Below are positions 1 to 64,000 of a stretch of 64,000 nt of DNA, piece after piece. How positions within the stretch are numbered: the first letter of the stretch is position 1; each line of letters opens with the position of its first letter. This DNA comes from Naegleria gruberi (lineage: Eukaryota): NCBI GenBank assembly GCA_000004985.1, contig GG738850.1; one strand, given 5' to 3'. The notes under the pieces were generated by a model. The model did no database searches. It was not told the DNA's origin and worked only from the letters and a program-made list of their open reading frames with translations. The translations under genes were made by a program, and so were the position numbers.

Positions 1-1700
1 AGTATTAATTATTGGATTAGTAGTACCTCCAAGTGTAAATGATGATGGTGTAGCAGTAGTTGTAGCAGTATTACCTCCTCCAAATGAAAATCCACCTGTT
101 AATGAACTACCAATAGTAGATGATCCACCGAATTTAAATCCACTACCACTACCTGTACTATCTGATAATGTTGTATCTTTCTTTTCTTCACTTGGTGTAG
201 TTGTAACACCTCCAAATGAGAATGATGATGATGTTGCACCTCCAAATGATGTAAATGATGGTGTTGTTGTAGTAGTAGTAGTAGTAGTATTTGATTCATC
301 TTTCTTTTCAGTTGTATTAGTGTTTGATGTAAAATTAAATCCACCAAATGATGATGATGGTGCAGGTGCAGCAGTATCAGTAGTAGTATCATTAACAACA
401 CTTGATAGTGGTGTAGATGTTGGAATTTTAAAAGTAGCACCTCCAAATGAATAACCACCAACACTTGGTTTACTTTCTTCTTTCTTTTCTTCTTTTTTAT
501 CAAGTGCAAATGAACTAGTAAAATCAGTAGAAGCACCTCCAAATTTAAATCCACTACCAACATTACTTGTTGGTTTATCTTCACTTGTAGTAGTATCAGT
601 ATTAGCAGTAGTATTAGTAGTTAATTTAAATCCACCACCAATAGAAGATGATGAGAAATTAAAACCAGAACTAGTAGTAGATTCTTCCTTTTTATCTTCA
701 GTTGGTTTAACAATAGCACCTCCAAATGAATAACCACCACTTGATGGTATACTACTTGTTAAAGATCCACCAAATTTGAATCCACCATTTACACTAGTAG
801 TAGTAGTAGTTGAGGTATCTTCATCATCTTTATCATTTGAAGATGGAGTAGTTGATGATGATGCAAAATTAAATCCATTACTAGTAGTTGTTGTTGATGG
901 TTTAGTATCATCCTTATTAGTAGTAGTGGTAGTAGGAGTAGTAGATAAAGTATTACCAGTAAAATTAAATCCACCAAAAGATGATGTTGTTGTATCCTTC
1001 TTTTCTTCACTTGTAGTAATTGCACCACCAAATTTAAATCCACCTAATGTAGTACTACTACTACTAGCAGAAGTTTCTTCCTTTTTATCATCTGATTTCT
1101 TATCATCTATTGTTGTTGGAATTGTAAATTTAATACCACTTGTTAAATCTAAACTAGTAGTATTATTTGATAATGATGCAAAATTAAATCCACCCAATGA
1201 TGATGATGATGTAGTAGTAGTATTTGATTCTTCCTTTTTATCATCTGATTTCTTATCAGTTGCTCCACTAAATTTAAATCCACCAACACTAGTAATTTCC
1301 TTTTTCTTTGGTTCTTCTTCTTCTTCTTCTGAAGATGAAATAATATCATCATCATCTGATTCTTCTGATTTCTTTTCAGTAATAGTAGTAGTAATAGTAG
1401 GAATATTACTATTAGCTAATACACCACCAAATTTAAAACCAAATGATTGAGTTTCTTCCTTTTTATCATCTTGTTTCTTATCATCTGATTTCTTTTCAGC
1501 TAATACACCACCAAAATTAAATCCACCCATTGATGATGATGATGATGTAGTAGTCTTTGATTCATCATCCTTCTTTTCATTTGTATTATTACTTAAAACA
1601 CCACTAAATTTAAATCCACCTGAACTAGCAGTAGTAGTAGTAGTAGTTTCCTTTTCATCTTCAGAAGATGATAAAATATCAATTTCTTCATCAGAATCTT
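1..1700 (-). repeat. Degenerate tandem DNA repeats encoding FxFG nucleoporin units (ccaccaaatttaaatcc-type cores)
   Basis: The motif ccacc-aaa-tt(t/g)aaa-tcc recurs at about 1026, 1268, 1426, 1513 and 1606. It corresponds to GG-F-(K/S/N)-F-GG on the minus strand. Confidence 0.6.
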
Positions 1701-3153
1701 CATCTTTTTGTGTTACTTCCTTATCAGTATTAGTAATAGTAATAGTAGTGGTTGGAATTGTAGTAGTTTCCTTTGTAGTAGTAGTAGTAGTAGTATTAGT
1801 ATTATTAAATGTAAAAGGTGATGTAAGAGATGGAGAATCAAATTTAATACTTGAAATATTAAAAGCAGGAGTAGGAACATTTGATAATAATTTAGATTTT
1901 TCTCTATTAACTTGTTCAAATGTTTCTTCTTCTTCTTCTTCTTCATCATCTTCTTGTTGTTGTTCTTGTACTTTTCTAGCATATGGAGTTGAATCTTTTC
2001 TAATAGATTGTGTCTTTCTTTTAATTGGTGTTTCATCTGATTGACTAATATCAAATGATGTACTCTTCTTTTTACCATTTAAAGTAGATTTAGATGATTT
2101 AATGGCATCCTTTTTAGCAGTAGTTTTAGCATTTGATAAATCCATTGATTTTGTTGGAATTTCTTCATCATTTTCATCATTCATATCATTAATTGATTGT
2201 TTAATTCTAGATTGACTTCTTTGAACAGTTGATAAACGTAATGCTAATGGTTTAGGTGGTACTTTTTCAACATCAATTAAAGGTGATGATAATTGATCAA
2301 GTGTTTCTAATATTCTTTTAGCTGTTTCACTAATAGTTTTAACATTACTTGGTGATTTTTCAAAATGTTTAATACGTTTAAATGGTTGTTGTTGTTCTTG
2401 TTCATCTTTATCTTCAATAGTAGTAGTAGTAGTAGTAGATTGTTTTCTTTTAAAATTAGATGGAAATAATACTTTTTTAATTGAAGATGATTGATTATTA
2501 TTATTATTATTATTAGATGATGATGTATATTGATTAAATGTTGGTGATAATATTGTATGTTGTTGTTGTGAATGTTGAATAGATTGATTAGATTGAATAG
2601 GAGATGGTGGAAAATTAATAGAATCACTTGTTGTTGGTTGTTGTTGTTGTAATAATTGTGAATGATTAAATGATTGTCTTCTAGTTGGAATTGGTTTAAT
2701 AACATTATGTTCATCATTTAATTGTTGTTGTTGTTCAATTGTATTATTATTTTCATATTGTTGTTGTTGTAAATGATTATTATCTTCTTGATGTCTACTA
2801 GTATTATTATTATTATTATTATTTTGTAAAATATTTAATAATCTAGGAGAAGTAATAATTTTGTTAATATCATCATTTGTTAAATCAGGATATAAATGTT
2901 TAATTTCCTCAAATTGTTCACGATTATAATATTCAACACTCTTTTTAGAAAACCAACTAGTAGGAATTAATTTTTTAAAAAAGTTTGAAAAACTAGAAAA
3001 TACAGAATATTCTTCTTCTTCTTCATATTGTCTAGTAGTACTATTATCATCTTCATCTAATAATATTATAGAATCAGAGATAACATCTGAAGGATAGGGA
3101 TTATTAGTACGATAGGATTTAGTGTGTCTCCTTTCTGTACGTTGAATTGGCAT
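1..3153 (-). CDS. FxFG-repeat nucleoporin; N-terminal unique region then a long FSFG/FKFG/FNFG array; 3' end runs past position 1 (partial)
   Basis: The minus-strand ATG is the reverse complement of 3151-3153 and follows an A-run. Reading from it gives MPIQRTERRHTKSY.... An open frame (top coordinate mod 3 = 0) was verified at 3153, about 1042 and about 93. Repeats are GGFKFGG/GGFSFGG/GGFNFG separated by KKEE/DDKK/TTTT spacers. No in-frame stop is seen before the window edge. Confidence 0.7.
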   Translation of the reverse strand, partial: MPIQRTERRHTKSYRTNNPYPSDVISDSIILLDEDDNSTTRQYEEEEEYSVFSSFSNFFKKLIPTSWFSKKSVEYYNREQFEEIKHLYPDLTNDDINKIITSPRLLNILQNNNNNNNTSRHQEDNNHLQQQQYENNNTIEQQQQLNDEHNVIKPIPTRRQSFNHSQLLQQQQPTTSDSINFPPSPIQSNQSIQHSQQQHTILSPTFNQYTSSSNNNNNNNQSSSIKKVLFPSNFKRKQSTTTTTTIEDKDEQEQQQPFKRIKHFEKSPSNVKTISETAKRILETLDQLSSPLIDVEKVPPKPLALRLSTVQRSQSRIKQSINDMNDENDEEIPTKSMDLSNAKTTAKKDAIKSSKSTLNGKKKSTSFDISQSDETPIKRKTQSIRKDSTPYARKVQEQQQEDDEEEEEEETFEQVNREKSKLLSNVPTPAFNISSIKFDSPSLTSPFTFNNTNTTTTTTTKETTTIPTTTITITNTDKEVTQKDEDSDEEIDILSSSEDEKETTTTTTASSGGFKFSGVLSNNTNEKKDDESKTTTSSSSSMGGFNFGGVLAEKKSDDKKQDDKKEETQSFGFKFGGVLANSNIPTITTTITEKKSEESDDDDIISSSEEEEEEPKKKEITSVGGFKFSGATDKKSDDKKEESNTTTTSSSSLGGFNFASLSNNTTSLDLTSGIKFTIPTTIDDKKSDDKKEETSASSSSTTLGGFKFGGAITTSEEKKDTTTSSFGGFNFTGNTLSTTPTTTTTNKDDTKPSTTTTSNGFNFASSSTTPSSNDKDDEDTSTTTTTSVNGGFKFGGSLTSSIPSSGGYSFGGAIVKPTEDKKEESTTSSGFNFSSSSIGGGFKLTTNTTANTDTTTSEDKPTSNVGSGFKFGGASTDFTSSFALDKKEEKKEESKPSVGGYSFGGATFKIPTSTPLSSVVNDTTTDTAAPAPSSSFGGFNFTSNTNTTEKKDESNTTTTTTTTTPSFTSFGGATSSSFSFGGVTTTPSEEKKDTTLSDSTGSGSGFKFGGSSTIGSSLTGGFSFGGGNTATTTATPSSFTLGGTTNPIINT

Positions 3154-5308
3154 TTTTTTTTAAATTCAGAATTTAAAATGAAAACAAAATCAAATTTATA
3201 GTTGAGGAGTTCAATGTAGTGATGTTGTGTTGTTGGCGTGGAATTGGAGAGATGAAGTTAATATTTATTGAAGGATATATGTTGTGTTGTTGGTTTTGCA
3301 ACTTTTTTTTAGATTTCAAATTGAACAACAAGAATAGAGTGTGTATCAATATGAATGTGTTTCGTTTTGAAGAATTCCTTTTAAAAGAATTTATCATCAT
3401 TGCTGAGGATAAAAGAAAATAATTGGAATACTTAATTCAAATATTAACATGTAGGAAAGAAGAAGAAGCCAATTAGAGATATTGTTGATAACATATGAAA
3501 CCAAACTTGGCGAAGAACTTCGTTACAAGATTTTGAATTGTCAACTCAAAGCAAATAATGGTTGGTAAACCGTTCAACAACTTAAAAGAAAGGCAACCTT
3601 ACTGTAAGTCTTACTGATCATCTTCAACAAAAGGATCATGTTTTAGATATTGAAAACATTGTTGCAATTGATTTAAAGAATGTCGTCAGATAATGAAGTT
3701 ATAGTAAGGAAAAATCTGATTTGCCTTAATTGAAATAGGAAGCAATGATGGAAAAACTCAAAAGCATGAATTGATTGTATTCCCAATCAGATACGCTGCC
3801 TGACACAGCTTATTCATTGGACGGTAATAACAAGCTGTAATTGTAAACACTCACCGAAGATTGTTATATTACAGTATCTTACTTAATACACGAAAACGAT
3901 AATCAAAAGCGATGATAACGCAATAAACCAGAATCTTCTTGTTATTATAAATGTTACCTATATATCATAGGATCACATTATATTTTACCATTACATGGAA
4001 TAGATGCGCTGTTTGTAGTGCAGCAAGTTGTTGTTTTGTTGGAATCGGATAGACATGAATGACCGGTCAATTTTGATGCTATTGATTAATCAAGTTCCTA
4101 CAATTATGATTACAAGGAAGGCTGGGATAGATAGTGTAAGTGTAACTCTTTCGAAACATAACAAATACGCAAATAATTCATACAAATAGTTACATATTGA
4201 TTACCTAGCCATTCATTGAAAACCAATACATATCTGCAGTTTAGATTGAACTATCTAAAATTACATTCAAAGTGAAAATAGAAAATACCAACAAAATGGA
4301 AGACACTCGCATTGCTTCTTCCTACTTAACACGGACCTAGCACCGCGCTTTTATTAACATATTGTTATCACTTACAATATCCATTTGAGTAGTTAGTGGA
4401 TGAATATCCTATTTTCACCAGTTTACAAAGTATGTTGAGTGCAACACTATATGCTATATTTTTCGCTTATCATAATATCACATACATAACGTGTTATATA
4501 CATACAAGTGGCAAGTGGAATTGGCTTTGATGATGTTGATAAATTTGATTATTTTGCAAGGAAAACATGCTTGTTTGCATTAGGTTTTCAATAATATGAT
4601 ATAATACAATACAATTCATTTATTTGATATGAGAGAGGCTTTTAATTTGTTTCAAATGTTTTCCACTTTAGATTTAGTCTCAAACAAATTTATTCACACA
4701 ATAATTATTTTGAAATATCTAAAACTTTGAGAATTGAATTGTTGATAAGATTAATGAAAAAGTTTGTTGGGAGATTGATGTCAAGGATCACAAAATTATC
4801 TTTGGTGTTAACTAGAAAAAATATTGTTCTATGAAGGAGACAAAATTCAAAGTGTTTCACTTGAAGACATATGTGAAATTATGAAACCCAAAGGCACAAT
4901 TTAAATATCATTCAGATTCTTTTCAAAGAAATCAGAAACAGACTTGGAAGAATTGAGTAGAAAATTGGAGGCAGAACTGAAACAAACTTCACACAACAAT
5001 TCAAAGTTTAGTTCAATTCAAAGCAAAGAAACAATCAACAAAGAAATCAAGTTCTTCAACCAATTCCCAAACAAGAAAACAAGTTAACACTGACAATGTA
5101 ATTGAATTCGACTTGAGCGATAGGGAAGAAGATGCACAATCAGAAGTGAATCATGACTTATTTGAAGAATACGCTCCTAACCAATAAACTCTATCTTTAT
5201 GATAGATATCATTCCATCGAATATCTAATTGAAAAAAGAAGAAATAACATTCTTCCATCATTAGTATCAATATGTAAATTCAATTTAATTATTGCACTTT
5301 GAAAAAAA

Positions 5309-7727
5309 ATGTCTTCTTCACCACCATCAGAGACTATTGATGATGATGGTGATGTAATTCATCATCCATCCAATGATAATGTACAACAATCATCATCGGA
5401 TGATAATAATATTAATACATTGGATAATAATATTGATAACAATAACAATACATTAGATAATAATAGTATTGATAATAATATTGATAATAATAATAATAAT
5501 AAAAAAGAAATTAAATTAGAAGATTTATTAACAGAAGAAGAAATAGAAATAGCATCTAAAGTATTAGAAAAATTATCATTTCATTCATATTTATTAACAA
5601 ATCCTAAATTATCAAATTTAATATTATCAGGTTCTTTAGTTTTTAAAAGAAAAATTACAAAAGAAGAACAAGTTGAAATGAAAAGAGAACAACGTAAAAA
5701 AATTAAAGAAAAAGTTAAAAATCATGATACAAATATTTTAAATGGAACTTGTATGTATACTTTAATTTTATTTAATATTTAATTTTAATTTAATTTATTT
5801 AATATTTATTTAATTAATATTTAATATATTTTATTAAATAAATATAGTAATGAAACAAAAGAAAATGAATGAAGTACATTTTTTAAAACAACAAATTAGA
5901 ATGATACCAAATGCACCTAATAGTGAAGTACCATCTTTAACATTAGAAGAAGAAGAAGTAATTATTGAATCTATACCATATGATGAATCATTACATTCAC
6001 ATTTAGATAATAATCCAATTACAAGTCCAAATATTATTATTATTAATAATAATAATAATACAAATGATAGTAATGATAATTCAAATAATTCCAATGATAA
6101 TAATAATAATAATAATACTACATCTGATAATAGTACTACTACTACGACATCCAATTCTAATTCTAATAATTCTTCTAATAATTCCAATTCTAATAATAAT
6201 AGATTAAAAAAAGCCATTAGATGTTATATATGTCATGAAAAAACAAATCAAATTCATGAATTTTATCATAAAATGTGTTGTAAATGTGGAGAATATAATT
6301 TAGAAAAGAGATATCAACAAGTAGATTTATCTAATAAAATATGTCTAGTAACAGGTGGACGTATTAAAATAGGATATTATACAGCACTTAAATTATTAAG
6401 ATCTAATGCTGAAATGGTAATAGTAACAAGTAGATTTCCTAAAGATACATCTATTAGATATTCTAATGAACCTGATTTTAATATATGGAAAGATAAATTA
6501 AAAATTTATGGTATTGATTTTAAACATATTCCATCTGTTATTAAATTTACTGAACATTTATTAAATATTTTACCTAGATTAGATATTTTAATTAATTGTG
6601 CTGCTCAAACTATTAGAAAACCAACTGCTTATTATGAACATGTTGCTAGATTTGAATTAACTACTTCTTTACAAGATTTATCTCAAAATGAAAGAAATTT
6701 ATTACCTTTAGATTTTAATATGGAAATTAATCATGAACAAGAATTAATTGCATTAAAAATGTTATCTTCAATGAATGTTAATAATAATAATATGAATATG
6801 AATCAATTGACTAGTAGTAATGATAATGATAATAAGAGTAATGATGATAATAATAAGAGTGATAAGAATGATAATAATAACAAGACTCAATCATCAGAAC
6901 ATATCAATAATGATAATACAAATGAAATACATTTATCTAATAATACAGAAGAATCAAGACTATTATTAAATAATACTAGTAATAATAAGAATGAAATTAA
7001 ATATTCAAGTATATTAGATCCTATTAATATAAGTACAAGTAGTTTAATATGTCAAATACCAATATTAGATGAAGATAAAAGTTATAATGAACAATCATTT
7101 CCACGTGATATTTATGATGTTAATCAAAATCAAGCAGATTTTAGATCAACAAATTCATGGATTGCTACTTTACAAGATGTACCTGTTTTTGAAATGTTAG
7201 AAGTACAAACTATTAATGTTACTGCTCCTTTCATTTTAACTTCAAAATTAAAACCTTTATTAATTAAAGGTTCTTTATATTCACATTATTTATTAAATAA
7301 TAATTTAAATGAAAATATAAATGAAAATATTAATATAAATAATTTAAATAATAATTTAAATAATAATATTAAAAAAGGAATGAGTTTTATTGTAAATGTA
7401 TCATCAATGGAAGGACAATTTTATCGTAGATCTAAAGGAGTAACACATCCACATTTAAATATGGCAAAAGCAAGTTTAAATATGATGACAAGAACAAGTG
7501 CATCTGATTATGCACGTGATAATATTTACATGACAAGTGTTGATACTGGTTGGAATAATGATGAAAATCCATTAACTGATTTGGATAATATTTCACAAAC
7601 TTATTTTTGTCCTCTAGATGAAATTGATGGTGCTGCTAGAATTTTAGATCCAATTTATCAAGCAATTACAGGTAAACAATTATATTTTGGTGTTTTTTTA
7701 AAGAATTATGAACCATTTAGATGGTAA
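5309..7727 (+). CDS. Short-chain dehydrogenase/reductase with N-terminal Cys-rich zinc-ribbon and long Asn-rich inserts. Two exons: 5309..5750 and 5848..7727.
   Basis: The ATG at 5309 sits in aaaaaaaATG context. The donor is GTATGT at 5751 and the acceptor is ..aaatatag at 5847. The 97-nt intron is extremely AT-rich and restores the frame into the second ORF. The protein carries TGGRIKIGY (TGxxxGIG-like NAD(P) site), YRRSK (YxxxK) and CxxC..CxxC motifs. Confidence 0.7.
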
Positions 7728-8698
7728 ATAAATTTATTACAAAATTATTTCTTTCTAGATCTTTATGTTTGGGTAAATTTAAATTTAGTATATATTTGAA
7801 AATAAATGTTTAAGGTAATGTGAATCCTTAATAACTTGATAACTGTTTTTCAATTAACTGGTTCATGTGATTCTAATAAAGGGAATACTCTAATTATGTG
7901 ATCATTCATTGTATAATTGATAATGATCAATGATGTTCAAGTATCAATTCTGTCCTCCCCTCATAATTCCTCCTTTATTCTAGTTTAACTTTCTTGTTGA
8001 TAGCAAAGGAAGGAAGAAGAAAATACCCAACATTTGTATCTTATCAAAATAAATGTATTAGTGCAAGGATTTCTTTTTTTAATCTATTACCTTCTTATAC
8101 CCCCATTTTAAAACAGCATCTAATTTAGATGACTTGTAACGATGTGATGGAACAATCCACATTTATTTTTTATCCTTAATTATACATCATTGTAAAATTG
8201 TTTTGACTTGTGTTTTATTAAGAGACAAAATATAAGATGACTTTTTACTCCTTAATAGTTTCATATTTTCTTTCGTGCATATGTATACAATGTGTTGTTA
8301 TTCTTGTTGTGGTTATATCAGTTCATTAAAATGGATTGTCCACGCACTCCATAGCAAGCAATGGATTCAATGATTAATTACTTTGGATTCTCTGGATGTG
8401 CTGAGCACTGTTGTCCATACTCCGTCAACAAGAACACTACTTGACTACCCATTAATTGTGATCAAGAGGAGAGCAGTGTTCAGTGAAAAAACAGTTCTTG
8501 ATCCCAACGCTCAGATGCGTTGTTTCAGACTTTAAAAAAACCATTCTTTAACAATCTCCGTTATATCTGGATTTGAGATTGCCTCTGAGCGGCACAGAAA
8601 TACCAAACAATAGTTGAGAAACAGAAGCAAAAAAAAGCTTAAACTTTAATTTCTCCAATTACTGAATAATATCATCACACACTAGTCCACAACTTAAA

Positions 8699-10312
8699 AT
8701 GACAATTAGCAAAAATCAAAGAGTTGTGATGAATCTGAACCAACAATCATCTCACATTCATCAAGCCTTCAGTACATCACATCCACCACCAGTATGCAAT
8801 ACATCCTCTTGTTTTACTGCTTCTACTACTACTCTAAAAAAGAATATGAATAAGATCATATCTTCATCAACAACTAATAATCATTCTAACCATACATCAT
8901 CATCATTGTCATTCACTAAACCACATACATGTAATAATTCAAAGTTAACTCATCCCAATGTTCAGGTCAATACTCAAACTTTCAGCTCCTCAATCTCCTC
9001 CTCCACCAACAACACCAACAACAACACCAATACACAACAACAACAACAACATGTAACTCAATCCAATCATCCTCATCCACAACAACAAGGCTTTTGTTTA
9101 ATATTAGATACACAATCAACAAGTATACACTCCAATAACTCACTTCAAATGCACTTTAGATGTAAGAAGAGTTACAAGGATTACACTTTGGATGACATTT
9201 CCCAATATTTTCATTTACCTATTAAGGAAGTTGCTTCTTCATTGAATGTTAGTGTTACATTTTTAAAGAAGGTTTGCAGGTATGTCTTTATATTGATATT
9301 AATATTGATATTGTATATTAACATGCATGTAAATAGACGATTGAATATAAGTAGATGGCCCTATAGAAAAGTAACATCACTTCATAAGAAAATATCAGAT
9401 ATTAAGCAAACAAATATTACATTATCAAAAAATAATACTATTATCAATAATAATAATACCATTGACAATATCAATGATAACAGTACAAGTGTTATTATCA
9501 CAACTGGTGATGATCAAAATAACAAAATGATTATAGTTAATGAAGAGATTTCATTGAGTTCATTCTCATCAACCACACCTCATTCAAATATAATTACATC
9601 AAGTATTGAATCATCTACATTACAACATGCTATAAACAAGTGTAATCCTTGTCCAATTATCAATACTACTAATAGAGTCTGTGATTATCATCATGATCTA
9701 GCTGTTGGTGATTCAAATGAGAATCATCTTGAGAATCATTCGACGTCAACAACATGCTGTAGTCACAATAAGGAAAATAATATGCATCCAATTCCATCAA
9801 TGTATTCAAACGACATTAAGAATCCTTCATCAGAATCCTCAACAACTCTTTACAATACTACTCCAACTTTTAATACAACAACATCATCCTCCTCTTGGAA
9901 TACTTCATCTACAGTTAATACTACTACCACTGCCACTACAATGAATACTATTCAATATAATAGTCCTCAATCCAATTGTCAATATAATTCATTCCATTCT
10001 TTACCTTTCACAATAATAGCTCCAAAACGTTATACTTTTGATTCATACAATTGTTTTAATTGTAATACTTTTAATACTACTGAGAAGGAATGTAATGAAA
10101 CGAGAAGAAGTAGTATTGATTCAATAATTGAAAGAAGAAGTAGTATTGATCAAGTTGAATTATCTTCTTCAAATTATAATAGTAGTTTTGAAAAGAATAG
10201 TGTAAATACTTCATATAGTGATGAATCAAAGAATGTATATAGAGATTTAACCACAAGAGAAGTTATTTATTTACCTTCATTTAATGATTTTTGTAAACAA
10301 GCTGGTTTATAA
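8699..10312 (+). CDS. RWP-RK domain transcription factor, Ser/Thr/Asn-rich. Two exons: 8699..9279 and 9337..10312.
   Basis: After removal of a 57-nt GTATGT..AATAG intron (9280..9336) the protein reads ISQYFHLPIKEVASSLNVSVTFLKKVCRRLNISRWPYRKV. This is the RWP-RK signature. The intron is 3n and stop-free, so it also reads through in frame. Confidence 0.7.
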   Translation: MTISKNQRVVMNLNQQSSHIHQAFSTSHPPPVCNTSSCFTASTTTLKKNMNKIISSSTTNNHSNHTSSSLSFTKPHTCNNSKLTHPNVQVNTQTFSSSISSSTNNTNNNTNTQQQQQHVTQSNHPHPQQQGFCLILDTQSTSIHSNNSLQMHFRCKKSYKDYTLDDISQYFHLPIKEVASSLNVSVTFLKKVCRYVFILILILILYINMHVNRRLNISRWPYRKVTSLHKKISDIKQTNITLSKNNTIINNNNTIDNINDNSTSVIITTGDDQNNKMIIVNEEISLSSFSSTTPHSNIITSSIESSTLQHAINKCNPCPIINTTNRVCDYHHDLAVGDSNENHLENHSTSTTCCSHNKENNMHPIPSMYSNDIKNPSSESSTTLYNTTPTFNTTTSSSSWNTSSTVNTTTTATTMNTIQYNSPQSNCQYNSFHSLPFTIIAPKRYTFDSYNCFNCNTFNTTEKECNETRRSSIDSIIERRSSIDQVELSSSNYNSSFEKNSVNTSYSDESKNVYRDLTTREVIYLPSFNDFCKQAGL

Positions 10313-10658
10313 TAAATAGCTTTTTCAAAATACTATGATAATAATTCAAACATGTAATGATAAAACATGAATCGTGACAATTGTATGATAATGTAATTAC
10401 ATGTCAACTTACATGTTGTGTATTAACATTCAATGAACATATGAGGATAAGAAAATATCTTTTAATGAACAATAAGTTTGAATTCAAAGTTGAGTTCAAT
10501 ACGAGGAAATGTTAATCTCAATCACTAAGATATTGCCCCTCCATGTCCTCTATTCATCTCCTCTCTTTATTACCATATAAATTTTATTCCTTTTTTTCTT
10601 CCTCCCTTAATATTATTATTACTTTCAATTACAATTATAATTGAATGAAAAATTTGAA

Positions 10659-12234
10659 TTAAAATTTATTATTACTAATAAAAGTATCAAAATTATTTAA
10701 CATTTCTTCCTTTTCTGGCCAAGTTAAAAATGAATATTCAAATCCATTTCTAATCATTTTAATAATTTCATCATTTGTAAAATTAAATAAATTTTGAATT
10801 CTAAATAATTCTTCTGAAAGTGTAATATTACTCATTAATGTATTATCAGTACATATACAAACTATTATATATTAAATATTAAAATAAATATTAAATATAT
10901 TAAATTAAATATTAAATATTTTACAATAAATATTAAATATATAAATAAACATACCAGGTATACCAAATTTAAAATATAAAGGTAAAGGATGTTCCTTATA
11001 AGAATTAACAGCCTTTGTTTGATAATTTGAAGTAACACAAATTTCCAATGCAATTTTACAATCTCTCACATATTTTAATAAATTTTCATCTTGAAATAAT
11101 CTTGTACCATGTCCAATTCTTTGTACTCCACAATTTATAATTGAATCATGTATATAATTGGAATCAGTTGCTTCACCTGCATGACATGTTGATTTTAAAT
11201 AATTCTATTATTATATATATTAAATATAATAAATATATTATTGTAAAGTATATTAAATATATTATTAAATATTAAATATATATTATTAAAAATTAAACAT
11301 ACTTGATGTATTAATTGATAAGATTTTAAATGTAAATTAGCAGGATAATTTAATTCTCTTGAAGCTAAATCAAAAGCAACAACTTTATGATTTTGAAATT
11401 TAATTGCAACTTGTGCCATTTCATAAACAATTTGTGGATCTAAATCTCTTAATCCAGAAACTATTAATCTACATTTAAATCCATTTAATTCTTTTTCTGC
11501 TAAATTTATACCATTAATTACATATTCCATTACTTGTGTTAATGTTAATCCTAATTTAGTATGTAATATTGATGCAAATCTTATTTCTAAATATAGTATA
11601 CCATCTTTATAGGCATCTTCACATACTTCATAAACTACTCTTTCAATTGAATCTATTTAATAATATTTATATATATTTAATAATATATTTAAATAATGAT
11701 AATACATACATTGATCCTATATATAGTAATATTAAATAATTAAATATAATTAAATAATTAAAACATACTTGTAATAAAGGAATTGTATGTGAAAATGCTT
11801 GTAAATATTGTTAAAGCCTTTTTTAATTCATTAATTTCTAAAGATGGAAGTGAAATATTATTTCTTTTAGCCAAATCAATCATTGTTTCAATCTATTTTA
11901 TTGTAATGATAATGATAATAATGTTAAACATACTCTTAAACTACCATCTAAATGTCTATGAAGTTCTGCTTTTGGAATTTTCTAATTATTAAATATTTAA
12001 ATATTAAAAATATTAATAATTAAATGATGATGATATTTAACATACAATTAATTGTTCCATTGTAAATGGTTGATAATTAATTAATTGAGTATGATATTCA
12101 TCATGTTGATGTTGATTCAATCCGATATTCAATACATTATTATTATGTTTAATAATATTACTACTATTTAATGTTCTTATTGATGATATTGTTGATGATG
12201 TTGTTGATTTAATAATATTTTTTAATTGTTTCAT
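10659..12234 (-). CDS. ada: Adenosine deaminase, 6 exons (minus strand): 12046..12234, 11934..11981, 11769..11892, 11303..11652, 10955..11204, 10659..10861
   Basis: Exon translations give PKAELHRHLDGSLR (ADA metal-site signature), HAGE, RIGHG, LEICVTSN and VCICTDNTLMSNITLSEE. All five introns start GTATGT and end (A/T)AG. Reading frame is conserved across every junction. The M of the 11195..11530 ORF falls exactly where the exon-4 model predicts. Confidence 0.8.
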
Positions 12235-12797
12235 TTTTTTTCAATTAATTTTTATTTAAAAAAAACGTCATCTTTTTGACATTTCTAATAGTATTTGAAA
12301 AAATGGAGGTAGGATGATAACCATGGTTGAGGTTATAAATCCATTTAAATTAAAATATTTAATAATAATCATATAACATAATAATAGAATAATAAAATTA
12401 AAAAGGCTTTTAAATTTTTTATTGTAATTTTTTAGCGCTGAAAAAAAAATGAACTCACTTTTACGTTCCTCGTTAAAGACAACTTCATCATGTCTTCAAC
12501 GTTCTTCTTTTATGAAGACTATGGTTTTCCCGAATATTTCTCATCAAATGTCTTTTTATCATAATAATATTAGTTTATTTAACCAATCAAAACAAGGAAT
12601 TAAAATTGGTGGAGAAGAAATTAATACACAAGCAACAATAACTGAGGAGGAACAACCAATTGTTGAACAAGCTGAAGAAACAACAACAACATGATGAATT
12701 CACTAGTTCTGGACCAGTACGTCTCAGCAATGTTGTTGGTGGAGAAAGTGATCCAAAATTTGAAACATATTCTGCTCCAAGTTTTACAAATCTTCCA

Positions 12798-13181
12798 ATG
12801 GATCAAGTTAGAGAATTAAAATTCGCTGTTGTTCAAATTGGAGGTCATCAATATAAGGTTACTAATGGAGATAGAATTACAGTCAATAGAATTCCAGTTG
12901 AAGTCGGAACACAAATTAACTTGAACAAGATTTTACTTTTAGGTGGTAAGGACTTTACAGCTGTTGGAAGACCAATTGTTGGAAATGCATCAGTTTTAGC
13001 TACAGTTGAACAACATACAAGAGCAGCTTATACTATTGCATTCAAGAAGAGAAGAAGGAAAAATTCTAAACGATTCAAGGGTCATCAACAACAAATATCA
13101 ACTCTTCGTATCGATGATGTTCAACTTGTTGATATTGAATCAGCAAAGAATGCTGAACTTAAGGTTGTTTGTTACGAGTAA
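12798..13181 (+). CDS. Mitochondrial ribosomal protein L21 (bL21 family) core; a possible N-terminal presequence exon lies upstream at 12449..about 12690 in another frame
   Basis: FAVVQIGGHQYKVTNGDRITVNRIPVEVGTQINLNKILLLGG matches the bL21 fold. The upstream ORF MNSLLRSSLKTTSSCLQRSSFMKTMVF looks like a mitochondrial targeting peptide. It is in frame 2 while the L21 core is in frame 0, and no canonical intron joins them. Confidence 0.55.
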   Translation: MDQVRELKFAVVQIGGHQYKVTNGDRITVNRIPVEVGTQINLNKILLLGGKDFTAVGRPIVGNASVLATVEQHTRAAYTIAFKKRRRKNSKRFKGHQQQISTLRIDDVQLVDIESAKNAELKVVCYE

Positions 13182-13255
13182 ATTACACACACATATCTAC
13201 ACATTTATTGAAAAACTTTAAAAATCATAAAAAACGTTTTTGGATGATTCAAAAT

Positions 13256-14110
13256 TTATTGTCTTGGGGGAACTTGTTGAGCATAACTAGGATAGAATGG
13301 AAAGCCTTGTTGTGGAGGTGGTGGAGTTTGATAGGCTGAAGCAGATGTTTGTGAAATAACACCCTTCACTTTCTTTTGTTGAGGTGGTGGTGATGATGAG
13401 GCATTAGTTTCATCTACTTGTTGATCATTATCATCCTCTTCATCATTATCATATTGATCTTCATCATCTTCATCATCAAGGCTTCTTCTCGAAGATGATG
13501 TTGTAGAATTACCCACAAGACCCATTTGAACAATGGTTGGATTGAGTGGAGGTGCTAATGCTTGTCTAGTTGACTTTTTAGTTGGAGAACGAACAGAGGT
13601 TCTGAATGGTTCCGAAGAGAAGGTTAATAATTTCTGATTATCCATCAATATATGTACATTTAATCTGAACCATTCTACAACATTATCGGATGATGTTTCT
13701 CTAAATCTAAAATCAAGTTTAGCCTTTAAATTACCATGTTTTGATAAATCAAATTCTTCCTTTGTTTTTCCTTTTAAAACTCGTTTTCCAGCACGTTCTC
13801 TTTTTACACAAGTTACTTCTACATTTGTACGATCATCTACTAATTCTAATCTAACAAATAATCCACTTAATTGTGTTTGATTTGGAATACAAACTCTTAA
13901 ACCATATCGTATGGAAGTTAATAAATAATTATCCTCATAAAACTTTTCAAAATAATAATTTTTAGTATCAATGACTACATCATCTGGTGATAATAGATAT
14001 CCACCTCCATTGGGATTTATATTAATATCATGAATTTTTATACTAGAACCTGAATAACAACATGTTGTATAGGCTTTGGCTGATTTTTTACTACTATATC
14101 CTTTACTCAT
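13256..14110 (-). CDS. Hypothetical protein with a beta-rich N-domain, acidic DDEDDED tract and Pro/Gln-rich C-terminus
   Basis: Single 284-codon ORF with a real ATG. No domain confidently recognised. Confidence 0.45.
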   Translation of the reverse strand: MSKGYSSKKSAKAYTTCCYSGSSIKIHDININPNGGGYLLSPDDVVIDTKNYYFEKFYEDNYLLTSIRYGLRVCIPNQTQLSGLFVRLELVDDRTNVEVTCVKRERAGKRVLKGKTKEEFDLSKHGNLKAKLDFRFRETSSDNVVEWFRLNVHILMDNQKLLTFSSEPFRTSVRSPTKKSTRQALAPPLNPTIVQMGLVGNSTTSSSRRSLDDEDDEDQYDNDEEDDNDQQVDETNASSSPPPQQKKVKGVISQTSASAYQTPPPPQQGFPFYPSYAQQVPPRQ

Positions 14111-14415
14111 ATTATGTCACAATAATTAGTTTTTTTATCTATGGTACAATGATGACGGAATCAACAGGATCTTGTTGGGTTATTATTGTTGATTGAGATG
14201 CAAGCGGTGCTCTTTTGTTATTTTTTTTAATAATTATTATTTTTGAAATTAAATCTTGTCTGACATATTATGATAATTGAAATAAGAGTCACTCAAAGTC
14301 AATGATGATTAAAGTAACTGATTGAAATTTAGAATAATTTCAAAGCCTTGTTTCTAAATTTAATTAATTGATAATCAATTGATAATTAAATCAATCTAAA
14401 TCAATTTAATAAAAA

Positions 14416-14838
14416 ATGAGTTCAGATCAACAAGTAGCCTATCCAACCATTGTAGAAGAACCATCTGCTACTACTGTAGATGAATCAACACCATCATCAA
14501 CACAATCAACATCTTCATCATCATCGGAACGTTTACCACTCACTCCTCTTAAACCAGCATCAAAAGGTACTCCATTATTAGAAACTGTTAAAAAAGTATT
14601 AGGAAAGGTATCTGTTGTAGTTATTCAACCTATTATTGCTGGCTTTTGTTTTGGTATGTAATCAATTTCATCATCATCATTAATTTAAATTGGAATTTTT
14701 AAAGCCTTTGGACAATTCTTCCTTAGAAAAGTTGTTTATTATACTCATTATGAAAATTTAACTCTCGGACAAACATTAACTAAAGGATGGGAAACTTTCC
14801 TTAAGGATTACATTCACTCAAAAAACAATACTAAATAA
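14416..14838 (+). CDS. Small single-pass membrane protein (acidic/Ser-rich N-terminus, GxxxGxxG TM segment). Two exons: 14416..14653 and 14705..14838.
   Basis: ATG in aaaaaATG context. GTATGT donor at 14654 and ..tttaaag acceptor at 14704 (51-nt intron). The spliced product is ...IIAGFCFGAFGQFFLRKVVYYTHYENLTLGQTLTKGWETFLKDYIHSKNNTK. Confidence 0.45.
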
Positions 14839-15010
14839 TCATGATCATAATTTAACCACAACACACTCAATTAATACAAAATTAATATATATTTATATAA
14901 TATGATAACATTGTTCTTGTTTAATTGATATTGGATTATTAGGGAAATTATTTACATTATAAAGCCTTTTCTAATTTCTTTTCAAATATTTGAAAAAAAA
15001 TGATTAAATA

Positions 15011-16102
15011 ATGATAAATCATTCTTCTTCGTCAATAGATTCATTCATCGGATCAAGTAATTTATTTAATGATAGGGAGGTTGGTAATGGTGATGATTAT
15101 CATTCGGATTTATATTCTTCATCTTCTTCATCTTTTAATCAACCAATGAATCATTCCAATAATATTCATCGTCATCATAATAATAATAATACAGTTGTTA
15201 ATGATAATAGTAATAATAATTTAATTCAACAAGGAAATGTTTCTCTTTTTAATAATACTAGAAATAATCCATTTGATGAATCATTATATTCAACAACACC
15301 TTCATCATCTTTGAATAATAATAATTACTCAATTAATAATCGATCATCATCCTATCAATCTCCATATTCATCTTCTTATCAACCCTATAATAATTACAAT
15401 AATAATACTCCTTACAATAATAATTATAATAATAATTATAATAATAATAATTACAATAATAGTCTCAATAATTACCATACTAATAATAATCTTAATAATC
15501 TTAATAATCTTAATAATAGATATCATAGACTTGATGAAATGGAAAGAAGATTAATATCAGAAAGACAAACCATTAAAATTCTACAAAAATTATTTAATTG
15601 GATTGAATCAACTTATTTATATAAAACATCAATTGAATATGCCAATCAATGGAGAATTAAAATGTCAAGAAATTCATCCTATGTAATGAATGAAAATTTA
15701 CAAACCAATCCAATTGAATCTAATAGATTTTATTCAAATTTTAATCAATCAAGTGCAATTTATTCAAGACATGAATCTTTTATTAGAAGTATAATTGATT
15801 CAATCATTTCTTTTAAAAGAACTTTATTATCTTCTATAAATGGTATAAATAATAGTAATGGTAATGAAACAACAACATCTTCAATTGAATATCAAGATAA
15901 TCAATTAGCACAAGATATTGCTAATAGAATTGATAGATATACTTTACAAGAAAGTAAATATAATAGATTTAATCAATTTAATAATCAACAACAACAACAA
16001 CAACAACAATATAATATAAATATAATGGATAGAATTAAAAGAGTTATTAATTCAATATTACATATATTTAAAATGATATATTATTATTATATAAAGAAAT
16101 GA
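15011..16102 (+). CDS. Hypothetical Asn/Tyr-rich low-complexity protein
   Basis: 363-codon ORF. NNYNNN repeats and a Q8 tract. A C-terminal region of normal complexity reads RYHRLDEMERRLISERQTIKILQKLFNWIESTYLYKTSIEYANQW. Confidence 0.45.
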   Translation: MINHSSSSIDSFIGSSNLFNDREVGNGDDYHSDLYSSSSSSFNQPMNHSNNIHRHHNNNNTVVNDNSNNNLIQQGNVSLFNNTRNNPFDESLYSTTPSSSLNNNNYSINNRSSSYQSPYSSSYQPYNNYNNNTPYNNNYNNNYNNNNYNNSLNNYHTNNNLNNLNNLNNRYHRLDEMERRLISERQTIKILQKLFNWIESTYLYKTSIEYANQWRIKMSRNSSYVMNENLQTNPIESNRFYSNFNQSSAIYSRHESFIRSIIDSIISFKRTLLSSINGINNSNGNETTTSSIEYQDNQLAQDIANRIDRYTLQESKYNRFNQFNNQQQQQQQQYNINIMDRIKRVINSILHIFKMIYYYYIKK

Positions 16103-16162
16103 CATTGATTTTTAAACTCATCAATTATATTTCCATATTTGTAGAATATAATTTTTATAGTA

Positions 16163-16711
16163 ATGAACAACAATTCACAAAAACAAATTGAAAAAAAAAT
16201 GAAACCAATCTATATGGTTATTACAATAATATCAAGTATATTACATTATTTAATGTTTAGACCATATTCATTCATGACAGCATTTAAATTATATTTTATG
16301 GTAATTCATATTGGTGTTTGTTCTTCTATACGTGGAATTAATCATTTATTTAAAAAGCATGATAAAATAGATTTAACTAAAAGGAGTATTTATGAAAAAC
16401 AAGTTGGATGTGCTCATCTATCTTTGGGTATTTTAGGTTTATTATGTTTAGTAATGGGTAATAGTTTTGAATATTTATGTGGAATTGCTATTGTAATGAG
16501 TGTTTTTCATATTGGATGTGGTATTTTACAAGGAATTGATTCTATGAATACTACTACTACTACTACTTCTAATGGAACTAATAGGAAGGATGATTGGTTA
16601 TTACACTTGTTATATAATAGTGTATTTGTACCTTGTTTAACTATTTTAATGGTTTATTCTACTCCAAGTTATTATCAAACTACTTTTGCACCTCCTTCTA
16701 CATTTGAGTGA
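16163..16711 (+). CDS. Hypothetical multi-pass (about 4 TM) membrane protein. Alternative start at 16199 (aaaaaaaaATGaaacc).
   Basis: ORF with hydrophobic segments ISSILHYLMF, LGILGLLCLVMG, CGIAIVMSVFHIGCGIL and FVPCLTILMVY. Confidence 0.45.
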   Translation: MNNNSQKQIEKKMKPIYMVITIISSILHYLMFRPYSFMTAFKLYFMVIHIGVCSSIRGINHLFKKHDKIDLTKRSIYEKQVGCAHLSLGILGLLCLVMGNSFEYLCGIAIVMSVFHIGCGILQGIDSMNTTTTTTSNGTNRKDDWLLHLLYNSVFVPCLTILMVYSTPSYYQTTFAPPSTFE

Positions 16712-16861
16712 GAGAATGAGATAGAATCTATATATGTTTCTTTACTATTTTTCCTATTATTCTTGATTTCTAATGATGATATCAATCCATTCTTTTCAAT
16801 AAAATGATAATTTGAAAGAAATATAGAGTCATAATTTAGATTTGTCATTCAAAAAAGATTT

Positions 16862-16974
16862 GATGATCTGTAGGATTCGAACCTACGAAGCTTATGCTAA
16901 CGAGTTTGATTGCCGTACAATCCATTGAAACATGAATCAATATTGTGTCGCCTTAACCACTCGGCCAAGATCAC
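16862..16974 (-). tRNA. Class-II (Ser/Leu-type D-arm) tRNA-like gene, 113 nt, intron-containing; anticodon ambiguous (UGA/Ser is the best guess)
   Basis: The reverse complement is GTGATCTTGGCCGAGTGGTTAAGGCG...GTAGGTTCGAATCCTACAGATCATC. It has a 7-bp acceptor stem with G1-U72, a GGCCGAGTGGTTAAGGCG D-arm, a canonical GGTTCGAATCC T-arm, and a T6 terminator immediately 3'. A perfect ACAAT/ATTGT stem flanks a 20-nt spacer that contains TGA. The remaining variable region, about 29 nt, is longer than usual. Confidence 0.55.
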
Positions 16975-17486
16975 CAAGTTTCAACGCCTAACAAATTGAT
17001 TAATTGATTAAAACTTCAAATTCAGAAGTGCATAGTTTTTTGTTCTATTTTGTTAGAAACGCATTTTGGGCGATTTTCAAATGAATTATTCTTTCAAATC
17101 GATCTGAAGGTATGAACGCACCTCAAAGCATCAGTATGGATTCCTGATTTTATGAACTTTCTATGTTTTCTCAATTAATTGAATCGTTTCTTAAAGAAGT
17201 ATCTGAGGGAAACAACATCATATAGTGCGAAATTCTTTAATGAACACCTTACTATTTTAATGTTAGAAAGAGAATTTTACTCTTGAACACATAAGTCTTA
17301 GCACATATGATAATTACCATGTCTTGGTCAACCAATATTTTTAGAACATATATTTATTGTAAAGATTACGGAAAACATAACCAATAGCTTTCAAACGTTA
17401 CAACATGCCATTTAAATTCGTTTGAAGGATTTGAACCAATCAAAATGAGATGACAAGGTCATTTTCTACAATATCACCAATCTCAT

Positions 17487-18179
17487 ATGGATTCATCTCT
17501 TAAAAAAATGGTTGCAAGGATTTCTGCCAATTTAATACTCCTTCTATTCTTGTGCACGGTTTCAGTTTTGCATGTGGTGTTGGCCTCTCGTCCAAATTGT
17601 GCAACTCCATTGAATACTAAAGGATCTAACACAGTTGACTCTTTTGGCAGACAGACATTGATTAATGATTTTGAAGATCATCATATTCATATTCAGCAAA
17701 CTAAATCTCATCTTGGTGGAAAGAGTGTCAAAGTTTTGAGTTCCTTGTCTACAAATTTTGGGTTTATTTCAAATTTTATTGCTAAAATTTCCTTCAACTC
17801 TTTACCTCCAACTACATTTAATGGAGTTCTTGGACCAACTAATGCAAATATTCCACAAGTTGCATTTACATCAAGTGCTAATGTAAAATGTTATGCATGT
17901 CAAGTGGCATGTGAAAAGGCATGGGCTGGATTGTCTAATACTCCAGTTTTTGAAAGATGTCCACACAAGTACTTTTATTATGGATGTGATAGACCTTGTT
18001 ACTCAACATCATCTGCTTCAGAACAAGATATTGCACAAATGATTGCCATATGTAGAGTTAGAAACAAGTGTGCCTTCAATCATAAAATTATTAAAAAATA
18101 CAGAAAGGGAAGTAATAAGAATATTATCCCAAATGTTATCAAAGGAATTAGATCTGTAAATGAATCAACCAGAGAATAA
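17487..18179 (+). CDS. Secreted cysteine-rich hypothetical protein (signal peptide ILLLFLCTVSVLHVVLA, 10 Cys in the C-terminal half)
   Basis: 230-codon ORF with a true ATG. No homopolymer tracts. Codon usage is more GC-rich than in the flanking genes. Confidence 0.45.
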   Translation: MDSSLKKMVARISANLILLLFLCTVSVLHVVLASRPNCATPLNTKGSNTVDSFGRQTLINDFEDHHIHIQQTKSHLGGKSVKVLSSLSTNFGFISNFIAKISFNSLPPTTFNGVLGPTNANIPQVAFTSSANVKCYACQVACEKAWAGLSNTPVFERCPHKYFYYGCDRPCYSTSSASEQDIAQMIAICRVRNKCAFNHKIIKKYRKGSNKNIIPNVIKGIRSVNESTRE

Positions 18180-18311
18180 TAACAAAATATTGTTTGATAA
18201 AGATTAATCTTCCTTTTGCTCTTCTCAATACAAAAACTTCACTTTTTAAATCAGAGAGTTATAGGAAGTTTCAACGAAATGGAACATATCGAAATTCAAA
18301 TCAGATGCTAA

Positions 18312-19535
18312 TCAATTTTTATGAGTGAATATTGAAATATCTGTCAACAAGTTTTGTTTTACAATTGAAAAACCTTTCAACTTTTGTGTAATGAAATGAT
18401 TGTGAGAAGGTAATTGTAAAGCAAGAATTTTGTCTGTTGAAATTACCTCGGTAGGTTCATAATTGGTTTCATCTGTATGAAAAATCAATATTATTCCCTG
18501 TTCTGTTATTGTAAAGAGATTAAAACCCAATGATTGCATGAATTTGAATTCAACTTGATTAAATCTTTTTAAGCTTTCTCTGTGTAATTCATATTCATTG
18601 TGATTGTCAAGATTAATTGTTGAAATTGACTGTTCAGTTAATACAAGTACTTGATATCTCATAGCAGAAAAACCAATATCACAAACTTTTGAATGTGAGT
18701 GAAATATATTTAACTCTCATAACCTACCTCTATATTTTGGATTCGAATAGCTATGTATTACTGGAATATCGTTTCCCATAGAAGGTTCAGATAAAGTTAA
18801 ACCATCATGAAAACAGGTAATGGAAACAGATGCATCTGGGGAATAAACACTCAGAATTGGGTTTCTATCCATCTGATGAAAGTGAACTAATTGTAAAGTA
18901 TTACAATATGGAGTCAACATGAATTTTGAAATAAACTTTCCAGTCCAAAACACAGAAAAGTGACTAAAACAGGAAATTGAGCTCACCAAATGAACATTTC
19001 CGACTTGTATGCTATTATTGTCTATTATTTTTGGTAAAAAGTCAACCAGATCAAACATTTCACTAAGAATGAATTCACTTTTTAAATCCAATTTTGCAAC
19101 CTTTCCACTCTCAAATATCACAAGCATCATTTCTTCTCCTAAAACATGTACTCTAATGATATCTCCACCACCTAAACTACTACCTCTACTACCACCACCA
19201 CAACTAGTGATGATAGGTTCTAAATAGTGTGAAAGATTCTTCTTAACTTTACCACTGAGTGAATCAATGATGGAAAGTTGATTTTTACTCCAACAAGCAA
19301 TGACACTTGTTTGTCCCATAATTATCTCAACAAGACCCAATACGGCTTGTGAAAGTACCTTTTCAACATGTTCCTTTCTATCCTCAACTACCACAACAGT
19401 CTGGGAATTATTCCGATAGGAGATTTTAGAAACATTTCCATCTTGATGTCCAACATAAATTGAATAGGCTCTTGTTGATGCCTCTGTTGTGTTGTTTGTG
19501 ACTAGAAAACTGGTGATGGGAGCGTGTTCTAACAT
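18312..19535 (-). CDS. Hypothetical protein (beta-propeller-like composition). Two exons: 18728..19535 and 18312..18685.
   Basis: Two ORFs lie in the same frame separated by a single TGA at 18717..18719. The segment 18727..18686 is GTAGGT...AAAG, 42 nt, and removing it gives ...NPKYRVCDIGFSAMRYQVLVL.... Confidence 0.5.
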
Positions 19536-20073
19536 TTCATTTTTTTAAATAATTTATTAGTGAAGAATATTTAGTTTTTACAATAAAGTTCTAAACATGT
19601 TCCTGTGAATGATGAAACAAAATGAGATTTTTCACTTGTGCATTATTTTCTTTTGACGTCAATTATATATGTTTGTAAAGTTAAAGACAGAAAGTCCATA
19701 CTCTCAAATTGTCCTTGTTCTTCAGTCTATGTACCATTTCATCACATATTGAGCTTTTTTCACATTATCTTGCTATTTGTGATTTGATGTTTAGTGCCAA
19801 TAATGTGAAAGGATATGTAGATAAGAACGGAAAAAAGGTTGATATTTTGATTTCCATTCACTTCAATGTTATTCATTGTCGATGAAGGTAAAGGTTTTGT
19901 CCAAGAACCTGATTCTTCATATGTTGTCTTTCCAGGTTGGCAACAATTAGCTTGCTCACCAGGAATTGGAGATAATAATTTCTAAAGTATGTAACGATAG
20001 TTTCAAACCTTAATTCCAATCCGCTTTGTTGTTCTTTTAAATATTATTAATGGATATGATACCTATTAAGGCA

Positions 20074-21804
20074 TTATTCATTGCACGTATCGTAAAATCT
20101 GGAAGCACTGAATGTTCCAATGGAAGCTACACAATCATGATCATCATAAAATTCCTGGATAACCTTGTGATTAGCACCGTGTATACTACCATCATCTCGT
20201 GGGTCAAGATTTGTCTCAACAACTACATATTTCAAACATTTTGATAATTGACTCAATTTGGAAGTAAACTCACACATATTGATCCAACCATTAGTGTACC
20301 TTGAATTATAATCAAATAAGATATCAATATTGTGTAGCTGTTTGAGAAATTCTATCTGATGGAACAAGTATTCACTACTTGAAAACCCAGACAAGACTAA
20401 ATATTTCAAATTCGGTAATACCGTTGGTGATACGAGATTTTCTAATATTTGTCGAATTCTTTTTTCTGCTTCTGCCCTTCGTTCGTTATCATAGTAATAA
20501 TCTTCATACCCAAAACTAATTCTCAAATATTTCACTCCTGGAAATGTGCATCCATTAAAAACCAATCCTTGCTGTTTTTTACTCCAATCAAAACAATCAA
20601 TCGATAGAAATCTAATACTGGTTGGAAACTCAAAATTCTTTAGAGGATCCAAATGGAAAACATTTACAAAACTCAAGAGTATTGATCCTGACAATCTTTC
20701 CCTTAGTTCCTTCTCTTCAATAGGTTCAGGCAAATTTGTATTTGACTGCTCACTAGTAGTAGTAGTAGTAGTAGCAGATCTAGTATTGAACCATCCACCA
20801 TACTTGAAAAGTAATAATAATGGTGATGCCAATACAAAGTATGAACTCCAATACGACGACAATAGGGCTAGTAATACACAACAAATATAAATGATACCAT
20901 TATTGTTATGAATTTTTGTTTTTGTTTCAGGAATAATCTTACCATTCGATTCTTTTTTTGAAAATTCTTGATTATTGGTGTTATTTTTCACAAATTGATA
21001 CCAACCACTCGATGATTCAATTCTAATTCCTATTTTCCTTTCCATTAGTTTTTTTCCAACCAATATCTTTACCTGAGACATGTAAGACTTGTTAGGCCAG
21101 TATTCCATATATTTTTCTGGTAGTAGATCATTTTCATGAGTTTGATACTCGCTTGAAACCTCTGAGCTCATAAATTTGTACATTTCAAGAGATAGAATTA
21201 GGGATTGAGTTAAAAACATGTCGAATGAAGATCCACTAGGCTTGTAATACCTTTCATAATCATCAAAGGAAATATTAAATCGGTTCAATCTTGATTGAAT
21301 CATTTCTGTACAAGTACTTTCATCACGATAAATATCCATATTCAAAGGATTGTCCAATGTAGTTGTTAAATTATTGTAATCTACTGCTTTTGATTTTCCT
21401 CTTTCTATTCCTTGAATAATGGCTTGAATTCTATAAGATTCATCCATCTCTATAGCATTCAAATCTCCTGTACATAAATTCAATTGATCAAAAGTTCTAG
21501 TCCTAATCCAATACGAAACCTTCTGATAAAAAACAAATCCATTCAACCAAAACCTTTCAAAAGTCTCATCACTATTTCCCATAATTAAATTCCTCATCTT
21601 TTGATTAATATTCGCAAATTGTTTGAGTGATTTAATATTTTCAAATGGTGGTATGAATGTTTTAACTTGTGCAACAAGTCTAATATCAACCCTATTGAAC
21701 CAATTCAAATCACCAACCAAAAACATTACAATCTCTCCGATAATCTCCTTCGGCAATTGCTCAAAGTGACTGTGGCAAATTTCCTCCGTGTGATTTGAAA
21801 GCAT
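20074..21804 (-). CDS. F-box-like domain protein with a central hydrophobic segment and C-terminal LRR-like region
   Basis: 576-codon ORF. The N-terminus reads LPKEIIGEIVMFLVGDL (F-box-like). IIYICCVLLALLSSYWSSYFVLASPLLLLF is a predicted TM segment. It contains a single T7 tract. Confidence 0.5.
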   Translation of the reverse strand: MLSNHTEEICHSHFEQLPKEIIGEIVMFLVGDLNWFNRVDIRLVAQVKTFIPPFENIKSLKQFANINQKMRNLIMGNSDETFERFWLNGFVFYQKVSYWIRTRTFDQLNLCTGDLNAIEMDESYRIQAIIQGIERGKSKAVDYNNLTTTLDNPLNMDIYRDESTCTEMIQSRLNRFNISFDDYERYYKPSGSSFDMFLTQSLILSLEMYKFMSSEVSSEYQTHENDLLPEKYMEYWPNKSYMSQVKILVGKKLMERKIGIRIESSSGWYQFVKNNTNNQEFSKKESNGKIIPETKTKIHNNNGIIYICCVLLALLSSYWSSYFVLASPLLLLFKYGGWFNTRSATTTTTTSEQSNTNLPEPIEEKELRERLSGSILLSFVNVFHLDPLKNFEFPTSIRFLSIDCFDWSKKQQGLVFNGCTFPGVKYLRISFGYEDYYYDNERRAEAEKRIRQILENLVSPTVLPNLKYLVLSGFSSSEYLFHQIEFLKQLHNIDILFDYNSRYTNGWINMCEFTSKLSQLSKCLKYVVVETNLDPRDDGSIHGANHKVIQEFYDDHDCVASIGTFSASRFYDTCNE

Positions 21805-21952
21805 TTTTTTTTGAATTTTATTTTGAAGTGTGAAATCTTAAATGTAGCTTTCAAGAAATTCAAGATTTTTATGAAAGTCAATATCGAAAAAGCATTTGGC
21901 AAAGGATATAGAAAGAGAGTTTACTTTACAAATTTCTACAAGTTTTATGAAA

Positions 21953-22924
21953 TTATTGTTTTGGATTAATTTCGAATAAATCTCTTTCACTTGTTCCCAT
22001 TACAAATACTTTTTCAAATCCCTTATTATATATTGTATAAAGAAATTCCTTCACACATGCATCTGAATTAATCATTTCCTTACTCAATCCAATTTTTTCC
22101 ATTACTTCCTTAATTATATTCTTATCTGAATTGGTAAATCTTTTTATCCAACTTCCTTCATCTGTTTCTTGGTTTTGGCTTAAAATTTCAGTTTCAACAA
22201 GTGTAACAGTTCCTTCATCCATTGTAATTTTGTTTGATCTAAGTAAATCTCCATTTCCATTTCCGTAATCACATCTATAAACTGTGAAAAATAATTTGGT
22301 CAATTGGGTAGTTCCTTGAATGTTTGCAATAGTAAAGTTAATTTCTACATCTGATTGATCGTAGGAATATGTGGAAATATCGAGTTTTTCAATAAAAATG
22401 AAAGGTGAAACGAGACGAATCATTTCTGAAATTAATTCATCATTGAATTCATTGAGGATAGCAGGATTATAAACATAGGTTTGTTCATATTTGTATTGGT
22501 CCCACTCTGTTAAATGATCAATTGTATTTCTCGCAAGGAATGAGTTTCGAATGCAATTCAACATGAAACTATTCTTGTCATCCTTATTTGGAAATTCAAT
22601 TTCAATCTTTTCATCATTGCCTCTTGCTTTCATTGAATTCTCCAAATTTTTAATCATGAATTGATTCCAAAAATCAGAAGCATTCACAAAACCATCATTC
22701 CAATCTTTGCAAACTAATCTTAACGAAACTAAATATGAAAGCCTTTGCCAACTTGTTTCTGCAATAGATTCTTCTGTTTCTTCCTCAATTGGTTCTTTGT
22801 CGGAATATTCTTCTTCAGCACCATCGAGGTTCACAGGTTTTTTTGGAGTTTTTTCTTCCACAAGGAAAGGAATAACTTCATATAAAAACACACCACTGGA
22901 TAACAGTAATTGGATTGCTGACAT
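21953..22924 (-). CDS. F-box-like hypothetical protein
   Basis: The ATG is the reverse complement of 22922-22924 in aaaaaaaATG context (MSAIQLLLSSGVFLY). WQRLSYLVSLRLVCKDWNDGF matches the F-box core (LR.VCK.W). The gene diverges from the kinase gene across a 310-bp shared upstream region. Confidence 0.5.
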   Translation of the reverse strand: MSAIQLLLSSGVFLYEVIPFLVEEKTPKKPVNLDGAEEEYSDKEPIEEETEESIAETSWQRLSYLVSLRLVCKDWNDGFVNASDFWNQFMIKNLENSMKARGNDEKIEIEFPNKDDKNSFMLNCIRNSFLARNTIDHLTEWDQYKYEQTYVYNPAILNEFNDELISEMIRLVSPFIFIEKLDISTYSYDQSDVEINFTIANIQGTTQLTKLFFTVYRCDYGNGNGDLLRSNKITMDEGTVTLVETEILSQNQETDEGSWIKRFTNSDKNIIKEVMEKIGLSKEMINSDACVKEFLYTIYNKGFEKVFVMGTSERDLFEINPKQ

Positions 22925-23234
22925 TTTTTTTGATTGTCCAACCAAATGTCCAACAAATCAAAAGGCCAAAAGATTCTCAACAAGTTCACAAAATGAATTT
23001 TAAAAAGTTCATTGATAAGCAATTTTGACATTATTTAATATTTTCGAAGGAGGAATTGACAAGAATATTGAAGACTCATCTTTCACTTTCTGTCAATGGC
23101 AGCCATGATATAACTATCAAGATTCATTTCTGAAAAACAATAAAAGCAGATCAATTTCCTTTATAACACTGTCTCAGATTGGAGTAACCCCAAAACAGTG
23201 ATTATAAAAAATAAATCTTAATAAAAAATCCTCG

Positions 23235-24715
23235 ATGAGTAATCACAGTTATTCCGTTTCTTTGCTTTCGGGAAGTGTGAGTAATTTATCATCCAATAAT
23301 ATAAGTGCTAAATTTGAAGGATTTTGTGGAGAGTTATTTAGGTTAGTTTCTAAGGAGAATAGTTTAGACTTTTTTTCCGACTTGTACGTTTCTTACAGGT
23401 TAAATTCTTACAACCATTTTTGAATAAGCTACAAGGTCATAATTTCTGCTGTTGGTGATTGCATTAACTTGATGAAATATATCTTTGAAAAAACAGGATA
23501 TATTTATCCAATTAATCTACCTAGTATTCATAATGCTGGAACTTATTATAGAACTAGTTTAACAAGAGTTTTGCCAAAACCTTGTTATCTATATCTTCAA
23601 AGAAAAGAAGAGATTCCTTATTTGGAACTAAGCAAGATTAAAGACTTTTATGAGCAATTGATTTTACAAACAAGCGAAGAATCAAGAATGAAGGAATTAA
23701 AATTCAAATCTGAAACTTTTCAAAAAATTTTCCCAACTTTATTATTTGGAGATGAAATAGTGATTGAAAATAATTTTGTAGATATGTTATTTAACATTAC
23801 AACAATTAATGATACAACTGTTAAGGTTAATCAAGTTAAGTGCAAAGAAGACACAAAACAACTATTCAAAACATGTTCTGTTCTGTGTCAAAGAGCATGA
23901 TATTATTACTGAAAAGTATCTGTTCAGAGCTCAAACTCTCCCTTCACACTGATAGCTCATTGTTGAGAGATGTGATTCCTTTACCTCTAATGGAAGAGAT
24001 TCGTTTCAAGATCTTGGTAAGTATTTAAGTTGAATTATTATCTTCAAGTATTATCCAGAGAAATCATGTCAACAAAGTTTACTTGGTTGAAAAGAAAGTC
24101 AATGGCAAATGGAAAAAAAAGGAAATAATTAAAGTTTGTAAAAGTGAGGCTGCATTGCAAAAAGAGATGTTATATGGACATTCATCATTTACTAATGCTA
24201 ATCACAAACTTATTGGTATTCCATACTATGAGTCGATTAAAAAACTAAAGTCAAACGAAAGAGAAGCTCTTTTGAATATGGCCATTGAACAAGATTTGCT
24301 CCACATTTCTAAACTTGTTCATTGCGATTTAAAACCAGACCATATTGTTATAGATCCATTGAGAGATACTGGATTTAGATTATTGGATTTTGAGTTTGTT
24401 GTTACGGAAGGTGATGAGGTCATTGGCTACACAAAAGGATATCATCCTCCTGAATATGATTGTCTTGAAAATCAACAATATGCAATTGCATCAAGGAAAT
24501 CAGATGTTTTTTCACTTGGTTTGTGTATGCTCCACTTTATGAACAATGAATTCATTCCCAATAGATTAGAAATACCAGATTATTTAAAGGTAATTGAGGA
24601 CATACTTTTGAGGGATGTATTAACTCAAATGCTTGAATTGGATTGCTCAAGGAGATTATCAGATGCTTCAGATATTGTTACAATGCTAAAAGATGATATC
24701 AATCAATTTCCTTAA
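23235..24715 (+). CDS. Atypical protein kinase-like protein, multi-exon. Proposed exons: 23235..23341, 23429..23834, 23894..24016, 24059..24715. The first two junctions are uncertain.
   Basis: The GTAAGT donor at 24017 and the ..tattatccag acceptor at 24058 are well supported by frame. The resulting kinase core reads RNHVNKVYLVEKKVNGKWKKKEIIKVCK...HCDLKPDHIVID...LLDFEFVV...GYHPPEYD...SDVFSLG. It has no GxGxxG loop, and DFE replaces DFG. Upstream, a GTTAGT donor at 23342 has two candidate acceptors (23398 and 23428). A GTTAAGT donor at 23835 with an acceptor at 23893 fixes the frame change. Confidence 0.45.
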
Positions 24716-24824
24716 TAAAGAGGTTCGACTTTGCAAAGTTGTTTTTTGATTTTTTCAATATTTCCTTCTCCCTTAATTGAATTGATTGTAAATTTATGGA
24801 TGAGGATTTTCCACTCTTGTTTCA

Positions 24825-25790
24825 TCAATATAAGCAAAGTCTTTTTAATTTTTTCATTCCACTTATCAATTTTTCTCCTTTATCACCAATTCGATTATGA
24901 CGAATATCAAGATCTGTTAATTGTTTCATTTCACTTATGTATTTGGCCCCTTCGTCACCAATTCTATTGTAAAATATAGAAAGTTCTGTTAATTGCTTCA
25001 TTTCACTGATAAACTTGGCTCCTTCATCACCAATTTCATTGTGACCAATAGAAAGTTCTGTTAATTGTTTCATTCCACTTATCAATTTGGCTCCTTCATC
25101 ACCAATTCCATTACCATAAATATAAAGACATGTTAATTGTTTCATTTCACTAATGTATTTAACTCCTTTGACACCTATTTGATTGTCACCAACATGAAGT
25201 AATGTTAACTGTTTCATTTTACTTATCAATTTGGCTCCTTCATCACCAATTCTATTTCTATTAATATCCAGTGCTATCAATTGTTTCAGTTTACATAGGT
25301 ATTTAACTCCTTTTGCACCAATTTGATTCTTAGAAATACCAAGTGATATTAATTGCTTCATTTCACTTATCAATTTGGTTCCTTCATCACCAATTCGATT
25401 TGTTGGCACAAAAAGTGCTACCAGTTGTTTCATTTCACTTATGAATTTTACATTGTCAGAGTCCAACAAGTTTTCAGAAACATTAACGTTAACAATACAA
25501 TTCATAAATTGACTTTTCATTAACAATTCAATTCTATGCTCTGTAAATTCTTTTTTAAATTCAAGACAAAGATATGAACGTTCCTTGATCACATTAAACC
25601 ATTGTTTTGAAATTAAGGAACAAGTATTCAAAATAAACCACGAATTATCAATCATGGAAATTATTTCAAAACAAACATCATCTGAAAATATATTATTCTC
25701 TACTAATCATTGATTAAGCATTCAAGAAAATATATACCCACCTTCTTGTTGTCTTATCTCCATGGTGAAATTAGTACAAATATTTCCCAT
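24825..25790 (-). CDS. F-box/LRR protein (RNI-like 24-aa repeats ISEMKQLTxLxIxxNxIGDEGAKx). Two exons: 25742..25790 and 24825..25681.
   Basis: A previously unlisted 5' exon (MGNICTNFTMEIRQQE) is joined by a GTGGGT...TTTTCAG intron (25741..25682). The spliced N-terminus DDVCFEIISMIDNSWFILNTCSLISKQWFNVI is a classic F-box. It is followed by at least 8 near-identical LRR units. Confidence 0.6.
24880..25440 (-). repeat. Near-identical 72-nt (24-codon) tandem units inside the LRR gene
   Basis: Forty-mers such as catttcacttatcaatttgg(c/t)tccttcatcaccaattc recur at about 25070, 25210 and 25360. Confidence 0.6.
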
Positions 25791-26844
25791 GATGATGATG
25801 ATGATTAATATGAAAGTGGGCTGATTAGTACTGAATGTTGGCTAGGGCAGTAGGTAGGTTTTTTCTTGACTTGTTGCAGTGTTGGCCCAACAGCACGAAG
25901 TATTTAACCTCAACAGAAGAATCTCAATCCGTGTTCTTTTTTCTCTCCGATTGTTCCATTCCAGATATTCCTCTTCAAACAGTGCTGGCAAAACTGTAGT
26001 TAGACCTATTGAAAAAACAGCTCAACAAAAATCAATACACAAACACCAAACCTTGACCCTGGCATTCAGATCTGTAAGCCTTCTAACAATTGTTTGATTT
26101 TAAATTTTGTACAGACAATATCAAGAGAAGTTATCTCCAGCTAAATTGATCACAAAATTGTTGCAGTTTCAATTTTGAGCTTGTTTTAATTTTATAAACC
26201 ACAGTTTGATATTCATTCCCATAGAGTTCATTATCACCACTACGAAAACAATCGCTATTCCATTGGGAATTACATTAGTTTCTAATAACAAGATGCTTAG
26301 ACCTAATTGTTAACATTTCTATCGTTTGGGATACGCTATAGTTCCATTGATGGATCGGTTACACTTAAGGTAATGTGTTGGTATGAAATGTTGTCATGCC
26401 AATTGATGAACTGCTGCAATTCTTTTAACTATTAAATTTTAATGTTTAACAGCTTGGACACCAATCAACGTTTATATGATGAGGGCAGACGAATCTTCTT
26501 TGTAATCCTCCAGAAACATCATTTCACATACAATTATAATGTTTCCGCTCCCAACTACATTTTTGAATGCTTGCTAAGTTGGGAAAACAGAGTTCTAAAA
26601 TAAATTTGACTAAACAGTTTAAACATAAAGTGAAAGTAACCAATCTCTATAATAGTTTCACCAATAATTTTATAATGACTTCCAGGATTATCCATTTCCT
26701 TTACGAAAATTCATGTGATTCCATAGAAGGAAACCTTAGAACCAAGTAATCCCAAAATTAAAGGGTAACACCACTTTCATTTGAGATTCTCCACAACGTT
26801 ACTTCTAAATTTCAAGAAAACTAATCTCAAAAAAACAGTAGAAA

Positions 26845-27603
26845 ATGAATAGAGAGAAATACATACAATCATTTGCTTGTGGTCAACCGAAAGTTTTCCA
26901 ATTGCCAAGTATTAAACAACTGTTGTATGGAGACTTGTCATCATGTAGAACCAATCATAATACGAAACAAGAGGAAACTAATGGTTATCATCCAGTCATG
27001 CAAGGTCAGACATGTCACCAACCTTTCTCTACATGTTCAACTAAATGCATGCCACTCCAATTACATGAAACTTCTCCACAAGTAACTTATTCGAAACCAC
27101 AGCTGGAAGTTAAACGACTCGAACATCAAGTAAGAATTATGGAATCTCTTGTGAAGAAACAAGCAAAGGTAATTGAAGATTTGGAAAATGAAAAGAAGAG
27201 AAAGTTGAAGGAAATTGAAAGACAACTCGAAAGTCAACCAAAGAAACTAAAGCAAACTAAATCAAATTCCTTCATATTTAAAACATGCTTATTAGAAAAC
27301 AAAGATAATTCAGAAGAAGAAACGTCAATCTTGGACGATTTAAATAATCATACGGTAACTTGGAAAAACGAGACTTTCGTATTAATTGATGCCTTTAAAA
27401 ACCGAAACAAAATCCTCAATTATTTCATTCCACTCTATCAAAGTCAATTCCCAAATAAGAAATGTAAATTAGTTCTTTCAAGTGAAGAATATAGAAAGCT
27501 ATTTAAGGAAAATTCACATCGGAGTCAATCAGAGAGGAAACACGCTTGGAGAATTTCAATTTTCACTTTGGATTTCTATAATTTCGTAAAGAATCAAATG
27601 TAA
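26845..27603 (+). CDS. Hypothetical coiled-coil protein (central KRLEHQVRIMESLVKKQAKVIEDLENEKKRKLKEIERQLE heptads)
   Basis: 252-codon ORF with an ATG. No homology recognised. Confidence 0.4.
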   Translation: MNREKYIQSFACGQPKVFQLPSIKQLLYGDLSSCRTNHNTKQEETNGYHPVMQGQTCHQPFSTCSTKCMPLQLHETSPQVTYSKPQLEVKRLEHQVRIMESLVKKQAKVIEDLENEKKRKLKEIERQLESQPKKLKQTKSNSFIFKTCLLENKDNSEEETSILDDLNNHTVTWKNETFVLIDAFKNRNKILNYFIPLYQSQFPNKKCKLVLSSEEYRKLFKENSHRSQSERKHAWRISIFTLDFYNFVKNQM

Positions 27604-27766
27604 ATAATATTGCTAATGTAACTGTTTTTTGTAATAAAAGAGAATACCTTGTTTATGATATTTTGTTGGAAGAATTCATGTTCCAGAGCTTTAACTGGAT
27701 CTATCTCTTTCATTCTCGACAACCATTTTAGAAATCAAATCCATAGCATCTATATTGGTTGGATCA

Positions 27767-28620
27767 TTACTGCACTGCAACATTTTTACAAAATTCCAGA
27801 TCAATAATTTTCAAAACTGAATCAGTGCAATCGAATATGATATTATCAGGTTTCAAATTATTGTGAGTTACAAGATTTCTTCTCATATAGACACATGCAT
27901 TCAAGAGTTGCTTCATATAACTTCTAACCTCATTGATATCTGATGGAAGATACCCTGCTCCCTTCTTATATTCCATAATGAGAACTATTTCATCATTGGC
28001 TAAACTGAAATTGAAATCTAGAATTTCAAGAATATTTGGATGAGAAAACTTTCTATGAAATTCAATCTCACTAATTACATCTCTATAACTACGCAACTGA
28101 TAATTCTTCTTCACCAAATCAGTCTTTCCATCTGAAAACTGGTTTGGATTTGCTGCTATCCTTCTTACAATTGGATATGCATATTGCAGGACAGAAACAA
28201 TACTGCAATCATTTTCTTTCTCAAACTCTAAATGTCTCTTTGCAATGGCTGACCACTTTTCAATCTTATCAACTGTAATATCAAATCTGAAACTGTCAAT
28301 TTACTCCCAGAAAGGAACCAGTAATGGAATGGTAAGGATTTTTTCTCATCCTCTATTAGAAAGTACATGGAAAATAAGATGAATGGATGCAATTTTGAAC
28401 TATATGAATTTACACGAACTTCTTGTGGAGAGTCAATAGAAACTTTGTGATATTCAATCTTTGAAAGAAGTGTTTTTGTAAAAGCATTATTATTTGGAAA
28501 GGATTCAGCTATGGAGAATTTGAAAAAATTTGCTTTGTAATCTCCATGATAACAAATGATTAAGGAATCGGTTGAGAGACCGAAAGAATTCTTCTCAATA
28601 GAATTGTTAAATTCAAACAA
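27767..28620 (-). pseudogene. Decayed paralog of the atypical kinase at 24059..24715. It shows a frame discontinuity between its N-terminal ORF and kinase N-lobe, and a premature stop right after the DLEF (DFG-equivalent) motif.
   Basis: The kinase frame gives ...KWSAIAKRHLEFEKE...EIEFHRKFSHPNIL...THNNLKPDNIIFD...KIIDLEFCKNVAVQ* then stops. The activation loop, APE and the C-lobe are missing. The upstream ORF (28228..28620) is in a different frame, with no intron able to join them. It shares the family-specific LKPD(H/N)I(V/I) and D(F/L)EF motifs with the intact copy. Confidence 0.5.
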
Positions 28621-28807
28621 ACACTTGCATTTTTTTTAGAGTTTGTGAGTATAATTTGAGACTAAGATAGGGTTTCATATGTTCTTTGAACATGAAAGAA
28701 CAGTAACTACAGTAACTATGTTGTAATGGAGCTATATGGTGTCTTTACAAATTACCTACCCCCCTGTGTCAACAAAAGGCAAATAAAATAACAGCATGTA
28801 AAAAGTA

Positions 28808-28879
28808 TAGCAAATCTAGGTTTCGATCCTAGGACCTATGGGTTATGAGCCCATCGCGCTTCCGCTGCGCCAATTTGCT
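28808..28879 (-). tRNA. Initiator tRNA-Met (anticodon CAU)
   Basis: The reverse complement is AGCAAATTGGCGCAGCGGAAGCGCGATGGGCTCATAACCCATAGGTCCTAGGATCGAAACCTAGATTTGCTA. Initiator hallmarks are present: A1-U72, three G-C pairs in the anticodon stem, and the GATCGAAAC T-loop (A54/A60). It is 72 nt long. Confidence 0.9.
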
Positions 28880-29107
28880 TTGACATACTAATTCTAAAAA
28901 TATTTATTAAATATTGGAAGGAGAAGGATTTTCCCAAAACAAAACCAGTTCAATTTTTAAAACGCTCTGATTGTCACTTAGTGATTATGAGATTACTTTT
29001 ATTTGGAATTTTCTCATATTAATAATTGAGATAATTTGTTTGGTGATAACCTCAAGTCATTACCTCCACAACAACATGATATTTCAAATAAATTAAATAA
29101 TAAAAAA

Positions 29108-29815
29108 ATGTTTAACAGTTCAGCGCTTGGAAGTGGTACTTCCAGTCATGCAGAAATTCGGAAAGAATATACTTTTGATGATATCATTAATAGAGATCAT
29201 GATTACTTTTCAATGTTTGGATTAAAAAAGCCATCACCATCGGCACATTTACTTGGAAATAACAATGCTATTATTACTTCCTATTCAAGTAATAATGATG
29301 AAGATAATAATTTAAATAATGATAGAAGAAATAATGGGATTGGACGTAAACGATTATTTCAGTGGTGTATAGGATTATTAATATTATTTTCATTTACTTG
29401 TGGATTAATTTTACTTTTAGGTGGAATTATTTTCGGAATACTTGTTAATGCTAATGTATTAGATGATTATTGTATAATGCAATTTGAATTTAAGAAACAA
29501 GTACCTGGTAATTTAAATTATGATTTTGCTTTTACAAAGATTAAACAAGGCGTTTCTAAAAGTCCATTCGAATTAATTTCATCATTTCCTAATAATGGAA
29601 CAATTAAAGCAGTTAGAAAAGAGGCTTTGAAAAATTTTGATGCACTGGAATTTACTATTTATGAAGAAGGATTGAGTTTAATATTTATTAATGCATCAAG
29701 TATATCAGATTCAGGTGTTTTTGATTTTGGACAGAACTATAGAAATATTAAACAAGTCATTGATTCTTCATTAGGGAAAGATTATTTACAGAGAATTGTT
29801 TCTGGTTGTAATTAA
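29108..29815 (+). CDS. Hypothetical single-pass membrane protein (TM segment LFQWCIGLLILFSFTCGLILLLGGIIFGILV)
   Basis: The ATG at 29108 is in aaaaaaaATG context, in frame with the track ORF that begins at a TTG. An Asn-rich tract is present. Confidence 0.45.
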   Translation: MFNSSALGSGTSSHAEIRKEYTFDDIINRDHDYFSMFGLKKPSPSAHLLGNNNAIITSYSSNNDEDNNLNNDRRNNGIGRKRLFQWCIGLLILFSFTCGLILLLGGIIFGILVNANVLDDYCIMQFEFKKQVPGNLNYDFAFTKIKQGVSKSPFELISSFPNNGTIKAVRKEALKNFDALEFTIYEEGLSLIFINASSISDSGVFDFGQNYRNIKQVIDSSLGKDYLQRIVSGCN

Positions 29816-29892
29816 TTTAATTATTTATTGCTTGACTTTATCCACTAAATTATAAATGAAAGTATTTATCAAAATTGGAATGCTTCAATAAT

Positions 29893-32800
29893 TTATTTAT
29901 GTTTGCTCTGATTATTCATAAAAGAATTGAGATTAAAATCTTGATATTGCTTATCTTGATCATAATCTTCCATTGTTTCCATAAGTTGTCCAAGTCCAGA
30001 TTTCTTTGGTTTTTCAAGTTGAGCAGCAGATGATGAATCTGTTCCATTTGAACCTGAAAAATTGAACAAATCAACCAATTGATCTGTATCCATAGATGAT
30101 AAACTACTATTTTCCTTATTAATAACACTCTTTGAAATGTTTGTTTTAAACTTTTGTAAACCCATAATCTTTTCTTCCAAAGTGTTTCTAGTAATAAGTC
30201 TATAAACATTAACAACTTTCTTTTGACCAATACGATGCGCTCTATCCATAGCTTGTAAATCAGCAGATGGATTCCAATCATGTTCAACAAAAATTACAGT
30301 ATCTGCACCTGTAAGATTCAATCCTAAACCACCAATCTTTGTAGTTAATAATAAAACATCAATAGTTGGATCACTATTAAATTTTGTAACAATTTCATAT
30401 CTCTTTGTTGTTTCAACATCACCATCCAATCTCATAAATGTTACATTTGGCATATATTTAGCAAATAATTCATTTTGAATAATATCAAGCATTTGTTTCA
30501 ATTGACAAAATATTAAAACACGATGTTGATTAGAACTATCAACATCACTATTACCCGCTCCAATACCACAATCATTTAAAAGTTGTTTCAATGATAATAA
30601 TTTTGGTGATAAATTAACATCTCTAACATCTAATCCTTGTTGTTTGATTTCTTGTGTTACAGATTCATACATTGGATGATCCGGTTCTAATACCAAACAT
30701 GGATGATTACAAAGCTTTCTCAAATATTTCAAAGCTTTAAATACATGTGAATTTTCAGATATTTCCTTGGCTTTGGTTTTGTCTTCTTGTTGGCTCTTCA
30801 ATTCTTGTGAAACTTTGGAAATTTCCTTCTTTGCAAAAAATTCATAAAGTTTTGATTGAATAGGTGAAAGATCACAATAATAATCTTGAATAATCTTTTC
30901 AGGTAAATCATGTAAAACATCTTCTTTAACTCTTCTTAAAAGGAAAGGTAATACTTGTCTATGTAAATTTTGTAAAGCAATTGTACCTGAAGCTTGTTCT
31001 TTAGAATTTGCTTTAGCATCTCTACTTGATTGAATTGGTTTACTGTACTTGGCATTAAACTCCTTTTCTGTTCCTAAAAATCCTGGCATTAAAAAATCAA
31101 ATAATGACCACAATTCTAAAACATTATTTTGAATTGGAGTACCTGAAAGTAATAATCTGTGATTAGCCTTAATTTGTTTAACAGCTTTGGTAATTTGAGT
31201 CTTCTTATTCTTAATAATATGACCTTCATCTAAAATACAATAATTCCAATTTGATTGACAAGCAACAATATCCTTAATATCATTTCTTAATAAATCATAA
31301 GAAAGAATGACAATATCTTGATTATGAAATTCAGATCTCCATAATTTTCTCTGAGCAACTGAACCATAATATTGAAGTGATTTCAAATCTGGACAAAACT
31401 TTGAAATTTCATCAGCCCAATGCCCAAGTAAAATTGGTGGACATACAACCAATGAAGGTAAATGAACAAATTCTTGGTTACCAGTTTGTTGAAATTGAAT
31501 CTTTCTCATATGAATATCACTATAAACCATACAAATTGTTTGTAAAGTTTTACCCAAACCCATATCATCGCATAAAATACCATGTAAATTATACTTGTTC
31601 AAGAATGCTAACCATGAAACTCCATCTTTTTGATATTGACGAAGTTCTGCATTAATTTTGATTGGAATATCAAATGGAACAACTTTAGAATTATCTAAAA
31701 GTTGATCAATAAATTCATGTTCTTCTGCTAATTGTTTTTCAAGCCCTTTAAGTGGAATGGCTGATTTTTCCAAAGGTAAAAGTTTGATAACTGAACCAAA
31801 ACAATTTGATGAAATTTCACGTGTAACATCATCTTGATCGCTCATTCTCTTTAAAAGTGGAACTGCAAAGAATGCAACTGCTGGTAAACATTTCATTTCA
31901 AGTCTTGAAATTAATGAAAATATTGCCAATGATGAACCTCTTCTTGAATAAACATTTGTTGGATTTGCAAGTAGTGGTACAAGTTGTTTTACAATAATAA
32001 TCAATGCTGGTTCTTCCATATAATAACAAATTTCTGAAATTGTAAGAGCTGCATGTTTTCTAATTTCAATATCTTGATGTGGAACATAATTTGCAATAAT
32101 TGAACCCAAAACATGTGATAATGTTTCATAGAGTTGAGAATTAATTGATGGAACAATACTTCTCAATATATGAAGTGCATTAACAATAGTCTTTTCAGGT
32201 GGTTGAGGATTTGTCTTATTCAATAAACTAAAATCAACTTGTTGGAAAATTACATCAAGAGTATGCATTCTTAATGGTTCGAGATCAATGAATAGCCTCT
32301 CCTTGAAAATTGTTGCAATTTCATTCAAGGAAATTGAAGCACCTCTTTGTGCTATTTGAGAAGGATCATCTTTTGTAGAATCTACTTGAGAAGCTGCATC
32401 TTTCAATTCATTAATTTCATCTTCCTTAATAGAACTACCGCTAGCAGCACCGGTTGTAGTAGAACCCTTCTTTTTTCTTCCCTTCTTTTGCTTTTCCGTT
32501 GTTTCAACTTCATTTGGTTGAGCATTTTCCTTTTCCAATGCCTTGTGTACAGTTATTTTTGGCATTGTCTTGGATAAGAGATCTAAAAGCTTCTTTACAA
32601 TGGCTGAATTTGGTGGAGGTATTAAATCCTTACAAACAATTAACATTTTTGCAATGGATTTACATGCAAGTTTTTGAAGTGTTAAACTTGATGCTTGACT
32701 TTCCACAGTTGAAAGAAGTTGAACCATCATTTTAGATAAAACTGATTTTTGTGGAACACCTCCTTGGAAAATTAAAGCAGATGACAAAATTGATAATGCT

Positions 32801-35343
32801 CTATTTTGAATGAGTAACCAATTTGTAAAGTAAGTATCAAGTGCTGTCTTGACTCTACCAGCAAGAGTTTCCAATTCTTGAAGAAGTGTTGGATGTTCAA
32901 CCAAATGTTGAGCATAATATTCACGATATTTCCCAATCAAATCTTGTGCAACAGCTGTTGACATGTTCAGAGATGGAAGACCTTCTTGATTATATGAATA
33001 AAAAGAAGAAACATCCCAGCCAAGTTTTGAATAAAATTGAAGAAGGTAATTACATTCAGTGACCAGTGGTGTGAAATAATGTTGAATTTCAACCATATTA
33101 CTCAAATTAACAGTATCCACTATTTGAGAAAGTAGATTTAAACCCGTTTCTGGTAAATTAAATGTTACATTTCTTTCTCCACAAGTTTGGAAAATATTTT
33201 GAAGTAAAATACCAGCTGTTTCTTTGTGAAGTGCAAATGCTGATCTTAACAACAAGTCAAAAGTGGTGAAAAGTTCGTTCAAATTTTGTGGTTGAGTTAT
33301 CGATATGGTAAAAAGTGCAATAGCCTTTGAAGTTGCAATTCTCATTAAAGTGAGTTCTTCCATATCTGAAACTTGTAACCTCATAGAGAATGTTTGTTTT
33401 TCTGCGTTATCCAATGATTTAGATCCATCATATTTTCTCTTAAGAGAATCTGTTGCTCCCCATCTATTAGAAATTGAATTGTAAACTTCTTCTGGTAAAG
33501 TCATTAATGAAAGGTCAAAATTATTTCCAACTGGAGTTGACATTAAAGAAGCCCAAGCACCAATATATCTCGCCATGATCGGTGTGAGGTAATCTTCTGG
33601 AATACGTCTAATGAAAGCTTCCCAAACAATCAAAGACTTTTCTACTATATTTTCTTTAGGATCCAAAATTAAATTTTGGAAAATAAGAGCAATAATATGT
33701 TTTAGCACATTTTCTTTAAGAATCCAAGAATTTGCTGTAATTTCAGTTCTTTGAATAAGCTCTTGAAGTGTTTCCAATGCTGACATTCTCACAGTTATAA
33801 TATTGTGTCTCAAGTATGGATATAATCTTGGTACCAATAAATGTAATCTATCTGCAAGAACAAGTTCATACATTGGAATGGAATATAATTTAGCTAATAA
33901 TGTCATTATACTTGCTGTTGAAGATGATAAATCATCCATATCAATAAGTGAATCCCATAAAATTGAAAAGATACCATTCACATAATTTCTATCCATTCTC
34001 ATAACATGTTCAGCAATAGGAACCAAACAATCAGCAGCAACTGCTTTAACATCATCGGCAGATGTAGACCCAGCTTCATCAGATAAACACATAATTATGG
34101 CAGGAAGAACCATTCCAAATAATTCATCTATTGCCTCTGTTCTAAGCGCAACAGCATATTTCAACCCCAGCAGTGCATTGTGTCTAACTTTCCATTCTTG
34201 ATCATGTCCCATAAGAATAACTAAATTTGTAATCACATGTCTCACTGTTTCACTATTAAGATATTTGAAAATTAAACCTAGAATTTGAGCTCCTGTTTCA
34301 GTAATTGGAGATATTGGTAAATCCGATAAATAATCTGTAAATTTGTCAAGTGCAAATAAACACAAAACTCTAACACAGCAATCTTCTAACCACAATTCAT
34401 TTGCATATTGTAAATTTTGAGTGAATATTGATTTACCAGCAGATTGAAGTTGTTCTGGTACTTTAAGAATTTCTCTAATTGCAATAGCTGCACCATGTCT
34501 TATTGTCCAAGATGAATTGAACAAATCAACTAGGAGACGTTCAGTTAAAATTTGGAATGGCCATCTTTCATGTTCAAACATATCAGATGTATCTACAGCA
34601 CTTTCAATCACTATTTTGTTTTCAGATTGTGGTTGTTCTGTAATGACTGTTTTCATTTTCTTAGCTTGTCTTTGATCTTCCTCGATTTGTTCATCAATAG
34701 ACTGATTATTTTGTTTCTTATTTTGTTTTTGCATGAATTTTTCTCTTCTTTCTTTTGCACTTAGGGGTTGACTGTTTACTTCTTCAGCTTCATGATTGTT
34801 TACAGGTTCCTTCTCAGTTGCACAAAGCAACAAGGATTGTTTTTCTTCAAATGATAAATATCCTAGACGCCCATAAATTTGACGTTTGTGAAATGCTAAT
34901 TTGTCTTTAGGTTTGAGGTGTTTAATTTGTTGTTCCTCATCGGGCACTGCAAGATTTGAACCATATAATGGTATTCCATTCTTTACTACATGCCTAATAT
35001 TAAAGTTGGCAAAACGGAATTTCTCTTGTTGTGTCTGGTAGTCTTCTTGTAATTTTTCATAATTTCGTACTTGTTGTTCTTGTGTTAATTCTTCCTTTTT
35101 AATATTTGCTTGTTCTGGTCTGTAGAGAGGAACATTTTGTGCAATAGCATTGATTGCTTCACCAGCAGCAGAACGTGTTTCCCAAGAACTTGATCCTAGT
35201 AAAACACTAATTTTGCTCAATACAGAAGGTATTTCGGCTTGATGAAATTTTGTTGCTTCTGCTATTTGTTTAGCAGCCGCGGATCGAACAGCAGGTGAAC
35301 CACTGTCCAACAGATTGAGTAATCTATCAAGACGAGAAGTCAT
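29893..35343 (-). CDS. TATA-binding-protein-associated factor Mot1/BTAF1 (N-terminal HEAT repeats plus C-terminal SNF2-family ATPase), intronless, about 1816 aa
   Basis: From the true ATG (reverse complement of 35341-35343) the N-terminus [30 protein letters not shown] matches Mot1/BTAF1. SNF2 motifs are present: [22 protein letters not shown] and [29 protein letters not shown]. Confidence 0.85.
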   Translation of the reverse strand: [1816 protein letters not shown]

Positions 35344-35828
35344 GTTGTATGACAACTAAAAACGATAAAAAGAAATATAAATTGTTTTGTAGGTTATGTG
35401 TTGTTTTATTTTTTTGCGGTTGGTTAGAGTTAATTTTGTTATTCTCCAACGCATGTTTCGGTTGTGTTCATTACAACCCGCAAAACCAATCAAAAACAGA
35501 CAACAAATAGTTACAATGAACTGTTTGTGCGCATTGTCCATACAAACAATGCAATTCGATAACACGATCAATTCAATCTAAACCAAATTTTTCAATGCTC
35601 AATTCAATACTGTTCTTGTAATTGGGAAAGAAAAACTCTATACTGAACATATTCTCTTTCTCTCTTTATTTAGTTTTCAAAAATAGCTTCAAGAACCTTC
35701 AATTAGAAGTATTTGACTCATTTTACACCCATGTTCACTCTGGCTTCTATTTTCTGTGGGGATTGCAAGCCTTGTTGATGTGGTGTTAAAAAGCCTTTGA
35801 TTAAAAATCAATAATTATAAGCAAAAAA

Positions 35829-38381
35829 ATGTCCCTACATGTGATGACTTCAAAGTCATCATCATCTGGCAAGACAACAACAAACAAATCATCATCTTTG
35901 TCATCAACAATTAATTCCGAAGATGAATTATTGAAAAAAGTATTTAAAGTTATTGATGAAAGTAAACAACAACAACAAAATTCAAGAGAATGTTTAAATA
36001 AGATTATGATTGATCATGAACATGCTTTATCAATTCAATTGGATAATTTAAGCGAAATTCAAACACAAATTCAATCGATTGAAAAGAGAGCAGTACAATT
36101 AGGAAAAACAATTTCCAATACATTTAAATTAGCTGAAGGAGTTAGTTCTAAAGTAAGACAATTACATGGTGTTCAAGAACGTGTACAATTAGCTATTGAT
36201 GCTGTTGAAGCAAGTATTGGAATGAAAAGTTGTGTTGAAGGAGTTGAACAAGCTATTAAAATTGGTGATTATGAAAAGGCTGTTGAATATGTCAGTCGAG
36301 TTTTACATATTAATAGTGATAGTAATAGAAGTAAATTAGCTTTACAATTAAATCAATCACAAAATGGTGATCAACAAGAAAGTGAAGATGAACAAGAAAG
36401 AAGAAATACTTTATTTAAGAAATCAGAAAAGAAAATCAAGGAAATTGTTTCTTCAAAGATGAAAGAAGCTTTGAGAGATGAAAATGAAACTCAAATTAAG
36501 AGATTTTCTAAATTATTTTCACCTCTATGTATGAATGAGGATGGTTTATCATTATATGTTGACTTTTTATCAGATAAATGCAGAAAGGAGCTTGAATCAC
36601 TTGTTCATGATAGTTTGGATAAAGTATCGGATTTACCAATTGAACTAAATGCTATTGAGGACGAAGTAGAAAGATTAACATATATTAGAAAACAACAACA
36701 ACAATATGTTAGTTTTATTGATATTATCACCCAAATTTTGGATATTATTGTATCATATATCGAGGATTGTGAAGATTTTGTAACAAGTAATTTTGGAGGA
36801 GAAAAATGTACTATATATTTGATTAATTCACTCCAACATGTTTGTGACAAGATGGTAAAAAAGGTTTTAGATGTTTATGAAAAAAAGAGAGAATTGAATG
36901 ATATTTTAACAGCTGTTTCTAAAAAACCTAATACATTACCAATCAAAAAGGATCTTAATACTAGTAGATCTCCTTCACCTGTTCCAAATTCTATGGAATC
37001 ATTTTTGAAACAAACAAAAATTAGTCCAGATGATCCAAGAGTTCTTGATCTTATTTTGGAAGAAATTGCAGAAATATCATCTAATATTGAAGTTTACAAG
37101 CAATTTATTGCTGGTAAATGTATTAATATTAAAACTGATGGAAAGAATGAAATGTATACTTTAACAAAAGAACCAATTATTTATAGAAGAATTCAAGAAT
37201 TGATGAGTTTTTATATTCCCATTGATATGTCCTTTATGAAACAAAGTTTTTTCAAAGCCATTCAATTGGGTGACACGAACCAAATTAGTTTAAATGCTAA
37301 TACAGACTTTTTTGAATCTGATAGTGAAGAAGAGGAAGAAAGCGATGAGGATGAAGATGAGTCATCAAAGTACTCTTCCATTATTAATGATGTATTTTTC
37401 ATTTTACAAAAGAGTCTTAGTAGAGCTATGGATTCTCAAAATGTTTCAGTAGTTTGTGCTATTGTGAATCATATTAATGGAATACTTGCCACTGATTATT
37501 TTGAATTTGTAAAGAAGGATGTTAGCCTGATATCTCTCATCCAATCAAATAATAAGGATGATTTTGTAAAGATTTTGGTACGTACTAATAGAAAGATTTT
37601 ATTTTTATTTACACATTGAATCAAGAAATCTTTAAACAATATTCAAATATCGAGTGAATACATTCTCAAGTTAAAGAAGGAATTTGAAAGAAGTTATGAA
37701 ATCAAATTCTTCAAGAACAAGAAGGCTGAACCAAACTCTCCAGATAGAATGAAATTGAAGAGTGGAGCATCTGATCTTGTTCAAACCTCAATCTTCTTTT
37801 CTGATGAATTAAGACGATACACTCAAAAAATGGTCAGCGCCAAGGAATATTGTTTGAGTTTAGAACAAGACATTAGTTTTTTATTGGATAGTGAGCTTAA
37901 ACATCCTGCAAATAGTATTGCTTTTTATAATTTATCAGAAAGCCAATTTGCTGCAAGAGAGCTTAACAATATATTCACTACCAAATTCATTGCAAATATG
38001 GAGAAGGTATTGAATGTATATAAGAAGTATTTAACCAAGTTTAATTTCGAGGAACTGGTTGAATTAGCTATTATCATTCTTTGTGACTATTTGGAAAGAC
38101 AAATCTTTGCTAAAAGATTTAGCTCTTTTGGAGGTTTACAATTGGATAAGGATGTAAGAGAGTTTATGGATTATTTCAGTAGCAAGACAGATAGATCTGT
38201 TAGAGACAAATTTTCAAGATTAACACAAATAGCTTATTTATTGAAAATGTCAGAAGTGGATGATATTTTGGAAATTTGGGAATCAGCTCAACATTGGAAA
38301 TTATCAGTTGGTGAGATTAAGAATGTTTTATCTTTGAGACTAGATTTCAAACAAGAACAAATCCACAACTTGTCCATTTAG
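35829..38381 (+). CDS. cog4: Conserved oligomeric Golgi complex subunit 4 (COG4). Two exons: 35829..37577 and 37626..38381.
   Basis: GTACGT donor at 37578 and ..gaatcaag acceptor at 37625 (48-nt intron). Both ORFs are in frame 0. The C-terminus ...LSLRLDFKQEQIHNLSI matches the COG4 C-terminal RIDF motif. Confidence 0.75.
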
Positions 38382-38456
38382 AATAAAATCAATAAAATGT
38401 ACAAGATTATCTTTTCTCCACCACTCACTAATCATATGAAATGATTGTGGAATAAT

Positions 38457-39092
38457 TTAACGTCTGTGATAACCTCCACCACCACCTCTATGAGAAGGTG
38501 GTCCCATATCTTCTTCCTTTGCAATTTTTCTCTCTGCATTCATCTTTTCGAAAAACATTTTACCACCATCATTTTCACTTTCATTAATCTTTGTATCAAA
38601 CTTAGGATGGGAAAATTTACAATTTGGACCTTTAGCGCAAAATCCAGCTAAATAATCTGGACAAGCAATTTTTCTTAAATGTTTTAATCTACAATCAGGT
38701 CCATGTTTACAAAATCCTCTTTCATACCAAGGGCATGTTTTAATTCTGTCTTCAGGTTTAATATGCAAAAAGATACATTCGACATTACTACATTCTCCAT
38801 ATTCAGAAAAGAAGTGACATTCTGGCATTTTACCAGCTTTGTATTGATGAAGAAATTCACATCCGTCACCTTTTTTACATAAACCTCTCAGCCAATGTTT
38901 ACATACAACTTCCTTTTCTTTCGGAGCTTGTCTTTTATCATGAGAATAACTACAAGCATCTCCTTTACGACATTGCCCTTTCATAAAAAATTTACAAATG
39001 GGTCTATCCTGTTCCCTCTCCTTCATATCCTCATCATCCAATTTATATTCAAAATTAAATTTTAGATCAAGTGTATCTTCAAGTCGCAGCAT
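38457..39092 (-). CDS. Cleavage and polyadenylation specificity factor 30 kDa subunit (CPSF4/Yth1), five CCCH zinc fingers
   Basis: Five C-x7-8-C-x4-5-C-x3-H fingers: ICKFFMKGQCRKGDACSYSH, VVCKHWLRGLCKKGDGCEFLH, PECHFFSEYGECSNVECIFLH, KTCPWYERGFCKHGPDCRLKH and IACPDYLAGFCAKGPNCKFSHP. ATG in aaaaaaaATG context. Confidence 0.85.
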   Translation of the reverse strand: MLRLEDTLDLKFNFEYKLDDEDMKEREQDRPICKFFMKGQCRKGDACSYSHDKRQAPKEKEVVCKHWLRGLCKKGDGCEFLHQYKAGKMPECHFFSEYGECSNVECIFLHIKPEDRIKTCPWYERGFCKHGPDCRLKHLRKIACPDYLAGFCAKGPNCKFSHPKFDTKINESENDGGKMFFEKMNAERKIAKEEDMGPPSHRGGGGGYHRR

Positions 39093-39308
39093 TTTTTTTA
39101 AAATTGTTAATCAAAAAAATTTTATTGTTTTTTTTAAAAATAGATACGAGTTAAAGTTAAATTGAGACCTTTTGATTCAATTTGTTTTGGTCAACTGAAG
39201 AAACAACAAATAACATTATTAAATCAAAAGGTTAGACAATAATTATATTTAATATACATAATTCATTTCACCTAAATTTAATTTGGGCTGAAATGAATAA
39301 ACCGTAGT

Positions 39309-40886
39309 TTACCAGTCATCGTCTTCATAGTCGCTTTCATTTTCATCTTCCTCATCTGAATCACCTGCAGCATTACCGAACTTTTTACTCAAAATATCAG
39401 CAACACTCATTGACTTTTCTTCTTCTTTTGGAGCTGCCAATTTTCTTTCAGCTACAGATTTCAATTTAGCACCAAGTCTGATATCTTCCAACAAGTTACC
39501 TCTACCAGTAGTTGCCATAACCTTAGTTTGAGCCTTACTAGCTTCAACAGATTTCATAATATCAATGTTACCTTCACCACCACTACTACTAGATTGTTGT
39601 TGAGGAGGAGGTGTAGAAACTACAATATTATTACTTGGAGGAGGTGGAACATTGATAGCACGAGTTGGAGGAGGTGGTACATTGGAAGGAGGTGGAGGAA
39701 CACTAAATCCATTATTATTATTATTAATTGGTGGAGGAGGAACACTATAACCACCATTATTACTGACAGGTGGAGGTTGTGGAACACCATATCCACTATT
39801 ACCACCAATTGGAGGTGGAGGAACAGTCTTTACAGGTGGAGGAGGAACACCATATACACCACTATTAATTGGTGGAGGAGGAACACTTGTATTATTGACA
39901 GGTGGAGGAGGAACACCATATCCTTGATTAGTATTGGTAGGAACAGGTGGAGGTTGTCTATAATTTGATGAGTCCATATAATTATTTGAGGAATTATTTG
40001 GACTATATTGTTCATCCATTCCACTTCCAACACTTGATGAGTTTGGAATTTCCATATTTCTTGTAGAGGCAGCTCTAGACAATGATTGACTTGAACCACT
40101 TTCAACCAATTGACCTTCAGAATTGTACTTTTTACGATGGATTTTCATTTGCTTGACTTGTTTCTTTTCAGCAGTTGCTGTTGCCTTTGAACGTTCAGAA
40201 CGAGCCTTCTTACGTTCTTCCTTTCTCTTTTGTTTGGCCTTCTTTAAACGTTCCAACTCACGTTTAGCCCATTCATTGAAGAAGAAATTAGAATCAGTAT
40301 ATGCTTCAATGCAAGTCTTGTACTTTGGCAATGTGTTGATTCCTTGTTGTTGTTGTTGTTGTTGTTCTGCTTGTTGTTGTGCTTCCTTTTCAGCTTGTTG
40401 TGATAATTGTACGTGAATTTGATCCAACAATGGAGAGAATTCAGGAGGAGGTAAACAATTATTTGTATATTGCCAATTCAATGGAACTGGATTGTTTTGT
40501 TTGGAAATGTTTTGATGATCCTTCTTGTACAAGACTGCTAAATTGGCTTCAGTTAATTCATACAATGAAGTTGAGAAGAGTAATTTAGAATTATTCTCAT
40601 GCATAAATTGTTCATATTGTGGAAGTTTGTTGTTAATTTGTTGAATACGTGTATTGAGAGCATTTAATCTGTCAAATGTTTCACGTGCTGATTCATTCAG
40701 AGAGTTGAAAATTTCAGAGGCAGTCAAGGCTAATGATGATAATTGGAAAAGAATACCATTCATTGAATTCATATTTCTACCTTGAAGTACATGTCCACTG
40801 ACACTACTACTTTCAATCAGTGAATTACCAGCATTACGATAGCCATAACTATCAAAATGTTCAAGTGGACGTTTAATGACCACCAT
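39309..40886 (-). CDS. SCAR/WAVE (WASP-family Arp2/3 activator): N-terminal WAVE-homology domain, poly-Pro region (GVPPPP x8), WH2 and acidic tail ending in W
   Basis: The N-terminus reads MVVIKRPLEHFDSYGY...ILFQLSSLALTASEIFNSLNESARETFDRLNALNTRIQQI. The WH2 is RGNLLEDIRLGAKLKSVAERK. The acidic C-terminus is DSDEEDENESDYEDDDW. Confidence 0.8.
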   Translation of the reverse strand: MVVIKRPLEHFDSYGYRNAGNSLIESSSVSGHVLQGRNMNSMNGILFQLSSLALTASEIFNSLNESARETFDRLNALNTRIQQINNKLPQYEQFMHENNSKLLFSTSLYELTEANLAVLYKKDHQNISKQNNPVPLNWQYTNNCLPPPEFSPLLDQIHVQLSQQAEKEAQQQAEQQQQQQQGINTLPKYKTCIEAYTDSNFFFNEWAKRELERLKKAKQKRKEERKKARSERSKATATAEKKQVKQMKIHRKKYNSEGQLVESGSSQSLSRAASTRNMEIPNSSSVGSGMDEQYSPNNSSNNYMDSSNYRQPPPVPTNTNQGYGVPPPPVNNTSVPPPPINSGVYGVPPPPVKTVPPPPIGGNSGYGVPQPPPVSNNGGYSVPPPPINNNNNGFSVPPPPSNVPPPPTRAINVPPPPSNNIVVSTPPPQQQSSSSGGEGNIDIMKSVEASKAQTKVMATTGRGNLLEDIRLGAKLKSVAERKLAAPKEEEKSMSVADILSKKFGNAAGDSDEEDENESDYEDDDW

Positions 40887-41263
40887 TTTTTTTAACTTTG
40901 ATCACTTGTTGATGATGATAACTCTTCACAAGAGAGAAAAACTAGTTAATAATTTTGAAAGCCACCAGCAGCTGTTGAATTTTTTTTTTAATGATGACTT
41001 TGTGCCAGTTGATGGTTGATTGATTTTTAGGCTTCCTCGTGGTGAAGAGTAACAAGGAAGAAGTGAGTTCACTCTTCAATCTATTGGGTAAAGTGTTACA
41101 ACTCTAACAAGAGCAAATCTGAAAAGTTAAGATGGTTAAACTTCTTTTAATTTCTTTGTTTCAGATATTATTTCCATTAAATACTTAATTGTTTGTTGGT
41201 GATTCTAATTAATTCACAAGTTCTTCATGAGAAACGAAATTAAGGTAAAAATAGTTCAAAAAA

Positions 41264-42091
41264 ATGTCTGTTTTCAATGATCTGGTTTCTTTCACGTTGA
41301 TAGATTTTTCTTTTGGCAACACTTCGGATCACCAACTTAAATTAACGGAAAAATACAAATTACTAACAATTCATAGAAGAAAAATTGAGGAAAATATTCA
41401 AATATTCATCAAAGCAGGAAAGATTAAAAACGAACTGAGAAATGATGAAGAATATTGTTTCAGAGTAGTTCAGATTGATGGAACTGCTTTGAGTAAAGTT
41501 AAATGTCAGAATAGAAAAATTGCATTGGCCGCTGTTCAACAGAATGGACATGCATATGTTTATTTGAGGAAGGAATTTAAAAAAGATTTGGAGATTTTAT
41601 TCGAAACTGCAAAATCCTGCTCTTCTATTATTGCTTGTCGAATACTTTCAGATATGGATTCAAATACTGACATGCCCATTAATGACAAGGTTTGCTTGGC
41701 AAGGTATTTCTTTCAGAACAAACCTGAGTATTCAACCTTTCTAGGTTATAGTATACCATTGTGTTTGAAATTAGAAAGAGAATTTATTTTGGAATTAATT
41801 AGTAATCATTTATCGATCATTCCCCCTTTTTTGATTTCATGTTTCAATAATGACAGAAATTTCATATTGGAAGTTTTGAAAAAATTCAAGCATCCAATAA
41901 GTGCCTATTTTATTCAAGGTTTGTCTACTGAATTGAGAAATGATTTGGAGGTTGTATCAGAAATTATTAAGAGAAATAGGGATTTAATTAAATATGTTCC
42001 TGAACTATTAAAATCCAAGTTAAAGATTTTTGAATCTGTTAAAGAAGATTACAATGCCTCAAAAAGGCTATCTCCACTCGATTCTTATTAA
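41264..42091 (+). CDS. DUF4116-repeat hypothetical protein
   Basis: Repeated units of the NRKIALAAVQQNGHAYVYLRKEFKKDLEILFETAK type are characteristic of DUF4116. Confidence 0.5.
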   Translation: MSVFNDLVSFTLIDFSFGNTSDHQLKLTEKYKLLTIHRRKIEENIQIFIKAGKIKNELRNDEEYCFRVVQIDGTALSKVKCQNRKIALAAVQQNGHAYVYLRKEFKKDLEILFETAKSCSSIIACRILSDMDSNTDMPINDKVCLARYFFQNKPEYSTFLGYSIPLCLKLEREFILELISNHLSIIPPFLISCFNNDRNFILEVLKKFKHPISAYFIQGLSTELRNDLEVVSEIIKRNRDLIKYVPELLKSKLKIFESVKEDYNASKRLSPLDSY

Positions 42092-42241
42092 ATTAATTCA
42101 TCCTCCAAACATTGTATCACCAGAAATAGTCCAGCTTTGGGCATCTATCCATTTCCCCTACGTTTTCCAAAGGTAACAATGTATCGACTTGATGATGTCA
42201 AGAGGTGCGAAACAGAAATAATAAAAAAAGAATTAAAAAAA

Positions 42242-43930
42242 ATGATGACGACTTTGCTGGCGAGAAAGAGACATCAACAATCATTCTTTCATCTCACTCT
42301 TCTCTTAATTTTAATAGGAGTGGTTGCTGTAGTAAAGTCTGAAATATTTAATTTTAAAGATTCTAAAGTACATTATGGATCATTCATAGTAAAAAGATTA
42401 TCCATTGTTACGGAAAAGAGAGCATCATCATCTTTTTTAACCTTGTCTAAACTCCGAAAGCCATCTCTCACTTTGGATTTTAATATTAATCATGAAGAAG
42501 GTGTAGATAATACAATGTTTTCTATGGTTGTATTTGGTGAAGATTTGCAAACATTATTTAATAATGCATCGGAGAATTATTATTCGTTGAGTAGTCTTTT
42601 AACTGATAAAGTTTGCGAAAATCATGTTGCCATATCAAAGAGATCACATTTAACTCGTTTCACTCATAGAATGCATGCAAAATATGAAGATTTTACAAAA
42701 TCAGGAATTTATTATGCAATTATTTTGAATTGTGACACTGATAGTAGTCAAAAGTCAATGACAATTACCACTGGTACTATCAGATACACTAATCCTTTTG
42801 GTCAATTGAGTGCTGAACAATATAGTAATCTTCCATTTTATGCTATCATGTCTATTGCTACGTTCAGTATTGGTATCATTTACATTCTTTCAGTTCTTGG
42901 ATTTGAAATTGAGTGCAAGAGACCTTTTGGAATTCAATTTATTAAGAAATTGTTATTCTGGAGAAAGGATACTACTAGGGAAACACAGGCTCCAAAGAAG
43001 AAACCAGAGAAACTTGTTGGATCTTATTCTATTATAGTCTGGATTTGTGTTGTACTTTTATTATTCCTCTTTGAAAATTCATTCTCTTTTGCCATGTATC
43101 AATATATTGATATGAATGGATTGAATAGTAACTTTTTATATACAGGAGCTTCATTATTCCACATGCTTAGAAAATTGTTCAGCAGAGTATTTATTTTATT
43201 GTTGTGCATGGGGTATGGATCTATCAGAGATATCATTGGAGGTGTCAAGTCAATTTTAATATGGACCTATGCTTTTGTTTATGCTATGGCAGTTATTGCA
43301 AGTGAATTGGTAGATATGCTTTTCATCAAAGTTCATTTAATGAGCCCATTTGTTGCCAGTATCCTATCAACACCAATCATTTTCCTTGATATCATTGCAT
43401 TCTTATGGATTATTGGTGAACTCTTCACACTCATGAAACAACTAAAGAGAAAGGGTCAAGGAGATAGATTAAGCGTATTTATTTCCCTCACAGTAACAAT
43501 TATTTTCTATTTTATTGCTACTGTTGGTTGGGTTGTTTACTCTTACTTTATTCTTGATAACTCTGATCAATTCCAATATGATAAGAGGTGGGAAACTAAT
43601 TGGACTGTTGGAGCTGTATGGTCAATTATATTTATGGTTGTAATGATTGCTATTATGGTTATCTTCAGAAAGAGTAACATTATTAAGGTCCAAAGATTAG
43701 GAATTGAAAAGGAACAAAAGTATGCCCAACTTTCACAAAATGATGACGAAGATCAAGATGTCAAACAAATTCATGAAAAGTTAGAAAATGAAGAAGAATT
43801 AGATGAAATTATTGACAGAAAAGTCCAAAAGAAGGAATCGGTTGACACTAAACGACCAGGTTTTACAATTGATGATATTAGTGAAGAGGAAGATGATGGT
43901 GATCTAGAAGCTGTTGTCAAAAACAACTAA
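42242..43930 (+). CDS. GPR107/GPR108-like (Lung 7TM receptor family) membrane protein: signal peptide, luminal N-domain, 7 TM segments, acidic C-tail
   Basis: The ATG at 42242 is in aaaaaaaATGATG context and gives a signal peptide MMTTLLARKRHQQSFFHLTLLLILIGVVAVVKS. Seven hydrophobic helices lie in the C-terminal half, including LLLCMGYGSIRD. Confidence 0.55.
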   Translation: MMTTLLARKRHQQSFFHLTLLLILIGVVAVVKSEIFNFKDSKVHYGSFIVKRLSIVTEKRASSSFLTLSKLRKPSLTLDFNINHEEGVDNTMFSMVVFGEDLQTLFNNASENYYSLSSLLTDKVCENHVAISKRSHLTRFTHRMHAKYEDFTKSGIYYAIILNCDTDSSQKSMTITTGTIRYTNPFGQLSAEQYSNLPFYAIMSIATFSIGIIYILSVLGFEIECKRPFGIQFIKKLLFWRKDTTRETQAPKKKPEKLVGSYSIIVWICVVLLLFLFENSFSFAMYQYIDMNGLNSNFLYTGASLFHMLRKLFSRVFILLLCMGYGSIRDIIGGVKSILIWTYAFVYAMAVIASELVDMLFIKVHLMSPFVASILSTPIIFLDIIAFLWIIGELFTLMKQLKRKGQGDRLSVFISLTVTIIFYFIATVGWVVYSYFILDNSDQFQYDKRWETNWTVGAVWSIIFMVVMIAIMVIFRKSNIIKVQRLGIEKEQKYAQLSQNDDEDQDVKQIHEKLENEEELDEIIDRKVQKKESVDTKRPGFTIDDISEEEDDGDLEAVVKNN

Positions 43931-44213
43931 ATAGTATGAGCATTATATTTAATTTATTGAGAATATAAAAAAACAATATTCAAATTAGAAGAGGATTGTA
44001 ATAAGAGTGTCCAGTGTGTTTGAATAATATCATTGTGAAAATCCTTTTGCATCATCGAAAGATTGTATTTCATGTTCACTTGTTCCATCAACACTTTGGA
44101 GCGAAGAGACACTTCCTTATCTCCTTCAAGTTCATAAACGGGTACAAGTTTTTTAAAAACTGTACGGTTTTTGGCGGTTTTATCAAATAACCTCAATAAA
44201 AAAAATAACGAAA

Positions 44214-46455
44214 ATGCCTCTCAATTGTTGCGGTAAGAAGAAGAAGGGCGAAAATGGAGTAGAGGAAAAGGATGATTTTGATAAGAAACAAGTCCCATCA
44301 GAGTATGGTGTAAATAGAAAAAGATCTTGTACCGATGTATTATGTATTCCAGTGTTTATTTTGTTCTGGATTGGCTTATTTATTATTGCTGGTTTCGGTT
44401 TTTGGTCAGGAAATCCAGCAACTCTTGTAGAACCTTTAGATTATGCTGGTAATATGTGCGGATATGCTGTTGGAAAAGGAAATTCTAATGTCTTTGATTT
44501 ATCGAACAGGACATATTTATGGTATCCTTTCGAGTTCAGACCAGACCAATTGAAAGATATTACTACCTCTAGGTTAATTTCTGCCTTAGGGCTTGGCATT
44601 TGCGTGGAATCCTGCCCTGAGAATGTAGTCAGCCTTATTAGCCCTTTAACAAATCCTCTATGGGATGCAATTGTTTGTAGATATGACTCTAATGCAACAA
44701 CTGCTTATGATAAGGCCTTGCTTGCCTACAATGGTGATGGCTGTTATTTCAACTATTTTACTCATGAACCATGTAAGCATTTCTTTTTACATTTAACTTC
44801 AACAACAATCAGTCTTTAAAAGATGCATTCCAACCTTTGAAAATTCAACCATTGATTCATTTACTAAATTAACTTTCCAACAAACTTTGAAAATTTCAAA
44901 TGGACTCAAACAGGGATTGAGTGAGGTTGGAAAATCATGGCTGCCGATTCTTATTTCATCAGTTTTATGCGTGATTTTATGTTTTGTATTTGTATTATTT
45001 ATGAGACTATTTGTTGGAATTGTAGTAAGGGTTATTGTTATGGCATTCGGTATTGTTTTGGGTGTTGCTGGTGGTTATATTCTATATATCGGTGTCAAGA
45101 AATATGTTGCATCAGAAGTAGATGGTGTTATTGACACTGATTTAAGAACTGCTGCAAATTGGTGGTTGGCCATTGGTGGTATTATTTTATCAATTTTACT
45201 TATTTACTTAGTATTAATGATTTTCCTTTGGGGTAGAATTAGTAAGGCTATTGCAATTATTAAGGAAGGAAGTAGAGCTGTTAACAAATTCCCATCTATG
45301 ATTATTATCCCAGCAGTTATGTTCTTTTTAATTTGTGGTTTAACAGTATGGTGGGCAACTGTTTCTATTTTCCTTCAAAGTACTCAAAAGCCTGTCACAA
45401 TTAGCTCAACTGATGCTAGATGGGCTTCCTATATGAATTCTATATCGGACTTTATGAACACCTCTAGATTGGCAAATAGTTCAATTACTATTGATCAAGG
45501 AACAACAGCTCTCCAAGTATTGAACTTGTATAATTTATTTTCATATTTCTGGGCTGTTGCATTTGTAGATGCCTTGGCATATGTAACAATTGCAGGTGTA
45601 GTTGCATCTTGGTATTTTGGTGGTATTGGTGATGACAAGAAGTCTGAAAAATTCTCAGTTGCAAAGTCATTTTGGAGAGCAATTAGATACCATATCGGCT
45701 CCATTATCTTTGGTTCGTTGGTAGTTGCGATTGTTCAGATGATAAGGTACCTATTTAAGAAGTTAAAGTCGCGGTTTGAAAATTTAGCAAAAGCAAACAC
45801 AGTAGCTACATGGATTTTGAAAGTATTTGATGGAATATTGTGGGTGATTGAAAAGATTGTCAAGTTTATGAACAAGAATGCTTACATCATGATTGCTATT
45901 CACGGTGGAAACTTTTTAATGAGTTCTTCTAGAGGTTTTATGATCGTGCTTGAAAATATTTTGATTGTTGGTACTACTAACACAATCAGTGATGTGGTCT
46001 TGTTCCTTGGTAAGATTTTGTTAACAGTTGTTAGCTCTGTAATCTGCTATTTGATTATTGACTTGAACAATATGTATCTCTTCTTTAACCCAGTACTTCC
46101 AGCAATTGAATATGGTATCATTCCCTCTCTTGTTTGCGCTGTCATTACTTTCATTATCACCACTCTTTTCATGAATCTTTACGATACAGCTATTGATACT
46201 ATTTTATTGTGTGTCAGTTATGAGTTGTGGATCAATCCTGGTGAATGTAAGGGCCCATACTTTATGACCTCAAGATTGAGAAAGATATATCTTGGAAAGT
46301 TAAAGATGGATCGTATTGGTGATTTCTCAAGTTGTTGCAGTTGTTTCAAGAAGGACAAGGATGAAAACAGAGTCACCACAGTGGACAATAAGGAAATGGA
46401 TACTTCCAATAAGGACACGAAATCCAAAGCATCACAAGATAAAAACAAAATGTAA
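44214..46455 (+). CDS. Choline transporter-like (CTL/SLC44/Pns1 family) protein. Two exons: 44214..44772 and 44813..46455.
   Basis: GTAAGC donor at 44773 and ..caatcag acceptor at 44812 (40-nt intron). It joins frame 0 to frame 1 without a stop. Motifs include N-terminal RSCTDVLCIPVFILFWIGLF and C-terminal NPVLPAIEYGIIPSLVCAVITFIITTLFMNLYDTAIDTILLCVSYELW. Confidence 0.75.
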
Positions 46456-46468
46456 ATAAATTATCAGT

Positions 46469-47755
46469 TTAGAAAAAGTCAATGTCCATTAATTTGTTTT
46501 CATCTAAAAATCGTTCGTTATCCATTTCTATATCAAATGGTTTGGTGAATGTGATAGAAAGTTCAGATTTTCTCTTTTCTTCTTCTTCTCTTTGTTTCCT
46601 GTCCAGAATTGATTTGTGTTGGTGTTGTTGATATTGGAAAGCTGTTACTGCAGCTTGATATTGTCTTTGTTTGAGTGTTTCTTCATCCATTTGATTCAGT
46701 TGTTTCTTATTATGTTGAACTCTTCCCCAAGAAACTCTTACTCTATTTCCTTGAATTTCTATACCGTTCATTTCAATAATTGCTCTTTCTGCATGTTCTG
46801 TTCTTGTAAAATTAATAAAACCACAATTACTATTAGTTGGTATCTTTACAGAGGTAATTGGTCCATAACCTTGGAAAAATTCTCTTAAAATCTTTTCATC
46901 AGTATTAGGTGACAAGTTACCAACATAGACAGTTGTATTTTCTTGTTCAAGTGGATCAGTTGTAATAATTGTAGTTGGCATTAAATCTTCTGGAATAGTT
47001 TGTGGAATTATATTTGTTGGTATAGATGGTAATGCATTATTATTAAATAAATTTTGAGAAAGACCAGTTCCAGCCAAAGTACCTAGAGCTCCCTGACTCT
47101 TGAAATTATTGGTAGCATGTGAAATTTTAACAGGTCTAGAAGAAATATAAACTCCTTGCATTTCAGTCATTGATCTCATCATATCATCTTCATCAGCAAA
47201 TTTTACAAAACCATAACCTTTAGAAATACCACTTTTTGGATCCATAACAACTTTAGCACCTCTAACACTTGGATATCTATTTCTAAATGTTTGTTCTAAC
47301 ATGTAATCATTCACATCAGGTGCTAAATCACCAACGAAAATAGAAACAATATTTTCCTTTCCACCTGATGATGGTTTTCCACCAGGTTGACTTGAGAATA
47401 ATGGATTTGATCCTTGATTTTGTGCTGCCCAATTTAATCTATAAATCTTATTCGGAAGTGTTGGTATTGGTTTTCCTGCATAGGACTCTAAAACTGCTTT
47501 AGCAATTTCTATTGATGCAAATTCTACAAATCCGTAACCAATAGATTTTCCTGTATTTCTATCTTTAATAATCTTTACAGAATTAATTGATGGTCGAATA
47601 TCATTAGCAAATAATTTCTTTACATATTCATCGTCCATAGAATCATCCAAATCACCCATCCACAATGTTCTTGCTTTTTGATTACTTTTATCGTTCATTC
47701 CTCCCGATGATGATGATGGAATGAAGCCTCCTCTCTGTTCACGTCTATTAAACAT
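46469..47755 (-). CDS. RNA-binding protein with three RRMs (TIA-1/Pub1/Nam8-like)
   Basis: True ATG in aaaaaaaATG context (MFNRREQRGG). RNP1 motifs are KGYGFVEF, KGYGFVKF and CGFINF. RNP2 motifs are LWMGDL, IFVGDL and VYVGNL. Confidence 0.75.
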   Translation of the reverse strand: MFNRREQRGGFIPSSSSGGMNDKSNQKARTLWMGDLDDSMDDEYVKKLFANDIRPSINSVKIIKDRNTGKSIGYGFVEFASIEIAKAVLESYAGKPIPTLPNKIYRLNWAAQNQGSNPLFSSQPGGKPSSGGKENIVSIFVGDLAPDVNDYMLEQTFRNRYPSVRGAKVVMDPKSGISKGYGFVKFADEDDMMRSMTEMQGVYISSRPVKISHATNNFKSQGALGTLAGTGLSQNLFNNNALPSIPTNIIPQTIPEDLMPTTIITTDPLEQENTTVYVGNLSPNTDEKILREFFQGYGPITSVKIPTNSNCGFINFTRTEHAERAIIEMNGIEIQGNRVRVSWGRVQHNKKQLNQMDEETLKQRQYQAAVTAFQYQQHQHKSILDRKQREEEEKRKSELSITFTKPFDIEMDNERFLDENKLMDIDFF

Positions 47756-47937
47756 TTTTTTTATTTGATCTTTTTTTGAATGTGTTGTTTGCGAATGAAC
47801 AGAAATTAAATAATTGAATAATTGTAAATATTTAAACTTACTGATTTGATAATACATTCAATTACTAAAGCATTACGATAATTAATGTGCACTAAAATAT
47901 TCTCTAAATTTCAGTTAATTTATTTTTAATAGTTTTT

Positions 47938-48652
47938 TTAATTCCTATCATTGATTATTCTTTTAATTTCCAAATAAATTTGTTCTTCTGTACTGCTTCT
48001 TGTCACTGAGACTATTTTACATTTGGAGACAGCTTCAAAATATTGGAGTGCAATTTGTACATCAGAGATTTGACTGGTTGGAGCTTGTTCATCCTTAAAG
48101 TATATACACATTTCAAATTCATTAATTTCTTGTTCCGTATTGACAACATCTGCTATTGTTTGTGGATAATTAATTAACATGAAATCTCTGTAATTTGATA
48201 TTTCCATATATTCTTCGATTTCAACTTTCAATTCTTGCATATTTGGGAAGTTTTTAGTGTTAATGCTAGTTTTTAAATCAATTATTCCAATTTCTATTCA
48301 AAACATGCAATACCTACATTTTCATGTTCATATCTGTTGCAATATGTTTGATGGCTTGATGTATTTCAAAATCTTCCTTAGTGTCTGTAATAATACCTAT
48401 CAATCTTGGCTTTGGAGATGTAGTAGCCTCCATTCCAAATTCTTTAATTTGTTTTAACCGATCCACCAATGCAGGATATGCTTGATTAGGTCTATGTACA
48501 ATCAATTCATAAATTAATTTTGAGAATAATTCCTTAATTCTATGTGATGCTAAATAATCTTGTGCTTGTTTGATTCTCTCCAAATTTTGTTTTTGTTCCT
48601 CCGATGTTGGCAATGAACCATACACCATACCTGCTTTCTCCTTTGATGACAT
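47938..48652 (-). CDS. RIIa/Dpy-30-like dimerisation-domain protein. Two exons: 48318..48652 and 47938..48265.
   Basis: IKELFSKLIYELIVHRPNQAYPALVDRL fits the RIIa/Dpy-30 motif. The GTAGGT donor (minus) at 48317 and ..aaaactag acceptor at 48266 (52-nt intron) remove the TAG and keep the frame. Confidence 0.45.
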
Positions 48653-48789
48653 TTTTTTTAAATAAGTTATTGTTGTAGATTAAAAATGGCGGGAAATGAT
48701 AGTCTTTGATAATAGTAATTAAATAAAGTTCAAACTGGTCATTGACTGCAAAATATTTTCAAAGTTACAAAATTGAAGGATTTATTGAA

Positions 48790-50076
48790 CTAGGCCCAAA
48801 ATATTTTAATGTGTTCGGATACAGTTCTACAAAGTGGACACTCTTTCTTAGTTTCTACCTTCTTTAATTGATCTACACATTCATGACAACATACACAATG
48901 CTTACACTCTAAAAATACAATATTTCTTAATTTTTCATTACAAATAACGCACAACAGGTGATCTTCTTCAATTTCTAATTTTTCTAGTTCACCAAACTTG
49001 TCAGATGTTTGTTTTTTCAAATTTTCCAATCCTTTAGTCTTTTTCCAAATATTTAAATGCTTTACATCTACAAAGTGTTGGAATGTATGATCGTGAAGGT
49101 GAATAGGGTTTTCAGTTCCGAACTGTTTAAAATTCTCATGGCAATCTTTACATAAACAATAATCCTCACTTGGTGACAATTCAAAACATGTAACACATTG
49201 ATGAATATTGGTTGATACTGAAGCACTACAACAGTGACATTCCTTTTTTTCCTTGTTTTCAGTACTAGTGGCAGTGCTACTACTAGGAGCTACATTTGAA
49301 GAAGATGGTGGTATAATTTTTACAGCAGAGTTCAAAGTTGTGCTTGTAGTCAATGGAGTTTGATTAATGACAGTACTTGTTGTCATTGGATTGCTAGAGA
49401 TACTACTGCCTACAACACTCGGAAATTGTTGTGGATAGGATGGTGGAGGAGGATTGCTTCTTGGATAGGATGGTGGTGGTTGATAGATATTATTATTCAT
49501 ATTTGACGGATAAGAGCTTGTGATTATTGGTTGTTGAGGATTGTAAGGTCTTGGAGGTTGATAAATCATACTATTTGACATATTATTTGATGTTGTACTA
49601 GTAGTGGTTGGTATTGTTGATGAATTAATCATTGGATTATTCGTCAACATGTTATTATTATTTCTTGATGGTGGATTATTTACAATAACTGAAGAGGAAA
49701 TTGGTTTTGATGAAGTCATCATACTATTATTATTACTAGCAGAAACTCCATGAGTTAGGAATGTATGAAAAGAAGGATGAGAAATTCCCTTTTTCGTATG
49801 AAAACAATTCTCGCAATAGTCAAAATTGCCACACGTTGCACAATGATATCTAACTCCAACAATAGGCTCTACAGAACAACCATCACATCGATAACTGGTA
49901 TGAACAGTTGCTTGTTGTTGTTGAGCAGATCCTGTATTATTATTTGTCGTTGTATTACTCCCATTCACTGATGAAAACATTCTATTACCACCATGATTCA
50001 CCATAGAGGAGGCTAATGATGGTGAAGATGATGAAAAGTTGAACATTTTTTTTAATGGTGTTGTTTGATGTTCCAT
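48790..50076 (-). CDS. Putative E3 ubiquitin ligase with two ZZ-type zinc fingers and a C-terminal C3HC4 RING
   Basis: The first ZZ finger is YRCDGCSVEPIVGVRYHCATCGNFDYCENCF. The RING is CVICNEKLRNIVFLECKHCVCCHECVDQLKKVETKKECPLCR. Candidate ATGs lie at 50076 and 50046, the latter in aaaaaaaATG context. Asn/Pro-rich linkers separate the domains. Confidence 0.6.
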   Translation of the reverse strand: MEHQTTPLKKMFNFSSSSPSLASSMVNHGGNRMFSSVNGSNTTTNNNTGSAQQQQATVHTSYRCDGCSVEPIVGVRYHCATCGNFDYCENCFHTKKGISHPSFHTFLTHGVSASNNNSMMTSSKPISSSVIVNNPPSRNNNNMLTNNPMINSSTIPTTTSTTSNNMSNSMIYQPPRPYNPQQPIITSSYPSNMNNNIYQPPPSYPRSNPPPPSYPQQFPSVVGSSISSNPMTTSTVINQTPLTTSTTLNSAVKIIPPSSSNVAPSSSTATSTENKEKKECHCCSASVSTNIHQCVTCFELSPSEDYCLCKDCHENFKQFGTENPIHLHDHTFQHFVDVKHLNIWKKTKGLENLKKQTSDKFGELEKLEIEEDHLLCVICNEKLRNIVFLECKHCVCCHECVDQLKKVETKKECPLCRTVSEHIKIFWA

Positions 50077-50425
50077 GTTACACCATAAAGCAAATGTTCT
50101 AAATATAAAATAGAACGTGAGAAGAATTCCTTTGTTTTGTAAACGTGGCAAAATTAATGATGGGTTTCCTTAATGATAAAGGTATTTCAATTTAGAATCT
50201 GTTCTTCTGAGAAACAATTTCTTAAATCTTTATTAGCCCATTCAGCAGTAGTTTATTCAGATAAGAATAGTGGAACGTGTTGAACTCCCAAACAGTAGCC
50301 AAGAATACAAAGGTACGGTTTTGTTTAAATCTGTTTCTTCAGCTATTATTCTTTGAAAATGCACTCACAGATCAAATGCTTGTGCATATTTTAAGTTACA
50401 GGAACCTTAATTTAAGATGGTTTAT

Positions 50426-50545
50426 GACTACGGCCATATCACGATTCATGCACCTCATCCCGTCCGATTTGAGAAGTTAAGCATCGTCGAGCCACATCAG
50501 TACTGAGGTTGGAGACAACTTGGGAACCTGTGGTGCTGTAGTCTT
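50426..50545 (+). rRNA. 5S ribosomal RNA gene (chromosomal, dispersed copy) with T5 terminator
   Basis: The sequence GACTACGGCCATATCACG...CCCGTCCGATTTGAGAAGTTAAGC...AGTACTGAGGTTGG...GGGAACCTGTGGTGCTGTAGTC is followed by TTTTT. Helix I pairs GACTACGGC with GCTGTAGTC. Confidence 0.85.
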
Positions 50546-50662
50546 TTTATTCTTTCTAATATTGAGCTTTATCGATAAAGTAATCGAGTAAACATACAAG
50601 TATTTATCTATCCATCTCTATCATTTGAAAATTTTGGCAAGTTAAAATTGATATCATTCAGA

Positions 50663-50733
50663 TGCGTCGACCGGGAATTGAACCCGGGTCACGGCGATGG
50701 CAACGCCGTATTCTACCACTAAACCATCGACGC
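50663..50733 (-). tRNA. tRNA-Gly (GCC), copy 1
   Basis: The reverse complement GCGTCGATGGTTTAGTGGTAGAATACGGCGTTGCCATCGCCGTGACCCGGGTTCAATTCCCGGTCGACGCA folds as a cloverleaf with anticodon GCC. Confidence 0.9.
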
Positions 50734-51073
50734 TTCTTACTAAGGTATTAAGGATTGTTTGGTTCTAGAAATTAAAGTAAATTGCCTTTATAATCTGACA
50801 ATTGTCAAAGTTGGAGCTTTCCTCACAATATACTGCTTCGGATTCCTCTGTAGCAATGTTTTAGAATACTTAAACCTTGTGTTTGATTTGTCAAATACTT
50901 GTTTCAAGTTCTCTGTGAAGATATGATTGTTCCATACTTGTATACCTGCTTAATTGCTCACAATTCTTCAATAATGATATTTGTTTAATAAATATGTTTT
51001 GAAAGAGTGATAACAGATTAAAATATCAATATTCCATTCAATGCAAATACAATACAAAATACAAGTAGCTTTA

Positions 51074-52291
51074 TTACAAAAACATTCCAATCAATGCCAA
51101 CATGACAATTAAAACGCTTCCAAACTTAATACTAACAGCATCACTTGTGGAAGATGCAGATGTATCCTCAGTACCAACACTAGGGTCCCAAATGAAATTG
51201 GAAACTTGTTCAGTGAAGGAAACATAAAATCTAACAACCTTTGCACTGGAAATATCAGCAGTAATGGCACCATAAGCCAATGTATTAGTATTTGCAATGG
51301 TGGCTGTTGAAGTTGAGGTAGAAACCAAAGTGGCTTTGGAAACAACAGTAGATCCAGTGCTATACTTGGAAACATAGGATTGGAATGAAAAGTATGGCTT
51401 TGGAATATTGAAAGTACTTGACAAATTCCAAGAAGAGAGGAAACTAGATTGATCGAATTGGAAAACAATTTGATCAGATGAGGCAGAATCTGGTCTTTCT
51501 TCTGAGGTGGTTGCAAATAAATCTCTGAGACTTCTACTGGATGCCTTCTTGGCCAATGATCCACGATAGGCAAGGAGTGTGGAAATTGCCAATTTACCAT
51601 TTGAATTCAAATAATTAATTCCAGTAAATTCCAAAGATGACTTGTAGGATGATGGAACTAAAACTTGTGAAACTCCTGATCTAGCAACCAATGATGAATC
51701 AGAGAATGTAACCTCATTAGTTGTTAAATAGCCAGTGAATTTAACAGTACACAAAGTTCCAACAGATGCACTTGTTGTAACTTGATAAATATAGGCAGAT
51801 GAAGAAGATGAAATGGAAGTTTTCACAAGAGTTGGAGTTGACCAAGTAAGACCAACCAAAGGATATTCCTTGACAATTGTATCTCCATTTCCTTCTTGAT
51901 ACCCACTAACTCCATCATTGTCCAAATATTCAATTACTTTGTCCACACCGAATGCAGCTCCAACATCAATAGAAATAGTGGTGGACAAGAGAGAGGTAAT
52001 CTTGATGGAAACTCCAGCACTGGCAACAGCTTTAACCATTGGGATAGTACCAAAAGCAGCATAGAATTTAAGTTGAGTGAAGGTTGACAAGCTTGTTCTG
52101 TTAGTTCCCAAATCACAGGTGGCAGCAGAAGTCAAGGAAACTTGTGAACTTGTTGTGGATGTGGTTACATCTCTCTTACATGAGAGATTGTTAGTTTTCA
52201 AACTGAAACTGACAGATGATGCAGCACTAACGACTTGGATAATGAGAAGCAGTAATAAACTAGCTCCAATTACAACGTGTTGTTTTGACAT
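51074..52291 (-). CDS. Ser/Thr-rich secreted, probably GPI-anchored cell-surface protein
   Basis: N-terminal signal peptide MSKQHVVIGASLLLLLIIQVVSA. C-terminal hydrophobic tail FGSVLIVMLALIGMFL. About 35% of the sequence is Ser plus Thr. Confidence 0.5.
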   Translation of the reverse strand: MSKQHVVIGASLLLLLIIQVVSAASSVSFSLKTNNLSCKRDVTTSTTSSQVSLTSAATCDLGTNRTSLSTFTQLKFYAAFGTIPMVKAVASAGVSIKITSLLSTTISIDVGAAFGVDKVIEYLDNDGVSGYQEGNGDTIVKEYPLVGLTWSTPTLVKTSISSSSSAYIYQVTTSASVGTLCTVKFTGYLTTNEVTFSDSSLVARSGVSQVLVPSSYKSSLEFTGINYLNSNGKLAISTLLAYRGSLAKKASSRSLRDLFATTSEERPDSASSDQIVFQFDQSSFLSSWNLSSTFNIPKPYFSFQSYVSKYSTGSTVVSKATLVSTSTSTATIANTNTLAYGAITADISSAKVVRFYVSFTEQVSNFIWDPSVGTEDTSASSTSDAVSIKFGSVLIVMLALIGMFL

Positions 52292-52979
52292 TTTTTTTTG
52301 AAATGTTCTTTGCAGAGAACATTATGTGCCTTTTGTTCGCTCTCTTAGATCTTGTAAAGTGACGAAAGAAATGAAAATGGCACCTAGATTACTTGATTGA
52401 GTTGGTTAGGAAAGTGTTCAATCAGTCACTCAACGGAAGTTTAAGGTTCTAAAAGAGCGAAATTAAGAGTGGACCATTCCAACGTCTCTACATGGGCTTA
52501 TTGTATCTACTCATTACAATATTCTAGTTCCTTTTGTGAAAATCATGCTGAAATTAATTGCATTCTCAGGTTCCAATTCTATAACTCTTCTTCAACAGTT
52601 TAATGATTATTCATCTTGTTTGAGGAGTTTGAGCAACATGATTGAGGAAGTGAAGAGGGATAGAATTTATCATTCATTCCTTATATCAGGAATTTATTGA
52701 CTAGGATTGTAACTGAATCATTGATATTAAACAAATTCATTGAAGATAATAAGTGTTACCAGAGAGGTTTTGCCATTCTTCATATTTTCAAATTGTTTGG
52801 TACAAAAAACTTTGAAAAAATAAATATAAAAAATTCCTTCAAAACTGTGATAATTTTCTAGATGATTAAAATAGATGAAAACATGAAATTTCAGATTTAG
52901 GTAGACACAAATGTCTACTTTTATCTATAAAAAATTGAATTATTGAGGTTTAGTATCTATAACCTAAAAAAGTAATTCC

Positions 52980-53050
52980 TGCGTCGACCGGGAATTGAAC
53001 CCGGGTCACGGCGATGGCAACGCCGTATTCTACCACTAAACCATCGACGC
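52980..53050 (-). tRNA. tRNA-Gly (GCC), copy 2 (identical to copy 1)
   Basis: Identical 71 nt. The 11 nt immediately 5' of the gene (CTTAGTAAGAA on the minus strand) are also identical between the copies. Confidence 0.9.
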
Positions 53051-53623
53051 TTCTTACTAAGTAATGAAATTTTACAAGCACGATACAACCTTATTGGGTT
53101 AGAAAATATTAGCTGAAGTAATAAAACTACCACATCATACTAGAGCTAGTATTAGAAGAGTTTCGGCTCTTTCGAAAATGAAATTTTTCTTCAAATATAC
53201 ACATTCATTTTCATGTATAATTTAAAATAGGTTCAAATTCAATTTGGTAGAATTACAATTGAAAAGAAAATTGCTTGTAAAATTTTCCTTATGTTCCTTA
53301 AAGAAATTGGACCACCATTAAATAATGATCACGAACATTCTAATGAAACGTAAATTGATTATTATATAATACATAAAATCCAATTCAAAGTCAAGGATAT
53401 TATACTAGTTATCAAATAATACCCATCTATTGTATAGATAATGGATCAGGTATTAACATGTTCGTAAAAAATTCCTGGTATTCCTTCCTTTTTGTGCAAT
53501 TCAAAAAGTAGGAACAGACAACTATCATTGTCAAGCCTTTGCTAAATATCTTCTTTAATAAATTAATTTTATTTTTTAAAAAATTCATGAAATTGTGCTG
53601 AAGCCTAATAATTGATCGGAAGA

Positions 53624-55717
53624 ATGACAACAAATATACCTTCATCTAATCATCAGAATGGATTGTTGTTGGCGAGGAATAAATTTAGAGAAATGAATAA
53701 TGATATTTACAGTGTAATCATGTCCTTTATGGATGTGATGAATTCATCATCGTTTTATTCATTCCTCTACCAGAAATATAATGATCAGAGTGATGAATTG
53801 TTGAAATTTATATTCCCAGCACTTTATAATTTGAGTAATAATTCTTCATCATCGGATCAGCCAACAAATAATAATACTACTATTAAAGTTAATAGTGAAT
53901 TGACTGAGATAACATTTATATTACATTGCCTTGGATTAGTGAATCAATTAAAATCAGCAGTTACATTTAATTCACTGCCTCCTTTGGAAGTTTTCCCTAA
54001 CATTGACTTGTACAAGGAATGTGATAATTTTGTTTCCTTGTTGGAGTTGATTAAAACCGAATATATTTACTATAAGAAAGTTGACCGTCTAAAATTATTT
54101 AAATTTGTAATGAATTTAGATTGTTTGGCAAGATATATTGGATATGGGCTTTCACACTTTAATTTAAAAACAAAGTCTTTGAAAGATTCCTATTTTACAA
54201 CATTTTCAGCTTTACCATTCTTGAAGAAGGTAAAGGAAACTCTTTTAGAAAAGTTTGAACCAATCCAACTTTTTGAAAAGTATCACATACCAATTACTTC
54301 ACGTGCAATGAAGGAAATTTTGAATCAAATGACCTTTAGATCGAATAAGTATATCAGCTCATTCTATTACTCTACGTATGGTTACTCTCTATGCATGGAT
54401 ATTATAAGAGTTACTGAACATGAAATTATGGAGGAAGATTTTGTCAATACTCTTTCTTATTCATTTAAACTTAATTTTTTGAAGGATTTACATATTTGGG
54501 CGGATTTCAGAAAGATAAAGAATGAGAAATTATTTTTTGATCAGCTTTTGAAGCTCATCGCAAATTTGAACAATAATTTGAATTTGCTCTACATAGATAT
54601 TGACTATTACGAAAATGAAGATCAACTTGTCAAATTAATGGAACTACTCAACTCGGTAAAGAAGAATTTGCACCATTTGACAATATCTACATATACAGAA
54701 TCAAAAGATATGGATCCTTTCGTTAAAATTTCAAAACTTGACTTTACTCACAATATCAAACACTTGACTCTCATCGATAAGAATAATTTCAACTTGTTGA
54801 ATAGGCTAATTTTCAAGAATGCTTCCAGTTCTGAAAATTCAAAACTTGAACAGCTAACAATATCAAATATTGACTATTTATACATGTTTTTGAATGCTCA
54901 TACATCCCTTAAGAGACTTGATTTTTATGGGAATTTGAATTCAACTAATGAGAGCTTTAACGATACAAACCTTATCAAGGAATCATTTATGAACCTCAAG
55001 TCCTTAGATACTGTCTTTATAGATGATAGAAATGAAGCATTGGGATACTCTGTTCTTGGAAATATGGGAATTTATATCAATAACATTATCTTCAAATATA
55101 GTAAGAATGGATATACACTTTCCTCTCTCATTGAATGCTTTAAAAGAAACGCCAGAAGAGTTGACAAATTAACTATTATTGACAATACTAACTTTGGCAC
55201 AAATATCCAATTATTGTGTAAGATTGTTTCATCATTTTTGTTTGATAATATTCTGAACCAATTGGTCATACACACAAGACATGTGTCATTGTTGAACGAA
55301 TTGACCTTCTCAATCCACCACATGTTCTCACCAACTGAGCTCGAATTGAAATATCTTCAGATTATTAAGAAGTTGAATTCTATTGATTTTATTCTATTTA
55401 TTGGAAAGGCTAATAATCCAAACAATAACTTTACCAACTCGAATTTAAATGTAACCATAACAATAGTTCATAGCATACCAATATCTGGAGAATTTAATAT
55501 CAAGGATGAAATTATTGATAAAAGAGCAGAAATAGAAAGTGTAATGAGTAATGTCTGTATTTTGGGAAGTAGTGTCCAATTAGATCAGGTTGATATTCAC
55601 ACATTCAGACCACCTTTCAATCATTATTTATTCTATAGATTTTTGCATTCACTCTCATTTTCCAATAATTTAACACTGACTAGATCATCACTTTATCAAT
55701 TAATGATTGTGAAATAA
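53624..55717 (+). CDS. Hypothetical large protein (about 697 aa), possibly with an F-box-like N-terminus and LRR-like repeats
   Basis: The ATG at 53624 lies upstream of the long ORF that the track begins at a TTG. No confident homology. Confidence 0.45.
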   Translation: MTTNIPSSNHQNGLLLARNKFREMNNDIYSVIMSFMDVMNSSSFYSFLYQKYNDQSDELLKFIFPALYNLSNNSSSSDQPTNNNTTIKVNSELTEITFILHCLGLVNQLKSAVTFNSLPPLEVFPNIDLYKECDNFVSLLELIKTEYIYYKKVDRLKLFKFVMNLDCLARYIGYGLSHFNLKTKSLKDSYFTTFSALPFLKKVKETLLEKFEPIQLFEKYHIPITSRAMKEILNQMTFRSNKYISSFYYSTYGYSLCMDIIRVTEHEIMEEDFVNTLSYSFKLNFLKDLHIWADFRKIKNEKLFFDQLLKLIANLNNNLNLLYIDIDYYENEDQLVKLMELLNSVKKNLHHLTISTYTESKDMDPFVKISKLDFTHNIKHLTLIDKNNFNLLNRLIFKNASSSENSKLEQLTISNIDYLYMFLNAHTSLKRLDFYGNLNSTNESFNDTNLIKESFMNLKSLDTVFIDDRNEALGYSVLGNMGIYINNIIFKYSKNGYTLSSLIECFKRNARRVDKLTIIDNTNFGTNIQLLCKIVSSFLFDNILNQLVIHTRHVSLLNELTFSIHHMFSPTELELKYLQIIKKLNSIDFILFIGKANNPNNNFTNSNLNVTITIVHSIPISGEFNIKDEIIDKRAEIESVMSNVCILGSSVQLDQVDIHTFRPPFNHYLFYRFLHSLSFSNNLTLTRSSLYQLMIVK

Positions 55718-55718
55718 A

Positions 55719-56891
55719 TTATTTCCATCGTTTAATTTGTGAAATTTCTTTAGAACATATTGGACAGTTCACAATATGCTCACTCGAATCGTTCAATAAT
55801 GCACTTTGAATACAGTAATAGCAAAATCGATGTTTACAATCCCCATCATGACTTGTGAATGGAATAAGTATTGGGTTACTGTTACAATATGGACATTCAT
55901 CATTCAGTTTGTCAACATCTACACCGTCCTGACTAGTCAAATTCTTTGCAATAATACTTGCTGTGGAATTTGGTGTACTTTCTCCAAGATGGAAAATTTG
56001 TGATTTGATTGTCAAATAGAATTTTCTGTACAAGAATGTAAAAAGCTTTTTGAAATTGATAAGGGGAGCAATAAATAATATTGTCTCTGCTAACCCATTC
56101 CAAATTAATTCAGTATTCATGTAATCAAAAGATAATTGTCTTATCATAAACCTAGTGGCATAAACCTTTCTCCAATTAAAAACTCTATCTATTACAGACT
56201 TGTACTTTCCCTGGTAGAGGAAAATTACAAAGTTTATAAATTCCAATAATTTGTAATAATATTCAAATTTTTTCAAATAATTAAATGATTCTCTTTTAGA
56301 TAATCGTTCAAATAAATATGGAATACCTATACAAGAAAGTCCATATATTACTTTCGAAATTGTTGATGGATTTTTTAAATTGACTGTATTATATTTTAAA
56401 TTCTGTATTCCATCACCAAAAGATTGATTATTATCAAAAATTGAATATTTGTATATAAATATTCTAATAAATAACATTATTTCCGGTTCATAATTTTCAA
56501 CACTATTAAAATGTTTAAATACTCTTTTAAAATAGCCTTTTAAATAATTTTCAATTTCGAAATCTAATCGATCCGAATCCAATTGATTAACTTTTAAAAT
56601 TTTAATATCATTCAACATGTTGTGATGATGTAAAGATGATGATCCATTCCTCTGATGACTTAAATATTCTTTCAAATTAAAGTATTGTTCCGATTCTGAT
56701 TGATTACTTGAAGCATGATCCAAGCCTTCGTTCCCTTCCATCATTGATGAATTCCCATTGTATGATACATTACCATCACGTGCTTCACTAACAGATGGGA
56801 ATTCATTCTCTTCACTGTTCACAGGAGAGTTTGTTGCAACACCATTATTGTTATTAATAGCAGACAATGTCGATGGTATTGTAGAAGACAT
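55719..56891 (-). CDS. pex2: Peroxisome biogenesis factor 2 (PEX2): Pex2/Pex12 N-terminal domain plus C3HC4 RING
   Basis: The RING CPYCNSNPILIPFTSHDGDCKHRFCYYCIQSALLNDSSEHIVNCPIC carries the PEX2-typical C-x-H-x-F-C-Y-Y-C core. The ATG at 56891 gives MSSTIPSTL. Confidence 0.7.
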   Translation of the reverse strand: MSSTIPSTLSAINNNNGVATNSPVNSEENEFPSVSEARDGNVSYNGNSSMMEGNEGLDHASSNQSESEQYFNLKEYLSHQRNGSSSLHHHNMLNDIKILKVNQLDSDRLDFEIENYLKGYFKRVFKHFNSVENYEPEIMLFIRIFIYKYSIFDNNQSFGDGIQNLKYNTVNLKNPSTISKVIYGLSCIGIPYLFERLSKRESFNYLKKFEYYYKLLEFINFVIFLYQGKYKSVIDRVFNWRKVYATRFMIRQLSFDYMNTELIWNGLAETILFIAPLINFKKLFTFLYRKFYLTIKSQIFHLGESTPNSTASIIAKNLTSQDGVDVDKLNDECPYCNSNPILIPFTSHDGDCKHRFCYYCIQSALLNDSSEHIVNCPICSKEISQIKRWK

Positions 56892-57037
56892 GGCTCGAAT
56901 TATTTTTAAAGAAGTGAATTGATGAAAAGCAAAAGAGAAAATTCTTAAGAAAAAAAAGGCGCAACTTATCTTCAACTTCGACTTTTTCTCTCCAGCACCC
57001 AACTAATATTGGCCAACTCCCCAGAGAAGAATAAAAA

Positions 57038-59167
57038 ATGTATCCAGGAGGCAACAACGATCCCAACAATGTTGCTAGGATGGCTCAGCTTTTGAAAAAT
57101 CCGCAGTATTTATCCATGTTGGCCAACAAGATGAACACTCCTTTTTTGCAAGGCCAGCCAACTTTGATACATCACCCAACGGCTGGCACTACAATTACTC
57201 CCAATGCTATGGCATTAATTCAATCAGCTGCTCTTCAACAACAACAACAACAACAGCAGGCTAATATTAATGCAACAACAAATGGAGGAGCTAGAATAAT
57301 GCCATCAACAGCTAGTATTATTCCTAATGGTAATGGTGGAGTAAATAATAATAATAATGGAGCAGTTAGTAAATGGCATGACGATTTGAGTAGACATACA
57401 AGACAGGAATTATTCAATACAATAGTAGAGATTAAAACTGGTAAATCGTTTAATGGTGACAAATCATCTATAGACAGCAATTTGAGCAAATCTATTCTTA
57501 ATCAAATCAGTAGGATATGGAAACAAACAAATTCTAAAGAACAATTTGCTCATGAGTTATCACAATGGCTTGCAACTGAAAATACAGGTGTTTCTGAAAC
57601 AGATATTGAAAAGAAATTGTTGGAGCTCATGAACAAACCTGGTCAACAACAAAAACCATCTTCATCTGTGGGGGTTGAAAACTTGTTTGGAATGATGACA
57701 ACAGCTGCATCATCAATAGGTACAAACAGTTCATTCCCAAATATTACAAATCCCATCAATTCAGCCAAAAACCCAACTGGAGGAACAAATACAACAACAG
57801 CCACAAGCACTTCTACTACCACAACAACATCCAACACAAACACTTCCACTACTACTAATACAGCTGTAAATAATACCAATGGTGTAACCACCACTAGTGC
57901 ACCTCCTGTGCCTAGCACCAATCCAACTAATCCACCCATCAAGAAAATTTCTCCACAAGACATTGAAAAGTATTTAGGATTTGCCGATTTCTTAAAGCAA
58001 CACGAGGATATGATTAGACAATACATTAGATCAGTTGCTACGCAGCATGCCGATTTAACTAAACGACTCAAAACTTTTTCAGTACTCTCATCTGAGGAAC
58101 AAAACAAGGTAAAAGCTAGTATGCAAAAGAATCAAATGATTTTAGCAGAATCTAAAGCACTAGATAAGTTACTTTCATTGACTACTAGAGAAGATCGTGT
58201 GAAACTTTTGGAAAATTTAACTCAAAAATCCTTTGCATTTGCAGTTCATATTAAGGATGTTATCGAGAAGAAATTAAAACCTGTCAAAACTGATACTGCT
58301 CAACCTCCAACTGCTACTGCTCCTCCACCTCCACCTACCACTTCAGCAACAGCCACAAATAATACAAGTAGCACAACCGTTTCTTCAGTATCGTCTACAT
58401 CCTCAATCAATAACGCTACTGCTGTTCCTGTTACAAATCAACCTAGTGTTACTCCAACTCCAACTCAATCGGCAAATCAACAAACAGCACCTGCTAGCTC
58501 ATCTAATCCTCCTTCAGCTGTCCCTTCCACAAATCATAAAAAGGAATCTGGTGATGATGGATTTTTCAATTTGAAAAAGATTGGAGAATCTTCTATTATA
58601 ACATTTAATCAAGATTCCTTTTACTCTGCTTTAGGAGAAATGAATATCAAAAATCTAACACATTCTACTAAGAGAAAACTTATACCTGAGTCTACAGAAC
58701 ATGAAAAAGTTCTAAAGAGAGTCAAAACTCCAATCGACATTTTACAAAACAATTTAACTAATTTAATTGAGTTTGATAATGTAATAGAATTTAAAAATAC
58801 AATTAATATCAAACTTATCGAAGATGCTAGATACCAACTCGATTTTATAATTAACCCTATTGAAAAAGGAATTTTGAATTTACCAATTTTAACTTTATGT
58901 GTAATAGTTAATCATAATGAAATAATACCGTATTCTATATCATTTTCTCAAAACTATGCCAATGAGAAGAATTCTATATTTGTAAATATTAGAAAATATT
59001 TTAATAATTTATTGATTGAAAACACAACTAGTTTTATTAATACAAGTGACATGTTGAGCACCCAAAACAACACTTACCACATACAAAGATATAACCTCTC
59101 CTTGAATTGTATTTTAAATAGTTGGATTACCTCAATTAATACCGTTGTAAAAAAAGAATTGCAATAA
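57038..59167 (+). CDS. Gln/Thr/Asn-rich hypothetical protein; weak KIX/Mediator-Med15-like hint near the N-terminus
   Basis: 709-codon ORF with a true ATG in aaaaaATG context. Poly-Q, poly-T and poly-N tracts. AVSKWHDDLSRHTRQELFNTIVEIK...ISRIWK is loosely KIX-like. Confidence 0.45.
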   Translation: MYPGGNNDPNNVARMAQLLKNPQYLSMLANKMNTPFLQGQPTLIHHPTAGTTITPNAMALIQSAALQQQQQQQQANINATTNGGARIMPSTASIIPNGNGGVNNNNNGAVSKWHDDLSRHTRQELFNTIVEIKTGKSFNGDKSSIDSNLSKSILNQISRIWKQTNSKEQFAHELSQWLATENTGVSETDIEKKLLELMNKPGQQQKPSSSVGVENLFGMMTTAASSIGTNSSFPNITNPINSAKNPTGGTNTTTATSTSTTTTTSNTNTSTTTNTAVNNTNGVTTTSAPPVPSTNPTNPPIKKISPQDIEKYLGFADFLKQHEDMIRQYIRSVATQHADLTKRLKTFSVLSSEEQNKVKASMQKNQMILAESKALDKLLSLTTREDRVKLLENLTQKSFAFAVHIKDVIEKKLKPVKTDTAQPPTATAPPPPPTTSATATNNTSSTTVSSVSSTSSINNATAVPVTNQPSVTPTPTQSANQQTAPASSSNPPSAVPSTNHKKESGDDGFFNLKKIGESSIITFNQDSFYSALGEMNIKNLTHSTKRKLIPESTEHEKVLKRVKTPIDILQNNLTNLIEFDNVIEFKNTINIKLIEDARYQLDFIINPIEKGILNLPILTLCVIVNHNEIIPYSISFSQNYANEKNSIFVNIRKYFNNLLIENTTSFINTSDMLSTQNNTYHIQRYNLSLNCILNSWITSINTVVKKELQ

Positions 59168-59345
59168 TTGTAAATAAACATTGCTATGTACATTCAAATA
59201 TTAAAATAACTGACTTTTGTATAACGTGCACTATTCGAAACTTGTCTAAAGCTTTTTCAATAGATTTAGTAATAAGGGGTATCATTAATGGAAATAGATA
59301 TTTGTTTATTACAATTTGGATATCATGTTCAAAAGAAAGATCAAT

Positions 59346-60395
59346 TTATTTGAAATATTTAACAAGTGAATAGCCTAACAAACCTGTTAAACCAACACCT
59401 AATAATGCAGAACCAATCATTTTGCCATAATATTGAACTGGGTGATGATGCTTATAGTCAATGTCATATATTCCAAACCAATTCTCAACCTTGTTAACAA
59501 CAGAGTTGAAATCCTTCCTTGTTCCAATAACTTGAATATCAAACCTATGTTCGAAACCAATCTTTTCATAAATTGGTCTGCCATCCATTGTTGCATGCAA
59601 TACACAATATTTGTAATTATTGAGTAGAGCAATTTCTAAAAGTAGAGTAACCACCAATGAAGCAAAGCCCTGACCCTGATAATCTGGTCTTGTTGTAATG
59701 GAAAATAATGAGGATATTTCCCTTCCCTTAATGAGTTGACCACATGCAACAACTCTTCCATCCTTTTTAACAATGACCCATTCATAAACTTCTGATTTCA
59801 ACACATATTGAGCATATAATTGACTTGCATCTTTTGGTAATTCTTCACCATAGAATGCTTCATAGTAAGTTTCTGCAATTTCAACTGCTTCTTCAGAAGT
59901 ACTCAAAGTTTTAATTACAAAGTCCTTTCCTTGAGCTAGAATAACTCCAGATTCATGTTGAACTTTTTGTAAACTTTCCTCAATAAATCCAAACTCATTT
60001 TTCAACTTTTCCAATATTTTCTCTCTCAATTTCCTACTCTCCATCAAATCACAAATCATTCCAGTACTAACTTCAATCCAACTAATTGGCATCTTGTCAA
60101 AAATTGTTTTTTGCAATCTATCAAACTTTTGTGTCCTATTTTTCGAATCATACATTGGAATAAATAAATAAACAGGTACACCATCCGATTGTTCCCGAAC
60201 AGTTTCCATAAATTGTAAGCTATTTTCACTCCTGGTAACATAGAAAAGTTCAGGTGCTGGCAATTTTTTCAGTATTTCCTTCTTAAATCCTGGCATGCTT
60301 GTATTCTCATTCTCATACAGGTCAAAAACAGAGGGAAAACCTTTAACAAGTGCTGTGTTATAATCAAAGAGTCCATCAATGATGAGTTTGTTCAT
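59346..60395 (-). CDS. GNAT-family N-acetyltransferase with a C-terminal hydrophobic anchor
   Basis: VACGQLIKGREISSLFSITTRPDYQGQGFASLVVTLLLEIALLNNYKYCVLHATMDGRPIYEKIGFE matches GNAT motifs A/B (Q-x-x-G-x-G/A). Confidence 0.6.
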   Translation of the reverse strand: MNKLIIDGLFDYNTALVKGFPSVFDLYENENTSMPGFKKEILKKLPAPELFYVTRSENSLQFMETVREQSDGVPVYLFIPMYDSKNRTQKFDRLQKTIFDKMPISWIEVSTGMICDLMESRKLREKILEKLKNEFGFIEESLQKVQHESGVILAQGKDFVIKTLSTSEEAVEIAETYYEAFYGEELPKDASQLYAQYVLKSEVYEWVIVKKDGRVVACGQLIKGREISSLFSITTRPDYQGQGFASLVVTLLLEIALLNNYKYCVLHATMDGRPIYEKIGFEHRFDIQVIGTRKDFNSVVNKVENWFGIYDIDYKHHHPVQYYGKMIGSALLGVGLTGLLGYSLVKYFK

Positions 60396-60697
60396 TTTTT
60401 TTGTGGAAGTAAAAGAAAATTCATTATTTTTTCACACAACAAAGAATTAAATAATTATTGAGAGAAAATTGTAGATTATTGAATGAATTTATTGTCAATA
60501 AATTCGAAAGAAAGTAAATTGGTAATGACAAGGTTGGATAATTTAGATAATGATATCAAACTCTACTTTTGAAAAAAAGATTTCACATGATGAACTTTAC
60601 ACACCATGATTTCACCTCAACTCTTATTACACTTAAATCAATTTGACCAACATCAATCAATTGTCAACTATTTGATAGCCAAATAACAATAAAAAAA

Positions 60698-61306
60698 ATG
60701 AGTGAACAAACAACACCACAAATTTCCAACAGAAGAAGAAGAAAGCAACAACAAGAAGATGCAGCAATCACTACACCATCTTCACCTCAACACACACCAG
60801 TTGACACACCATCCTCACCAATCAATGCCTCCAACATTCCAACACAAGTCGAACAAAAAGATATCAAAAAACTCTGTGAAGAATTACAAAATAACAATCC
60901 ACTGATTACCACTGTTGATTTGAGTCATCAAATTCTCTCAGTGAATGATATTGCTCTCCTATTGGATGCTCTAACAAAGAATCACTATGTAGTAACTGTG
61001 GATATGACTGCATGTGGTATTATTGATCAGGCTGCTGAGTTTATTGGTGAATTTATTGGTATGAATCATAAGAGTATTAGACATTTGTATTTGGATTTGA
61101 ATCCATTCTCTGATGAAAATGCAATTCTCTCAATTTTGGATGGTTTACAGGAAAATCATCAAATTGTGGATATGACTTTGAATGAAAGTCTTTTACCTCA
61201 AGAACATTTAGATGAAATGGATAGATACTTGTTACGTAATGATGATAGTAATACTACTCTCTTAATATTTTACAAAATATTGATGATTAAAATGATAGGA
61301 AATTAA
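60698..61306 (+). CDS. Small RNI-like leucine-rich-repeat protein
   Basis: ATG in aaaaaaaaATG context. The sequence NPLITTVDLSHQILSVNDIALLLDALTKNHYVVTVDMTACGIIDQAAEFIGEFIGMNHKSIRHLYLDLNPFSDENAILSIL is LRR-like. Confidence 0.5.
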   Translation: MSEQTTPQISNRRRRKQQQEDAAITTPSSPQHTPVDTPSSPINASNIPTQVEQKDIKKLCEELQNNNPLITTVDLSHQILSVNDIALLLDALTKNHYVVTVDMTACGIIDQAAEFIGEFIGMNHKSIRHLYLDLNPFSDENAILSILDGLQENHQIVDMTLNESLLPQEHLDEMDRYLLRNDDSNTTLLIFYKILMIKMIGN

Positions 61307-61609
61307 TTTCCTTTTTTTAATTATTATTGTCTCTTGTCAATTTACAACAACAACTCGACGATCTTCCTATTTGATGATGCTTGTGAATGTTGTTTAATAG
61401 TCAATAATAACACGATTAAATATTTTTGTAAATTTTAAATAACACAAAAACTTTTGTTTCTCTCAAAATAAAATTTAAGCAAAAAAAATACATCAAAGGC
61501 TTTTTCCTTGCCGTTTAAAACTGATTACAAGCGTTTGAGTTTACAAGTATATAAATAATTTAAATCCACCAAATAATTAACAACCTTAAACATTCATCGG
61601 ATCAGAGAG

Positions 61610-63202
61610 ATGGAGTTTCTCAAAAGAAAGTTTGATGCTCTTGCTGATTATTTTGATGAATGGAAATTTAGAATATTATTCTTTTTTGATGAGGATATTT
61701 ATGATTACCTTTCAGAAAATGTCTTGTTTTTAATTTTTATATTATTACCAAATATTTTGGTATTAGTGTGTACTTTTAATATTTGGCCATTCAAGCCAAT
61801 GTATACATTTATATTATTATTTTTATTTAGTGTATATAATAGTATTGTCTTTTTTGAAAGAAAGAGGACTTATCAAATATTTAATTCAAATATTAATGAA
61901 TTGGATAATCTCTATTCTATTAATAAGAAGGATGAAACTAATTTTACTCGTGGTAATTTTTTTAATGAGAGGCCAAGACCTGGAATTCCAAATTTCAGAA
62001 AATCTGTACATCCCTTACTTGGTGCTCGATATGAAAAGGAACACCAAAAACCATTTATTCTTATTAGATTATTTAAAATGATTTTGGGAATTTTGGAAAT
62101 TGTCTTTCATTTTCTAACTGTTGGAGCTCTCAGAAACAAACGTGTGAGGAAGAGCAGATTATTTAAGGAGAGGGAAAAGGTCAATAGAATGACCTACTCA
62201 GAAAAGAAGAGACAGGAGGAAATTGATAATAGACCTGCCAATATGACTACATATTATGACGATATGGTAAGTTGTCTCAAGAAATTTACAATAACCAATT
62301 CAATTAAGGGACCCAAAATTGAGCCACAAGCCTCTGCACCTACTCATGAATCTGAAAATAATATCTATGAAATTGAAATGTGGGAATACTCTCAGTATGA
62401 CAGAGTGTTGGTGACCTACTTTTCTCCAATTCAAGTCTTGTTCATGTTTGCCATTTACTGTTTTGTAACTGGTAATTCCTCTACTATTATACTTACAAAA
62501 GCTGTACTTGTTCTATGTGTATATGTACAGTCTATTTTCTTAGATAGAATTATGATTAATTTGGAAAAGAAAGAATCTGATAAGAAAATTATTTATGCTC
62601 AAGCTCAAAAAGAACAAATTGAGTTTAATAACAGATTTAATCAGGTCAAGAATCAATATTTGACCAATATTATTAGGGAAAATAATATAAATATATCATT
62701 ACCAACTGATTACCATCCATTACATATTGTTGGTAATTCTATATTAAGCAATTCTAACAATGGAAATAATACAGATGAAATTATTGAAGAGGATGAAATA
62801 ATTATAGAAGATAGAAATCCAAATCAAAACAAACAAGCACACCAAACCACTAGGAGAGAAGAAATAAGGACAGATAGATTTCTGGTACCATCATCCTCAA
62901 GGCAATCAAATTCAAATCCAACCAACTCAACCACTAACAAGATGCAACTAATTGTCAATCCCAGCGAAACCTCAATTTTTGAGTCAAGAAATGAGCATAG
63001 CAGAGTAAGGGAAGAAATAAGGCAACAAAACCTCCTAGATATGGATTTGGATGAAAGTAGAAGAAACGATAATAGAAAACAACCAACTGTAAGTTCATCC
63101 ACAACTTCATCATCAGTTGATGAGGAAAACCAAAAAAAAAGAAAAGAAAATGAAGGAAATATCTTCCAAAAACACACCAGAAAAAAGGTAAAGCATGATT
63201 AA
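61610..63202 (+). CDS. Hypothetical multi-pass membrane protein with a basic/Asn-rich tail; probable 42-nt GTAAGT intron at 62267..62308
   Basis: 530-codon ORF. The consensus GTAAGT...TTAAG segment is 3n and stop-free, so the track ORF reads through it. Confidence 0.45.
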   Translation: MEFLKRKFDALADYFDEWKFRILFFFDEDIYDYLSENVLFLIFILLPNILVLVCTFNIWPFKPMYTFILLFLFSVYNSIVFFERKRTYQIFNSNINELDNLYSINKKDETNFTRGNFFNERPRPGIPNFRKSVHPLLGARYEKEHQKPFILIRLFKMILGILEIVFHFLTVGALRNKRVRKSRLFKEREKVNRMTYSEKKRQEEIDNRPANMTTYYDDMVSCLKKFTITNSIKGPKIEPQASAPTHESENNIYEIEMWEYSQYDRVLVTYFSPIQVLFMFAIYCFVTGNSSTIILTKAVLVLCVYVQSIFLDRIMINLEKKESDKKIIYAQAQKEQIEFNNRFNQVKNQYLTNIIRENNINISLPTDYHPLHIVGNSILSNSNNGNNTDEIIEEDEIIIEDRNPNQNKQAHQTTRREEIRTDRFLVPSSSRQSNSNPTNSTTNKMQLIVNPSETSIFESRNEHSRVREEIRQQNLLDMDLDESRRNDNRKQPTVSSSTTSSSVDEENQKKRKENEGNIFQKHTRKKVKHD

Positions 63203-63217
63203 AATAATTCAAAATGA

Positions 63218-63986
63218 TTAATTTGTTACAATATTTTGATACTTTTTCAATTCAGTATGCTTAGGTTTGTATAAAACAACAGTACAAAACTTGTCCTTGT
63301 ATCTTTGAGTGACACCAACCTTATTCATGTTATCTCTTTCAGCAAAGTAAGCATGGTTAACAGTGACGTGAAGTGGAATTGGTAAAAGACCTGGATCATA
63401 GTGGAATCTCTTGCTACTATTTAATGGAGTGTAACGCAAGTGAGGAGGTAAAATTGGTGGGTTTTTCTTATTTTCTGGGAAGATTTCTTCTTGATATCCA
63501 TATACATTACTATATTGTTTGGCTTCGCCATCCTTAGCTTCAGTTTTTTCATTTTCCTTTGTGTGATGAGCTGTTGTAGTGTGTGGTTGATGATGTGGTT
63601 GTTTTACAGTTGGAGAAACCTCATGAGTTGGAGAAGTATGAGATTGATGATGTGGTTGTTGTTGACCTCCGTAGGCACCAACACCAACTGGTTGTGGAAC
63701 ACTAGTGGTGGCTCTTCTTGGTGGAGAAGAAGCAGGAACACCAACGTGAGATTTAATTTCATGTTGTCTATTATTTCCTCCAATAACAATTGGTGATGAA
63801 GTTGTGTGATGATGATTTGATGACGATGATGAATTTGATGAAACATCTTCTTCATCTTCCTCTTCTTCTTCTACTTCCTCACTTTCTTCATCAGCTGTTA
63901 TTTCAACAACATTACTCAAATAGCCATGTTCATCCTTCTCAGTAGGTGAATTCAAATCAGTTGTATATTCTCCATCAACAATAAAC
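63218..63986 (-). CDS. AMPK/SNF1 beta subunit, 3' terminal exon (partial gene; upstream exons lie beyond position 64000)
   Basis: The C-terminal ASC domain VNHAYFAERDNMNKVGVTQRYKDKFCTVVLYKP matches the beta-subunit consensus (LNHLYALSIKD...THRYKKKYVTTLLYKP). The upstream part FIVDGEYTTD is the end of a CBM48 domain. The ORF opens just after an ..aaaatag acceptor near 63987. Confidence 0.65.
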
Positions 63987-64000
63987 TATTTTCATCAATA

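Follow-up and report, generated by a model that had tools for sequence, protein, structure and literature searches.

The locus lies on the minus strand of a 64-kb stretch of Naegleria gruberi DNA that was analysed as a whole (the window, GC ~31%). Upstream it is flanked by a tRNA-Met(CAT) gene and downstream by a coiled-coil gene, the ORF of which (26845-27603) is 100% identical to NAEGRDRAFT_63351. Another ORF of the window, at 24167-24712, is 100% identical to NAEGRDRAFT_63349, and both genes are on a 707-kb scaffold of Naegleria gruberi NEG-M. N. gruberi uses the standard genetic code and has 1.7 exons per gene, with a mean intron of 203 bp (PMC8296547). An alternative genetic code or ciliate-type tiny introns, either of which the low GC content and the short GT-AG segments had brought to mind, were dropped on these grounds. 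Between the tRNA and the coiled-coil gene we found a colinear but broken copy of a gene, which occupies 28630..27594 and the parts of which are collected in Table 1. No protein model from 27.6-28.7 kb was found among the 5.8 billion proteins searched, so the locus appears unannotated. A scan of the whole window against Rfam gave zero matches at gathering thresholds in this interval, with just the tRNA-Met upstream of it.

Table 1. Parts of the broken gene copy and of its upstream flank, in window coordinates
Feature	Coordinates	Strand	Basis
tRNA-Met(CAT)	28808..28879	minus	ARAGORN; Rfam tRNA 64 bits; directly upstream of the relic, context only
Conserved upstream element TGTTCaaaGAACATATGAAACCCTA	28666..28695	minus	three-way DNA alignment of window, L001 and L002
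Relic start ATG CAA GTG TTT with 4-nt tandem duplication (GTTT GTTT)	28615..28630	minus	sequence; comparison with L002
N-terminal domain relic (FEFNNSIEKN...FHYWFLSG)	28305..28614	minus	35% identity over 102 aa to the P0003 N-terminus, E 7e-16; tblastn
Junction lesion	28289..28304	minus	pairwise alignment with L001; family protein alignment
Kinase-domain fragment (N-lobe, catalytic loop HNNLKPDN, DLEF)	27770..28288	minus	Pfam Pkinase; P0001/P0002 identity; PDB matches
AIAK motif	28249..28238	minus	
THNNLKPDN motif	27868..27842	minus	
DLEF motif	27802..27791	minus	
TAA-TGA stop	27769..27764	minus	
~127-nt deletion site	27732..27769	minus	tblastn gap; family alignment; identical sequence in L001
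Out-of-frame C-terminal kinase remnant	27594..27765	minus	three-frame translation; 65% identity to P0002 213-238

The relic consists of an N-terminal domain, a kinase-domain fragment and a C-terminal kinase remnant, which are not in one reading frame. The N-terminal part has no Pfam match and occupies a frame of its own without an ATG; as the original prediction had it, the upstream ORF (28620..28228) and the kinase do not share a frame. There is no ATG-initiated ORF in the window over either the N-terminal domain or the kinase fragment. The kinase-like frame and its DLEF motif were present where they had been described, and the frame does stop right after the DLEF region, at ...CKNVAVQ followed by TAA-TGA. 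The activation loop, APE and the C-lobe had been reported as missing. The activation segment and APE are indeed gone, but this is not a simple cut-off: the last ~30 kinase-domain residues persist downstream in two other frames (DAMDLISKMVVENER in frame +1, IDPVKALEHEFF in frame +2). This remnant reads DPTNIDAMDLISKMVVENER and, after an additional G at ~27705, IDPVKALEHEFFQQN... to a stop at 27594. The window copy is thus not a complete kinase domain, as its activation segment, APE and C-lobe (subdomains VIII-XI) are not in frame.

Homology of the fragment to protein kinases is clear. Pfam Pkinase matched it with an E-value of 5.6e-17 and 62.4 bits (gathering cut-off 31.7), over profile positions 39-148 of 263 only, and the homology spans alphaC to the DFG position, with HPNIL, LIMEY and LKPDN motifs present. 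In PDB, 466 kinase sequences matched at E<0.001, the best being CDPK2 (38.3 bits), ULK3 and PAK1, all at 37-38 bits. While this places the fragment with PF00069 kinases of the CAMK/STE-like kind, it differs from them in that the catalytic Asp is replaced by Asn and the DFG Gly by Glu, the glycine-rich loop is degenerate and the C-lobe is deleted. The catalytic loop had been written as HxxLKPDN in the original prediction; the loop is there, but the 'xx' concealed its state. It reads HNN in the window and in its ortholog P0001 and HHN in the paralog P0002 (both described below), aligned to HRD of CDPK2 and HLD of ULK3, so that the catalytic Asp is absent from both paralogs, with Asn in its place. 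In this respect the relic can be likened to pseudokinases lacking the HRD Asp. At the DFG position the window has DLE-F and P0002 has DVE-Y, the Asp being kept and the Gly changed to Glu. Since H-(N/H)-N and D-(L/V)-E occur in both paralogs, their ancestor was probably already a catalytically inactive pseudokinase.

The AIAK motif, which had been taken to hold the beta-3 Lys, is present but does not fit this role. Its Lys (K17) and the alphaC Glu further on (E74 of the fragment) are 57 residues apart, and the motif aligns to DIAER in the paralog; the usual spacing between the beta-3 Lys and the alphaC Glu is ~17-20 residues. A plausible candidate for the beta-3 Lys is K55 or K60/61, in a conserved GKTDLV(I)KK block that lies outside the confident alignments, given that the PDB and Pfam alignments, including those to CDPK2 and ULK3, begin at fragment residue ~59.

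To place the relic within a family, we searched the 5.8-billion-protein collection with its stitched conceptual translation as the query and recovered just three relatives. P0001, from an ENA metagenome, is 92-93% identical to the window fragment and is encoded on a contig that we call L001. P0002 is NAEGRDRAFT_73971 (XP_002671006.1), an uncharacterised N. gruberi protein encoded on another scaffold, of 250 kb; it matches the fragment with 48.5% identity and 164.7 bits. P0003 stems from the same metagenome as P0001, from a paralog locus that we call L002, and is a strain variant of P0002 (~91% identical). In P0003 a single ORF holds the complete architecture, in which the kinase-like domain directly follows an N-terminal domain of ~105 aa (no Pfam match). 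AlphaFold2 run on P0003 (N-terminal domain and N-lobe) with a 4-sequence alignment gave an unusable model (mean pLDDT 38.9, pTM 0.36). An exhaustive phmmer search with P0003 against 1.84 billion representatives found P0001, P0002 and P0003 as the only genuine members; a 2229-aa repetitive translation (P0005) was rejected, its phmmer match being due to low-complexity repeats. Scanning JGI metagenome contigs with the family alignment produced 99 pattern matches, 0 of which were confirmed. As these searches added nothing, two loci make up the family, which does not extend beyond the N. gruberi complex.

The relic is colinear with its relatives along its whole length. Residues 3-109 of P0003 correspond to 28620-28282 of the window, residues 10-155 of P0002 to 28288-27776 (this is the stretch of 48.5% identity) and residues 213-238 of P0002 to 27731-27660 (65% identity); residues 156-212 of P0002 have no counterpart in the window by tblastn or alignment. 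The window copy and NAEGRDRAFT_73971 have in common PRF(G/D)IT, PNQFSxGKTDLV(I)KK, LLNAC(A/V)YMR, VTH(H/N)NLKPDN, KIID(V/L)E(Y/F)C and RIDPxxALEHEFF. They differ in that NAEGRDRAFT_73971 has kept the C-lobe (activation segment, APE, D-x-Y-S-x-G), which the window copy is without, and its Pkinase match accordingly reaches profile position 202 of 263, versus 148 in the window copy.

Comparison with the ortholog and the paralog located four lesions in the window copy. The first is a GTTT duplication after codon 4, which throws the N-terminal domain out of frame: where the paralog L002 starts with ATG CAA GTA TTT GAA TTT (MQVFEF), the window has ATG CAA GTG TTT GTTT GAA. At the second, a net 31 nt are missing relative to L001, where GTTTC stands in place of 36 nt coding SEEKDYLTLWCP; the N-terminal domain and the kinase are thereby put out of frame with each other, and a TAA remains in the frame of the kinase. 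At the third, 171 nt in P0002 correspond to only 44 nt in the window, a net deletion of ~127 nt that removes P0002 residues 156-212, and with them the activation segment, APE and subdomain IX (D-x-Y-S-x-G). This deletion also shifts the frame, and the TAA-TGA stop arises at its junction. The fourth is the +1 G in the C-terminal remnant, which occurs in the window only; L001 reads through this region in one frame.

Comparison with L001 separated old lesions from recent ones. This 1772-nt metagenomic contig shares 95% identity with the window along 1482 nt, and its flanks match, with the tRNA-Met upstream and the convergent coiled-coil gene downstream. L001 has both the ...CKNVAVQ-TAA-TGA end and the C-lobe deletion base for base as in the window, so that the main lesion is real rather than an assembly error and predates the split of the two strains. 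The remaining three lesions (GTTT duplication, 31-nt deletion, +1 G) were seen in one assembly only. L001 in turn has private lesions: its start region is lost, and it carries a 2-nt deletion, a ~122-nt deletion in the N-terminal domain and a 1-nt junction deletion. It was also counted with a 30-nt deletion of its own, and it is without the 31-nt deletion and the +1 G of the window. When the extra T of the window is joined to the 30 extra nt of L001, the junction becomes open and reads FLSGSKLTSEEKDYLTLWCPRFDITVDK, with a length equal to that of the paralog's FLKFHELNREEMDYLNEHYPRFGITDEH. In all likelihood, therefore, the common ancestor still had an intact junction, which was then disrupted separately in the two lineages. 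P0001 is an ATG-initiated 187-aa ORF of L001 that covers the kinase fragment, and the window has no ATG for such an ORF because its 31-nt deletion took the region with the ATG of L001.

Over the fragment, dN/dS between the window and L001 was 0.93 (Nei-Gojobori; 13.5 non-synonymous and 3.5 synonymous changes, 17 substitutions only), versus 0.23 for the adjacent coiled-coil gene; the probability of that many non-synonymous changes is ~0.02 if omega is 0.23. Together, the lesions, the dN/dS and the lack of an ATG-initiated ORF are the signature of an unprocessed pseudogene, and with at least four disabling lesions in the window, of which the C-lobe deletion and stop are shared by L001, the original prediction of a decaying pseudogene was borne out. 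The relic resembles other unprocessed (duplicated) eukaryotic pseudogenes in keeping its flanking and promoter region, in being colinear with its parent family and in showing frameshifts, deletions, stops, a dN/dS of ~1 and independent lesions in sister lineages; it differs from them in nothing essential. We put at about 0.9 the probability, as judged from sequence, that the locus is an ordinary, previously unannotated, unprocessed pseudogene of a tiny Naegleria-specific pseudokinase family.

The pseudogene probably arose as follows. The family, which joins the ~105-aa N-terminal domain to a short degenerate protein-kinase domain, would have lost the catalytic Asp (HNN/HHN) and the DFG glycine (D-L/V-E-F/Y) before the duplication that gave two old paralogs. 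Since this duplication is old (<50% protein identity), the copy probably functioned long before dying. In the window lineage the ~127-nt internal deletion would then have shifted the frame and brought in the TAA-TGA stop, before the split from the L001 strain. Presumably no longer expressed, the copy would have drifted from that point on, the window gaining the GTTT duplication, the 31-nt junction deletion and the +1 insertion and L001 its other indels.

Upstream of the coding region, the two paralog loci share a partly palindromic element, TGTTC(aaa/ctt)GAACA(T/C)ATGAAAC(C/T)CTA, which lies at 300-335 in L002 and at ~130-165 in L001, and the core of which, GAACAYATGAAAC, has one exact match in the 64-kb window. 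The element in the form TGTTC...GAACAYATGAAACYCTA and the ATG context AAACTCTAAAAAAATGCAAGT are common to both loci, and the element is conserved while the coding regions of the paralogs are <50% identical. The element probably serves the family as a promoter or transcription-factor site, or once did so, and by this resemblance the paralog duplication can be said to have carried the upstream region along. A tRNA gene of matching orientation also immediately precedes each locus (tRNA-Met(CAT) for the window and L001, tRNA-Ala(AGC) at 183-256 for L002), which is either coincidence or a trace of how the duplication arose.

The second paralog shows hints of decay as well. L002 has an in-frame TAG (...PISLK*DEITLFMEY, L002 ~1030-1045, P0002 residues 78-80). 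In NEG-M, the model of NAEGRDRAFT_73971 begins only downstream of the N-terminal domain and removes as an "intron" 78 in-frame nt (GTATGT...ATTAG), which encode the alphaC-to-beta4 segment including HPNIL (EYVINELEFHRKYSHPNILSILAYPIS in L002). The TAG and the skipped 78 nt make the integrity of this paralog uncertain: it may be damaged too, or it may be mis-modelled. These hints would fit a young lineage-restricted pseudokinase family that is being lost, with a novel N-terminal domain and with each locus behind a tRNA and a palindromic element; in a variant of this reading, 28030-27767 would have been kept for a residual function, as a small protein or a regulatory RNA. The variant touches on the spread of substitutions between the window and L001, 16 of which fall in 28288-28031 (258 nt) and 1 in 28030-27767 (264 nt), where a neutral rate of ~4% predicts ~10 (P about 1e-4 to 3e-4). 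Strain recombination, a chimeric metagenome contig, residual constraint and chance could each produce this unevenness; some constraint on the HPNIL..DLEF segment is conceivable. On the whole we regard either form of this reading as unlikely.

The same near-invariant second half of the fragment could be taken to mean that the locus is a live gene for a truncated kinase-like protein, comprising the N-lobe and catalytic loop, made from an internal start or by way of very short introns. Lacking a C-lobe, such a protein would serve as a scaffold or decoy. In favour of this, L001 has its stop at the corresponding position and keeps the 187-aa ATG-initiated ORF. The window, however, has no ATG for that ORF, and the N-terminal domain of L001 is destroyed by frameshifting deletions of its own, so that no common gene structure is left in both strains. 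The overall dN/dS of 0.93 likewise speaks against a live gene, and a kinase fold reduced to one half, with the C-lobe gone, would probably be unstable.

For rescue by introns, we enumerated all GT..AG pairs of 20-500 nt bridging each frame break. It had been claimed that no GT-AG intron of the right length class reconciles the two frames. Mechanically this is not so, as frame-restoring pairs of 32-89 nt exist, among them a 32-nt GTAAAT..TTACAG at 28304..28273 and many others, and a 42-nt intron predicted in the neighbouring gene suggests that very short introns may occur in the N. gruberi genome. The candidates (the 32-nt GTAAAT..TTACAG, 40- and 89-nt GTAAAA..AG and so on) all remove conserved coding sequence, excising codons conserved in the paralog, and none restores the C-lobe, so intron rescue was rejected; the 32-nt segment is not a credible intron because it removes codons (RFDITV) conserved in both the ortholog and the paralog. 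We consider a live gene at the locus very unlikely.

The original prediction had further proposed that the relic is an inverted duplicate of a neighbouring atypical kinase, which later became a pseudogene. This neighbour, NAEGRDRAFT_63349 (XP_002681375.1, P0004; 24059..24715), is where it was said to be, on the opposite, plus strand ~3 kb away and with LRR and coiled-coil ORFs between, and it carries HCDLKPDH and DFEF. Like the relic, it is a divergent gene of the Pkinase fold with D-x-E-F for DFG and an LKPD(N/H)I catalytic loop. Apart from this, little connects the two. By BLASTP the fragment is 39% identical to the neighbour over just 28 aa, around the catalytic loop, and P0002 is 27% identical to it over 81 aa. 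By phmmer the fragment scores 11.2 bits against the neighbour (E=2, Z of the PDB search), as compared with 38 bits against CDPK2, to which the other PDB matches below 1e-3 can be added, and 164.7 bits against P0002; by these scores, the two supposed copies are not each other's closest relatives. The best PDB matches of the neighbour, DYRK2 and p38, are in a different kinase group, and a word-indexed search gave no homolog of it but itself. It retains HCD, and has KPDH instead of KPDN. The N-terminal and upstream regions of the two are unrelated (E 0.23). At the DNA level, a search for an inverted repeat between the loci found only chance-level inverted matches of 21-27 nt, and blastn between them gave a best E of 0.025, with none better than E 0.3 on opposite strands. 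A far closer paralog with the same N-terminal domain, NAEGRDRAFT_73971, is on another scaffold. The D-x-E-F that both share is a convergent or very old feature and does not count as evidence for a local duplication. The proposed origin from the neighbour is highly improbable.

It is barely credible that an otherwise intact gene only seems broken through faults of sequencing or assembly: the three window-specific lesions are indeed known from a single assembly, but the decisive C-lobe deletion and TAA-TGA recur base for base in a metagenome that was assembled independently, as many as four separate errors within 1 kb are implausible, and the missing C-lobe is encoded nowhere else in the 64-kb window.

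The pseudogene reading is of value mainly for annotation. The interval from the tRNA-Met to NAEGRDRAFT_63351 in NEG-M should be labelled a pseudogene, and the relic should stay out of Naegleria kinome counts. From the comparison there also emerges a very small family that is specific to the N. gruberi complex and combines an N-terminal domain with a kinase-like domain without the catalytic Asp, and the database models NAEGRDRAFT_73971 and NAEGRDRAFT_63349 are flagged as probably imperfect. No general biological question hangs on the locus.

Several other features of the window were observed in passing. The NAEGRDRAFT_63349 model (182 aa, start at 24167) seems to be truncated at its 5' end, within a region that spans 23990-24715 on the plus strand. 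An ATG at 23990, together with a predicted 42-nt GTAAGT...CCAG intron (24017-24058, phase 0, containing a TAA), would add beta-1 to alphaC and give MEEIRFKIL/RNHVNKVYLVEKK...IIKVCK...QKE. The domain extended in this way has a degenerate glycine-rich loop, KPDH for KPDN and DFE for DFG. Next to it, on the minus strand at 24825-25655, is a 276-aa leucine-rich-repeat ORF of the LRR_6 type (Pfam LRR_6, E 5.8e-36). Its N-terminal stretch resembles an F-box by eye only, with no F-box family reported by Pfam. As the protein collection does not contain the exact sequence of this ORF, the gene model that was deposited cannot be identical to it. On the other side of the relic, an uninterrupted 1820-aa ORF (29893-35355, minus strand) looks by its sequence like a Mot1/BTAF1-type SNF2 ATPase with N-terminal HEAT-like repeats. 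Among RNA genes, a 113-nt Rfam tRNA match at 16862-16974 on the minus strand (37.3 bits), absent from the ARAGORN output, is probably an intron-containing tRNA gene. A 5S rRNA gene (101 bits) lies at 50426-50544 on the plus strand, and two tRNA-Gly(GCC) genes with identical scores, at 50663-50733 and 52980-53050 on the minus strand, are near it and form with it a small RNA polymerase III cluster.

Follow-up and report, generated by a model that had tools for sequence, protein, structure and literature searches.

A chromosomal stretch of Naegleria gruberi carrying a dispersed 5S rRNA gene and two identical tRNA-Gly(GCC) genes

The DNA analyzed here (the window, 64 kb in length) is very probably part of a Naegleria gruberi chromosome with three independent Pol III genes, one for 5S rRNA and two for tRNA-Gly(GCC), which we infer to be expressed. 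The organism is identified by the protein genes NAEGRDRAFT_46389 and NAEGRDRAFT_78409, which are both present in the window at 100% identity and both located on one 707,703-bp N. gruberi contig; the former, bracketed by the two tRNA genes, is 100% identical to XP_002681517.1. The flanks of the cluster consist of ordinary single-copy N. gruberi protein genes, and the neighboring genes share 75% identity with N. fowleri. In the arrangement that we propose, each Pol III gene would use its own internal promoter (the internal control region for 5S, the A box TGGTTTAGTGG and the B box GGTTCAATTCC for the tRNA genes) and its own T-run terminator. Both tRNA-Gly genes would derive from one ancestral gene, their bodies being kept identical by purifying selection and possibly by gene conversion as well, and NAEGRDRAFT_46389 would be a lineage-specific member of a secreted or GPI-type family that is merely located between them.

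The 5S rRNA gene, a dispersed chromosomal copy, occupies positions 50426–50544 on the plus strand, where the Rfam covariance model RF00001 scores 101 bits (gathering score 38) and aligns across model positions 1–120, without truncation. The minimum-free-energy fold (−38.2 kcal/mol, z = −2.46) is the canonical three-way junction, with helix I closing two arms. By direct reading of the sequence, a T5 run (TTTTT, 50544–50548, plus strand, in the context AGTCTTTTTA) provides the Pol III terminator, and an AT-rich, TATA-like stretch, ATATTTTA, is present at 50386–50393 on the plus strand, approximately −40 to −33 relative to the gene. The 5S genes of N. gruberi have been described as carrying an upstream TATA box together with an internal control region (PMC3369914); ATATTTTA is a possible upstream promoter element, and may correspond to the published TATA box. 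On visual inspection, box A (AGTTAAGC...) agrees with the pattern applied in PMC3369914 and box C deviates from it at two positions. Rfam detected no other rRNA genes in the 64-kb window, and a sensitive Rfam scan detected no further RNA genes between 47800 and 54000. Matches below threshold (Plastid-ycf2 antisense to the tRNA genes, and snR76 at 22 bits) were discarded as noise, and a scan for bacterial promoters and terminators, irrelevant in a eukaryote, returned hits at chance level.

The two tRNA-Gly(GCC) genes, copy A at 50663–50733 and copy B 2,317 bp further on at 52980–53050, both lie on the minus strand. Each was found by ARAGORN and scores 66.9 bits against Rfam RF00005, and the copies are identical across all 71 nt. 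Both form a cloverleaf with a GCC anticodon, contain the A and B boxes given above and are followed by a T-run. For copy A, the likely terminator is the first T4 run (50644–50647, minus strand), located 16–19 nt past the 3′ end, with a second T4 run at 50628–50631 on the same strand; for copy B it is a T6 run at 52966–52971 (minus strand), 9–14 nt downstream, all three by direct reading. An earlier note on this DNA had claimed a 5S gene with a T5 terminator 118 bp from a tRNA-Gly(GCC) gene, an identical second tRNA copy about 2.3 kb away in the same orientation, and a Ser/Thr-rich protein gene between the tRNA copies. Rfam, ARAGORN and reading of the sequence bear out the first two, and a 405-aa ORF of secreted type bears out the third. 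Apart from the tRNA copies themselves, a repeat search revealed no repeats around the cluster. DNA pattern scans for further copies of the tRNA and 5S genes found none in IMG/VR and none in the GTDB genomes scanned; the JGI metagenome scan gave a single match, a locus (L004) that contains an identical tRNA-Gly(GCC) gene without 5S.

The earlier note had also considered the organism as possibly dictyostelid-like, in which case a 5S copy located away from the rDNA element would be unusual. This framing does not hold for N. gruberi. The extrachromosomal rDNA element of Naegleria, an approximately 14-kb circular plasmid, encodes 5.8S, 18S and 28S only, without 5S (PMC5805870), and chromosomal 5S genes are therefore obligatory rather than unusual. 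Moreover, a chromosomal copy is to be expected because 279 putative 5S genes have already been reported on dozens of N. gruberi scaffolds, away from the rDNA (Feng et al. 2012, PMC3369914). The gene in the window shares with these its organism, gene identity, length (about 117–119 nt), upstream AT-rich box, T-run terminator and chromosomal location; there is no material difference, and it is one such copy. Like Naegleria, Dictyostelium has its large rRNA genes on an element outside the chromosomes, but the Dictyostelium palindrome carries 5S whereas the Naegleria plasmid does not, and the Dictyostelium-type linkage of 5S to 18S, 5.8S and 28S on an rDNA element is not found here. With 924 tDNAs counted in the N. 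gruberi genome (PMC2888827), scattered 5S and tRNA genes are a routine and already known state in this species. The significance of the result is small: an apparently odd chromosomal 5S gene corresponds to what is already on record as the usual condition of a genus with no 5S on its rDNA plasmid.

It is practically inconceivable that the 5S copy arose as an artefact of assembly, through misplacement of a fragment of the rDNA element. Besides the restriction of that element to 5.8S, 18S and 28S, an independent ENA metagenome contig from an environmental sample (k127_45809, ERZ929261; locus L008) joins the same 5S, tRNA-Gly and protein genes. The order on this contig (surface-protein gene, tRNA-Gly orthologous to copy A, convergent 5S) is the same as in the window, with 98.4% identity over the protein gene and a 5S gene that differs at 2 nt, in loop B. 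Mis-assembly, which the earlier note had named as the outcome that would undo its reading of the 5S gene, is thus excluded by this independent contig. The 118-bp spacing between 5S and tRNA is also conserved in L008, which represents one close strain.

Within the window, the 5S gene (plus strand) and copy A (minus strand) are convergent, a point that the earlier note leaves out, and are separated by a 118-bp gap (50545–50662) within which the terminators of both genes are found. Because they point towards each other, the two genes are not co-transcribable. A functional coupling of another kind has been weighed, in which, without TFIIIA, the TFIIIC/TFIIIB of the neighboring tRNA gene would aid transcription of 5S; by analogy with other systems this could be envisaged, but we judge it extremely improbable. 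The spacing and arrangement conserved in L008 are consistent with coupling, as is the failure of one study to find a TFIIIA in N. gruberi (PMC3369914); however, the same work attributes to the 5S genes of this species both an internal control region and a TATA box lying upstream, which counts against coupling. Furthermore, no 5S or tRNA gene is present where the genes flanking the cluster are located in N. fowleri (locus L001) and in N. lovaniensis (locus L005), and our own estimate (from 924 tDNAs, 279 5S genes and a genome size of about 41 Mb) puts the number of such juxtapositions arising by chance at roughly 1.5 to 4.

The tRNA-dependent snRNA promoters of trypanosomatids offer one analogy in favor of coupling. 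In the trypanosomatid tRNA-dependent Pol III promoter, a divergent tRNA gene is located about 95–100 bp upstream of the dependent gene, whereas copy A lies downstream of the 5S gene and is convergent with it. Leishmania, also a member of Discoba, has scattered 5S genes adjoining tRNA genes (PMC6562600), and this linkage again speaks for coupling; Leishmania, however, has 9–11 copies of 5S that are all linked to tRNA clusters, whereas Naegleria has hundreds, for which systematic linkage is unreported. The tRNA–5S units of Yarrowia lipolytica provide a further supporting analogy, with scattered 5S genes beside tRNA genes and outside the rDNA repeat (PMC2566860), but there the tRNA and 5S genes of a dicistronic unit share one strand and a common transcript that starts from the tRNA promoter. 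In the window, the genes face each other across 118 bp and each is supplied with its own terminator, so that there is neither a dicistron nor a divergent tRNA gene upstream, and the Yarrowia pattern (same strand, tRNA immediately upstream, no terminator between) is absent. The tRNA array units of Entamoeba that include 5S (PMC2652664) similarly combine tRNA and 5S in one short unit, but they form long tandem arrays with microsatellite-like spacers, in contrast to the window, which has a single 5S gene and in which the two tRNA genes, whose flanks are unrelated, stand 2.3 kb from each other on either side of a protein gene.

The identity between the two tRNA-Gly genes extends beyond their bodies. 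The exact repeat comprises 82 nt, made up of the tRNA gene and the 11-mer CTTAGTAAGAA directly 5′ of it, at 50734–50744 for copy A and 53051–53061 for copy B (both minus strand). Past −11, and 3′ of the gene, similarity between the copies falls to background level, in agreement with the exact 11-nt common 5′ flank and differing 3′ flanks that the earlier note had described. Given the local intergenic composition (probability of a match 0.284 per base), 11 matches out of 11 have P ~1e-6, and a chance origin of the common 11-mer was rejected. Allowing up to one mismatch, no further site for CTTAGTAAGAA was present in the window, in line with chance, and the 11-mer does not occur in loci L001–L008. 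The reading that best fits the sequence comparison is that it was left behind by duplication or by short-tract gene conversion: the 11 identical upstream bases would be what survives of the duplicated or converted tract, a small footprint of that event, rather than a general promoter element. Retroposition of a pre-tRNA was also considered as the cause of the sharp edge at −11 and set aside, as the 3′ trailers have nothing in common from their first base onward and carry neither CCA nor an A-tail.

The earlier note had left the choice between a duplication unit and a conserved upstream Pol III element. Common ancestry of the tRNA copies is a reasonable conclusion, but the 11-mer is no general Pol III element: CTTAGTAAGAA is missing upstream of tRNA-Leu(CAA), an initiator-type tRNA-Met, tRNA-Ile(AAT) and the identical tRNA-Gly(GCC) of L004, and is altered in L008. 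A narrower proposal is that CTTAGTAAGAA is a selected functional upstream element of tRNA-Gly(GCC), namely a start site, a TFIIIB contact or the 5′ leader of the pre-tRNA. The 11/11 identity lies directly against the gene (P ~1e-6, as above), with unrelated sequence farther out, and such an abrupt end would also fit a short, isoacceptor-specific start or leader element; 11 nt is a typical length for a eukaryotic pre-tRNA leader, which further favors the proposal. The flank comparison, which covered six independent Naegleria flanks, nevertheless makes this function unlikely. In the roughly 98% identical strain represented by L008, the flank of the copy A orthologue reads CTTAGTATGAG, with 2 of the 11 positions substituted, and the next ~90 nt of flank carry roughly 9% substitutions (manual count), so that the 11-mer is no better conserved than the flank adjoining it. 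This comparison concerns copy A, as the L009 contig, which represents the close environmental strain on the other side, begins 53 bp upstream of the neighboring gene and leaves copy B outside. The L004 copy, which belongs to a different Naegleria-like organism and lies at an unrelated locus, matches CTTAGTAAGAA at only 6 of 11 positions; these include AAGAA at −5 to −1, which counts for a function, while the low overall agreement and the absence of the motif from the other tRNA genes compared count against it.

A looser motif, T[TA]AG at −20 to −5, was present in 5/5 independent tRNA flanks (naive P ~2e-5) but failed the multiple-testing control, in which some pattern of that class was common to all five intergenic 30-mers in 107 of 400 randomly drawn sets; this also weighs against a functional upstream element. 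A broader reading of the locus would have Naegleria 5S genes placed beside tRNA genes to borrow TFIIIC/TFIIIB, and/or positions −11 to −1 (at least AAGAA) acting as a start or leader element of tRNA-Gly(GCC). With one 5S locus and six flanks to draw on, we consider this very improbable.

The protein gene between the tRNA copies, NAEGRDRAFT_46389, is a 405-aa ORF at 51074–52291 on the minus strand, with copy B upstream of it at a distance of 689 bp from the start codon. The translated protein begins MSKQHVVIGASLLLLLIIQVVSA and finishes ...SSTSDAVSIKFGSVLIVMLALIGMFL*; it has a signal-like hydrophobic N-terminus, many Ser/Thr residues and a hydrophobic C-terminal tail, and both hydrophobic segments are kept in two homologues (three-sequence alignment). 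On these sequence features, a GPI-anchored product is plausible. No Pfam match was obtained for the protein, and its AlphaFold2 model, computed from the 3-sequence alignment, has a mean pLDDT of 34.5. The family comprises about 30 clusters, of which the named ones are from Naegleria and Willaertia only; as judged from these sequences, it is a small family restricted to Heterolobosea. That the adjacent Pol III genes exert position effects on NAEGRDRAFT_46389 is speculation. As a separate observation, NAEGRDRAFT_80050, 62223 and 71918 are paralogues of NAEGRDRAFT_46389.

Finally, the gene order shared with N. fowleri and N. lovaniensis stops exactly at the Pol III genes and the lineage-specific surface-protein gene, and no 5S or tRNA genes were found in the syntenic regions of these two species. 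tRNA genes are generally associated with rearrangement breakpoints, and the position of the cluster at the end of synteny fits this association, a mildly useful by-product of the analysis.

The window is about 30% G+C and dense with long ORFs; one of them, choline-transporter-like, shares 75% identity with Naegleria fowleri and 62% with Willaertia magna. The product of the protein gene between the two tRNA-Gly(GCC) copies matches NAEGRDRAFT_46389 of N. gruberi (XP_002681517.1) at 100% identity, and the gene at 53624-55717 matches NAEGRDRAFT_78409 exactly; a single contig of 707,703 bp is on record for the two genes. Hence the window comes from an N. gruberi chromosome and not from a dictyostelid-like organism, as had been entertained in the earlier note. 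Its lowest G+C content is found at 10001-12000 (0.21 vs about 0.30 elsewhere).

The 5S rRNA gene (50426-50544, plus strand) is matched over its full length by the Rfam 5S model, scoring 101 bits where the gathering score is 38, and its RNA is predicted to fold into the standard three-way junction. A T5 terminator run is read from the sequence at 50544-50548 (plus strand), and a ATATTTTA stretch lies upstream on the same strand, at approximately −40 to −33. Copy A of tRNA-Gly(GCC) (50663-50733, minus strand; ARAGORN and Rfam) lies 118 bp from the 5S gene. The two genes are convergent, a detail absent from the earlier note. Rfam, ARAGORN and the sequence together bear out the originally described pairing of a T5-terminated 5S gene with tRNA-Gly(GCC). 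The accompanying suggestion that, in a dictyostelid-like organism, a 5S copy outside the rDNA element would be unusual does not hold for Naegleria, where a chromosomal 5S gene is ordinary (PMC3369914; PMC5805870). In this genus the 18S, 5.8S and 28S genes reside on a circular extrachromosomal element that numbers thousands of copies; the 14,007-bp element of N. gruberi is described as having 5.8S, 18S and 28S in single copy and lacking 5S (PMC5805870 and related announcements). Feng et al. (2012) reported 279 putative N. gruberi 5S genes "not located with rDNA units", distributed over dozens of scaffolds, some a few kb apart (Table S1), and with an internal control region, an upstream TATA box and T-run terminators (PMC3369914). 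The genome is also reported to contain 924 tDNAs (PMC2888827), so that genes of both kinds, 5S and tRNA, are numerous and dispersed in it. In how the N. gruberi genome is organized, the 5S/tRNA feature is ordinary and in essence on record already.

The same arrangement is present in an independent assembly of an environmental metagenome, ENA ERZ929261 (PRJEB11402), which includes an N. gruberi-like strain (contigs L003, L008 and L009) that is 98-99% identical to the window. Contig L008 (2,449 bp; 98.4% identity over the protein gene) preserves the order protein gene, orthologous tRNA-Gly(GCC), convergent 5S, which rules out the 5S copy being a mis-assembled rDNA fragment. In the L008 tRNA-Gly (2159-2229) the first T-stem pair is broken by a C-to-A substitution, which lowers the score to 59.8 bits, from 66.9 in the window; this could reflect decay of the copy, polymorphism or an assembly error. 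Divergence between L008 and the window amounts to ~4% substitutions plus 12 gaps in the tRNA/5S intergenic region and ~1% across the gene together with its 5′ region. L008 has an insertion of ~210 bp (L008 ~1650-1870, window ~50990) directly 3′ of the surface-protein stop codon. The contigs of the environmental strain end between window positions 52646 and 53571, around copy B, where its repeated sequence would be expected to cause a break.

The N. gruberi genome measures approximately 41 Mb. With this size and the counts of 924 tDNAs and 279 5S genes, a given 5S gene would have a tDNA within 118 bp with a chance of ~0.5%, or ~1-1.5% on intergenic DNA alone, and about 1.5 to 4 coincidental pairs are expected genome-wide. 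A functional link between the 5S gene and the adjoining tRNA-Gly must be set against this expectation and against the convergent orientation of the two genes, each with its own terminator, which makes both the dicistronic model from Yarrowia (PMC2566860) and the upstream-divergent-tRNA model from trypanosomatids inapplicable. By analogy, it stays a low-probability possibility, owing to the failure of Feng et al. to find TFIIIA in N. gruberi (PMC3369914) and to the linkage of 5S genes with tRNA genes in Leishmania (PMC6562600).

Copy B of tRNA-Gly(GCC) (52980-53050, minus strand; ARAGORN and Rfam) is identical to copy A at 71/71 nt, with a start-to-start distance of 2,317 bp. The exact repeat is 82 nt long, comprising the tRNA and CTTAGTAAGAA directly 5′ of it, with no flank similarity between the copies past −11 or from the first base 3′ of the tRNA. 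Repeat comparison thus corroborates the initial description of an identical, similarly oriented second copy with exactly 11 nt of common 5′ flank and differing 3′ flanks. Downstream, T4 runs are read 16 and 32 nt from copy A, and a T6 run 9 nt from copy B. A run of 11 matches has P ~1e-6 under the local intergenic base composition, so the common flank is not due to chance, and the copies are best read as paralogues. Selection would have kept the tRNA body identical, with the 11 nt as the remaining edge of a duplicated segment; alternatively, they may be the edge of a short gene-conversion tract with its other end hidden inside the identical tRNA.

Of the two origins proposed in the earlier note for the pair, shared ancestry is thus supported; a general upstream Pol III element is not, as the 11-mer is absent 5′ of the other tRNA genes of the window, tRNA-Leu(CAA) and an initiator-type tRNA-Met. 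The former (16861-16975, minus strand) contains a 32-nt intron and was detected by Rfam (37 bits) and an ARAGORN intron search, having been missed by default ARAGORN; the latter (CAT; 28808-28879, minus strand) bears the marks of an initiator: A1:U72, a GGG/CCC anticodon stem and an AUCGAAA T-loop. The window has four tRNA genes, all on the minus strand. Within the window the 11-mer occurs only at the two tRNA-Gly genes, even at one mismatch (two sites are also the chance expectation for an 11-mer of such composition), and it was not found in the eight comparison loci (L001-L008). A scan of JGI metagenomes returned one match, in another Naegleria-like organism and at a locus with no relation to the window (L004 47-277, Ga0247722_10058881), where a tRNA-Gly(GCC) identical to the window copies stands in tandem with tRNA-Ile(AAT), at a distance of 87 bp. 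The 5′ flank of this tRNA-Gly, TAAGGCAAGAA, has 6/11 ungapped matches to the 11-mer, including AAGAA at −5 to −1. At low probability, the few bases directly 5′ of tRNA-Gly(GCC) may be under weak isoacceptor-specific constraint. L008 has CTTAGTATGAG in place of the 11-mer at its orthologue of copy A, with 2/11 positions changed against ~9% substitutions (counted from the alignment) in the next ~90 nt of upstream flank; the 11-mer is therefore no better conserved than its surroundings. The 3′ trailers of the L004 tRNA-Gly (AATTAATGTTTTT) and of copy B (GGAATTACTTTTTT) are alike. T[TA]AG, a less strict motif, occurs at −20 to −5 in 5/5 independent tRNA flanks; it was discarded because some motif of its class is common to all five members in 27% of sets of five randomly drawn intergenic 30-mers.

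The left-flank genes (42137-50151; GOST_TM, choline-transporter-like, RRM and ZZ-RING) are syntenic with N. fowleri VFQX01000002, where a large RhoGEF/RabGAP gene follows 160 bp after the ZZ-RING gene and the 22-kb locus contains no 5S or tRNA gene. The right-flank genes (53612-63202) have their syntenic counterparts, differently ordered, on N. lovaniensis PYSW02000014, whose 21-kb locus contains no Pol III gene; none was found either in two Willaertia loci or at the locus of the N. fowleri surface-protein homologue. Judged from gene order, these comparisons indicate that the 5S gene, the two tRNA genes and NAEGRDRAFT_46389 (50152-53611) occupy a synteny breakpoint and that their arrangement is specific to the N. 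gruberi lineage. RRM and ZZ-RING, which are only ~930 bp apart in the window (47858-48789), have three further genes between them in the N. fowleri locus (L001 13734-18483): those for ribonucleotide reductase and histone deacetylase, and a 220-aa ORF.

The presence of a Ser/Thr-rich protein gene between the tRNA-Gly copies was also confirmed: the NAEGRDRAFT_46389 ORF (51074-52291, minus strand) encodes 405 aa with hydrophobic N- and C-termini and no Pfam domain. Structure prediction was unsuccessful (mean pLDDT 34.5). An exhaustive HMMER search placed the family in ~30 clusters at 50% identity; of the ten inspected, those with a name are Willaertia proteins and the N. gruberi paralogues 62223 and 71918, the others being unnamed environmental sequences. 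A further N. gruberi paralogue is 80050, and the N. fowleri homologue is FDP41_001871. The signal-like N-terminus and C-terminal hydrophobic tail are kept in both aligned homologues, and the sequence is compatible with a putative GPI-anchored surface protein. Finally, the choline-transporter-like ORF (522 aa) is short relative to its orthologues in N. fowleri (723 aa) and Willaertia (707 aa) and has a 201-aa ORF directly upstream (44214-44819; together 44214-46455, plus strand), which suggests one gene split by an intron.
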